Shown piece after piece: positions 1-64,000 of a DNA stretch of 64,000 bases. Both the position numbers and the translations under genes were made by a program. Under the pieces are notes generated by a model. That model ran no database searches, was not told where the DNA came from, and saw nothing but the letters and a program-made list of their open reading frames with translations. Within the stretch, counting starts at the first letter, position 1, and every line of letters begins with the position of its first letter. The stretch comes from Oopsacas minuta (taxonomy: Eukaryota; Animalia; Porifera), in contig JAKMXF010000066.1 of assembly GCA_024704765.1 (NCBI GenBank), positions 1,299,883-1,363,882 of the forward strand, given 5' to 3'.

Positions 1-1
1 G

Positions 2-3000
2 CAAACTGAATTAATCCTCAATTTCATTTGTATCCTCAATTTCTCTACTCACCTCTTAGAGTCACAAGAATTAAAAGATTTCTTGAAAATAGATTTTGAG
101 GCGCAGCCACTAAACGAAATCTGCAATGGAAATTTGCCCGTTGATTATCGCATTCTCCCAAATTCAATCCTAGCGACTAATCTAAATTTGCCTCATATTC
201 AAAGAATGCTAAACGCGTCTTTTCATTTGAGAAAATCTAATGTATTTTTGAATATTTTTAAAAGAATAGTATTGCGCAAATACAATTTTAGTCAAGCTAA
301 GATCCTTGATATTCAGGAAGTTTACGACGAAATTTGGTACCCTGCATACCTGAAATGTGAAGTTATAGTGACAGCTTTGCATAATCGCAAAATTCGTTTA
401 GTGAATGTTGAAAAACATTTCAGCATTTTTCGAGAAGCTAAAGATAAGATCAAGCATGAAATTTCCTGTCTATCCTCTGCAATTAGTATAATGAAATTGA
501 AATTCCGAAATCCTGACGAAGAAATCAATAACTCTGCTAGACTGATATTTAAATATTTCCAACTCCAAGAATCCTCAAAAGTAGCTACCTTAATTTATCA
601 AGTACATGTACATTACTGTAAAGAAGGAGACTTTGTGCAATTAGATACACTAGTTAACCTACAGAAGGAGCAATTCATTACAGAGAATACCTTGGAAATC
701 ATTACAGTAGAGTTAGAAACGATATTTGCACAAGTAAATAAGTTCGATTCTTTCGCTGAATCTCTTCTCAAAACTTTTCTTAATCACCCAAATTTCATTC
801 TTTGGGCGAGAGCTACATTGAAAGATACACAGCAAGTGAAAGTTTTCGTAGATTTAGCACTAACATCTTGCGACGTAACCGACTTCGATATCAACTGCAT
901 TACATGCCTGCGTTCAGTCTGTAATACTTTAGCTCCCCTAATATTCGACATGAGCCCAAATTGTAATTACGATCAATTCATAAACCTTTTCAATCAAGTG
1001 ATTGATCAAATAGTGGATAAAAAAGGGTTTTTGAAAACTTTCAATGAAGCTGCTAACTTGCTCCATATTTGGAAACATTTAGAGCTTGCCCATAGTTCAG
1101 TGGGTAAAAGTACAATTCAGGAGCTCACAGACATCTTCGAAGTGGGATATTTTGAGGTTAACCTTGACAACAATGGTGGTGATGGAAATATCCACCTTTA
1201 CATACAACATTCACCTATTAGTCGGGTATATAACTTGGAAAATTTGAAAGATCTTCAGAGTAAAATTGCATTGATAAAAGCAGAATCAAATGCTACGCAA
1301 CATATAAAATTATTCACATCAATTTTCGGATATATCACTGAAATAAGCCTGATGGTTGAAAAATTGAAGTATCTTGGCCATATTTCGTATGTTAATTATG
1401 TTAAGCAATTTAAATGCCAGGCTGAAGCTATCCCAATACTTAAAAGTGAGATTGAGTTGGGAAATGCAGAACTAAACACCTGGAGTGTCACTTTAGATTT
1501 TGCACGCAACAAATTCTATTCCCTTAACTTCTTCACTGATTTACAAATTTTAATTCTACGAAGAGATTTGAGTTTGTTTCAGAGAGAAACTATCCTCAAT
1601 CCTCAAATCATTCATCTTCTTTCTATGTTAAACCCTAATGTTACAAAGCAAGAAATTTCGAGAGGACTAGCAACTATTTCAGATTCACTTCCAAGTGAAC
1701 AATCAGAAAGTCGACCAATGGCAGACAGTTTACACGAAGAGATAGTTGACAATAGTGGATTCCCCGAATCTTTTCCTGATACTTTCAATGAGACCGATAG
1801 GCAATTTTGTCAATCTATTTGTGTAGAGGGATATTTGGATTTAACATTATGTATTATTGGAATTCAACAATTGAAACGCGATTCAAATGATTACGATGAA
1901 ACGGACCTCCTAGAATTTTGTTTGAACAGTACAGAGTTGATTGGAGGTAGTAATGAAGAGATTGAGGTTGATACTACTAGCAGTGTAGATTCAAATTTGG
2001 ATCAATCTCTCCATAATCTTATTCGACAATCTGACCAAATGCACATCTCTTTAGAAATTTTGAGTGTCTTCCTAGAGAGAATTAGAATGGATAACCGAAC
2101 TGTATCTCGACCACTTCCAAACACATGTAAACCAGGACAACCAAATCTAATTTTTGTTCCTAATTATGAAATGATTTACTTTGTCCTATCACAATACCTA
2201 GCATACGAAGATGTACAATCTTCACCATCCAACCATGAATTAATACTTTGTACTAGCGAAACTAGTTTTTACGAAATTGACATATTCTTCAGGAGGGTAA
2301 TTTTGGATAAGGACTCTGGGAGTCTGTTTTGTCTTTTATTCATTGAAAAGTTATGCTATGAAACTGCTGTGAAAAGTATCACTTATCTCAATAAGTACAT
2401 GTCATCTATAAATAATCCAAATTTTAAACTCCTCCTTCTTTGTTCTACAGAATCAGAAAACACTTCATATTTCGCGTCAACGATGTATAAATATAAGAGG
2501 GTTACACCATCTTCTCTTGAAGACAACATTCTCAAAGAAGGACTTTTTAAGAGATTTTCTTTCCAAGAGAATATGGTTCTAAACAATTTTTCATGTGTAC
2601 AACCAGCTTGCCTCATCGATGCTCAAAAGAGTAGAGTTAGAATTGTGGCATCGCACTCTGTTGGTGCAGGGAAATCTCTAGCTATTAATGAGCTAGCAAA
2701 TAAGTTGAAGCATATGCAAGATCTAGACCAAGATTGTTCAATTACAATCCCTCTACACGGAAGCAATGTAAAAGAGGGTGTTGTTGTTAAGTATTTATTA
2801 GCCTCTAAAACGGTGGAAGGACGAATACCTTCGTTTCTTTTCCACTTTGACGTGTCATCAACGATAACGGAAGAGGTGATTCCTTTCTTGTTCAAAGTCT
2901 TAATTTTAGGTTATTTGAAGGACACAGTTGGGAATGTATGGTCATGTAGAGCTGTTGATTACTATACTATTGAGATTACCCTGGAACCGGAAAATTCTTT

Positions 3001-6000
3001 TCTTTCCCGTTTCTGTAATCTTTTTCCTATTACGTTTTGCCTTCAACCAAAACAATCTCTACAAAAGATGATAGAGAATACGGCCTGTAGTGAGAGGACT
3101 CTGAGCGAGAATGAATTTCTTTCACAGGATCGCCAACGAGTATATACTTATTTACATAAGAAGGAGATGAAACAGAATCTTGAGGACTTTTATTACTCTA
3201 AAGAGAATGGAGTTTATGGGAATCCTACCCAATTTTTGGAAATCATCCTGAAATATTCTGGTTTAGACAATCCTTCCTGGAGTGAAGTGAATAATTTTAT
3301 CAGATACTTGAGTCAACAATTACTCTGTTGCGAAAGAAATATATACTGTCAACAAGTGAATGAATGGAAAGGTTTCAAAACTTTTCTAATAAACATGATT
3401 ATTCCTATGTCACGAGATATTGCCACACCATCGTTATCCAATACATTCGAATCCTATAGTCATGATATCCTTACTGGATATTCCATACAATCACGTAGAA
3501 GGTGGGAACAAAAAAACTTGCCATACTTATACCTTAATGAAGATATGCAGACTATGACTTTCTTTGGGGTCCATATTACAAAGAACTTAAACTTAATTGA
3601 CCAGTTTAATCCATCAAAAATCCTAGAGAAAAAGGTTGTTTCGAAAGATTTATACTTAACTCTTCTCCGTAACCGTGTTGATTTTCAGGATGACTGCATG
3701 AACTGGAATAAGGAGAAGAAAATTTCAGTGCTTGCAAATGTGATTGGAATAAAACACATTTTCGAATCTGATGGTAAACAAGTAATCATAGATCCAAATC
3801 CTTCATATGTACTCACAATAGACAACTTAAAGAAGATTCTTGCCATTCATATGCGATTTCGCTGTAATATTCCTGTCATAATAATGGGAGAAACAGGCTG
3901 TGGAAAGACACAACTAGTGTATTATATGTGTCAATTGCAAGCACAATACGTTAAAAGAAATAATATGCGCGTACTTAAAGTTCATGGTGGGATAACTGAC
4001 CAGGACATCATAGAGGAATTATCAGAATCTATCAAGCTAGCACAAGAAAATGTACATTACAATATAGATACAGTGTTGTTTTTTGATGAAGCAAATACAA
4101 GTCATTCAATTGGTTTGATAAAGGAAATACTCATCGACAGAAGGGTAAATGGAAAATCTATTCCGAAAGATATTCGCTTGCAATTCGTTGCTGCATGTAA
4201 TCCCTACAGAAGACATTCAGAAGAGATGTTTAGTAAACTCTTGTCGGCGGGTCTAGGAAAAGCTACATTGAATAAAGAAGCCACTGAAAAGTTTGGCAAG
4301 ATTCCACTAAGAGAGCTTGTTTATAGAGTTGTCGAACTTCCAAAGAGCCTTCTGCCACTAGTTTGGGATTTTGGACAGTTGAGCCCTGGAGTGGAGGAAT
4401 CATATATAAAAGAGATCATTAAAGGACATCTTGATAAGAGTCCCATCAAGTTATCTACTGAGTTGTTGAAAAGAATTACTGAAATCCTATCTATAACTCA
4501 ACAATATATGCGTTATCGTAACGATGAATGTAGTTTTGTTAGCCTGAGGGATGTTGAGAGGACGATGAAGGTTATGAAATGGTTTTTCGAAATGATACCT
4601 AGATTTGTTACCAATCTTACCTTAGATCAAATATCCACTAGCCTTCTACTGTCTTTGTCAGTTTGTTATCGTGCTCGACTACAATTTCGTATAAGCTATG
4701 ACTCCAAATTGGTCGAATCTTTCAAGCCACCACTCTCGACCCTGAGAGATGAATCTATTATTATTGATGAAATTGAAAAGTTTCAGTCAGCTGTTGCTGA
4801 TAGCATGAAGGTAGGAGAACACATTGCCAAAAATTCTTCTTTGAAAGAAAATCTTTTCATGATGTTCGTATGCATTGAACTTAGAATTCCTCTTTTTATT
4901 ATTGGTAAACCAGGTAGCTCGAAATCTCTAGCAAAAGCAATTGTAAACAATTCAATGGAGGGAGAGGGTTCTCGCCAAGATTCTAAACTTAGGGATTTTA
5001 AAAGAGTAGAAATGCTCTCTTATCAGTGTAGCCAGTTATCAACATCACAAGGAATATTAAACTTATTCAAAACTTGCAAATTAATTCAGAGCAGGGAAAA
5101 TCCCGAAAAATTTGTGTCCTGTGTTGTATTGGAGGAAGTTGGGCTTGCCGAGGATTCTCCACAGTTACCTTTGAAGGTGTTACATCCTCTACTGGAAGAT
5201 GATTCTGCCTTTGTTGGAAAAGATAATCTTGATCTCAAGGTAGGCAATGATAAAGTAGCTTTTCTTGGATTATCGAATTGGGCTCTTGATCCTGCTAAAA
5301 TGAACCGTGGAATTATGGTCTGTTTAGATGAGCCTCACAAAGAAGAATTAATCTTAACTGCTAAAGCAATATGTGACTCTAAACAAGATGATGCCATTCA
5401 TGCACAGAATATTATTCCTTTTATTAATGGTTTAGTTAATGCGTACATAACCCTGATGCAAACACAGAAGAATAACATGGATATTCAATACTTTGGTCTC
5501 AGAGATTTCTACAGCTTGATTAAAATGATATACCATATTTGTAGAAAAGAAGATACACCATTAAATTCCGGTATCTTAAGGCACGCGGTCGAGCGAAACT
5601 TTGGTGGGCTGGAAGGCCTTCATCCATTTGAAATTTTTCAACAATGTGTATGCCTGAGCGGAGACAAAGATAAAGTACTAGAATGTTCACCACTTGAATT
5701 AATCAAAGCTAATCTTGCTTCTCATCAGGGTTCTTTTTATACACGCAATCGATACCTGTTGCTATTAACAGAAAATTTCGCAGCGTTAGACATTATTCAC
5801 CATGCTCAACTAGTCAAGTCAGATGAGAATCGAGTAATATTCGGGAGCAGTTTTCCGAATGATTCTGAATATTCTGTAGTATGTCGCAACATAAACCTTA
5901 TTAAGAGTTATATAGAAACTGGAAAAACGTTAATTCTTACCAATTTATTGAATCTCTATGAAAGTTTATATGATGTCCTCAATCAATACTATTTCGAATC

Positions 6001-9000
6001 TTTGGGTAAGTATTGGGTGGATATTGGCTTGGGTACTCATCGTGTAAAATGTTCAGTCCATCAAGATTTCAAACTGATCATCATTGCTGATTCGAAAACA
6101 GTTCGTAAGCAGTTTCCCTCAGCGTTGATCAACCGATTTGAAAAGCACACTCTTAAAGTTTGTTCAATACTATCGGAAGAAGAACGAGCAGTGGCTGAAA
6201 ATTTATCTCTTTGGGCTGAAAGGTTTGTGAAGATCGATTTAAGTGGTCTTATCGACATAAAATATCATGTTGAAGATTGTATTGTTGGATTTCAAGCAGA
6301 CACAGCATATATGTTGATATATTCGTTAGGCGGTTTGCGTCTGTCAGAAAATCAGCCACAATACAAAGCATCAATGATGGAGTTGTCAAAGAGTAAACTT
6401 TTACAGATGGCGACACCTGATTCGGTATTAAGGCTAAGCAAAACAAAATTACAATGGGAAGCCAATACCCTTTTAAATACTTATTTGACACTCCCTTTAC
6501 AAGATTTACAACACTATTTCCAGCATATTGTAAAGTCTTCGAATTATTTCTCATTAATTACTACACATTCAATGCTACTGTCGGAATCTGAAGTTTTTGA
6601 CATTGAAAATTCTTTATCTGAGCAACAATGTTCTGTATCTTTGTATCTCCTTTATCTCTTACAATTCCAAACGAATTTACAGTTTTCAACTCGTATCAAT
6701 GAATTGTTGAATAGTCAAAATTCGAAGGCAGTGAATAACATTATTCTGATACAATGTGATAATGGTAATTTGCATTCTGATCTCATTTCATGTGCAAGAC
6801 ACCATATCATTGAGCAATTTGAAATGTTAAATCCTGATCAATCTCGTAGGATCTTCTTTGTCATCGTTATCCGCATGTCGCGTAAATCGAACACTCTTTC
6901 AAGTTATTGTGGAGGTGTTTGGGAAACGATTCACATTGATGAATTAAGACCCCCAGAATTGACAATTCTACCATCTTTTACCGATCTAATTCACCTTTCA
7001 TTATCAGATATATTTTCTGGTAGGACTAAGGTGAGTCTTAAAATAATTTTCAAAAGTTTTTATATTGAGCTAATTCACTTGTAACTGTGCTATGATAAGA
7101 TTATTTCGTTTAACATAGTAGTATATTGAAATATCAATGAATATTGCTTTTATTAATTTTCAGTTCTCAGGAGCCAAACTAAATATGAGTAATATATTTT
7201 GTTGTAATCAGAGGGGTCAGATGGGGCCAAATCACCCTAATCTAATCCTTATCGCTTTATCACAGGACCATACATCCAAATCCAAAAAATATAGCTATCA
7301 AAATCAAACATATGTGAAATCAAAGAAATTCAAAAATTTCAGGGATCTAATGAATTCCTTTGGACTTTGGAGACTCCAAATCCTTCCGAAATTCATGGAT
7401 TGTGGATTTTATGGATTGCAAATCCATGGCATCCACTATCCATGGTCCATCCGTCCCCTCTGGTTATAATATTTAAACTCAGTTGAAATTACAGGCTCAG
7501 GAATTGTATCCTAATTTGCAAGTCACCTTCAACCAAGGTACAAGACTTCTAGCTACAGTTCAACCAGCGTTTTCACTCCTATATGAACGAAACGGTAGCC
7601 ATGTACGAACACTAAGAAGAATTGAACAATTTATATCGTTACTTCATGATTCCAATTTTGCAGGTAAGTACCATTAAACTTTTCTTAAGTATGTTTCTAT
7701 ATATACTCCAGTCGCCAGAAGTTAAATATTGAATTGTCGTATAAGGAAATTTTATGATGTCTTATTGATCTCTAAGGTGTTCTAAGCCAGAATCCATCGG
7801 GTGCTACGCTGACAACCTTGAGCAATTTTTTTAATTTACACAGACCATCACTAATATATTCATCTGACCACTCAAACGAAACGAATTTTACACTGATTAC
7901 GAAATTGAAAGTTTGATTAGAATGAAGTATAGAATTTTGTAGTATTTTACGTATTTTGGTTCCAAAATGGTTAAAATGCGTTAAGATTGATAGATTATAT
8001 TTTCATTGCAATTCTTATCTAATTTTCTGGCTCAGAACATGCTAGAGATCAAGAAACCATTAAAAATTTCATTCAATGATAACACAATTTTGCCCTCTGG
8101 CGACTGGACTAACAGACTTCAATTTATGCTAACAGCACAACACCACGTAACACTGGATAATGAGTACAATTATCATCAACAGTCACCTACTCTGGTCTAT
8201 TTCTTATTTTACACTTCGATTCAATTATAGATATATCTTCAAAGATATGCGAGATAATTTCTTATCTCTTGGACAACAATTCTATATCTGTATATTCAAA
8301 AGATTGGTCACGCTTTGCAGCGTTTGATGAGCACCTAATTCAGTCAGCAGGAACATTCAGAAAGGCACTGTCTAAAGAAATAAACATCGCTCTCATCCCT
8401 CTTGTAGCAGAAACTTTAGCATACTTAGATCGGAATGGTAATATTGAGTTAATCTTCATGCACACGAAACCAGCAATTCAGGAAATATGGAGAAGTATTT
8501 TCATTGATCAACATTGCTTTTTCAATCATTTGCAATCATTATCTCCCCTTATAACTGATATGAAAAGGTCTGTTCCAATAATTAGCGATGGATGGAATGG
8601 TAATTATTTTCAAGCCAGGTTTCCTTTCTCTTGGATTATTGTTAGTACAATAAATGAAGTAAGGAATAACATGAAAATGCATTCAGGTATGATATACATT
8701 TTGACTAATATTCACTATTCAGTAAACAATCACTTAGATTTTTGGGGCAGCTCCTTTAGGGAGCTGCGCTAATGGCATGGACGATGTGCGACATCCATCC
8801 GTCCGTCCCTGCGGCCGTGCGAAATCTAGCAGTCGAATTAACATGCAAATTAGCATATATATACATTTTGGGTCGGAGATTTGCACCTTGGGCATGAATT
8901 TTTTCTAAAGTGAATATTTCGCACCTTTATTCTATACATGTTCATTATTAGGTAATACCGAAATTTTCGCTGATTTTGAGGAAGCTTTTGAGAAAACTAT

Positions 9001-12000
9001 TATTGGTGAACTAATTTCATCGGTCGATATTCAATTTGAGGACAGTACAGTTGCAATCTGTTATTTGGAAGATTTCATCAACTTAATAATATACCCAAAG
9101 GACGTTTCTGAACACAAGGTAATTATAATCAATAATTCATTCTGATGGGGACAATTAATTACATTGTCCATTCTTTAGGCACACTTCTTACTAATATTGA
9201 ATGGAGTGTTGAATTTGAAACGACGAATTGTACAAGGATCTGACAACCTTGAAGATGAGAACACAGAGTCGAGTTCAATAAAACTAACCATTCCAATGAT
9301 TCACGTTGCCTATGATATGTTAGTTGATAGAATTGGCTTCATCAAACAAGCATTCACCCTTAAGTTTGACGGAAAAGATGAAATTAAGACTCATATAGAT
9401 TTTGCAATAAATAATGATACTCAGGGAAAACTTGGGGAATTCCTCGATTCTCTGATCTTTGAAGCCATCATAAAAGATTGCAAACCTGATTTAAATATAA
9501 TTTTGACAGAAGTTGATTGGGAAATTTGGGTTTCGAGAGTAAGAAGATGTCAGACAATCATTGAATCAAATTTCAATATTGTCCTTTTGGATCAGGAGAA
9601 GAATCGAAACATTAGGTAGAGTTGTCTTTTATGATTGCTATGAATTGTAATTATGATTTATTTTTTTGAAAATCTTACATGTATGTAGAACTGAATGGAA
9701 TTGCATTCAAGCAATACTAATTTTCGTTACAAACTTTGTTTTACTGACAGGCTATGACATGAAAGCTTCATTAAGACAATTTCACAGGGTGAGTAATAAC
9801 CTAATATGTATATTAACAACACACTTATCAATGTTGAATCCTCGAAATTATGTCACATCTAGATGATTTTTATCAAAGATACAAACTTTCACTCAGAGAA
9901 AACTATGAAAAGGATTTTTGCAGTTTTGAATGCATTAACACGTAAAATACACACGGATATTAGGTAAGTTTTAACCTAATACTTACTTTCATAGATCCAT
10001 CCTTTTTATCATTAATTGCCCTGCTTTATTTTAATAGCGAACAACTGAATATCAAATGTTTGAAGTGCAAAAAGCCTCCTGCAGATACTATTGCCTTAGC
10101 TTGTTTCCATTTCCGATGCAGAACTTGCCTTCCTAGCATTACTTCAGATTCCAAATGTCCAGAGTGTATAGATGATATTTATGCTACAGTAAAGGGCAGT
10201 GAGCGAGAGCATTTTGTAAAGATTTGTAGGTAGGTGTTTCTAATCAGATAAGTGAATTTTGATTTTCAATAGTTTACATATATGTGTCGCAACTTGCAAT
10301 TTATTGCACTACACATTTTCTCAATTATTAGAAATTGTTTAGTATGGATTACTGTAGGGAAATGTTAGAGAAACAACGAAAATTCAGGGAACAATCAACC
10401 AATTTCGTCATGGAGCTTTTATCCACAATAACTTTTGCAAGTTTTGGAAATGAGGGCAAAGAGAATGGTTTGATAGAATATCTGGTTAGTTATATTGCAT
10501 TAGATCATAATGTTCTTGAAAACCTTCCAGATGCCAAATCGGACAATGTTATGCTCTTCCAAGAGGGTATTTTAAAGCCTTCCCCTACAGTTAGGCTATT
10601 CTTGCTTCAGCTTCTAATTAAAAACAGGTTTATCTACTTATTATTTACGGCTGCAATTATTGTTTTTATCAATTCACCTTTGGATGTAGATTTCATTTGC
10701 TTCGTAGCAAACTAGCTGAGTATATGGAAATGACGTTGAGTCATTTACAACTTAAGCAGAAATCTCATGGACATGAGATGCTAGTTATTTTTGTGCAATG
10801 CTTTGAGGTATTATTTCAAACTTTATAATTCATGAGTATTCTTTATTTTGTACATATAGGACTACTTTCAATCAAAATGCTTTACTTTGCCAACAGAATC
10901 ATTAAGGATCCAATATATTTCAACCCTTTGCCATACTGATCAAAGATTAGAAAACTTTGGACCACTTTACCAAAGTGATCTATCCCTCGCGTATATTGAA
11001 TCGGTAGCATTGGTAAGATTTGTTGCCTTAGTTATCTGTCAATGGATAATAGACAAGTTTGACCTTAAGCGTGAGGCCATCAACATACTGATTGACCAAA
11101 AGGAAACTGTACAACGTATTGAGCAGAAAAAAGTTCAGTTGGTGGTCAATTTCAAACGACTCATCAAATCATTTGAAGATTTGTCTCAGTCCGTGAAGTG
11201 TTCTCAGTATTTGCATTTTTTTTTCATGAAAGCACTGTATTCGCATTTAGGTTGGGGAGGAATTAAATCTATCTTGTGTGTTGAAGAATTGAAAGGGGTA
11301 ATACCTTCGAAATGTTTTCACTTAGGCAATGTAAGCACTTTAACTGTATAATATCAGAAAACTCTTGACTGATATATTTTCATAGTTCGATGGACGATTG
11401 GATCTGTTTTCCAGTTACGGGCCACTTTATCAAGATGCGAGAAAAATAATCCGCTATCTAATAACCCAAGTTGACACGCAGGATATAAACAACTGGATTA
11501 AGGAACAGAATCAGAAAGTATATACATTTAAACAATGCTTTAGGCAAGCTCTGTTTACTATTTCTATCTATTTAGAAGGAGAGTAGAATTGTGTTACAAC
11601 AAAGTTTGATATTTGCTGTGTTTACAGACATATACACTGAGAACCTTAAAGGTGGTCACCAACCCATGTTCCCAAACAAAGTAAGCTTCCTAAAATATAG
11701 ATGGAGCTCAAAATATTACGTTCCCTTTTTTAGATTCAAAAATTTGTCAAAACTATAGAAGAGAAATATCCTACAATGCCAAACGAACTATTTGAACTTC
11801 TAGAACAACTATTTCTAAATAGGCTTTTTAATGGTCGGATTCAAGAACTCATGTTGACGCCCAATTCTCATGGATATACTCCAACAATTGCAGGAATTCT
11901 GTGTCACATCGGTATATTGTTACACTATGCATTAGATCAAGAAATAGAAAATTTTCTAGCACCGCTTACACTTATTTATATGGACCCAGGGAAATTATGC

Positions 12001-15000
12001 CAAAAATTATTTCCAACTATGGAAAACATGGAACCTTCTGCTAGCTTTGTCAAGATGGCAATTTTAGAGGAAGGTAGATGGTATGAATGTCCAAATGGAC
12101 ATTCGTATTTTATTGGAGAAGTAAGTGATTCAGGATGTATACGTATATGTAAATATATTGCAGGATTACTTTTCTATTTTTAGTGTGGAAAACCATGGAC
12201 TGCTTACTCTTGCCCAGAATGCGGGATTACCATTGGAGGGACTTTACATAAGTTACATCAGGGAAATTTAGAACAAAAACGATACACAGGTCATATATTA
12301 GGATGTCCATCCAAACGATCTCATTTAAAGTCTGGAATAAGGTTTGTACATTTTTAAGCATTATTTTTTACCTTTCTTGATGCAGTAGATGCCGGATATA
12401 AGAACACCGGTTATACGAACATGCCAGATATTTGAACCACAACTTGAATTACGGAATCTTTTGTATTCTACTCCATGGAATTTTTACCGGTTATAAGAAC
12501 ATGCCGGATATAAGAATGTCATAATGGAAAACGATGACTATATGCCTCAATATACATTATGCCGGTTATAAGAGCACTCTTAGTGTAGTACTAAAATTGG
12601 TTCTCATTACCAGTATGTTTGTAGAATTCGGCATAATATATAATAGATATGAGAATACTTTTCTTTAATATGGTTTCTACATCCAAATGGTTTAAATGAA
12701 GTGTTTCCATAACCGCATCTACTATATACTACATACCGGTTATGAGAACATTATTTCCAGTTCCCGACGATGTTCTTATAACCGGCGCGGCATTCACAGT
12801 ATAACTAAATTTACTCAGTATTCAATCCTTAGACGATTATCAGCTACTTCAGCTTCTGTGATTAGAGCTCTAATGCATGGAATATTCATATGGGCATCTG
12901 CAGTAAAGTTTTCTTTCGATCCTACGAAACTTCTTTCCCTTGTAGAATATCCTGGAAATATTCATATTTCCCAATTTTTCTTTCAACATATGCTTAATGA
13001 TATTTATGACATTTCATGTATTACTGGTAAGGATTTTGAAGAATCTGCATTGATTATACATATGGTAATAGACAACATAATGAGTGATCATGAAAATATT
13101 GGTAAGTGGAATAATTTATAAATTTATCAATGTTCTATTCATACAACTCATCCGATAGTACAAATTGATGCCTCACTTACTTCAAATGATAATCGAGAGA
13201 CTTGGGAATTCTTTTTCGACAGATACTTCATATCTCCAATTCTTGTAGATGTAGATAAATTACTGCAGGAGAAACTGATCTATGTTCTAAATGATGTTGG
13301 AATGTTGAACCATACCATATTTAGGTGAGATTAAATATAGATCCTTCGATCATATGCGCTAATTCCCCTGGGTTATATAGCAAGCTTCGATAATATCTAT
13401 CTTAGGTCACTATATGAGAAAGACATCAATCCAGCTCAGCATGAAGGTTATCTTTGGAGATTTCGGAGCAAAATCGACTTTCAACACTTTTCAAAAGCAT
13501 TTAATTCACAAGGACTAGTTATTGCAGTTCAGTATCCATTATTAGAGAAATTTATTCGAGAGGAGCATTTATTAGCTGCAACAAAGTTTCTACCAGCTAT
13601 TGTAAAATTGCGAATAAAACTTAGCCAAAAGATGTATAAATGCATTAATAATGTTAAGCCACAAGACACGATTCAGTGCTTTTTAGTAAAGCTCCAAGAA
13701 GGTTGGTTATACGTGACTAGTCACTATTTTGCTATTCTTTCAGTTTAGAATATTCTCAATTCTTAGAGAAAGGTGAGAGTGTTATGGAAGAACTTAGGCA
13801 TCTCGTAAATGAATTCGCAGCTTGTTGGAAGTTAGTCGGAAGCGAAGTGATACAAAGAAATGGACTTAGAATTCAATTTTCAGAAATACAATCCAATATC
13901 ACACCAATACTATTCATTATGCCTACAACAAAAGGAGAAAAATCTATATTAGTGGCATTGGCAGAACTTTTAATAAATACCCATAATAGTTTTATTGCAG
14001 AACAGAAAAAATATTCTATCTTACCAGAATATGGACAGTAAGTTATATTTAGAATTATGAGTGACATCGTTTGTAGGAAACATTAGTTCATTTAATTTGT
14101 ATCCAGACAGGCAGAAGATACAGTTTCCCTTCCTCAACTCTCACAAAACCATATGATTGACTACCAAGGGCACCTAGATAAGCTTATTCTTTCTAACGCA
14201 CGATATTCGCTCCAATTTGGACTAGGCACTATGGTACAATATGATTTTTCTAACATAGAAAGACAGTTGTTCGACAACTTTGTACTTTCAAAGCCTTTTA
14301 TTATCTGGGATCGATCCAAGCCAGGCTATTCTTTAAACAATGTAGCCGAGACAATGTTTCACAGGATAAAGGAATTAATTCCACAGGTATAGATCATTCG
14401 AGCTTAGAGATATGTATTATCTCTTTGAAATAGTGATCAGAGTAAATATAGTGTTGTATAGATACTTTTGGCCTATGCACTTGGGCTAATATACATTGAT
14501 TTCAGGGTGTTATCCAGGTGTATGCGGCGTGGCTACAGGCGCATAAATTTTGGAAATGTATGTCTAAGCGTAAGAATATTTCTCTTTAGGAGTAAACTCA
14601 TATACCGTAATACAAAATGTACAGTCTAGGCGTATGAAATGAAATAGAATCCATTTCTAGGCGTATGGTCCTGAGAAACTGGATTAAACCCTTGTTAATT
14701 CCATCACTTATATTTATTAATTATACGTAAACCTCCGAGATACGGCATAATCCGGAGAAAAATTTGTGCCGTGATTTTGGATTAAAAATTCCTATCCGGG
14801 ATTTATTAATTGCCGTATCTTGGAGGGTTGCCTCATGTCAGAGGTGCCGCTTTGGGAGGTTTACCTCTATACAAATGCTAGAATTATAAATATTTTCCCA
14901 GATGTCAGTTAAAGATCTGGGATAAATGTTCTAAGGATGGATTGATATTATCCAGGCTCTGTATTTTAATAGGAAAAGCTAGATGAAGCATTAGCAAAAA

Positions 15001-15763
15001 GGATTATCAATGAATTACTGAATATAGAAAACATTTCAGATATTTTAGACTTAATTGAAGTCGTAATTGGATTTGCAGGATCTGCAGGCGGCTTTCCTAA
15101 CCACAAAATCATATCATATCTTCATGATGTACTCAAATACCCTGTAGGTCAGCATCTCCAGAGTGACGCGGTTAGATAGCATTATTGGGTTAGTTATATG
15201 GATGGTTAATTCATATTTCTTCTTTAGGCTAATAGTCATTGCTGCATGAAGCATTTGGTATGGCTTTGGCAGAATATTTCAGTTGCAAAAGCCATACTCT
15301 TCGTGCAACACAATCAAGTAAGCTTTATTAGGTATATGTGAATTTTTCCGGTGTATTTATACGTGTATTTTATTTTGATGTTAGCATCCATTCGCAAAAT
15401 TATCAGAACATTTTTATACTCAGCTAAGCTTAGAACAAAATCGAGAGTTCAAAACTAAACTGAACTTATTACCCCTCAAAGAGATCCTCTTCGCGATTCA
15501 TGACTTTGTAATTTTCTTTTTGAGAAATTTGGATGTTACTCAAGCACAGTATCCGTGAGTTATACGAAATTAATGCTGAAATAAACATGATTAATCAATA
15601 CATTATCTATGCTATATTTACTAGATTATATGACTGTTATACAGAATATTTCAAATTAGAGTTTGGGAAAGATCCAGAATTCTTTCCTTCCAAGATATTT
15701 ACTGAAGATATATTGGTATCTCATACTATCCATATATGGACAATTTTAGCCCAAGAAGTGTGA
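2..15763 (+). CDS. RNF213: RNF213/mysterin-like giant AAA+ ATPase / E3 ligase, multi-exon, 5'-incomplete
   Basis: Frame is open from position 2 to a donor at 7030/7031 (exon >7 kb). Walker A GETGCGKT at 3887-3910 with FFDEAN; GKPGSSKS at 4904-4927 with VVLEEVGLAEDSP, then SNWALDPAKMNRG. Downstream small exons can be joined by GT-AG introns (e.g. 7483-7663, 7777-7910, 8952-9118, 10038-10215). C3HC4 RING at 10057-10167 and RZ finger at 12088-12249. Stop TGA at 15761-15763. Some internal splice sites were not resolved. Confidence 0.95.
12383..12799. mobile_element. Degenerate CAGT-ended MITE in RNF213 intron
   Basis: Left end CAGTAGATGCCGGATATAAGAAC; right end GTTCTTATAACCGG...GGCATTCACAG followed by TA; several internal CCGG(A/T)TATAAGAAC subrepeats. 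Confidence 0.5.
14503..14694. mobile_element. Probable hAT-like MITE remnant in RNF213 intron
   Basis: Imperfect inverted ends CAGGGTGTTATCCAG / CTGGATTAAACCCTTG; no clean TSD. Confidence 0.35.
14726..14866. mobile_element. Probable Tc1/pogo-type MITE remnant in RNF213 intron
   Basis: Inverted ends GTAAACCTCC / GGAGGTTTAC, with internal inverted GAGATACGGCA / TGCCGTATCTT. Confidence 0.4.
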
Positions 15764-15966
15764 TTAACCTATTTTTATATTTTTCTTATCCCAAACTGCA
15801 AATGCTATTAGACAATGGATTATTCTAATTTTATTCTGATTGCTGCTATTATATTATTCTGATACTATGTACAACGTTTTAAATGTTTTCGGTCGCCAGA
15901 ACGTGTTAAAACTTTCAATATGTGTGCATACTTAGCAATAAATTGATATATATTTATACATATATA

Positions 15967-17627
15967 ATGGCCACCAACAATCAAAGTGAACTTGACTTAC
16001 AAGACTATACACAAATAGCAACTCTATTGGAGTTAACAGATCAAATTCGTAAGAAACGCAAGATAAAAATTGTATTAGAAAATAGACAATTAGTTCTGAT
16101 TAATGACAATGGCAAACTATACTGTTTGGATGAGTTCTGTTATCATGCTGGAGGACCGTTATCACTTGGTAAGTTATTTGAGGTATATCTTTAAATATTT
16201 ATTTATGATTGAAGATGATCGGCGGTAGCAATTTTTGTTCTTCTGACCAATGTGAAAAAGGATATTTTTCTGAAAATATTCCGGCTGTATTGCTTTTGAT
16301 TGAAATAAATATTGAGGGATCCGAGTTTCTACTATATTTGGTAATACAGCGGAAGCGGCTTAATCGGGACAGCTCGGGAGTCAATGTTTAGTCCCGATTA
16401 ATCCATTATGATGTATTTAAGTATTCAAAACTTGTTTTCGTGGTCTCAGATCACAACCAGAAATATCTTATTGCACTACTACTAAATCCTAATTTTTATG
16501 GGGAGTGACAAAAGTTAGTATTCTTGGTTTGTAAATTGTAGTCTACTCGGTGTTGTATTGTTATGGTTGTAGAATATTCAAATAGTTAGTTTTAAAAACA
16601 AACCATATACAATGATTCTGAATAAATATACAATTGTAATTGGGATGAAATCTCAATTAAGTGAATATAATTTCTAATTCGGTTGATCGGGATAAGAGAT
16701 CCGATTAGCCGATTCGATATCCCAATTATCCGACGATTTTGCTATGTAAAAAATCTGTTGCCCCGTTTAAACGGATATCCCGATTAAGCGGCTTCCACTG
16801 TAACTAATAACCTAATTATATACATAATACATATATATACACTCCCTGGCCAAAAGTATTGGAACATCATGTCACTAATGACACATGTGGCATATGGAAC
16901 TTTGTGAAAATATATGTATTGAATAGTCTGTGGATATATCAGAAAAGGCGATTGTAATAATAAAATTAATGATAGAATTAAGTTCACAAATGTTTGAATC
17001 TATCTTCAGCCTAAACAACTAAAGTCAAATGCATATTTGTGCCAAGTGTCAATTGTGGCCGAGTGTTCCAATACTTTTGGCCAGGGAGTGTAGTCCATAC
17101 TTTCCAACCTGAGTGAAGAGAAAAGCGGGACGTAGCATATTTGTATTAAACTGGACAACAAAAAGCTGGACATCAAGGTTTTTGACAAGTTTTGGCTGGA
17201 CATTAGCCTCATTGCCCCTCAACATATGTCCAAGAAAGCGGGGCGTCCCGCCAAAAACGGGACAGTTGGCAAGTATGATAGTTAGGTGCGCATATTATAA
17301 ACAATTATCCAACTAGGAGATATAGAAGATTATAACGGAACACGCTGCATTACTTGTCCATGGCATAGAAACAAGATAGAATTGGATACAGGAGATAATT
17401 TATACACAACTATTGATCCCTTTACAAGGCAAACAAAGCCTGGCAGAAAAAAGTTCAAACAACGAACTCATAAAGTTGTGGTTAATGGAGAAGGAGTATT
17501 TGTGAAACTTTCAACAAAATATGGGAATCAAAATGAGTTTGAGAGTGATTTCTACTACCAACAAGAAACACAACAAGCTCTGAATCAAAAGTTAGAAGAT
17601 GAATTGCAACTTTCGAAGCAGAAATGA
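15967..17627 (+). CDS. RFESD: Rieske [2Fe-2S] domain protein, 2 exons (15967-16168, 17317-17627), 170 aa
   Basis: Phase-1 GTAAGT...CTAG intron joins FCYHAGGPLSLG to DIEDYNGTRCITCPWH (CxH...CxxH ligands), followed by KIELDTGDNLY...KQRTHKVVV, which resembles RFESD. Confidence 0.85.
16347..16800. mobile_element. pogo/Tc1-mariner-type MITE, 454 bp
   Basis: 23-bp TIR with 21 matches (CAGCGGAAGCGGCTTAATCGGGA / TCCCGATTAAGCGGCTTCCACTG); TA on both flanks. Confidence 0.85.
16840..17090. mobile_element. Tc1-type MITE, 251 bp
   Basis: Perfect 27-bp TIR CACTCCCTGGCCAAAAGTATTGGAACA; TA on both flanks. Confidence 0.9.
17096..17277. mobile_element. Small non-autonomous DNA element (CATACTT(T/G)CCAAC ends)
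   Basis: Inverted ends CATACTTTCCAAC / GTTGGCAAGTATG. The same right-end sequence (CGGGACAGTTGGCAAG) recurs at ~43973-43988. No clean TSD. Confidence 0.6.
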
Positions 17628-18823
17628 TTTTTAATGTTCAAACCTTTTTGCTCTTGATGTTAAATATCAATAATTATTACTTAAAGGCACATATGTTTGT
17701 GTGCTAAGCTATGCCAGATATCGATATTTCCTCTGTTATAAAACAAGTATAGTATTATAAGCAAAACATGTTTTGGAGTGTCGCTCTACACTAATTTTTT
17801 GAATATTTACATAGTGGATATAAGTGATGCTGATCAATTCGTGAATGAGCCTATTTCGCATTTGGGCTGTAACACTGGTGAAAGTCCCATAATTTGAAGA
17901 AAAGTGAGCGAAATGAGCTGTTTCTAAAATATAGAAACTACATACAATTACTTCGGTCGACACGTCCACCCTAGTCCAAAATCCTAAAAGAATTGTGAGA
18001 ACTTATGTGTAGTAGACTATGAAAGTATTTATCTATCCTTTGGGTACATATTTCAAAGTAAATTATACTCAATTAATCAAAACAAATTTTGACTTATGTC
18101 CTCTCAATTTTAATACTGGCTCACTACGTAATAATCAGTACAGGTAGTGTAAATTATTCATTAATAATAATATAATACTTTCAAAACCAGCATACATTTT
18201 TAAACTTAAAACGCTTACGGTGAAATATAGATATTATATCTTAATTTGTAGTTAAGTAATTTAGGTGCATATCTGTTACCTGGGAGTACACGTGTGATGA
18301 GGAAAGAGATATAGATGAAGACAGTTAGGCTATACATGGCATCAATATAATCCAGGATACTTCATAATCTCACATCTGAATAATCTCTGCGGACACGATA
18401 AGAATATATTCAAGGTAAATACATATACAATATAATTAATTTGATGAAGATAAATATGGGGCGGATTCAGTTAACTGGTTAGCCGCTTAACCAGGAGACT
18501 TTACAAAGAATGGTAATTTACTCCGGTTGGTTAAATAACCTGAAATGCAGGTTCAAAAGTATTCTAGCTGTCTCCGCCGTATGTGGAACCTATTTATTGT
18601 AGAATTTGTAACGATAAACGCAATTCTTCATGATCAAAGAGAATATAATCAATGGCCTGGAAATTATTTTGGCAATTCTTTGCTTGGCTTGCCTGATGTA
18701 TAGTAGGCCATTGTCTACTATATTTCAAATCAAAATATTAGAATTGATTTTACAGTACTGATAGCTGCTGCCTGTCTATAAAAGCCATTTGATTCTCTCT
18801 CATTATAGGATAGGAAATCTAAA

Positions 18824-21312
18824 ATGACATCATTACTGTTTCTGCTACTGGTCTGTTCTATCATAAGAGTTCATACACAATCAGTGGGTGATAGTATTAC
18901 AATAGATCTACCATTTGGATCTGTAAAGGGATATTCTAACGGAGATTCTTGGGAGTTCTACGGAATACCATTCGCAGCTCCTCCAGTAGGAAATCTACGC
19001 TGGCAGCCTCCTTCAAATTTTACTCCTTGGAGTGGATCTACACTTGATGCTAAAGACCCACCACCTGCCTGTATTCAAAAGTGCGAATTTGGAATAATTG
19101 GTTGTGCTGCCAATATGAGTGAGGATTGTCTCTACCTAAATATATTCATACCAATCTCCTGGAGACCAGGATCAATTAGGAGCTACGATATACTGCTATT
19201 TATATATGGAGGAGGATTTCATGAAGGAACTTCAGGCTGTTTGCTCTACGACTCCAGGTCTGTACTTAGTAATTCTTAAGATATAATTTGGAGAAAATGT
19301 GGTAACAAGCATACGAATAGCACAAATAAACAGATGAAAGAGCATGTAACCTGTTTAATAAACAGCATAACTGGAAAATTATTTGAGGTTCTTCCATTGA
19401 CTTGTAGTTGTCTATTTGTTATTTATACTACCTTCTAGGTTTCTTGCAAACTTCACTGATACCATCATTGTCACTTTCAACTATCGCGTTGGGGCGCTAG
19501 GTTTCCTTAGAATTCCATTATTTGATATCTATGGGAACATGGGTTTTGTAGATCAGCGTATGGCAATGCAATGGGTTAAGGACTATATTTCATATTTCGG
19601 AGGAAGAGGAAAAACAACTTTGTTTGGACAGAGTGCAGGAGCTATTTCTATTGGGGCTCATGTCGCATCGCCTCTATCCAAAGGACTCTTCGATAATATT
19701 ATTTTGGAAAGTGACGGCTGGACAGTTCCATTTCGAGATACATTCAATGCAGAATTATTAGCGGCTGAATACAGTGTGGTAAGAAATGTAGTTTAGAATA
19801 GTAACGTCGTAAGATTATTCAGAAAATGGTCTAGTGAAAATACTATATCATATAGTGAGTAGAATTTTCCTGTGACAACTTGATATTCTATTTCCAAGTC
19901 GAAATGACGTCATCTCATTTCTTACTTAACAATTTTGTTAAGAAAGGCTCATATGAATTGACTATTTATTCAGTATTTAAAACTCTGTCAAGAGTCAATT
20001 CATACATTTACGCTTACAGAACTTATTCCTTGGGATCTAGGGCTATTTTCATGCAAAATATCAAAATTTGTTATGATAATATATACACTCTCCAGAGTTA
20101 TCGTTGCAACCATGGATGGCACATTTTTGCTGACATTCATCAATAACTTGACAATCTTTAATGTTATAGCCCAATAGTCGTGGAAACATGTAGTATATAC
20201 CCGATTTCTCATATCCTGATAATACATTCTGAAACGATATCTCTGTATGTGAGAGTCTTTTTTTCATAGAACAATATCACAAGTTACTCTTATTCTAATT
20301 GTAATTGAATTTATTGGAGTTGATGTGAAATATTTATTAGATATTTCATAATTTCCTATAGAAGCTGGACTGTTTTACCAAAAGCTGTTTTCACAGTAGA
20401 ACAGCTGATGAAATACTTGCAGCTCAACTTCCGATTATCCCAATTGCATTTTCATTCAACATACTGATTGACTTCGTTCCATGGTCTCCTATTATAGACA
20501 ACATAAATTTAATGAATCAACCATATGCAGTTGTAATTGAGATGGCGAAAAATGGAACATTACCTCCTGCTATTATGGGCACAACGACAGATGAAGGGTA
20601 TCTCTTCATGGAACCAATTGAAAGAGAATCACCTATCAAGGGTAAGTTATTCTACGATGCAGTTATGCTTGCAACATTTCTAGAGGATTCTGTATCAGTA
20701 AACGATCAATACAACTCATTTTATGGAGCTACAGATAATTATTTACAAAGATTATCACAGATAATAGGAGATTATCTATTCGGTTGTTCCACAAGGAGTA
20801 TTTTAAATGCAATCTCAAGTGCTGGACAAAAAGATGTATGGAAGTATATATGGGACAGAACTATAACGTATAATGCTTCAGATAATATATGTTATAACAG
20901 AGCATGTCACGGAGCAGAACTCTTCTATGTCTTTGGTGCTGTGAGTCTATGGGGTCAACAGTTCACTCCTAATGACTTGAACTTGTCCAGACAGGTACAG
21001 ACATACTGGGGGAACATGGCAAAGAGCAATGACCCTAATATTGGGCCAGTTGGAACAGGATTGTATCCAGCCTGGCCTAGATATGACGTAAGAACTGGAG
21101 CACAGATGTTCTTTGAAGACCCAATTGGTAGACTATCGTTCAATTTCAGTAATGGTATATGTGATCATCTAGACACCATAGGGTATGATAGGTCAAATGT
21201 ATTCGGAAACTCATCAGTCGTTAGCAGTTCTATACTGCTCATGGCTGTAGGTGAGTTAGTATTGACATCATCATTCTATATACACCCGAATTACAAACCA
21301 AATGCAGGTTGA
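18824..21312 (+). CDS. Secreted type-B carboxylesterase; exons 18824-19257, 19439-19778, 20362-21312
   Basis: Signal peptide; GIPFAAPPVGNLRWQPP; SEDCLYLN; YGGGF oxyanion hole; catalytic GQSAG, TTTDEG (Glu) and CHGAEL (His). Splice phases are consistent. Confidence 0.93.
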
Positions 21313-21886
21313 TTCCGAATATGAAATAATAACACTGAGTGATGTTAGGGTCCTCAAATCGATCCAAACTAGTATACCGCTATTTTAAATTAAAACTAGT
21401 ATTGGCACTCTTTAGGATGTCCTATGCATTTATACGTAGTAATTCTCTCCCTAAAGGGATTGAACTAGGCAGTTGGATTAACTTGAACACTATTTACCTT
21501 TTTCACATTAATGACTAAATCCACTGTATGATTATTGCTTGCCCACAAGCTGTAGCCGTGACGTGACCTACGTAGGTCGCGCTGTAGCATATCTCCATGT
21601 TATCATCGCCTAGACACTAGGTTAACTTTTATAAAAATAATTCAATAATTATGAGTTTTCTTCTATTCTTGTAGCTCTTGTGATGATTTGTTTCATCAGT
21701 TAAGCACTCATCCTACTAACTTTAGTATGCTTGTATTATCCTTTGTATCTCTGTTATATGCTATATTGTATTAATAACTCAGTATTATGTATACTTTCAT
21801 ATCTACCTTAAAGATTCTTATCTTGTTATTAATTTATTTGCTATCATTTGCATTTTTAAGGCAAATCACATTTTAATACAAGTATA

Positions 21887-22392
21887 CAGTCAACTCCGCT
21901 TAATCGGGATACATCGGTTCCAGCACTTTTCCCCCATTAAGCGGAGATTTTCTAATAATGATACTAACGAGCATCACTTTTCTATTTTTTCAGTCCCAGA
22001 GTCCCTAAAGCAAGTTAACTACACTATTGTTGAGTAATGCCCACCCAGAGTACAAACTTTAAAATTTTTCGATTCGTTTAGTGTCTTCCGTGAATCAATG
22101 TTGATAATAATCACTAGCAAATAGATTTATATTTGGGCATATCATTCCCAAATTTAGCCTATACTTATCCAAATTTTGTCCAAGTAAGAAGCTTATTAGA
22201 ATTTCCTAAATCAACAGAAATTTCGTCTTGATTGAGTTACTATTTTTCACTCAATTACCAGATTTATCCCGATTAACCGAAAATATCTAGTATTAACTTG
22301 AATGGAGATGATTCCGATCCTGAAGATTTGTCCAATTTAAGCGGATTTTCCGATTAACAGGTCCCCAAATCCCAATTAAGCGGAGTTGACTC
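21887..22392. mobile_element. pogo/Tc1-mariner-type MITE, 506 bp
   Basis: TIR CAGTCAACTCCGCTTAAT / ATTAAGCGGAGTTGACTC (17/18); TA on both flanks; shares the GCTTAATCGGGA core with the 16347-16800 element. Confidence 0.85.
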
Positions 22393-22866
22393 TATGGATT
22401 TTCCGCTGTATTATTGTATTATGATGAACACTACAGAATTTATATATTTACACAGCTCATCTAACTGTATTTAAATTTTAATTACTTCAAATCTATTAAT
22501 GTCTTCTAGAATCTAGAAATTTAATCTTTGCTCAGCGTACCCTCGAAAACATCTTGCCTCAGTTTGAGAACTATTCACTGGCATTGATTCCCCAAAGAGT
22601 GTTAAGCGCTTTATTTAACGAGCTTAGAATATCTAACTGCGTTAATATGTGGAGTCTACGTGTACATAGAGCTTGATAAAGGTATTCTGCACTCAATCAC
22701 TATTATAAGCGCTCTACAAAATCCCGTAGGAAACACTGCTCACTAATCTACCTAAATCAATATTATCTTGAATCTGTTAGATTTCTATACTTAACGACAC
22801 ATACAAAATTGTGTTTTTAGTTTCAACTTCCAAGTTAATGTGTATAATTTGATACATATTTGTTGG

Positions 22867-22920
22867 AGTGTAAATACGAATTTGGTGTATACGCGAATAC
22901 ACCAAATTCGTACTAACACT
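22867..22920. repeat. Short hairpin / inverted repeat
   Basis: Perfect 16-bp stem (22875-22890 / 22897-22912), 6-nt loop, extended by AGTGT/ACACT. Confidence 0.8.
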
Positions 22921-24238
22921 GTAACACACGCTATGTATTTTCAGTTCAACAATTAAACAAAGCTTATAACATATATAAAACTGGAATTCTGATATTTTCT
23001 GATGCGTATTTCCTTTTTGTTGAGATTGATCGATCGGTCGCTATATCATACATTAACATTACACATACTTCTAATAGTATTCAATTTGTGTGCTGTAGTT
23101 CGAATATGTATTGAAAGACTATATTACGCAATCAACAGGGATGGTAAAATGCTGTTAACAACAAATCTTTCAACCCTAAAATTTTATTGACGATTCCCCA
23201 GTTCTTGTTGCACTGAGCTGTTAACAGTAAGTAATTAGCTGTTAATTAACAGCAGATTCTTGCTATAGTTATGGCCCTATGGCATATAGCAAGTGCTTGA
23301 TTACGTTATCAGATCTCTAGATCCCTGCTCGAACAGAAATGCAAATTTTACTTATAGTCTGTTTTATACATAAACTACATAAACCAATGAAAAATTCAAA
23401 TTTGCTTGTTTCAACCCTCGCAATTAATGTTAATTTCCAATCTCCTACGTATACTGATTGTTAGAAATATCTCCGCTATACTAGTAATAGCGAGGATTGC
23501 AGTCTTTTTGTCACACTGGTTTATTCAAATCGTACGCAAATGAGTGAATACATCATTCTACTAATTAATAAATCATTCTCTGAAGCTGACCTAATAGCAC
23601 AGTATAGCCTGACACAGAGGGGGATTAACCTTGTCAATTTTTCCGAAATTATTAAAATTTAACCCTTCTTTTGAAATAGATTCTCGAAATTAGCTTTATC
23701 ACTGAAATCATTGATAATTCCTTAGAAATTGATGCAATAAATTTAAAAGAATAGACCACATGCACTTTTACTTAGTACAAGCTTTGGGTACATTTTTATT
23801 TTTACTCCAAGTAAATGATACTGTAAGACAAATTCTTTCTTAGTGAATATTGTAATATATATTTAATATATCATCTCTCTCAAAAGTGGTTTAGTCTGGA
23901 TCACAATAGTGCTGTTGTATATTGCTTTTAAGATAAAACTTCAATTGAACTCCTACTCGTACAATATTTTGAAACACATATGTGCAATAGCAGCTAATAT
24001 TAAAGCACAAATTAGAATGAACTGTATTCAAGGTGCAAGATCCAGCGTAGTGGATAACAATTATAATTAAAATAGAACAAAGATTTGGAAGTTTTGATTC
24101 AATTCTGGAAGCTATTGTAAGCATTGTATGTATATATGATTAGTCCGTAATAATTGAATAGATTCTGCATTAGAGCAAACATATAAAAGAAGCGTATTAT
24201 AGAATATAATCCACACATTGAATTAGTAACTGATATAA

Positions 24239-24922
24239 ATGAATCTGCGAAATACACCAAGTCATGTCTTATCAAAGGCAGAAAATAAAACAATCAAGGA
24301 TATACTGGGAGAAAATAGAATATCTATTTGCACAACATACGCACAGATATACGTCACTTCGAAATCAGAACAGGATTGGCAGATAGTAGGTACAGGAGCT
24401 CTCTGTTTAACGCATGACTTCCAACTGAATACATTCATTCTCGTGTTGATAGATGCTGATAGAATTATATGGGAGTGTGAATTGACGAACTATGCTGACT
24501 ACATGTGGGTATCTAAAAAGTTCCATCTGTTAAAATTGGATCAGTTGATGGGAATTAATTTTATTTGCCATTTGGAAGCTCAACATTTCCAATATAAATT
24601 AGTTAGAACATTAGAATACATCAATACGACTCACCTAGCAAAAAATATTGTTAGGAAATCTGAAACACTCCCAAAGATGTCGAATACAAAATATAATACT
24701 TTGATCAAATCAGAAAATGGGTCTCGTTCTCCAATGGCTCGCGGTAGATCTTGTATCAAAAAATGTTACAGAAAGCTCGTTAACAAAACAAAATTTGAAT
24801 ACACAGAATTCACAACAGAATCAAGGTCTTCGTCTCCAACTTCTGAAGAGAAAGAGAAAATTTATCAAACTTTGTCGGATATTCGACAGTTACAAATCCG
24901 TTATTGTCCATGCCATGCATAA
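24239..24922 (+). CDS. WASP-type WH1 (EVH1) domain protein lacking CRIB/VCA, single exon, 227 aa
   Basis: PSHVLSKAENKTIKDILG...AQIY...W...GALCL...IWECEL...FHLL...GINF...EAQHF follows the WASP WH1 pattern. No polyproline, CRIB or VCA motif in the C-terminal half. Confidence 0.8.
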   Translation: MNLRNTPSHVLSKAENKTIKDILGENRISICTTYAQIYVTSKSEQDWQIVGTGALCLTHDFQLNTFILVLIDADRIIWECELTNYADYMWVSKKFHLLKLDQLMGINFICHLEAQHFQYKLVRTLEYINTTHLAKNIVRKSETLPKMSNTKYNTLIKSENGSRSPMARGRSCIKKCYRKLVNKTKFEYTEFTTESRSSSPTSEEKEKIYQTLSDIRQLQIRYCPCHA

Positions 24923-26735
24923 CTTCACACCAACAAGGCATCAATACATTATTTTTCATTTTTCACTAGTGAATATTTTCTATATTTATGGGTACAACTT
25001 TTTCGTACTTATTACAATACTTGTGATCATTTAAAAATTCACTTATTTTTTAGGGTATTTGGCGATGTGTTGAGATGGTTCCTCAGATTGTCAGGTTTCA
25101 ACTGGGTAAACTTTCGTACGTTTAGGACAGTCATTATAGCCGCCAACTTTACTATCTATTGTAAGATTAGATTATACTTGTAGATAAATAGCTGTGAATT
25201 CTCACCGCTATGAAAAGTAAAGCATCAATTAAAGATTTTCAAAACCAATGTCAGGCACAGAGCGATTTCTACACAAAATGTATGTTCATTGATTTCTTTG
25301 AGAAATGCACTTGATTTAATTCCAATGAGCATTGCCTTATATTGAATATCCTAGAGTTGTCATGATAAATAATGATATTGAAGTCCGCTCACTATAAGCA
25401 ACTATAGAGTCAAAGTTAGTTAGAAACATGTTTCAGCTCCACAACCCATCTGACTTGGCTGCCGCATGAATAGTATCATTATTGCCATTTTTGTCATCAT
25501 TCACTCTTTATACAATGTACTAGTAATTCTGAGTGATAGGACAAAAAGATAACTTGGGATGTTTTCATATCAAATTTCACTTCAGCCCTTTTAATATTTT
25601 TCGTGAATCAACCACATTTGCCTGATAGATAATGATAGTGTGCCCTGCGCTCGCATCCACATAGGATCCATCGATGTGGAGCTTAAACAAGTTTCAAATT
25701 ACACAATGGCCTAATTATAAGTGCAATATACTACACATCTTAGTAGTACAGAAGACACCTCTGTTATCCGAACAGCAGAAAGTATAGTTACTTTGTAAAA
25801 ATTGTTCAAATTTCATCTCTGAAGCAGCTTCTTACTACTAAAATACAATTGGTTTTCGTATGATACGGTAATATTAGGCCCACATTAGTGTGAATATGCA
25901 GTCAAATATTCCTAATCCACATTTTCATATTTCCTCAAGGTGGGAATCCGAATGTCATGTATCAAAACAATCAAATACACTATTTCAGTTATCCGAACAC
26001 ACCAAAATTGAAGCACTGTAATAGGAATATTTAATGTGGTAATGCAATGCAGCAAAGCTTCCTACGACCCTGCAGATGTACTAATAATACATTATAAATG
26101 CTTTGAATAGTGGTTTCTATAAAGCTAGGTTTAGAGTTTCTCTCCCACACTGTTACTTCAGATAGAATTATATTCTATTGGTTGACAATAATTTATAACT
26201 TATTCGAACTACGTAACATCATTGTAAGTAATGCAGAAATTGGATAACTTACATTTTGCTGGAGAGAGAGTTATACTTGTTTTCAAAGTCAGTTATGTAG
26301 CCAGGATGTATAGTTCCTAGCCTCTAGGCCACTGATATATTAATGTTGTGGTAAAATGCTGTATTAATGATAATTGCTAGTAGAGTTCAGGCTAGCTTGA
26401 TATGTTCATTTATATGGTTATCTTAACCAGTTTGAGCAAAAGAGACAAAAATATAAATTGAACACGAAACAATTACTACGTACAAACACTTTTCACATCA
26501 AAGATAGTCACATACCTACGTGATGGCAAATGTGCAACCATCAAGATATGAAGCAAACCTGTCAATCTCTGGATTTTACAAAAAATGGGGGCAAAATTTG
26601 AGAATCAATGGGAATGTAAACAAATTTATTTGCCTTTTCCTAATCAATATAATATTTATAAATGTAAAACGTGTGTTAGTTAGAACTATTTAATCAAAGT
26701 ACATATACGTAATTCAAATCTTAATTAATAAATAT

Positions 26736-27527
26736 TTAATATGCATGGCATGGATACATGGAGTTTATCATTGAAGATTTTACTTGTTTAAGAGTTTGGT
26801 AATGTTCTTCCTCTCCCATAGAGCTAACAGAACTATTCCTTGAGCTTCCCAAAGAGTTGCAACGATTATTAAATGTAGGAGAAGGAGGCATTGATAATGA
26901 TGTAGAGTTTTCAATTCTTTGATAGGAGTTATTTTGTTTGATAATCCTTTTAAAGTATTTGTTGAAGTGGGAAATTCCGTATTTTATCGAAAAATCTTTG
27001 GTGTTTTGTTTATTCAAATGTGGAGCAGTATTTGCTTTATTTGTCTTGGGTTTCATGAAATATCTATGCTTTTTGTGGTTGGTTGTATTAAGGATAGTGA
27101 CGTATTCCAAGCTAGCTATCTTGATATAACTCGTTATTTCAACCATTTTTGCACTAAAGTATTGAGCTTCGAAATCGCATATAAAATTAATTCCCATTAA
27201 TTGATCCACATTTAACAGATGGAACTTTCTAGATACCCACATGTAGTCAGCATAGTTCGTCAATTCACACTCCCATATAATTCTATCAGCATCTATCAAC
27301 ACGAGAATGAATGTATTCAGTTGGAAGTCATGCGTTAAACAGAGAGCTCCTGTACCTACTATCTGCCAATCCTGTTCTGATTTCGAAGTGACGTATATCT
27401 GTGCGTATGTTGTGCAAATAGATATTCTATTTTCTCCCAGTATATCCTTGATTTTTTTATTTTCTGTCTTTAATAAGACATGACTTGGGTCATTCTTCAC
27501 CATAGAATTATTCATATTCTTTCTCAT
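26736..27527 (-). CDS. Second WH1-only paralog, single exon, 263 aa
   Basis: WH1 region is nearly identical to the 24239 gene; the C-terminal half is divergent but ends in a similar YQTL...PCHA motif. Confidence 0.8.
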   Translation of the reverse strand: MRKNMNNSMVKNDPSHVLLKTENKKIKDILGENRISICTTYAQIYVTSKSEQDWQIVGTGALCLTHDFQLNTFILVLIDADRIIWECELTNYADYMWVSRKFHLLNVDQLMGINFICDFEAQYFSAKMVEITSYIKIASLEYVTILNTTNHKKHRYFMKPKTNKANTAPHLNKQNTKDFSIKYGISHFNKYFKRIIKQNNSYQRIENSTSLSMPPSPTFNNRCNSLGSSRNSSVSSMGEEEHYQTLKQVKSSMINSMYPCHAY

Positions 27528-29265
27528 GGTATATATTAATAATTTCCTAGACAGATCTCTTATTTATACTTGTATTATTAACTACATAGAATTACCTCAA
27601 TTGAGATAGAATTTCCCTGAAACCTTTCAATTTATTGAACTCTATTCTCTACCCACAGATGATTTAACCCTGAGTATACAGGTTAGTTTGCAAAAATTTT
27701 ATGGTAATTTTTTTATTATTTAGAATAATCCTATTTTAATATTATGATGTATAGATGTTATTTTCAGTTGACGTAATACTTTGTATTTCTAAAATTATCA
27801 CATAAAAAGCATCAAGATTATAATCATAAATATAATTGGTAATATATCTGTGTAGCTCTATCCCAGATTTCATAGACGTAGGTATTTTCATGCTAACGTT
27901 AGTATTACAAAATTATATTGTGGCTATATATTTCATATTAATATGAGGCTATGTAATATTACTGTATTCGGATTATCCCTTAACTCATGTTAATATTTGT
28001 GTATAATTCTGCATGTGCTTTGTATTACAGAATTATATCGTGACATAACGTGATTATAATAATATCAGTTGTAAGGCAATTGTTCTGTCAGGTAAACAAG
28101 GCTTGTTTATTCTATAAGTTTCATGTTACAATTTATTGAATTATCCCTTAATAATGATATTGTCAGGGTTTATTTACCTAAAAGGATTAATCTATTTATC
28201 AAGTCATATGTATTCAATGTTAGACTTACGTATTTAATACAAAGTTTCATTAATTTTACCTCATAACACTAATATTTCCTGGGGAAAAAGGTATCACTGT
28301 CATTCATAACGAAATTAATTAACACACGAACTTATGATTATGTATACTTTTATCTGCTAGTTTTCTTCCCTTTTGCACAATATTCAGAATAGTATTTGGG
28401 GGTGAAAACACTATTTAGACTACTGGTATACATTATCAGACATGTGAATTGTGGAGTATGACCGTTATTATTAATGGTCATACTCCACAATTCATTTCCA
28501 AGAGAACAAACCAAAATATCCAAATATTTTAGAGTATACGTATGTAGATTCTTGAACTCTGTTTCTGAAGGTATCAACTAATCCCACACTTGCTGGATTT
28601 TATGAATTTATTGAGTGTCATTAATTTTTGTCTTTATTGCAGGCTGTTGTAAGGCATATCAGCTGTTGATTTTTGGAATTCGAATTTTTCAAATACGCAA
28701 ACGAAAATTTTAGTAAGTTCTTCTTAAAACTGCTTCAGATTATTAAGTATACGGATGTGGTTAGTGTTCTAATAAATCTTAATTAATTCTTATTTATTAA
28801 TTACTACAATTGAATAATTTGATACTTGTAGTTAATTGTTAAATGTGTTTGAATAAGTTGGCGTTCGAATTTTCGCGAAAAGTTGAGACTTTTCACAAAA
28901 TTATTAAATTTGTAACAAGGGAAACTTATGTCCTCTTTCATTATTTACAAAACAATTTCAAAAATGTCAAGGAATTTTACATATGCTGCGTCATCAACAC
29001 CTTGTAATTTTCAAAAAATAAACAATTAAAGAAATATGTCCTAATATATTGGTGGATAATCTAGTAAGTTATACAAGAATGAATATTTAGTACTCTATAT
29101 GTCATTACATCATATTTATTTACATAACTTTATGCATACAAATTCTTGATCTTATTACATTATGCACATCAAAGTACAATATAATATGTAACCTGTGATT
29201 ATTGGATTTAGTGAATAATAATCAAGACCCTAAATTGAATATTTATTACAGAAGAACGAGGTATG

Positions 29266-29270
<5 letters not shown>

Positions 29271-29294
<24 letters not shown>
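29271..29294. repeat. (ATT)8 microsatellite
   Basis: Read directly from the sequence. Confidence 0.95.
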
Positions 29295-29296
<2 letters not shown>

Positions 29297-31284
29297 ACTA
29301 AAGAGTATATGTAGAAGATTTAATAGTAGTAGGCAATAACAAAATATCTTTCGCTTTTTCTCTTAAAGTGCGGAATTTGGCAGTGGGTCAATGGGGAGAG
29401 ATTCTCATTTAATCTGAGGGCATGCATAAATGCGCTTTGGAATGGTGTTGCATTTCTGTAGGAATCTTGAAATTAATGCCAAACGTCAACAAAGTTTGTA
29501 AGGTTACTGCCATGTGTTTTGAGATAGTATGTTTTATGAAAATGTTTGGAGGACTAAATGGGTGAAGACTAGAGGTCCTGGCTGTTGGATTGTGTGAGGG
29601 ATAGTCGTGGATAAAGGTCGATATGGTGTTTTGATTTTTCCAGTGGGGTGTCTAGATACTCGCAAATGTGACAAGAATGGTTTCTATAGGTTGTGGCTGC
29701 TAGTTTTATGGTTCCTCCTTGATCAAGCAGCGTGACCCGGTGGCATCGTAAATATTTGGAATGTCGAACGTGGCTAAGGATGGGAGTGGTTTTAGCGTTA
29801 CTGTTGGCTATGTCCATATATAGAGTTCTCTAGGACTACTTCATGTGTGCAATTTTAATGAGATACGGATTTTTTGTTCTGAAGTTGAATTATCGAGGAG
29901 AACTTCTGGGATTGGCTTATCAGCTGGTTCCAGGTAGGCTGCTAGGGAAGTGTCCACTAAGGGCTCCTTAAGATTGTTATGGATTGCTTACCAAATTTGT
30001 TGACACAAAAGAGGCTAATTCTGTGTGTTGTCAAATATACAAATACATTGCCAAGGTAGACAAACATACTTTTTGTTTTTCAACCCTTCTCTAGACTCTC
30101 TGGAGCGAGGTAGAAAACTCAACCGATAATAAATATATATTTGTTAATTCGATGGCTAGCATTGATCCGTTCCTAGAAAATTGTATGAATAGGTGAACCA
30201 CGATTAACTTGTGACCCAATTAACGTTGTTATGTTGAGAGTTCTGTAATATTATACCTGTACTCACCTGCGTAGCTACACTGTGGTGTGAATTCTCTAAG
30301 TTATCTACGTACGTAACTTATCTATTGTGGCCATCTAGAAAATCATACAATGTACAAGTAGGAAGGAATTATCGCATATTTTCTCTGAAATAGACAGCTA
30401 GTATATTTGAATAGTATTACTTTTAAATAGAAAGTATTGTGCAGCTGAGCATTAGCTTGACTGGTTCCTCCGGCTTTGCATGTACGTATAATTATCAAAA
30501 TATATATTTAAACCTGATTTTTTGGGTTATTGAACTTATGAATATACATTCCTTATAGATTAAAGTTCAATCTCAAAGCATATTTTCTTCTTTGAGATCC
30601 TTCAATATGGCAACTAATAATGTCAAAGATCTTGGTATGTTGAATTATAATGTGATAATTCCTGATTGATACATCTAAAGTTATATACATATAAGTAGAA
30701 CTCAGTAAATTCAAACTTACTCGTCTTAAGATGTACTTTCGGTTAGTACGTACTAATCTTTGTTCCAGAGGGGGTCTTAAATGTGTTCTAGTATAAGTAA
30801 TGGGATAATTAAATAGTTCAAACTATACGTGTGAATTCATAGTTAATAATTGTGTTCCCCGCAAAGTTGGAACAGATGCATTGTGTGGTTTAAACTGGTT
30901 ATCTTTCCTACCTATTTCGACAATGATAACTATCGAATTACTCCCAAATGGCATGTCTGATACTAATACAAGGTTAAGTTATTCACCTCAACCCAATACT
31001 GAAGCAAATGCAGAAATACAACAGTAAACTCATTTTCATTAACTAGTCGATAATAATCTTTCTAACCATTCCAATACCGTTTGAAATTGACCAAGCAACA
31101 ACGAGAGGGAAGTCAAGCATTGAAACAACTCACTAATAGTATGTCTGACATTAATCTAAGGGAAAATATCTCAATAGAAATATTCTAACTTGGGTGCATC
31201 AGTGGAATATTTCTACTTGGTGCAAATTCCTACTTTCCGCTCAACAATAGTATATAATACTAACTATTACTTTTAGCAACAAAA

Positions 31285-34200
31285 ATGCTTGGACGACAGC
31301 CAACTCATGTGGATGTTTCTGACTCAATCCTACAGAAAGGTGAGATTAGAATACTCCAGGATAAACTTTTGGGAATGTTAAAATATTATTTGATAATAGT
31401 ATATGGGTCAAACTTTATTTATATATCAGATCTCCAAAGTCCAGTTGCATTAAAGAAATATCTACCAAAAAATGTGTTGAAAACCTTTGATCCACATTAT
31501 TCCGATATAAAAATTAAAGAGCTTTTTGATTCACCTAATACTCACGTTTTTCAGGCTGCACTAAGAACTCCATGGTTGAAAAATTATCCTCCATTCAATA
31601 ATTCATCAATGGCAGAAATACTTATCTATGCCATGTTAAACTCGCCTACTAACCTTCCCATAATAGAATGCCTCATGCATTCCCACTCAGAGAGCCTTGA
31701 TTGGAGTTATTTAGATAGCAATAATAACTCAATTTTCCATATCGCTCTATTACAAAATTCTCTTAGTAATGAAAAAATTCTAGAATTGCTTCAACTGAAA
31801 GACAATAAGCTAGAAACACACATCAATCATGTCAATATACAAAACGAAACACTGCTTTCCATTTCACTCAAAGGAAATTATTCTGAAACACGTCAAATAA
31901 TTACTGAAGCATTATTGAATGCTGGTGCATGCATTTTTATTCAAAAGGAAGATTTTTACGTTTTACCAAACTTCGATGTAAGTGTAGGTCATTTGAATCA
32001 ACATGTAGCTATTTTAGTTAACACACCAATAGGGAACAGTAGCATTTTAACACTCCTTGACAAGCCTAACGAAATACGATACTTCAAAAATGACTTTGTG
32101 ACATTCAAAAGGTACGATCTCCATAAAAACGAGAACTTTGATTTCCTAAAACTTATCTTAGAGTTTCCTTGCCCTACTCTATTGCAGGTTGTATTATATA
32201 ACATTATAGTCAGCATTAACCAAAACTTAGAATGCGGCAGCAGTTTGTTACATTTAGCTGCTGAATTTGGTCATCCCTTAATGCTACTCACAGTACTTTC
32301 CAGAGAATATATAGACATTTGCCTAACAGAACACAGAACTAATAACAATGCATTTCACAAAGCTATGCTTGGAAAAAACGGTAATAATCTTGAAATGTTG
32401 CTTAAACACAAGGATACGAAAATCACCACTTGTCTGAACGCTAAAAACAGTGATAATTTGACTCCATTAGAGCTAGCTATTAGTATTGAATTCTATGCTG
32501 GAATATCTCTTATCTTAGAAAATAATGTTACCCTACGTACAGAAGCATGGTTACAAAATGTGTCAAATGCGATTAAAGATAAAAGGATCGAAATTTTGAA
32601 AATATTCCTGAATTTTTTTGCCTATCATACCTCAGCTAACAAACCACTTCATGAGTTATTTAATTCACATAATCACTCCATCCTTCACATAGCTGTATTA
32701 CATTATCACGAAGAATGCTTCGTGCTTGTTATGCAAAAATATCTGGAAAATAATCTTTTGAAACAAGAATTTACTCAATTACGCTTCAGTCTTGAATGTC
32801 AACAGTTTGCTGCCACAGAGAAATTTTTGAGAGCAGGTGCTTGTAATTTAATCCAAGGTTACTCGTGTTATTTCCATATTGTAAGATGTTGTCACGATGA
32901 AGTTATTTTGGATCGATTATTTAATATTCTTCATCCGTTTCCAACTTACAATCAAGATGAGCAAATGTTCGATCATGAGCACAATACACTGTTTCATTAC
33001 AGTATCAAATGTAAGAATGGCGTAGCAGTTAAATTATTAGGGACAAATACTCCATTTTCACAACTTTCTGAACGTGAGACTACTGGAAATTCGGTCCTAC
33101 ATACTATCGCGTGTATCAACAGTTTGGGAGTGACACAAAAATTTGTATCCGTCTTGCAAGAACACAGGTTAACCCATGGTTACTTGGAGTTTATTAATTT
33201 ACAAGACACTAGTAATATGTATTCTGCATTGATGATAGCAGCTCTTGAAAATAATCTATCAATTTTTAATGTATTAATAAAAGAGAATGCGTCTCTTGAT
33301 TTAGTTGACAGGAATAATAACACTGTACTTCATATTATCGTGGAGAGAGGAAATCTTGAATTTTTCAAGATTGTTATGAACACCATTGACAATTCAAATA
33401 TTATACCTCTACGATATCTATACAATACACTAAACCATAATGACGTTTCACCAATCGAAAAGGCTGTGTTAAATGCGGAGATAGAAATTCTTGAATCATT
33501 TCGGAAAAATCATAGTCTTGACAATAAGAATAGCGTGACAGGACTATCTCTTCTGCACCTTGCTGTTCTTATTAAGGATCTCGAATTTAAGACACGTGAA
33601 GAGCTAATTGACGTTTTGTTAACAGAGAAATCTCTCCTTGAAATCAAAGATAGTAAAGGTAGAACTCCAACAAATCTCTCTATTTCTGAAAGATATGTAG
33701 ATTCTTTGAAAATTTTGTTAACATTTGATCCTGATTTATCCGCCATCGATAACGAAAGCTTTACAATACTGCATAAAGCAGTCAAGCATTATGAAAAGGA
33801 CATTTTTACTATCCTAATATCACATATAACCAGTAGCCACAGTAGGAATATTTTACAGTCCAAAGATTGTGATGCTTTCCACTTTGCCATAAAATGTCTT
33901 AAATATGAACCTATCGAGCAATTATTGGAACAACAACCCTCTCTCATGAGTACTGAAATCGAAGGCAATACAGTTATCCATACAGCTTGTGAATTTCCCA
34001 ATGCAATTAATATTCTTATACTATTGCTAAAATACGTTCAACTGCAGGGACTGACCAGTTTATTAACAAAACTCAATAATAATCAATTGACTCCACTTCT
34101 ATTTGCAATTTATCACAAAAACAAGGATGCGTGCCAGGAATTGATCAAACAAAAAGCTAATTTATCCTACTCAATCACAAATGGTACACAAGTATTTCAT

Positions 34201-37200
34201 GATATTGTCAACGACTCTAAGTTACTATTTTGTGAATATAAGAACGAATTGTATATCGGATACTCATTTAGTCAGAAAAATATCCATCGGATACTTTCTC
34301 CATTGAATGACCTAACTAATGCAGTTATTCACACGAATTCTACAATAAAAATTGTAAAAAATGTAAATACGAAATTGATTGAGGCAACCATCATACAACC
34401 ATCTTCCCAGCTTCTTCAGATTCTCCTTTCTCAAGTAAGTGCGACTTTGAAAAATGAAAATTTAAAAACCACAATATATATCCCAGCAGTGAGAATAGGA
34501 TCTATTCGTGTCATTAACTATCTTATCCAAGAGAAAATCACTGTTCAGGATTACTTCAACATCGACAACGGCAGTTTATTGTATGAATCAATCAAACATA
34601 GAAATGAAGAAGTTTTTATACAATTATGTGAACATGTAGTGAATCAAAGAAGTGCCAGCTTTCAGAAGGTTGGAGGAATACTTCTCCAAATTCAGTCCAC
34701 TCATCCACTGCTTTTATGTATAGACTTAAACAAACCGAAAATTTTCAATTATCTTTTGGATGAAAAGTTCCAATTTTCACTCACTTTCTTACAACATCAG
34801 GACAATACCATAATACATTTGATCCTAAACAGTAACAATAGAAATGTATTTCTGAGGTTATTCATTGAACGAATTCAAAGTAACAAATTGATACTGTCTC
34901 TTAACAATACTCCTCTAGTCGATTGTTATACAAAAAATTCAAAAATTACTCCTTTACATCTCTGTGCACAATACTTTCCAGAATGCTTAAGCATGATATT
35001 AGAGCTGAATCCTGATCCAACCATAGCTGATAGTTCAGGTAATACAGCATTGCATTTAGCTGTAAATGCTGACAGTCTTAACAGTACGAAACTAATTCTC
35101 GATCAGTATAAGAATACAAGTGGATTAAGCGAGATGGTCAATGCCACGAATTTGATGGGACTCACGCCTCTCCACAACGCTGTAGATAAGGCCTCTGAAG
35201 ATATCGTGAGGTTGCTACTTGATAACAATGCAAACATCTACGCTATTGACGAAGATAAACGAACTGTATTCCACCATAGCGTTTTCATTAAAGATAGGAA
35301 TAAATCAGTTTCGATAATGAAAATACTCTTGGAATATAATTCATTGAATCAACAACAAAGTACTGGTCTTGTGCGGGGAGTAGACTCAGAGAGATGTACT
35401 GCACTTCATTTAGCGATAAAATGCCAAAATTTGAAGGTAATTGAATATTTATTGGAACAACCAATAGACATCTCTATTACAAACTGTGATGAAAACACAA
35501 TACTACACTTAGCAGTGATGGTAAAATATACAGATTTAGTTGTGAAGTCAATATTGAGGGCTGTTTTTGAGGGATCATTGAAGAATATTCATAATATATC
35601 CTCTACTGACTTTATTAACATGCGAAATTCGCAGGGAAAATCAGCCTTAAGTTTGTCTATGGAATGTGCAGATCTAAATAAAATAGAAAGTATACTAGCT
35701 TATGAGCCTCGACTTGATTCTACAGATATGGATGGGAACTCTCCATTGCATATTGTAGTGCAATTTAACAGTATTAAATGCTTGAATACACTATTGAAAA
35801 AAATAAAATCGCGAAACTCGCAAAGCATTATGAGATTCTTGAACGCCGTTAATAATAAAGGTCTTTCCCCACTTCACCATGCCATAGCATGCAATAATTA
35901 TGAATCAGCAGAAATTCTTTGTAATGAAGGTGCTCAGCTATCTCTTACATCACCAAATGGGACCACAACATTATGCCACGGTATAGATGGTCTCAAATTG
36001 AGATTTATGTGTATACAACCTGGCTATTTTAAGGAATATCAGTACTATATCTGTTATACTAGAGATACTAGAAATAGTATTGTTATTGCTTCTCTGTTAC
36101 CTGAATTGAGTACAAAAGTATTCCAGGATTCAGCTAAGCTTAAATTAGTTACGAAATTGCCAGAGCATGCAATACAGTTCATAATCAAATGTAGTTGTAC
36201 TGAACCTTTGGAGGCTTTAATAGCGAGCAAATTCCTTGACTTTTCGAAGGACAAAACCTGGGATCTATATTGGAAGGTTGCTGATAATTCGAGCATGCTT
36301 GTGACAAACTATCTCTTTCAAAATTATCCAGATAAGATGAAATGCTCTAAGAGTCTCAAAATGCTCGAAAAAGCCGTAATAATTAATGACAACACGAAAA
36401 TAATCGAGAACACCTTGAATAAGTTTCCACTACTTGATAAACTTGATGAACAAGAAATTCATTCAATACTCAAGACCGTCCTAGAACTCAGCATTTCTAA
36501 TGACTCAACAACAAATCTAAAGACTTTGTTAGCTCGAAGGGCAAAACTTAACTATTTATATGGAGATGAAAAGGATCAAACTATCTTACATATTATAGTT
36601 GAGAAAGACAAAAATATTGAATTCTTCACCTGTATCCTTGAGGAAATTTTTACAAGAGAAGAAGGTGAATTCCGTCAAAGCACATTTATAGATGGCAAAT
36701 CAATGATTGACCACCAAAATAACAAAGGTAAAACTGCACTTCATCTCTGTATAGAAAAGAAAAGACACGATTTGTTACGAATAATTCTCAAACATTGCCA
36801 AAAAATAATGTTGAAAGACTTGAATGATAATACAATTGTCCATCTAGCTGCAAGTACAGGAAATTTGTTGATAGCTAAGGAAATATTCCAGAAAATATCG
36901 ACAGATGAATATCCATATTATTTCGACTCCGAGAATATCCACGGTTGTACACCACTTCATTTGGCTACAAGTGTAGGTAGCAAAGATATTTGTAAAAACT
37001 TATTAGAGAAAGGAGCATCTCTATTCTCAATTGATAAAGATGATCGAACAATGTTTCATCATGCAATGCTTGTTGAAAATAAAGAGAATCGACTGGAAAC
37101 ACTAACCTTCCTTTTAGAAGAATTTCCTAACAAGAAAGATGATCGATCGAAGAACTTGTTAAGAAAACAAGATAGAGATGGATGTACTGCTCTACATAAT

Positions 37201-40200
37201 GCGGTAGAACATCAATACGAATCAGAAGTTGCTCTTCTTATAAAAGCAGACTCCTCTGTGATTGAATTATATGATAAAAACATGCATACACTGTTACATG
37301 CAGCAATAGCTCCAGAAATTGGTAGCCCTAAACTTTTCATTCCTAATGAGAGCATTTTTGTTGAAGTTTTCGAAATTCTCAACCTTAAACCTCGAGCCTA
37401 TGGCACGCATCAGCATGCAGTAATTTGTCAACAAGATATCCAAGGTAGAACTGCATTACATCTATCTATTGCATTTAATAACATTTTTGCCTTAAGAAAG
37501 ATCCTCTCAGTAAATCCTTGTCTTTTAATTTGTGATGAAGGCGGAAATTCAATCTTTCACGAAGCAGTAAAGAATACTGATGGTCAAGCTCTTAGAACTA
37601 TAATCCGACACATCAATACAGATGATGAAACTTTAGGGCAACTCTTTAGTACTATAAATTCACAGGGTTTACCTCCCTTGCATCTTGCAATATTACATGG
37701 AATTCTCCCTGCAATCGAATTGTTACTTGAGAAAAACGCAAGCTTATCTTTCGAAAATAGTTCTGGAGATATCACGTTATGTGACAATTTAGAAGGATTA
37801 GAACTTGAATTTTTGTTTGACACAAACTCTACTTATTACATCGGTTATCCAGTACTAAATGGCCCCAATCAATGTTGGGTTGTGACTGACTTACCAGGAC
37901 TCAGTAGGACCACTCTGACAGATCCTCAACATAAATTGATAAAACTCGATAGAAAGATCCAATTTGAAGATATAGGTATACTAACTGCTATATTAAAATG
38001 TCGTTCATACGAACCACTAGCAGCAGCTTTTAGGAAAAAATTCCTGATTGCGAATCAAAATGTTCAAACGAAAGCTTTACCATCAGTTGTAGGTGAGAAT
38101 GCTACACCTCAGGTGATGAGATATTTCCTCACTCAATTTGAGAGGGGATTTGTTTATTACAAAAATGGCGAGTGTCCTTCAATTATAGAATCAGCTGTTG
38201 CGAACAGCAATATTGAAACTCTAATCGTAGCAATCCAAGCATTACCCAATGACTTAAGTACAGAAACAGATTTGAACAAAGCGTGCCTAGATATTGTTGA
38301 TAATTTCAAAGATACATTACTACACATTGCTGTCAGGATATCTGGTAGTAATTGTGAAGAGTTGAATATTATTATTTCAAAACTTCAAGAATGTCATGAA
38401 GAAGACAAATCCTACTTTTATGCATTAAACCAAGAAGGCTATCCGCCTCTTCAACTTGCGATAGAATTGCAGAATAATCAAGCTGCTATAAAACTGGTTG
38501 AAGCATCTGCTGGATTATTGTTTCGTGATGAACAAAATCAAAGTGTACTCTCTTGTAGAAACAGTAAACTCAAGTTACGTCTTCTCCATTCGAAAGAAGT
38601 AACTTCTAATGAGATTCCTGTATTTTGGATTGGCTATCCTATTGAAATTGTTCGCAAAACTAATTGGATCGTTGCTCGTTTGCCCGACCTCGAGTTCACT
38701 GAATACATTGGAGAACAAAAGATAGAAAATGTAGACCAAATTAGTGACCAAGACTTGATTAATGCCATCTCCAAGTGCCATTCTTCAGATCCATTCAAGG
38801 CGGCCGAGGAATTAGGATTAATTGATAAAAATCCAAAAAATACTAAACATATTCAAAATGTCTTGAAGAATTCATCTAAGGAAGTTGCTGAATATTTTGT
38901 AGAACGTCTAAGATATGAAGTTTATGAAAGAATCGAAAACCAAAGTTCATTGATAGAATTCTCAGTAGAGAATCAAGATATTTCTGTCTTACATTTTCTC
39001 TTACAAAAACTCCCCAAAATTCCAGAATGGACTCCGAATATTGAGATATGTTTGAAAGGGGCACTCGAACAAAGTCTGAAAAATAGTACAGCGAATGCTT
39101 TTATACAGCTACTCAATTTCGGAGCAAACTTTAGACAAACTTATCGCGATGGAAACACACTCCTGCATTTGATAATTTCCAAAGCTAAAGACACTTCTTT
39201 TATTGATTCTCTATTGACACCTTGGAAAATGTGTCAAGTAGAAGAAAATCCTCGATTTATTGATGTACAAAATATTCATTGCATGACAGCTTTACACCTA
39301 GCTGTGAAGTTGAAAAACAAAGAGTTACTTTCAATACTGTTGACTTTCCAACCTTCACTGCTAATTCATGGTCCTGAAGGAAACACACCATTGCATTTAG
39401 CCATCGAGACGGATGATTTTGAGATTATAGAAGAAATAATTACCTATAGTAAAAGTAATTTAGAAATAATTAACGCGAAAAACGAGAAAATGCGTACTCC
39501 TCTTCATTTAGCCGTTAGGAAAGGACAGAATGTCACTAAACTACTCTTAAAATCAAAGCCTGACATTTATTCTCAAGATTGTGATCAAAACACTGTACTT
39601 CACCATGCTGTTGATTCTAAGAATAGAGGGATCATTGATATAATTTTAGATTTTGAAGCCAAAAACCACCCAAAAAAATGTAACCTCTATTCCATTCGCA
39701 ATGAGCTTTGCCAAACTCCCCTACACCTTGCTGTAACCAAATCGGATTTAGATGTGGTCACTCGATTGTTAGACTTCCCTTCTGTTCTTTCTACAACAGA
39801 CTGCAACACACAAACTCCTCTTCATCTAGCGGTTATCCACGAAAATGTATTCGAGGTTATTATCAATGCCACAATGCAATTTCAACAATCAAATGTCGTT
39901 GAAGTGTCGCACAAAAATCATATTATCAATTTACAAGATGTTAATGGAAAAACAGCATTACATCTTAGTATCGAACACGATCACAGTAAGGCTTTTGAAA
40001 GATTGTTAGCTGAGCAATGTCTACTAGATATTCTGGATAAATCTGGTAATAATATCTTACATTATTCCGTGAGAGCACGTTCTAACCCTACTTACCTGAA
40101 CACACTTATTCTTAAACTTCAAAATAGCTCCGAACATTATGTAATGTACACTCAAAAGAATAAAGATGGTCTACCTCCATTACATTATGCGATTACACAG

Positions 40201-43200
40201 TGTAACATAACAGCTATACAATCTCTAATCAATGCTAAAGTTAAATTGGCATTGAAAAGTGAACAGGAAGGTTTTACACTCTGTCACCTGAAAGGAACTC
40301 TATCACTTGATGTTTTCAAGTATAAGTACGATAATTTGAAATTCTGGACAGGATTTGAGGTCAAAGATGAGAAATCAACTTTTATGGTTTTATCTGAGTT
40401 ACCCAATCTAGAGAAAACTATTATTCACGAACTTAAGGCAATTAAAGTAACAAAACTTGAAAAGTTGGATAAAGAATCTCTTTCCACAATAGCATCATGT
40501 CCATGTTCTGAACCACTTCATGCTGTGTTTCACAAACATAAGCTTACTTTAGATAAAAAGCTTTTCGATAATTCAGATATTTCTGAAATTGTTGCTAAAC
40601 ATGCTGCACCAAAATCAATCGAATTAATCCTCAAAAAGGACAATTCAACTCTTATTCAAGGAAAGGACAATCATCTCTCAATGTTAGAATCAGCTGTTTC
40701 GAATCCAAATTTGGAAGGTTTAAAATTTGTAATAAATTCTATTTCAAAATATTATCCTAATCCCAAAACAGAATCAATATCAAAAATTGAATTACAGTGT
40801 ATTCAAAGCTCATTTTACCTGAGTTTAGCCAACAAAAATACAGACGCATTATCCATACTACTTGACTACCACTTGCCTTTCAAACTGTTATATAGAGGGG
40901 ATAATACATTACTCCATCTAATGATTATGAATTTTGTTTCTCCTGAATTTATTCATGCTCTATTTCTCAGCATCAACAATCAAATCATTAATCTTGAATG
41001 TCCTTATATTGACTTAAGGAATGCTAAAGGAGAGACAGCATTACAACTCAGCATTACAAAAGGACCAATTTTAAATGTGCAAACACTGTTGAAGTATAAT
41101 CCTGATATCTTTTATCAAGACAATGACCGTAATACAAGTCTGCACACTGCAGCTAAGCAAGCAAACACAGAATATGTTGAATGTATCGTAAACGCGGTTG
41201 AGAAGTCTAACCTCAAAATTCTTCTAGATTCGGTTAATTCAAATTCACAAACTCCACTCCATACTTCAGTAATGAATGGCAATTGTAACGTAACAAGATA
41301 TCTGCTAAATTCTGATGCATTCTATCAGACGAGATCCTCTTACGAATACTGTATATTACATCATGCTGTTGAGCTGAAAGATGAGAAGGAACGTAGAGAG
41401 ATGATAGATCTCATATTAGAGTATGAAAATACATTTCACTGTAAGGAAGTCAGTCTTACTACTTATCAAGATGATCTTGGGTATACATCACTTATCAATG
41501 CCATTGTCTTGCGGTATCAGGATGCTGTTGCAAAATTAATTGGATTTGTTGAAACATTGAGGATTTGTGATAATTCAGGATCTTCACCATTACATAATGC
41601 TGTAAAGTCAAATGATGTTGAAATATTCGATATTATCCTAAAGGCAATTTTAGACAGAGAAGATCAAGAAACCAGTTGGTTAGATTACAGGTTAGTCTGC
41701 TACAGAGATAATAAACACCAAACACCTCTACATGTAAGCATAAATACACACAATATTCATGCACTTAAACAACTTTTACTCTCAAAGCCCTGTCTAGATA
41801 CAATTGATTTAGAAGGAAACACTTTACTGCACACAGCAATTAGTCTGGGACATCAAGATTGCTTGGAGATACTACTAACTGAATATTCACATCGTTTTAG
41901 TACTGACTACGCTTATTTCGTATATATGCGAAATTCGAAAGAATTACCTCCATTACAATTTGCAATCAAACAAAAGAGGGTAAAATGTATTGAAATCCTA
42001 TTGAAGAATGGTGTTAACCTCGCGTTTTGTAATTTCTGCGGTGATAGATCATTAGCTGATGGATTAGATAGCCTTTCACTTTCCCTTGTAGAATACAAAG
42101 AAGATGGATACATCTATTGGGTAGGCTATGAATTCTTTGCTGAAAAGAAATTGTGTTGGGTGATATCTTCTTTGCCAAACCTCGACAAAACAATATTGAA
42201 AAGAGATAGTTCAAATATTGTTAAGATTAATAGATTTAATTCAGTTTATTTAGAAGCAGTTAGTAAATCAAATTATTTTGAGCCTTTAAATGCAGCATTA
42301 AGAAACAATATATTATCATTTGATACGAGTTTAGAAGGAAGAAGAGCTGTGGAAAATTGTTTCGCAATACGGCACTAAACAATCACTGCGATGCCTTCTT
42401 TCCAAAATGAAGTCTAACCTGTTCACTAGATTGGACGAAATGGATTCAATCATTGAATATGCTATTCCAAACACTGACAATGACGCATTGGAATTCCTAC
42501 TCGAGAGCCTCCCCGAATTTCATGAAGAGCTCATTCCCAAATGTGAAGGAAGTGAGAAATATTCCGAAAATATTCAGATATGTTTTTGTTTTCGAAGGTC
42601 GTTTGAAAAGAGTATTTTGAATCAAACTCCAGATGCACTAATTTCTCTCCTCAAACATTTTCCAAAGCTGGACTACACATATGGTGAAAGAGACAATACA
42701 TTAATACACCTTATGATTGTCCAAGATAAATCTTGTGAATTTATTAATCGCGTTTTAGAATGGATCTCTCAATCTATCAAATTGACGAGTAAATATTCTA
42801 GTGTACTAGATTTGAAAAATTCTTTAGGACAAACTATGTTACATTCTTGTATACATGCTAAACAATGGGATAATTTGAATGTTCTCTTGAAACACAAACC
42901 AGATCTTTATGTGCAAGATATTAATGGTGAAACCTCGCTACATTATGCTGTTAAAACAGAAGATTTACTTTATGTACAAATTATTCATGAAAATGCCCCC
43001 AATCAGCAAACCTTTCTGCCAATAAGAAACTTGAATGGCGACACAGCTCTGCATCTAGCCATACAAAATGGTAATATCGAAGTAACCAATTTTCTTCTTC
43101 AATCAAAATCTCCATTCTATCCACATAAAGACGATAAATCAACAATACTACATATAGCAGTTGAATTTCTAGATTCAGTAAAACGAATGGCCCTTATTGA

Positions 43201-43777
43201 AACAATTTTGAAAAATGAGCCTGAACCTTCTTCAGGTTCTGACAGAATTATTACACGTCTGAAAAATCATAACGGCTACACGCCATTACATCTAGCTATA
43301 GAACGGAAATATTCTGACGTAGTAAACATTCTTTTAGGTGTTGATATAGGAGCAATGTATATCCGAGATGATAATGAGCGAACACCCCTTCATCTTGCAA
43401 TAATCCCATCATTCTCAGATGGTCAAAAATGTACAGAGGTATCCACAATTCATCAACCGATCCTCGACAGCGTACTGAATGCTTGTGAAAAATTGGATGG
43501 AAAGCACGAAGAAAACACCCCTTGCAGTGCAAAACACTTAATTTGTATTCAAGATAAGCATAAAAGAACTGCTATGCACGATGCTATACAACATCTGAAT
43601 GTTTATGCATTTACAGAACTTCTAAAAACAGGTTCATGTCTAGATATCCCAGATGAAGAAGGTAATATACTGACCCATGAGGCTGTTAAAAACCCTGATG
43701 ATATCACCTATCGGATATTACTAGTTGAGGAGTTGAAGAGGAGATATCCAGATACACTATATGATTGTTTCCAATGA
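31285..43777 (+). CDS. Giant ankyrin-repeat protein with ~590-aa super-repeats; one frameshift near 42335; ~4,160 aa if joined
   Basis: ORF 31285-42378 plus ORF 42407-43777, whose frame is open from 42335 and continues the repeat pattern. Dozens of GxTPLHxA-type ankyrin motifs. Possible upstream micro-exon at 30607-30634. Could be a pseudogene or contain an assembly error. Confidence 0.85.
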
Positions 43778-43989
43778 CTTGTGGCAAGAATTGATCTTCA
43801 TGAGATATGTATGTTATGATAAATTACAAAACATTTATTGCTACCTTTTTCCTATTTATATGACGATCTTCCTATATTTTATCTTCTTGTATATTCCATT
43901 GTGTCTTCCATTGTATTTCCCTTCTCCCAAATGTGAATCTGAATTATTCCTCTATGACACTGATAAAGATCGCGGGACAGTTGGCAAGG

Positions 43990-44242
43990 ATGCACCAGCA
44001 GATTGACCGATTTTTTAGCATCCAAAATATAATCGGCCAAATTATTCTTCATTGTCACATTTCGGGCCAATTCTGGACGGATTTTCATTATATCTGTGCG
44101 CATATATAAACCGAAAACGCAAGGTACATGGAAAAAGAAAATTGTCAGAAGGCTTCGAATGAAACCACGTATGAGCCTGTAGCTCCAAATTTTGCTGATT
44201 TTATGCATGCTTTATAAAATTTCGGTAAATCTGCTGGTGCAT
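43990..44242. mobile_element. MITE-like element, 253 bp
   Basis: Inverted ends ATGCACCAGCAGATT(G/T)ACCGA (20/21). Confidence 0.6.
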
Positions 44243-44738
44243 AGTGGAATTTTCAGGAATCCAATATTCTCCAATGAAAAACAATGCATCCTCGAATCCA
44301 TTATATCATTTTTATGATATATTGTGAAAGCTTCCTATTAACTCAACTGAATATCAACTGTATTTGGTTTCAATATTGATTTTTTCGACCTGGAAATATT
44401 TTTTAAATGTGGAATAATTTTAGAAGAATTTCATTGATCATAATAATATACGAAAATTGATTATTGCTACAATAAATAATCTACATTATGAGCTACGCGT
44501 TAGCTGTAATTTGAATCCACTTCATTGCAGATTGCACTTCTTATTTATCCCTGGTGCCTAAAATATTGTCGATTCCAGGAGGTCCTTATATTCCGTAATT
44601 AATGGGTCAGGTAAGAGTTCATGAGCTGACCCGTCTGACCATTTGGCAAGCCTGCTGTAATTGCAGAAATGCACAATATGGTTATCTAATATATAACAAT
44701 AGATGATGCGGGATTATAGGCCGATTTCTATAAACGAT

Positions 44739-45039
44739 GTGGCTACAGTACCGGTACCGGGATTGTGCAAGTTCACCTTGGAGCACCGGTGTAACTGCCT
44801 AGATTAGCCTCCCAACCCAGTTTCCCGGATATAGTCTTGGCTAGTCCAGATTAAGCCCCGGGATTAATCTAGGCCAGCCCAGATTATACCCCCATTTGAG
44901 GGTATAACCTGGGCTAAAATGTATAATCTGGGCTAGCCCGGTTTATACCTGGGGGTTAATTTAGGCTATCCCAGACTATACCCGGGGTTAAACTGGGTTG
45001 GGAGGTTAATCTAGGCTGTTACACCGGTACTGTAGCCAC
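44739..45039. mobile_element. Foldback-type (long palindromic) non-autonomous element, 301 bp
   Basis: Arms begin GTGGCTACAGTACCGGT / ACCGGTACTGTAGCCAC and remain imperfectly complementary for over 100 bp; internal CCCAGATTATAC-like subrepeats. Confidence 0.75.
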
Positions 45040-45217
45040 TCTCTTCTATAAAACATAAATATTGGAATCCAATATCCATGGTTACATATCTAAATAATCT
45101 AATAAGCTTATAAGGGACCATTTTTGTCAAATTACTGCGCCTGTTTTCCATTACTTATCCAAGATACAGAATTACATATGTACTGAAAGCCACTAGCATA
45201 TTATTACGTCACACAAA

Positions 45218-48200
45218 ATGTCTATTGGAGTACCCAAGAGAAGAGAACACAGAATGGGTGTAAATGATCGAACCTTTTCCTCAGATGCCTTGACTCAACT
45301 ATACGATCCTAACCAGAAGATATTGATACTCCCTGAGCACGAACTACGTAGAATGACTAACAGTAGTCTTGAGCAGAGAAAACGTAAGACAGAATTAGCA
45401 AAACGGAGGCAAGAAGAGAAGGAAGCATTGAAACAAAAGGCTAGAGACATCGTGAAGAAATGGGACAATACTATTGAAGGGAATAGATTGAGGAAATTAG
45501 AAGCTAGGAGGATACAAGCTGAGAAAGATGAGTTAGAGAGACAGAGACTTGATGCAGAAGAAGAGAAATATAGGTGAGCACTGATACGATCTGACTATTG
45601 ATAAATGATCTCAAACGCTATATACTATTATTCCTATAGCTAGGTTGCCAATTGCCATTGTCATTCTCTTTTATGATGTTTGATGCTGATCTTTTACTAT
45701 AAGTCAATAGAATTAGTTTTGACTATATGATTTTCTTGAATATTCTTGGCACAAAATGCTATTTTCAGCTTCACAATAATATCTCAAGGGCGTAACTAGC
45801 ACTGAGTCAGATGGGGCATGCTTCCTTGCTTTTTCATCGTTGCTTCATCGCCATAGAGTAATCGCTATTAGATTAAGACAAATATTCATCCTAGCTTCCT
45901 CGCTCTGAGATATATATATATTATGTTACATGAGAATATCTTATTTGCCAAAATTCCTTTTTTTGTGATCCGCAAAGTTTCATCCAGGTTCTCATTGTAT
46001 TAATAATTTCCTTGATAATTCCCTCAATATTTCTCTCAGATCAGAAGAGAAGAAGGTTGTGCTAGAGAAGGCAAATCAGCTACGTTACTTCCAAACAGAT
46101 AGAGTTAAGCATCTACACAGAGGCCTGGTACTCAGCGAGGTATTGAAGGAGAGACATCAACAAGTTAAACTTAAGCAAAATATTGAGACTGAGAGAGCTA
46201 GGAGAGATGATAAGTTTATTGAGTTGGAAAAGAAGGAGAGGGAAGTGAAGGAATTAGAAGAGAAAAAGAAGAAGGAACATAGGATTAAAGAAGTATGGTG
46301 ATCAAATACGTTGTTAACTCTCGTTATATCGAACACGGATAAGAAATACCACTTTAGATCCAAGTCCAAAATTGTTTAAATATGGTCTCAAACCTTCAAA
46401 GTATTATAAATTACATCGGCTATATCAAAGTAATTATCGCGGTCCCTTGAGCTTCAATATAACTGATGAAAAATTGAAAATATACTACTTTGAATGTTTG
46501 GGACTATCTTTGTACAATTTACGACTGCGATATAAGCGAGTATTTCTATATAACCATGTTCGATAGAACAGGAGTTGACTGTACTTGTTGTGGCTTCAAA
46601 TGGTAATATCTTAGTATTTATGTGTAGATGTTTCGCCGCTCGAGGTACGTGCCTAGATGAATTTTATGATGCATAGTGTTCCCAATCTTGGCCTGCATAA
46701 AAAGTGTAGTCGTATATGAGAGGAGGTCCTCAGTAATTTATTGATATAGAGATCCACTTCACAACAGGTTGGGATACACAACCTTATGATCTAGCCTCAA
46801 GTAACTATTTTCGTGGGGAATTCTTTCGAAAAATACAAAATATTTTGTGAAACTCTAATTTGGCACAAATTCCAAAAGCCACGTAAGAGCTCCAATATCA
46901 CCACAGAAGGCCATTAAATGGAATTTGGATGGACCATGGATAGTAAAAAATTAACCTCAAGGCACGTAGTGTCGAGTATATCCCGTCGCGTAGCGACCCA
47001 AAAGCACGACAAATGTAGCTGTTTGATACTTATGCTAAGACAGTAGACAAAGCTCAAGGAAATTCCGCCCATCCCGCAGTGACCTAGCTAGCGAAAGCTA
47101 GTATTATAAAATATAAATACATTAAATCCACCATATGTGATTAAATAACTAATAATCATATAAGGAGAGTATTTTTGTAAAAGCAATATATATAATTACA
47201 ACCAATCTGACGACTATATATTTAGTCTATGAGTAGATTGTTACTCATTACTAAGCCATAAGCTTAGCATATAATTACTTTCTTATAACAAAATCTGTAC
47301 AAAACATTTACGCATTACTGAATTCGTCTAATAACTTTTGTGTAATCATTTTACTTTATTAAATGTATTATTTAATTATAAATCTGTTCATTTTCTTCTC
47401 ATATTTTATTGTAGTTTAATCAGTTTATTTCCTCTTAATGACAGTAACTAGATATGAGTTGATAAAGTTGCAAAGGCGTTGGTCCTTTGGGGGCCTGTTC
47501 CACTCAGGTCGGATGCCTGCCGTGCATTTTTCACTAACAAACTTAATATTTGCTTAACTGTCATTTTGTAAGAAAATTTTTGTGAAAATATTTAATTTCT
47601 TAATATTCAATATTGAAGATATTTGATAGTGATTGTAGATATATTCTATGGTGAATTATTGAATCAATTCTGAAACTCTTTCTGAGTATCAAATCTCATT
47701 CAAATTCTTTGAATTTTTTGAAATTATACTAATGTTAGTTATGATAGTATGAAGGAGACTTTGTTGGGTGAGTGGAACAGGATTGTCACAATTATTTTCC
47801 ATTCAACTTCATAATAATTAATTCTTATTATTCATACTGATTTGTAGATACTTACAAATTTTGTCCTCCCACGGCCTGGCCTGAAACTTGGAAAGAATGA
47901 CGCGTTAGCCAAGTTGTCTATACAGTAAAACCTCCAACAAGTGAACACTTTTTCTCGGTCCCAAATTTTTCCCATTGTGCGAGACTTAAACTGTAGGCTC
48001 CATTATACCTAGGTCTAATTCCACTTATATGAGATTGATTGTAATAATCAGGTTGTTAATTAGACCAATTACATCTAGTTCAGACTTTCTACTACGTAAT
48101 CTACTCTCGTGTCTCGTGTAAAATTCGATTAATAAAACTAGAGTTGAAATTGTATTATTTTAATTACACAAATATTTTGTCCTCAAAACTCGTATAATTG

Positions 48201-51200
48201 GTAGAGAAATAGGATATTAGCTGTAAATATCTTCAATTATTTGTTTATTGGATATTTTGTATATTTTCCTCATGGTTTAGAAATGGACAAAACCTTGTCT
48301 GGTTTCTCCTGCTTTGACTATTAGTTATTGGGATTGCCGGTCTGTCAGGTCATGAAAAAGTTGTTGGGTCCCCTCTCTGCTATATATAGCCGATCTTACA
48401 TAGTTATTTCATAATTCTGTTTACTGGCTACTCGGTTCACAGTAGAACCTCCGAAGCCAGGAGGTTGGGCCTCAAAATTTGGTCCCCGCTTCTCCGCTTT
48501 CAGAGGTTCATTTGTATAAAATTGATGTATGTAATTGAAGCCTATTTACCCTCCGTTTGTGAGAGATTCCCGCTTCGTAGGCCCACTCCTCAGGTTCCAC
48601 TGTAATTCAACGTATAGGCGTTGCAATCTTTCTGGCAAATTATCATGATTAAACTGATTATCTTAGGAAGCTGCTTGCAGACAAGAACAGCTAAAACAAG
48701 TTCAATCAAAGCTTGAAACAGCTGAAAGTGACCGTGCACAGCAACTGACAGAGCAGAAAGAATTAGACAGGCTAGCTGAGGAATATCTTAAGGAAGAAGA
48801 TCTGAAAGAACAAGCAAAGAGAAAACAGATGATTGAGTACAGGAGTGAGCTGGAACATCAACAGGTTAAGATGGAGGAAGCTAGACAGGCTGCTGAACAG
48901 AAGGCAATAATAGAGGAGAATAGGAATGCTATATTTGTGACTACAAAGCGTGACATGGTGGTAAAGAGGAAGGCTAAGGAAAAAGAGCTATTAGGTAAGA
49001 ACAACAATTCTAACAACTTATATTAGTGTGTTAATATCAAGGGTGAAACCGCTTAAACCGAATATTAGCTATCTTTCTCTTCCTTATTTATTATAGCGAT
49101 AATTCTAGCATTAAACAGAGGCTATTTTCATATATAATACAACTTCATATTTCAACTGTAAATACTGAAATCTTAACCTGATTACGTAATCGTTGTATGT
49201 TTCTGATCTATACATTCACACTCCCTTTCAGCATACAGTAGATAGTATATATCTGAATATAGATTATAGTAGAACCTCTACAAGTGAGGGAGATCAGGCC
49301 GGCGAATCTCCTGATAACTCACATTCCTCATTTATACTTTCAAACGCAAATGTCCTTTATGAGTAAATATCTATAGTCACTTCATCCAACGACTGTGTTT
49401 TCAGTGATATTTGATTATAAGAATATGCCCTAAGTTTGTTGGTTGAATATCAAATTTGTAAGAAATTTTCTTCTGACAAACCGAAAAATTTCAATTCAAC
49501 ATAGTGATAACAGGTGTTTTCCTAATTTTACACAAAAATTGATTACTCAATAAACTCTATCGTATAATTCCCCACTTATAGAGGTAAATTTCAATGGTGT
49601 GAGGCATAATTTCCTCTAAAGTTTGCCCCACTTCCCGCTTATAGAGCTTCGTTTCTATGGAAATGAATGAAGATGGACCAAGATTGCCACACATATAGAG
49701 GTCCCCCACTTATAGAAGTTGATCTGTATCTTATAATGAATGGAAACTGAGTTATCCGTGTTCTACTGTAGCATACAAATATTGCTTCTAATAAGACAAT
49801 TTTTAACCTGAAGTGGAGAGTTTACAAATACCTTGGCGCATAACTTGGTATCTAGCTAGTACTTAGTTACAACAAGTTGTAGGAGATTTTGTGCACATGG
49901 ATTGCCCTTCCAGGTCCACGGTAGAGCTATGAGATGCGCGATTTCGGTCTGGAAATACTGACGTCAGTGATTAACCTCGCTATGCTTTTGCCAACGATTT
50001 TATACTCAACATTATGAAGGATAATAATTACAAACTATTGAAATCTAATTTACTACTAAATGTATACAATAATGTAAGTTTAAAACACAAGGTTACTATC
50101 GCAATCTTCTCTGTGTGTTTCATCTGTCACGTGTTGAATTGTGTGTTGTCTACCGATTAATTTGGTGAGTTTGAAGACATTATTTGGATAGAATTTGATG
50201 GAAGCTGTAGTTAGTGTGACTGATGTCCTGTAGTTCTTCATCAAACCTTACCCAATAGAAGAAAGATTGTATTCTTCATTGGAAGAAGGAAGGGAAGATT
50301 CGAATTCAATTCAGCATACTTGATTACCTCTGTATAGAGGGGAAAACTTCTATCAATATTTGAAATTTCATAATTTGGTGTCATTTTATTCGTAAACAAC
50401 AACAACAAACATATACATTAGGGAAATAAATACTAAATAGCATCATCACACTTGATCCCATGAGGGGGTCAGAAGAATTAGTATTTATTCTAAAAAGATT
50501 TTTCTATTTTTTACTCATAAACTTTCAACACTTCATAAAATCTCAAATGTTGATGTAGGAATGTCAAATTGTCTGAGAATATACCAGCATGATGAGTAGA
50601 AGATTTGATTGGGTTTATCTTGCTTGCGCTAGAGAACCCGAGCTTTATTGAAGGATTATTATTATTTATAGTAAAGTTTGTATATGCTATAGATCTATAA
50701 GTCTTGATGCATGTCTAATCCCAACTGTCAGATTATACATGCAGAGAAAGTATATAAAGTTACATGGGTTTTATCTTTCTCTCAGGGCATGACCAAACCT
50801 TAACTATTCATTGACTTAATTAACTTCAAACATTTAAGGTGAGCTGCGTAACCTACAAGATCACCTGATAGACAAGTTGTCGATTCACATGGCTCAACAG
50901 GTAGACACTGAAGACTTGAGAATAGCAGAAGCTCAGAGACAGGGAGAAGAAAAGAGACAGAAACAAGAACAGGTATCTGTGATATTCACCACTCTAATAT
51001 ACGTACGCTATGTTTGTAGCTTCTTGTACAAAATTCATTTCCAATATATGTTTATCATCTGAGATACCCGTTAATTATTTTCTTAATTATTTTCTAATGC
51101 TACTGTAAAATTTTCTATAAAAATAGTGGCAAGGTATACATATTTAAAACTTTGGAATAATTGCTTTGACAACCAAAATCTCATCATTCGATTTTTTTGA

Positions 51201-52204
51201 ATTTTCTGTACACTTCTATAGCCTAAAAATCAAGGTTGAAACCGAATACTATTTGGCAAGTAGTTCAGTATTCAGCATTCGGTTGGTCTAAACTCTATTG
51301 CTCTAAACCGAGTATTACCAGTATTCGTTTCGGCTGGTATTCATGAATACTGATATTCGGTTCGAGCGGTTTCAATCTTTGCTAAAAATATACAATAGAT
51401 GAAACAACCTGACACTTTGATAACTATCTATGCACCTATTTCTAATTTATACATGATACCTAGGCGTATATAGACCAGGACAAGCCCTGAAATTATCTGG
51501 GCGTATTATAGGTGAGGACATCACCACCTTGGAACCTCAAGTGCCTCCCCTGACATGACATCATCTTTACCCGCCCTGACTCAATGATGATGCCATGCAT
51601 CATTTTATGATGGTTGTTATGTCTCTAGGTAAAATTTGAAAATAGAGAAGAGCTGACTAAAGATTGCAAATTACACGCCCAGAAGGTTTTACGTGAACAG
51701 GAAAGACTCCAAACAGAAGAAATTGAGAAAGGGAGGGAAGAACTTAGCAGGAGAGTTGATGCGGATCGCCGTTTCCATGAACAACAAGCAAAAATTCATT
51801 TAGAACAAATTGAAGAGTCTAAATGTTTGCAACAGAATTTAATGGATCAAGTAAAATTCGAGTATGAGAAGAAACAAACTGAACGTGACGACAATAAATT
51901 CATTGCAGATCTCAACTATAAAATGTTGAAACAGGAAGAGAAACAATTTCAAAATTACAGTACAAAACTTATAGAACAAGTCCACAAGGAAAATCCTAAC
52001 ATTTATCCGCTAGTCCAGGCAGCTAAATCAGGAGGAGGTGGGGGTCATGGTCCAATTTATGACGGTAAGGGGGGTATACGTCCTAGTTTTCAAGTAAGAG
52101 ACGCTACTGCTATTGAAATGCCATCCTACATTCCTCATAACCAAGTACCAAGACGAGGCTATCGTAGAGGTGAGACACAAAAACGACTCGGATTTAACCT
52201 ATAA
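45218..52204 (+). CDS. CFAP210: Cilia- and flagella-associated protein 210 (CCDC173), 5 exons, 548 aa
   Basis: Exons 45218-45573, 46040-46292, 48667-48994, 50839-50972 and 51629-52204 join in phase (1647 nt). Motifs KWDNTIEG...LEA, YFQTDRVKHLHRGLVLSEVLKER and C-terminal GGGHGPIY...GGIRPSF...KRLGF match CFAP210 as I recall it. Confidence 0.88.
46311..46581. mobile_element. CAGT(T/C)AACTC-family MITE in CFAP210 intron 2
   Basis: Ends TTGTTAACTCTCGTTATATCGAAC / GTTCGATAGAACAGGAGTTGACTG then TA; an internal segment (46421-46466) matches the 60904-61005 copy in reverse. Confidence 0.65.
48440..48602. mobile_element. CAGTAGAACC-family MITE in CFAP210 intron 2
   Basis: Ends CAGTAGAACCT / AGGTTCCACTG then TA. 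Confidence 0.55.
49267..49768. mobile_element. Composite or degenerate CAGTAGAAC-type MITE(s) in CFAP210 intron 3
   Basis: Left TAGTAGAACCTCTACAAGTG; internal CCCACTTATAGAG repeats; right-end-like sequences at ~49728 and 49768 (GTTCTACTG then TA). Confidence 0.5.
51231..51381. mobile_element. hAT-type MITE, 151 bp, in CFAP210 intron 4
   Basis: TIR CAAGGTTGAAACCG / CGGTTTCAATCTTTG and a perfect 8-bp TSD CTAAAAAT (51223-51230, 51382-51389). Confidence 0.85.
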
Positions 52205-52703
52205 TGAATTGTGTCTTTCAATATCATCCGTAACCCAATCACTTAAATATACTCTCTGTTATTCTACTCAATAATATATTATATACTCACTCGATCATGA
52301 AATTTGTTCGTTTCTTTATAAAGCACACGCTATTTAACTGGATTGTGTAGTAACTGTCTGTGCAGCACTTCAACTATAGGCAGGCTATAGGCAGAGTGGA
52401 CCATGAGTCGATGGGTCTGGTTCGACAGATGATCCATGACCCATCGAGTGATCACATCTCAAAATATATATTTACCAACGAACGAGTAATTGATTCCATT
52501 TTCTCTTAAATATATATGAGAATTAGGCTATATAAAATATCTGTAATTTTAAAGTTCGTAAGTGAAGGTATTGTAATCAAGAAAATATCTAGTTTATCAT
52601 ATCCTTGTCATATTTGGAAGTTAATTAGAATTGTTCAACATATGAAAATCTATTTGCTTGATATTTGATGTGCTTTTCTCACTTTTTGTGCTCGTAGTCC
52701 TAC

Positions 52704-52937
52704 CAGGGGCGCAGCCAAGTTAGTGCGGCTGTACACTATCCTGAAAATCTACCCGGCACCTCACGTATAACTTGATGGATAATAATGGATAAAATATATT
52801 TCACAAGCAGCTTGATCATTGGAACATTATATGTATGTACATTATTAATTATAAGTTATTACTATACATTGTAGTACCGAAATTTCTCACGCCACCTGCG
52901 CACCACCAACTAATCACACAACCTGGCTATGCCACTG
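52704..52937. mobile_element. Probable MITE with CAG(G/T)GGC ends
   Basis: Imperfect TIR CAGGGGCGCAGCCA / TGGCTATGCCACTG; no TSD found. Confidence 0.45.
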
Positions 52938-53402
52938 GTTTAACAGTACCCACAAGAAACAGGAATATTATTACCTGATTCTTAGATTTGAGAGAAATTG
53001 AGTATAATGCAAACCTGGGGCCTTATTTACTAACAAAACTAAAAATTTGTAAGTAATTTACTAATTACAATCTATTCCCCAAACTCCTGAGTATTTATCA
53101 AAACAATGACGTCACGCTTAACCAAAATTTTACAAATCTTTGTCGAAAGCATAGAATCTGACTACTAATTAAATTGTCTTAATCTTTTATGATTTTTCAA
53201 TCAAAAAGTTAAACAAATCTTTAGTTTGTAAATGAAACAACCTCGTTTGGCGAATTTAAGAGAATATTAATAACTTAGTTATCTTCGATATTAAATCACT
53301 TTAGTAATATAATAGTCTCATGTTACTTAAACTACATATGTACTGCGTCGTATAAATTAATGGTTGATATATCATAATTAATGTGTCTATACATCATACA
53401 TA

Positions 53403-55428
53403 ATGTTATTCAGGTTGATTCTGCTAATAACTATCTTTGTGAATCTCTTTTCATATTGTGGAGGACATTGTAGATTACATTCAGGTAGTAGTAATTATTG
53501 TGATTATTATGTGTGTTACTTGTATTCAAACACAACAGGTGATGTAGGCGAGCTGTTGAATTATTGCGTGACACATTATCAAAACAACCATTATCGTTAC
53601 TTTCAAGAAATCCGCATTTATTTTAATGGGATCATAAACATCGACCTCAGCTTCACGAGTAGCAACATACCAAGTTTGACTTTTTCGCTTTATCAAGATG
53701 CCACTGTTTACATTAACGCTAGCATAATGAATAATTATCTAACTAATCTAGTTTTCCACTACAAGGCATACCATTTCAAACAAACTAATTTCTTCGATAA
53801 CTTTCCATATCTGAAAAATTTTTACTCTGATGCATTCCTTGATTTCGACTATCCTCAAAATTTCAGGAATTTATTCCAGTTGAACAGTGTGTATATTAAT
53901 CCACCAGTTGGTTCACAGTTATGGAAATTTGACATAACAATAGACGCATTTCGAGGTTTGAAACAACTAACTTCAATTGATCTCATAAGGGCTGACATAT
54001 CTGATATTACATCCAATTTCCATAGACTGACACGACTTTACCATTTGGGATTGGAAGGAAATAAGATAACGAAACTTGAACTGGATGCTTTCAGGGATAT
54101 GAAAAGTTTAACACACTTAGACCTAGATGGGAATGGCATCAAGGAAGTGACCGATGGAGCCTTAAACGGATTGACTGCCTTAGAGTCTTTGTCATTGAGT
54201 GGCAACCCACAATTCCCATTAAATACATTGCATACATTGAATTCTCTCACTACACTACAGATTAACTATAACTCTTATCGTACACTCCCTCCTGAACCAT
54301 TTGAACAATTAGCTTCTCTTTCCACCATTTATGCTGACAATCCATTCTTCTGTGACTGTAGTCTACGCTAGACATCTGTTATATCTCAGTATAGTCTATC
54401 TATTCAATCTGCTTATTGTCTAGAACCTGGGAAAGTGTATCAAACGCCGATTACATCAGAAACTTTGTACACAAATTGTACACGGGGATGAAACTTACAA
54501 TTGTTTCAGTAAAACAGCAATTTGTCCCACTGATTCCGTATGTCGTGACACAGCTAGCAGTTATGCATGTACATGTGCTGATGGATTCAGCTTACTATCT
54601 ACAGGAGACTGTACAGATGAAGACGAATGTCAACAAACACCAGGGTCACCACGTATATGTGAACACAATTGCACTAATACTAAAGGTTCCTATGAGTGCT
54701 CTTGTGACGTAGGATATCAGTTATCAGCTGATGACAGATCGTGTGAGGATATTGATGAGTGTGACATTGGTATAGGAGAATGCGTGAATGGTGAGGTTTG
54801 TGTTAATACAATAGGGAATTATGCGTGTAGAGAATCTGATTGTGTTCAGTCTTGGAACAATCTACAAGGTCCAGCTTACATTTGCTGTGATGGGTATCGT
54901 CTTTACGACAATTCCCAATGCATTGACATAGATGAGTGCGAGGAAACTCCAAATTTGTGTGATATGCAATGCGAGAATACAAAAGGTAGTTATTCTTGTT
55001 TATGCGAGCTAGGTTTCCAATTAGTCCTAAACGGTGAATGCTTGGATATTGATGAATGCTTAACTGACAACGGAGGATGTGACGATACATGTATAAACTC
55101 AAAAGGGAGTTATACATGCTCCTCAAGTCGTGGTAACACAATTTTGATTGCGATAGTCGCGATTTTAGCTTTGGTAATAATTTCGCTACTGATTGCATTT
55201 CCCATAGGTCTTGTGATAATACGTAGACGGATGAAGAAGAATACATACCAAGCAGTATTTCAACCTATTCCGAAACCCGTTGAGAGAGTGCATGTGCATG
55301 AAGCTCCTTCGAAAGATGCCACGGAAAATGAAGTCCTTCTAGAAAAGACGAATACTTCTGATACTATCAGTGAGACTTCTATGGAGATTTACCCAGCTCC
55401 TATTGCTGATGTACAACCTCCTAATTAG
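53403..55428 (+). pseudogene. LRR-cbEGF-TM receptor paralog A, disrupted (nonsense plus +1 frameshift); may encode a secreted LRR-only product
   Basis: Signal peptide and LRRs at 53403-54368; TAG at 54369-54371 where the paralogs have Trp (CSLRWTSV); extra G in the GGGG run at 54484-54487. The corrected frame reads 5 EGF-like modules, a TM segment and a tail ending at 55428. Confidence 0.85.
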
Positions 55429-55596
55429 TTCATGTGTGATTTAGAATTCGAATATTTTCATGTTGATTTAGGCACCTTTATAGCAAGGTTGTCAATGTAT
55501 ATAGTCCTTGATCATGGTCCTTGGACCCTAGTTAGAGATATTTATTTGGTGTGAAAATATTGTTTCATATTTTAATTGCTTGGATACATTTTTATA

Positions 55597-55780
55597 CTAA
55601 GAGCCGCTTCGCTTGCTCGTGCTGCGCAGTTTGCGAACACTTTGTGCCTTTCATGCCTAATAAAACAACAAAGAATTTACAAAGAGAAATTTGGAATCAG
55701 CATCCCTTGATAGCCATTAAGAGCAAGTCTCTACGTATATTTTACGCTTCAACTATTTATTTATCTTATTTTATATAAAC
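55597..55780 (-). mobile_element. Possible short Helitron-like element
   Basis: Minus strand ends in GCACGAGCAAGCGAAGCGGCTCTTAG followed by TATA, resembling a Helitron 3' end; the 5' end is only loosely identified. Confidence 0.3.
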
Positions 55781-56338
55781 AACGTAAATTTACATATGAG
55801 AAACGTGCCTGTAGCTGTATGCTATAACAATTGGGCATACATAGTCATTATCAAAAAATTGTTCTGAATTGTGGTCATAAGTGATGGGAAGTAGAGGTAC
55901 TATGCATCAGGGCATAGTCTCGAGTCTGGTCAATTCGTCTATGGCCAAACCGGTTTTAAAATACATCATTGTTACGTATCAACATATAGCACGGTTTAGT
56001 ATTTTTTTATTGTTTTGAGATTGACTGGCTGATCGGTGGGTAGATTCGTTTGAGCTTTTTATTCTACTGGTCGGATCGGATTGGATCATGAAAAATAGCT
56101 TTATAGAACTTCGGTTAACACTCACAAAATTTTCAATAGCCAGACGGGTATGATTGCCGAGGCTAAGGGCCTGCGTATATATTTCCAACATTTCAAAGAT
56201 CTACGTAAAACAAAAGGTCGATACTAAATACAAATGTAACCAAATGTTTGTAAACAGAATAGATTGAATCGATTACAACATCGCAGTAATTCAAGAAATT
56301 CATTCATACTATTGACTGCATATTATCCTGAGTATATA

Positions 56339-58672
56339 TTAGAGTGGGGCTGGATAATTCTCTATAGAAGTTTCACTAATGACGTCATCTGTAGTGTTAA
56401 CCTTGTCAAGCAGTGTAGCTCCCTCGTCTATAGACCTAGATGGAATTTCATAGGCACTCTCACGTTCTATTGTTATGTGTTGTTGGTGCATTGCGTTGAA
56501 TTTCTTGTTTTTCAAAATCTTTCCGCGGATTAGAACAATACTGATTATGGTTACGAATATCCCAGTTATCCCAAGGATAATTACAACTAAGAATACTAGA
56601 GATGCTATAAAGAACTGATTTACATCAAAATATTCCTCAGGCAGGCTGACACAAGAATAACTACCTATACTATTTAGGCATATATATAAACAGCCTCCAT
56701 TTCCGGTCAAACATTCGTCAATATCTAAACACTCTGTTTTATTCACCAATTGATATCCTGTTTCACATGAACATATATAACTACCATCAGTATTCATGCA
56801 AGTCATTTGACAATGGTGTGTTGAATCTTGGCATTCATCAATATCGACACATTCATGATTACCTTGCGATGTATAACCATGGCAACAACCGCAAGTTGAA
56901 TCTAGGAACTTGTCACAGTAAAGAGAGTAGCCAGACCCATTACACGCATCAAATTCTAATGTGTAAATATCAATGTTGATGCAATTAAAATCGCCGATGG
57001 TATTCAAACATATATCTTTGCAACCTCCATTCTCCACAAGGCACTCGTCTATATCCAGACACTTTGTTTGATTCACTAATTGAAAGCCAGCATCACAAGA
57101 ACACTGATAGCTACCATTGGTATTAAAACAGTTCATGTCACACTCGTCAATTGACTCCTCACACTCATCAATGTCAATACATTGAGAATTGTTATCGAGA
57201 AGATACCCATTACAACAAGTACAGAAATGATCTTGTGGATTGTTACAAGACTGAACACAACCAGATTCTCTACACGCATAATTCCCTATTGTATTAACAC
57301 AAACCTCACCATTCACGCATTCTCCTATACCAATGTCACACTCATCAATATCCTCACACGATCTGTCATCAGCTGATAACTGATATCCTACGTCACAAGA
57401 GCACTCATAGGAACCTTTAGTATTAGTGCAATTGTGTTCGCAACTAGCGTTTATAGAGCATTCATCTCTATCAGTACATACACCTTCTGTTCGTTGAATG
57501 AAACCATCACTGCATGTGCACGAAGTTCCATTAGTATTATCTCGACATACGAAGTCTTCAGGACATGAAATATTGTTAAAACATTCATACGAACGATAAA
57601 TGGTACAATTAGTGTACAGTGCTTCTGTAGTGATAGCTGTGTGATATACTTTGCTAGATTCCATGCATACAGCTGAGATAATCTGCAAATTGTACTGTTT
57701 CACCACAGATGTCCAACGTAAGCTACAATCGCAGTAGAATGGATTGTCTGCATATATATAAGCCAGGTTATTGAGTTGCTCGAATGGTTCCGGTAATAGA
57801 GTTTTGTATGAATTATAATTTATTTGTAGCATGGTTAACGTAGTTAAGCGGTATATCGAGTGTAACGGGAATAATGGGTTACCACTGAGTGAAAGTTGAT
57901 TTAACATTGTAAGTCCGTTAAAAGCGTCAGGACTCGCTACCCTTATGCCATTCCCGTCTAAGTCCAAATCATTAAGACTTTCCAGGTCTCTGAACTCACC
58001 TGGTTCTAGCTCGGTGATTTCATTACCTTCCAGTCCAAGATGTGTCAGACCGGTTAACCCTTGAAATGTGTAACGGACATCTGTGATTTCTGCTCTCACC
58101 AAATCGATATATTTCAAATTGCTTAGACCGCTGAATGCATTAGTTTTAAACATAAATTTCCATTGAGTATACCCTGATGGAGGAAGTATTCTAAAATACG
58201 TGAGTTGGTTTAACATTGTAAAGGTTTGGGGATATTTGAAATCGAGGTAAGCGTAGGAATAGAGTGATTCCAAATTGGGAAAAAATCTGAAAAAGTCAGG
58301 CTGTTTGAACTGGAATGAATTCCTGCTGAAATATATCCTAGTGATATTCGCCTGTGTAATCGTGGCATTGATGTTTACGACAATATTTTGACTCAATGAA
58401 AATGAAATTGTCTGAATACTACTCCCTAATTTAAGATCGATATCGAGATTTTCTGTCGAATACATGTAGATATACAATTGTAGATTAGACGAGCTATACG
58501 TACAATTAGTCAATGTTTCGCCTACCTCTCCTTCAGTATTGCTGTACAGATAGCATCTTGTAATAGTTCCTAGTAAATTGCAATAGTTCTTACTGCTCGG
58601 GACAACGCGACACTCTCCAGCTACACAGTAAATAAACGCTGCTATGCAAACCAACAATAACAGTAACTTCAT
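56339..58672 (-). CDS. Intact single-exon type-I membrane receptor B: signal peptide, Cys cap, ~7-8 LRRs, LRRCT, 7 EGF/cbEGF modules, TM, short tail, no TIR; 777 aa
   Basis: LGLEGNEITEL, LDLDGNGI and LSLSGNPL LRRs; NPFYCDC LRRCT; repeated DIDEC...NTxGSY.C cbEGF motifs; hydrophobic FFIASLVFLVVIILGITGIFVTIISIVLI segment. Confidence 0.92.
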   Translation of the reverse strand: MKLLLLLVCIAAFIYCVAGECRVVPSSKNYCNLLGTITRCYLYSNTEGEVGETLTNCTYSSSNLQLYIYMYSTENLDIDLKLGSSIQTISFSLSQNIVVNINATITQANITRIYFSRNSFQFKQPDFFRFFPNLESLYSYAYLDFKYPQTFTMLNQLTYFRILPPSGYTQWKFMFKTNAFSGLSNLKYIDLVRAEITDVRYTFQGLTGLTHLGLEGNEITELEPGEFRDLESLNDLDLDGNGIRVASPDAFNGLTMLNQLSLSGNPLFPLHSIYRLTTLTMLQINYNSYKTLLPEPFEQLNNLAYIYADNPFYCDCSLRWTSVVKQYNLQIISAVCMESSKVYHTAITTEALYTNCTIYRSYECFNNISCPEDFVCRDNTNGTSCTCSDGFIQRTEGVCTDRDECSINASCEHNCTNTKGSYECSCDVGYQLSADDRSCEDIDECDIGIGECVNGEVCVNTIGNYACRESGCVQSCNNPQDHFCTCCNGYLLDNNSQCIDIDECEESIDECDMNCFNTNGSYQCSCDAGFQLVNQTKCLDIDECLVENGGCKDICLNTIGDFNCINIDIYTLEFDACNGSGYSLYCDKFLDSTCGCCHGYTSQGNHECVDIDECQDSTHHCQMTCMNTDGSYICSCETGYQLVNKTECLDIDECLTGNGGCLYICLNSIGSYSCVSLPEEYFDVNQFFIASLVFLVVIILGITGIFVTIISIVLIRGKILKNKKFNAMHQQHITIERESAYEIPSRSIDEGATLLDKVNTTDDVISETSIENYPAPL

Positions 58673-59145
58673 GTTGTGCTCTTGAGCTTATATGCGTACA
58701 TGTAAGTAGTTTGAAATGGTGTACAAAATTACTTTCACTTTACTGATAATAAATTCTGAGTAATTATATGATTAATATATTTATTCTGATGAGCATATAC
58801 TCGTATCATTCTGATTATAATTATTTGAAATATGATATAGATATTAAATACATTATAACTACGTATGTACATGTATTTCGTCTCATAAAGATCGTAGCAA
58901 TGTATCCAGCGTCGTATTAACTGTGTTCGTAATTACGAATATATACTTTAGGCAGCTAGCAGCTAGCGCAGCACTCTAGAATATGGCGAATCAAGCCTTA
59001 TAATGTAATGATAAAGGTATACAACGCACATGAAAAGATAGGAAAATACAGTTCCAACAAAAAACTAACTAACAAATTGCAATGCATAATCTATATATCT
59101 TCTACACAATTACTATATCTTGCGATATAATTAATTAAGGTATCT

Positions 59146-60555
59146 TTATAAAGCTACATGAGCAGGGTACTCAACAGCTGTCCCACTCATGACGTCATCC
59201 GATGTGTCCACTCTCTCAAATACATTAAGTATTTGTTTGGGATTTTTAGCTCGCATCTCAATTTCATTTTCCTTGGAAATTCGCTGATTACTGTTCTTCA
59301 ATAATCCTCACATTGTAATGATAATTAGTGTATATAAGACTACAAGGATACCTGCCAAAAGTATTACAGCAAGAAATGCTGATAGAATGTATCCATTTAC
59401 GCCTGAATAGGTTTGAGGAATTTAAAGATTGGTGAAATTCGTGTTCAAACAGCTGAAGCTACCCTCGTTATTCAAACACGTCACCATACACCCACCATTA
59501 TTGTCTAAGCATTCGTTAATATCTATACAATTGGTTTGGTTTGCTAGTTGATATCCTATCTCACAAGCACAATTATAGCTCCCATTTGTATTCAGACATA
59601 ACATTTCACAGCCATAAGTCTGTTCCTCGCATTCATCAATGTCCAAACAGAGTCCATCCTCCATTCTATAACCTTTACAGCATTCACAAGTTGCACCAAG
59701 TAGACTTGTACAATATTTAGGATATCCGTACTCATCACATTGATAGTATTCTAATGTAGAAATGTTAGCTTTCAAACAGTAAAAACTGCCATTCAAATTC
59801 ATGCACACATCCTGACAATCTCCGTTATTCGTTAGACACTCATCGATATCCAAGCATTCAGTATCATTAGTCAATTGGAACCCTTCACTACAAGAGCACT
59901 GAAAACTACCTTCCGTATTCTGGCAGTTCATTTGACAGTTATCGATAGACTCCACACACTCATCAACATCAACACAATGTAGACTGTTATTATCCAGTCT
60001 GTATCCAGCGCAACACTTGCAAGTAGAGTTAACACAATTCTCAATACATTCTCCTTCGGTGCAGATGTAATCTCCTGGTGTGTTGATACATTTTTTACCA
60101 TTTGTACAGATATCTGTGCCTGCAATACACTCATCGATGTCCAAACATGATATTCCATCATCGCCCAACACATATCCTATATCACAATGACACTCATAAG
60201 ATCCGATCGTGTTTTTACAGTTCTGTTCACAATTATTTTGTTCAAGTTTACATTCGTCCTCATCAGTGCATTCTCCGGTACTGTGCAGGATATAACCATC
60301 TTCACAAGTGCATGCAGCACCAGTCGGTGTGTCACGACATATAAAACCTTTTGGACAAATTACAGTTCCACTAAAACAGCTGTATAATCCATTATCAGTG
60401 CAGTTGGTATACAAACTCGGTGTAGAGATAGAGCTACGGTATACTCTACTAGGCTCCAGACAGTAAGAAGATATGAAATACACACGGTATTGGATTACAA
60501 CAGAAGTCCATCTGAGACTACAATCACAAAAGAAAGGATTATCAGCAAAGATATA
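59146..60555 (-). pseudogene. LRR-cbEGF-TM paralog C, 3' fragment (LRRCT, 7 EGF modules, TM, tail)
   Basis: Homology starts at YIFADNPFFCDCSLRW (60555). In-frame stops at 59422-59424 (TAA) and 59308-59310 (TGA) lie before and after the TM. The natural stop is at 59146-59148. LRRs and signal peptide are absent upstream on this strand. Confidence 0.88.
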
Positions 60556-60903
60556 CCTTTTTGTAACCTGTAGATTTACACCTTGGTAAGGTTTTGGTCT
60601 GACACAATATCAATATGCCACTTCAAAATTTCCCATAGAAATTGCAATATGTTTATGGACTGTTGAGTACAAGGAGCAAAATCTTAGTATAGTGAATCTG
60701 ACATTGGAAAATTGGTCCCAAAAATTTGGTCACATGGACCATTTTTCCATAGAATTTTGGTCTCCGGACCAATTTTCAGGGGAGACCAACATTTTGGTGA
60801 CAGATCCTGTATATTATCATAGGGTACTGCTTTAAAAGAATAACCTGATTATTATCATAAAATGTTCAAATCAAAAACAATTTCGTTGCTTCTTAGCTCT
60901 TTA

Positions 60904-61005
60904 CAGTTAACTCCAGTTATATCGAAGCTCAAGGGACTGCGATTATTACTTCGCTATAAGCGAGTGTATCGAGGCAACCGTACTCGTTAAAACGAAAGTT
61001 AACTG
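60904..61005. mobile_element. Short CAGTTAACT-family MITE, 102 bp
   Basis: Ends CAGTTAACT / AGTTAACTG; interior matches part of the 46311-46581 element. Confidence 0.6.
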
Positions 61006-61544
61006 TGTTTGTTGTTTTTATCACATAAATAGTAAACATAAATACAGTCGAACCTCCAAGATCCGGTTACCAGATTTCGAAAATCTTTGAAATTCAATTG
61101 ACTACTACCATTGAATTTAACTAAAAGTAGAGGTGATCTCCAGGCATAACAAGTTTCAAAAAGGTTAAATAACCAAAAGCCGTTAAAGTATCTTTTGTTT
61201 TGACAATTTTGATGCATCTCGATAAATCACAATATTTAAAGAATGTTATTTCTAAGATTCGGGCACCCTCCTGACGCGACTACCCGAATCTCAGAGCTCC
61301 GACTCGACTGTATAGCCCTTCAATCCAACATATTTTACCAGAATATCATAATACATACGGGCAGAGGTGTAGCTAGCTCTACCTCATTGGGGTTGCTGAC
61401 AATTCCTCTGGGGCTGCTAGCAACCCCAATAACATATAGATTGCATGTAATTTTCAATCAAAATATATAATAAGATTCTCTTATACTAAATTACTTATAT
61501 AGGCATCGATTCAATAACATTTGAAGTAAAACTTGATTAGCTTC

Positions 61545-61823
61545 ATGGTAAGATTGTGTTTATTATTCCTTCACCTCTTCATATGTGTATGTTACATAAA
61601 TGCCACTTGTCAACTTGTAAATGATAGTTTGAATTATTGCAGTGACAGTTATTATGTGGCTTGCTATCTGCACAATAACACTGGTGGAATGGGGGAAATA
61701 TTGAGTACTTGTGGTATAGGTAGATATTTATATGTATATGGACCCTTTACAAATTTTCAGCTCTTAATCATAAACGTTGTGTGTTGTAGAGCGGATACGG
61801 AACTACAAACAAAAAACCACTGA
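61545..61823 (+). pseudogene. 5' fragment (signal peptide + Cys-rich cap) of an LRR-cbEGF paralog
   Basis: MVRLCLLFLHLFICVCYINA-TCQLVNDSLNYC...CYLHNNTGGMGEILSTC aligns with the N-termini of A and B (C.....S.NYC...CYL.SNT.G.VGE.L..C); homology is lost after about 61780. Confidence 0.75.
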
Positions 61824-62219
61824 GATCAATACCGAGCCTTATACTAAAGTATAATTGCATACGCCCTAAGTGACCAGCCAAATGCATCTTAGCAATAACT
61901 TGTATAACCAAATTATATATTTTGATTATCCTAGTCTCAATGTTATGTTTAGGGTTGCCAGACGTCCGGGTTTGGAGCCATTTGTCCGGAGTCCGGGAAT
62001 GGAACCAATTTGTCCGGGTTTGAAGAATTTTGACTTCTTATGATTTTTAAATTAGGTTCATAGTTGCTAGTTATTCGTACATACAGTACACATGGTTCAG
62101 CATTCCTTGTCTGACAACTCAGATCTATAGTAATCTAGAAATACTTATATGGAATTGAAATATGATTTTCCAGTTCCTACTGTCTAGTAAATTATTATTC
62201 ACCCATGAATTTGGTATTA

Positions 62220-62394
62220 CAGTGGTACCTGTCTTATACGACCACCTGGCGTTCCGACAAATCTGGTCGTAAAAGACAGGTGGTCGTTGATCACAGGTTT
62301 GCTATAGCCGAATGTCTTTATCCGTGCCGGAGAAATCAGTCGTAATAGGCAGGAAGTCGCCCATGGCAGGGGTCGTACAATACAGGTACCACTG
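62220..62394. mobile_element. Nested pogo/Tc1-type MITE, 175 bp
   Basis: 24-bp TIR with 22 matches starting CAGTGGTACCTGT; TA on both flanks. Confidence 0.85.
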
Positions 62395-62596
62395 TACTTG
62401 GATTTATACAAATAACTGCCTCGGATCCATATAATTTTTCAAATCTTGTGCACTACTGCTTACTCGAGGATATCGAATATGCGGTCCCGTATATTCCGAC
62501 TCCCCCTCGCTTTGCCATCTCCCCACTTATTCTGTACCCTGAGTAAGTTAGTTTAGTTACGCACTATGTTTGATATGTTTTGTTTCATACAAATTA

Positions 62597-62847
62597 CAGT
62601 AGAACTCGGTTAAGACGTACTCTCGGATAAGACGTACTTGTCTCCAATAACCGAAATTTTCTCCTATTTAACCAATTGTAAATGATTCGGTTAATTCGTA
62701 CTCGGTTAATTCGTACTCGGCTAATTCGTACTCGGATAAGACCTACATTTTAGTACCTTTCATTTATGTGCTGGGATAAGACGTACCTCGGTTAATACGT
62801 ACTTTTTATTGTTTCCCAAGCTAGTACGTCTTAACCGAGTTCTACTG
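62597..62847. mobile_element. Nested pogo/Tc1-type MITE, 251 bp
   Basis: Perfect 25-bp TIR CAGTAGAACTCGGTTAAGACGTACT; TA on both flanks; internal 15-bp tandem subrepeats at 62686-62745. Confidence 0.92.
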
Positions 62848-63303
62848 TATGATTTTCAAGTTACGTCTTCTGAGACTTTAGTTTCCTCCTAAACTAATAG
62901 ACAACATCTTAATATTGGAAACAAAAATTATGTCCGGGTTTGGTCTTATGAAAATCTGGCAACCCTAGTTATGTTACTGTAATATTTTTTAATAGAAACT
63001 ATTACCATTGCTTTTCAATATTTTCAATAAGCCGTATAAACGATGTGATGACCACCATATGGAGAGCAATAGGTTGGGGTCTATGTAATCGGCACAGTAG
63101 AACTTGCCAGTTCCGTCCAGGATATTAGGGTATCAAAATGGTCCATTCTGTTCCTTGAATTAGGAAAGCACTATAAATAGCCAATCGCGTAACAGAATCA
63201 TTATAAATATCAGTTTCCTTATTATAAACAGTTCAAAAACTAAAAGGCATTTCGAAAACATCTTGATACAGTTACAGTTAGTGATTCATTTACAAACCTT
63301 TAT

Positions 63304-64000
63304 ATGAATTCCCGAAAACTTCAATTTTACTACATAGCCTTGAGTCTAGTATGGACACTTCTAACAGGCCTTTTTACAATAATATTTTTATCATCCGAGC
63401 AATATTTGAAAGAACAAATTCCATTTTATCATACAGAAAATCTTTCTCACACGTTACAAATTCCGAATAATCACACAGTACAAGTTTCTACAATTTTGAA
63501 TTCTTCATCCAACTCCTGGTTTGAATACAGAAATAATTGGAATGGAGAAATATTGATAGAAACCGAATTTAGTAAAAGACAAATACTTTTCACGAAGAAA
63601 TATGTTCAGACTATGACAGAGAAAGGAACACATCCTCTTACACAAGCCTACCCAAAGTTCTTAGAACGTCTTGAATTTGTGAATAAGACCTGCCAAGAAC
63701 TTCCAGGGAAAATAGACTACAAACTTGTGCTTGATTCTTCTCTATACTTCATACATTTCAATGATGATTTTGAAGTAATAAATTGCCTTGTACCAAAGGC
63801 ATCATCTGATACATGGACACAACAATTTGCAAAGATGATAGGCCCAAATGTACCTACTAGTATGGATTTGGTATATAACATTAGTTTGACTAATCACTTC
63901 GAACCGCTCAGAGAAATAGCACATCGTATCCAAACTTATACGAAATTTTTCGTACACAGACATCCCTTCGAACGTCTTGTCTCAGGTTATTGTAACAAAT
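63304..64000 (+). CDS. Carbohydrate sulfotransferase (Sulfotransfer_2 / CHST8-14-like), 3'-incomplete; absent from the ORF track
   Basis: Open frame from ATG 63304 to the window end. Type-II signal anchor (YYIALSLVWTLLTGLFTIIFL), 5'-PSB-like CLVPKASSDTW and 3'-PB-like YTKFFVHRHPFERLVSGY. Confidence 0.9.
   Translation, partial: MNSRKLQFYYIALSLVWTLLTGLFTIIFLSSEQYLKEQIPFYHTENLSHTLQIPNNHTVQVSTILNSSSNSWFEYRNNWNGEILIETEFSKRQILFTKKYVQTMTEKGTHPLTQAYPKFLERLEFVNKTCQELPGKIDYKLVLDSSLYFIHFNDDFEVINCLVPKASSDTWTQQFAKMIGPNVPTSMDLVYNISLTNHFEPLREIAHRIQTYTKFFVHRHPFERLVSGYCNK

Follow-up and report, generated by a model that had tools for sequence, protein, structure and literature searches.

Long ankyrin solenoids are classic multivalent binders and, in textbook accounts, the candidate for a gating spring made of protein. 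The canonical ankyrins (AnkR, AnkB and AnkG; 4RLV, 5Y4D) serve as multivalent cytoplasmic platforms built on one uninterrupted 24-repeat solenoid followed by ZU5-UPA-death domains, and the channels NOMPC/TRPN (5VKQ) and TRPA1 join a long cytoplasmic ankyrin array to a C-terminal TRP-type pore. Glass sponges have no nerves and conduct calcium-dependent electrical signals through their syncytium. NOMPC, with ~28-29 ankyrin repeats, is said to have the most of any TRP channel, and the sponges that were examined reportedly lack TRP-N (PMC4494053). On TRP channels, the genome paper of the glass sponge Oopsacas minuta goes no further than "many hits for TRP family proteins" (PMC10280926). Here, we report a giant O. 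minuta ankyrin gene, found in a 64,000-nucleotide stretch of DNA (the window), and a two-class family of channel-less and channel-bearing relatives, which is a new finding.

The gene is intronless (~4,163 codons), and the assembly breaks it into two open reading frames, 31285..42378 (3697 aa) and 42407..43777 (456 aa, frame +1).

31285..43777, + strand: class I (channel-less) giant ankyrin gene encoding a ~4,163-aa cytoplasmic protein (open reading frames, Pfam, transmembrane check, conserved C-terminal end)
42353..42356, + strand: A4 run with one surplus base, which creates an apparent stop at 42376-42378

The surplus A is missing from every read-derived contig over the site (four runs that look like DNA). 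One same-sample contig is identical to the assembly except for this base, and a contig from a second organism (90-95% identical) likewise lacks it; the tandem paralogue ANK-A reads through the site, and the orthologue P0002 is continuous across it. Because the read-derived contigs lack the extra A, the locus is a single open reading frame and the frame break is an assembly error, so the one span 31285-43777 drawn by an earlier sequence-only reading was right. Residues 1-3697 correspond to O. minuta KAI6659375.1 (100% match, P0023), a record that is truncated by this error and misnamed "PP6 regulatory ankyrin repeat subunit A-like". That subunit, ANKRD28, also has many ankyrin repeats, but it consists of ~27 of them only, in ~1,050 aa; the name reflects ankyrin similarity only; the window protein is about four times longer, carries a super-repeat with modules and has sponge-specific giants and TRP-like channels as its nearest relatives.

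Pfam found only ankyrin families in the window protein and no other domain (Ank_2, 513.8 bits in 24 stretches; Ank, 317 bits), which makes it an ankyrin-repeat protein; no signal-like or transmembrane segment was found in it. It holds ~95 ankyrin repeats, with a module interrupting every ~590 residues. One unit (~590 aa) comprises a continuous solenoid, with ~14 repeats of ankyrin or ankyrin-like type, and then a ~90-aa module, and seven solenoid segments alternate with the module along the chain. Units are collinear over 560-590 aa (24-32% identity, E 1e-33 to 1e-61), as the super-repeat of that length proposed earlier would have it, and the downstream landmarks then named (IDxxNxxGxTALHL; ICxQDxxxRTALH) are present in the family consensus. 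A unit shares 44-50% identity with its positional counterpart in an orthologue versus ~25-30% with other units of its own protein; because same-position units across orthologues are the closer ones, the amplification is, judged by these identities, old, again in line with the earlier reading. Orthologues at 45% identity retain the six-module layout, and the module/ankyrin layout is common to ~35 relatives. For unit 6, a 738-aa model was obtained (pLDDT 89.9, pTM 0.79).

40552..42039, + strand: unit 6 ankyrin solenoid, ~5 degenerate plus ~9 canonical helix-pair repeats

The modelled solenoid aligns with those of AnkB, ankyrin-1, NOMPC and TRPA1, the best structural matches to the unit being AnkB and ankyrin-1 (E 1e-18), and the NOMPC and TRPA1 ankyrin domains superpose on it. 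Canonical ankyrins resemble the unit in their long uninterrupted solenoid; the window protein lacks their ZU5-UPA-death domains, and there is no orthology.

A family-wide profile HMM supported six module copies (iE 5e-14 to 4e-23) and gave no significant match beyond these in the six frames of the window; two further places are listed with them.

34183..34437 (HMM 34201-34434), + strand: module u2, aa 967-1051 (iE 5e-14; 2.8e-8 with the HMM excluding u2)
35959..36243 (HMM 35971-36231), + strand: module u3, aa 1559-1653 (iE 1.4e-20)
37765..38052 (HMM 37777-38043), + strand: module u4, aa 2161-2256 (iE 2.6e-19)
38536..38829 (HMM 38554-38811), + strand: module u5, aa 2418-2515 (iE 3e-21)
40267..40551 (HMM 40279-40539), + strand: module u6, aa 2995-3089, modelled in 3D (iE 4e-23)
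42040..42321 (HMM 42052-42309), + strand: module u7, aa 3586-3679 (iE 3.4e-21)
31339..31575, + strand: possible degenerate N-terminal module, aa 19-97 (hhalign P 0.044, probability 1.2%; not significant)
32029..32208, + strand: possible module remnant, aa 249-308 (hhalign P 0.017, HMM iE 16; not significant)

The most degenerate of the significant copies is u2, and the unit of u4 is shortened (257 aa). An HMM built from five copies, a check named in the earlier reading, recovered the sixth independently (iE 2.8e-8). Of the seven or eight copies claimed from the letters, six stood, with spacings that match those given for them (1770, 1806, 777, 1725 and 1773 nt by the family HMM); the copy placed at 31912-32200 (iE 16, hhalign P 0.017) and the possible N-terminal one at ~31336-31520 (hhalign P 0.044) did not. 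The two places listed last are the best two alternative alignments of the N-terminal region and therefore may be degenerate module remnants. Class II proteins, described below, start with a module 55-75 aa from their first residue.

In the AlphaFold2 model of u6 (pLDDT 94.1, pTM 0.88), the module is a five-stranded barrel between two ankyrin repeats: an ankyrin-repeat beta-hairpin runs on into an SH3/Tudor-like barrel, and the helix after it (the "EPLxA" motif) leads back to the next repeat. The beta-strand-like block seen in the sequence is thus beta-rich in the model. Neither Pfam (6 copies at E<=10 and 59 copies at E<=1, where only flanking-ankyrin matches recurred) nor a PDB sequence search matched the module, and Foldseek with the module model gave no match at E<=0.001. 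A language-model lead, DUF3656 (PF12392; score 0.90, borderline), had no Pfam match in the 6 and 59 copies and did not appear in the structural searches either. The module core (model residues 47-100) superposed on PcrA/UvrD Tudor, MRG15 chromo, PWWP and SH3 domains over 45-52 residues (rmsd 2.2-2.6, VIA-align), a weak similarity (best Z 4.2, typically 3, ~50 aligned residues), and the module carries no sequence signal to these families. The SH3-plus-ankyrin protein OSTF1 (3EHQ) was among the top Foldseek rows, none of which reached E<=0.001; unlike such linker-joined domains, the module is inserted between two repeats through the repeat's own hairpin. The earlier suspicion of an undescribed domain outside known families holds for the sequence: by these searches, the module is a new family and deserves a domain-family entry. 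It does not extend to the fold, which looks, on the model, like a common small SH3/Tudor-type barrel.

What the barrel does is a separate matter. Conserved columns are core-type (L, G, Y, W, I and an LPxL turn) with no conserved polar cluster, and a ligand site is not evident because the conserved positions are mostly hydrophobic core. The barrel may be only an architectural joint, which binds no ligand and serves to reset or support the ankyrin superhelix once in ~14 repeats; its constant position within the unit and the pTM of the 738-aa model, which implies a fixed orientation of the modules relative to the solenoid, also speak for this. SH3, Tudor, chromo and PWWP barrels are, however, typically binding modules, and several conserved aromatic positions could form a pocket, so that we put the joint-only account somewhat short of an even chance.

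A search of 1.84e9 (1.84 billion) representative proteins with the module returned 22 matches at E<=0.001, 19 of them giant-ankyrin proteins or fragments from O. minuta and four ENA assemblies. Of the other three, P0016 and P0018 appear to be spurious matches, and P0022 is borderline. At least three of the four assemblies look glass-sponge-like; the adjacent HDAC8 is 66-84% identical among contigs of three of them and O. minuta, and HDAC8 of any other animal is at most 53% identical. By this survey, of the kind the sequence-only reading had proposed, the module family is confined, in the data searched, to the giant ankyrin proteins of these five sources. We define this glass-sponge ankyrin/module super-repeat family by a ~90-aa module that matches the HMM, in copies 550-650 aa apart within ankyrin arrays; the window protein, with six copies, belongs to it.

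The family splits into class I, channel-less giants (~95 repeats), and class II, in which the same array (roughly 40-70 repeats) is followed by a TRP-like channel. Nineteen proteins combine modules with 4-6 transmembrane-like segments; P0019 has an Ion_trans match (32.5 bits), P0019 and P0161 match TRP1 and TRPV in PDB, and the channel region is 41-46% identical to P0161, P0005, P0010 and P0011. Class II relatives thus carry a TRP pore in the same polypeptide, as NOMPC and TRPA1 do; the window protein, having neither a transmembrane-like segment nor an Ion_trans match, is not itself a TRP channel. Within the data searched, TRP-like channels with this array occur only in glass sponges and glass-sponge-like assemblies. 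By match and repeat number, they do not look like TRPN/NOMPC channels: their channel part best matches crTRP1 (6pw4) and TRPV, NOMPC was absent from its PDB matches at E<=0.001 and E<=0.01, and the repeat numbers lie far above ~28-29. Unlike NOMPC, the arrays are longer, punctuated by barrel modules and divided between two genes, and the window protein lacks a pore.

The window gene is a recent tandem copy of the class I gene ANK-A (3.3% nucleotide divergence) and carries two scars.

38270..38282, + strand: in-frame deletion junction, 1053 nt (351 codons) relative to ANK-A (pairwise alignment, blastn)
43869..43973, + strand: 35-codon relic (105 nt) of the partner TRP-like channel gene, from its transmembrane region (P0161 similarity)

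The deletion removed the ankyrin block of unit 4, where the orthologue P0002 has a full unit. The relic is 83% identical to P0161 residues 2343-2377 (E 6e-13), and nothing else of the channel gene was found in the window. Divergence from ANK-A, the internal deletion, the shrunken channel neighbour, the frame break in the assembly and a dN/dS of 0.58 overall (about 1 in some 400-codon windows) would all suit a young duplicate turning pseudogene, a by-product of segmental duplication without a function of its own. The frame break, however, is the assembly error described above, the 417 mismatches to ANK-A include no stop where ~20 are expected, and every real indel (all seven longer than 1 nt, the large deletion included) is a multiple of three. 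We consider this account improbable. In the second organism, contigs that are ambiguous between the window copy and ANK-A show only an in-frame 3-nt insertion. The window gene has lost its channel partner, yet on the paralogue comparison selection keeps its frame open, which agrees with the earlier view that the reading frame was maintained; the copy may be on its way to a new role or to none.

In 7 of 7 loci other than that of the window copy, a class I gene is followed on the same strand, after a gap of 360-870 nt, by another giant ankyrin gene, and in six of the seven the downstream gene was shown to be channel-bearing. The C-terminal end of class I proteins falls at unit position 582-591, and the start of class II proteins at 1-4 (equal to 597-600); therefore each pair reads as one array split in two. 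In the reading we favour, which we give about an even chance of being right as a whole, the window gene encodes a giant class I arm with new barrel modules, now the channel-less partner of a TRP-like channel to which it is predicted to dock end-on. This long, springy arm would contact a channel subunit, P0161 from the same contig being the likeliest, at the subunit's N-terminal ankyrin repeat and module, and would lengthen or tether the cytoplasmic arm of the channel; the spring/tether role is borrowed by analogy from NOMPC and its 29-repeat arm. The barrels would be rigid joints and/or evenly spaced putative docking sites. Alternatively, the protein could be a free-standing multivalent scaffold or sensor, each barrel or solenoid groove binding its own partner and the TRP-like link reflecting shared ancestry only. 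The window copy does stay open without an adjoining channel gene, the units remain individually recognisable from species to species, as would be expected with unit-specific partners, and the top structural matches are ankyrins. Such a protein sits poorly with the seven gene pairs and their six channels, and the register seam makes unrelated functions of the two classes hard to explain; we regard it as unlikely. The earlier "scaffold or multivalent sensor" named a solenoid role and missed the main context, namely that TRP-like channels have this array as their cytoplasmic part.

A bolder extension of the end-on docking reading, which we hold to be distinctly unlikely as it stands, is a split giant TRP-like channel, made by two adjacent co-transcribed genes and joined non-covalently at a conserved seam. 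Each subunit would have a ~7,000-residue arm of well over 100 ankyrin repeats with a barrel every ~14 repeats, acting in mechanical or flow sensing as a gating spring of great length or as a tether to the cytoskeleton. Additional copies of the upstream half, the window gene among them, would serve as interchangeable arms for tuning the channel.

The importance of the giant ankyrin gene is that TRP-like channels have a giant cytoplasmic arm of the same repeat design. The family has ankyrin arrays several-fold longer than the longest described in a TRP channel (~28-29 repeats), a new domain at a fixed period and a conserved two-gene split at a precise repeat point. Its members are concrete candidates for sensing and tethering in glass sponges and offer a natural example on which to study how repeat proteins of great length arise and persist.

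In the assembly, the giant ankyrin gene of the window occupies two plus-strand ORFs, 31285..42378 (3697 aa) and, one frame over, 42407..43777 (456 aa). The first is 100% identical to residues 13 to 3709 of O. minuta KAI6659375.1 (contig JAKMXF010000066.1; annotated as "PP6 regulatory ankyrin repeat subunit A-like"). The frame shift falls inside 42334-42378, an interval that includes an A4 run in the assembly (42353-42356). When public-read contigs were compared with 38400-44300 of the window, every contig covering the A4 site had one base fewer; in record 13 of read run X2 (same sample), the missing base was the sole difference from the assembly, and a contig of run X5, from a second organism (90 to 95% identical), also had A3 at 42353. 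The frame is likewise continuous through 42353 in ANK-A, a tandem paralogue in the same genome, and the alignment to a 4529-aa orthologue is unbroken across the site. The true ORF is therefore ~4,163 codons, the break being an assembly error, and the single ORF at 31285-43777 proposed in the sequence-only reading stands. A genuine stop or pseudogene at 42376 is ruled out by the read contigs lacking one base and by read-through in ANK-A. The read runs also cover intergenic DNA and are therefore no guide to expression. X5 additionally carries a 3-nt insertion at window position 38642, and its organism may be closely related to O. minuta and share this gene.

The window as a whole is gene-sparse (32 to 38% G+C) and has no tRNA genes. 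Upstream on the plus strand, 83-12180 holds another giant gene: its 2333-aa ORF has a weak AAA_5 P-loop of the dynein type, and further plus-strand ORFs follow, one of which includes an RZ-type zinc finger (PF20173, 28.9 bits); this combination suggests an RNF213/mysterin-like E3 ligase. Three ORFs at 18824-21312 (plus strand) correspond to successive stretches of the carboxylesterase family (PF00135) and have the look of an unremarkable esterase gene with three exons.

Trained on the five clearest module copies, an HMM independently recovered a sixth (aa 953 to 1045; iE 2.8e-8), and a family-wide core HMM, run against all six frames of the window, returned six copies (iE 5e-14 to 4e-23) and no further copy below 0.03. 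Seven to eight copies had been proposed from sequence alone; six are significant by HMM, and the other two candidates, at 31912-32200 and at the N terminus (hhalign P, 0.017 and 0.044, respectively), were rejected as true copies, being significant by neither HMM nor hhalign. Both are possibly remnants. Cut module to module, the units align collinearly over 560 to 590 aa (24 to 32% identity), as expected of the proposed ~590-aa super-repeat; unit 4 has just 257 aa. Because the units are 44 to 50% identical to the same-position units of the orthologue P0002 and about 25 to 30% identical to other units, the array is older than the split of these species and is not homogenized, which agrees with the old amplification suggested earlier.

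The module is new and, as predicted, of barrel type. AlphaFold2, given aa 2960 to 3110 with an alignment of 59 module copies, produced a model (pLDDT, 94.1; pTM, 0.88) in which an ankyrin repeat is followed by its beta-hairpin, four more strands, a helix, and the "EPLxA" helix; the hairpin and four strands together make up a small barrel (about residues 47 to 100 of the model), and the "EPLxA" helix, as modeled, resembles the beginning of the following ankyrin repeat. A 738-aa model (module, solenoid, and module; pLDDT, 89.9; pTM, 0.79) has ~14 helix pairs between its two modules and superposes on the solenoids of AnkB, ankyrin-1, NOMPC, and TRPA1. No Pfam family was found for the module (whole protein; 6 copies at E≤10; 59 copies at E≤1), and there was no match in a PDB profile search by sequence, in Foldseek against the PDB at E≤0.001, or in the ESM Atlas by shape, so the description of the module as unrecognized holds. 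DUF3656, a lead from an ESM Atlas feature search, was dropped as its identity. Exhaustive structural alignment returned Tudor, chromo, PWWP, and SH3 barrels (Z, 3 to 4.2; rmsd, 2.2 to 2.6; about 50 residues), a likeness that, judged from the model, is generic and concerns fold class only. Conserved module columns are mostly core residues. Within the solenoid, the barrels would act as joints or docking sites; that the module is a purely structural joint is quite possible, if somewhat doubtful.

A search of 1.84 billion representatives with the module profile gave 22 proteins at E≤0.001, 19 of them ankyrin giants or their fragments, with modules every 550 to 650 aa. P0016 and P0018 were rejected as family members (short low-complexity matches that look spurious), and P0022 matched marginally. 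The family comes from O. minuta and four ENA assemblies (ERZ20067936, ERZ25072740, ERZ25766962, and ERZ25069837), the latter with long eukaryote-like contigs (35 to 37% G+C). HDAC8 beside one family locus is 66 to 84% identical to HDAC8 on family-bearing contigs of three ENA assemblies and the O. minuta window contig, versus ≤53% for any other animal's and 46% for a demosponge's; the comparison covered the first three of the ENA assemblies, which we read as glass-sponge-like genomes. A bacterial, symbiont, or viral origin is excluded by the O. minuta scaffold with its ordinary animal neighbors (an RNF213-like gene, a carboxylesterase, HDAC8, and a DEAD helicase), and every located family member lies on a long eukaryote-like contig. 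An NLR-like immune sensor was also ruled out, there being no NACHT, TIR, or death domain in any member scanned. A literature search found no paper describing the family.

Some module-bearing relatives are TRP-like channels. P0019 has Ion_trans above the Pfam threshold, and Chlamydomonas TRP1 (6pw4) and TRPV channels are matched by its C-terminal portion. Its channel region is 41 to 62% identical to that of 18 further giant proteins, including the module-family members P0005, P0010, and P0011 and O. minuta P0152 and P0161, the last encoded directly downstream of ANK-A. These channel-bearing (class II) giants each have 2 to 5 modules and 4 to 6 TM-like segments. In the class I giants, namely, the window protein and seven others, modules occur without a TM segment. 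O. minuta thus has a second TRP-like channel in P0152 (3510 aa, on an 865-kb contig), whose three modules lie at aa 937, 1519, and 2178 and whose precomputed Pfam annotation includes Ion_trans.

At 7/7 loci, a class I gene has another giant ankyrin gene 360 to 870 nt downstream of it in the same orientation. This downstream gene is shown to be channel bearing in six; in the seventh locus, L008, it is a 3872-aa gene. In the register of the unit profile, class I proteins end at position 582 to 591 and class II proteins begin at 1 to 4 (597 to 600 of the next unit); each pair thus reads as a single array cut at a fixed point, and the sequence is conserved at both seam ends (class I C terminus and class II N terminus). 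Features near the seam were as follows.

L006, 21023-21549: splice-like sites
L001, L002, L004, L008, L009, and L010, interval separating the two genes of each pair: splice-like sites
Window, 43778-43815: splice-like site position, with ATGTA where paired loci have donor-like AGGTA
Window, 43869-43973, plus strand: channel relic (35 codons, 83% identical to the P0161 TM region), 92 nt past the giant-gene stop

Donor-like AGGTA (background rate, 0.0007 per nt) lies 0 to 36 nt past the class I stop in 7/7 pairs, overlapping the stop codon in L010, and acceptor-like TTAG or GTAG precedes the class II ATG by 7 to 16 nt in 6/7. This arrangement suggests that each pair may share one primary transcript, with the two genes perhaps joined across an intron or through a trans-splice site. 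For hexactinellids, spliced-leader trans-splicing has been reported. A single ORF spanning both classes was rejected: in three loci, the frame is closed by stops 4 to 14 codons ahead of the class II ATG, and the spacer left after inferred splicing is out of frame in 4/5 cases. Two polypeptides are therefore more likely. The upstream flanks of L008 and L009, from two different assemblies, share a PCI-domain gene, a P2X-receptor-like gene, and ribosomal protein S19e ahead of the pair, and this second pair locus is therefore likewise syntenic.

The window gene originated by recent duplication of the upstream member of such a pair. It is 96.7% identical in nucleotide sequence to ANK-A (L006 7446..21022), and all that is left downstream from the channel half of the duplicated pair is the 35-codon relic. 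A decaying duplicate would fit this loss and the 1053-nt deletion through which the window copy has been deprived of its unit 4 ankyrin block. We consider decay improbable: the 417 mismatches with ANK-A include 0 stops, where about 20 were expected (4.95% of possible changes would create one), and all seven indels of >1 nt, that deletion included, are multiples of three. Together with a dN/dS of 0.58, these signs of selection support maintenance as an ORF, as first suggested; the gene is real, under selection, and encodes a cytoplasmic ankyrin giant. Two 1-nt indels separate the copies, one the window assembly error and the other breaking the ANK-A frame. ANK-A is split at L006 about 9785 (contig JAKMXF010000066.1), where it has one base fewer than the window copy, into ORFs of 781 aa and 3745 aa, which may be another assembly error; fragments of ANK-A are annotated in NCBI as KAI6659363.1 and KAI6659362.1.

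A free-standing scaffold would suit a gene that stays open with only a channel relic downstream, and is an unlikely reading beside the pairing of such genes with channel genes at other loci. By analogy with the NOMPC spring, we propose instead that the window protein would extend or tether a channel arm via end-on ankyrin stacking, within a family that includes TRP-like channels and has turned up only in O. minuta and in assemblies resembling glass sponges.
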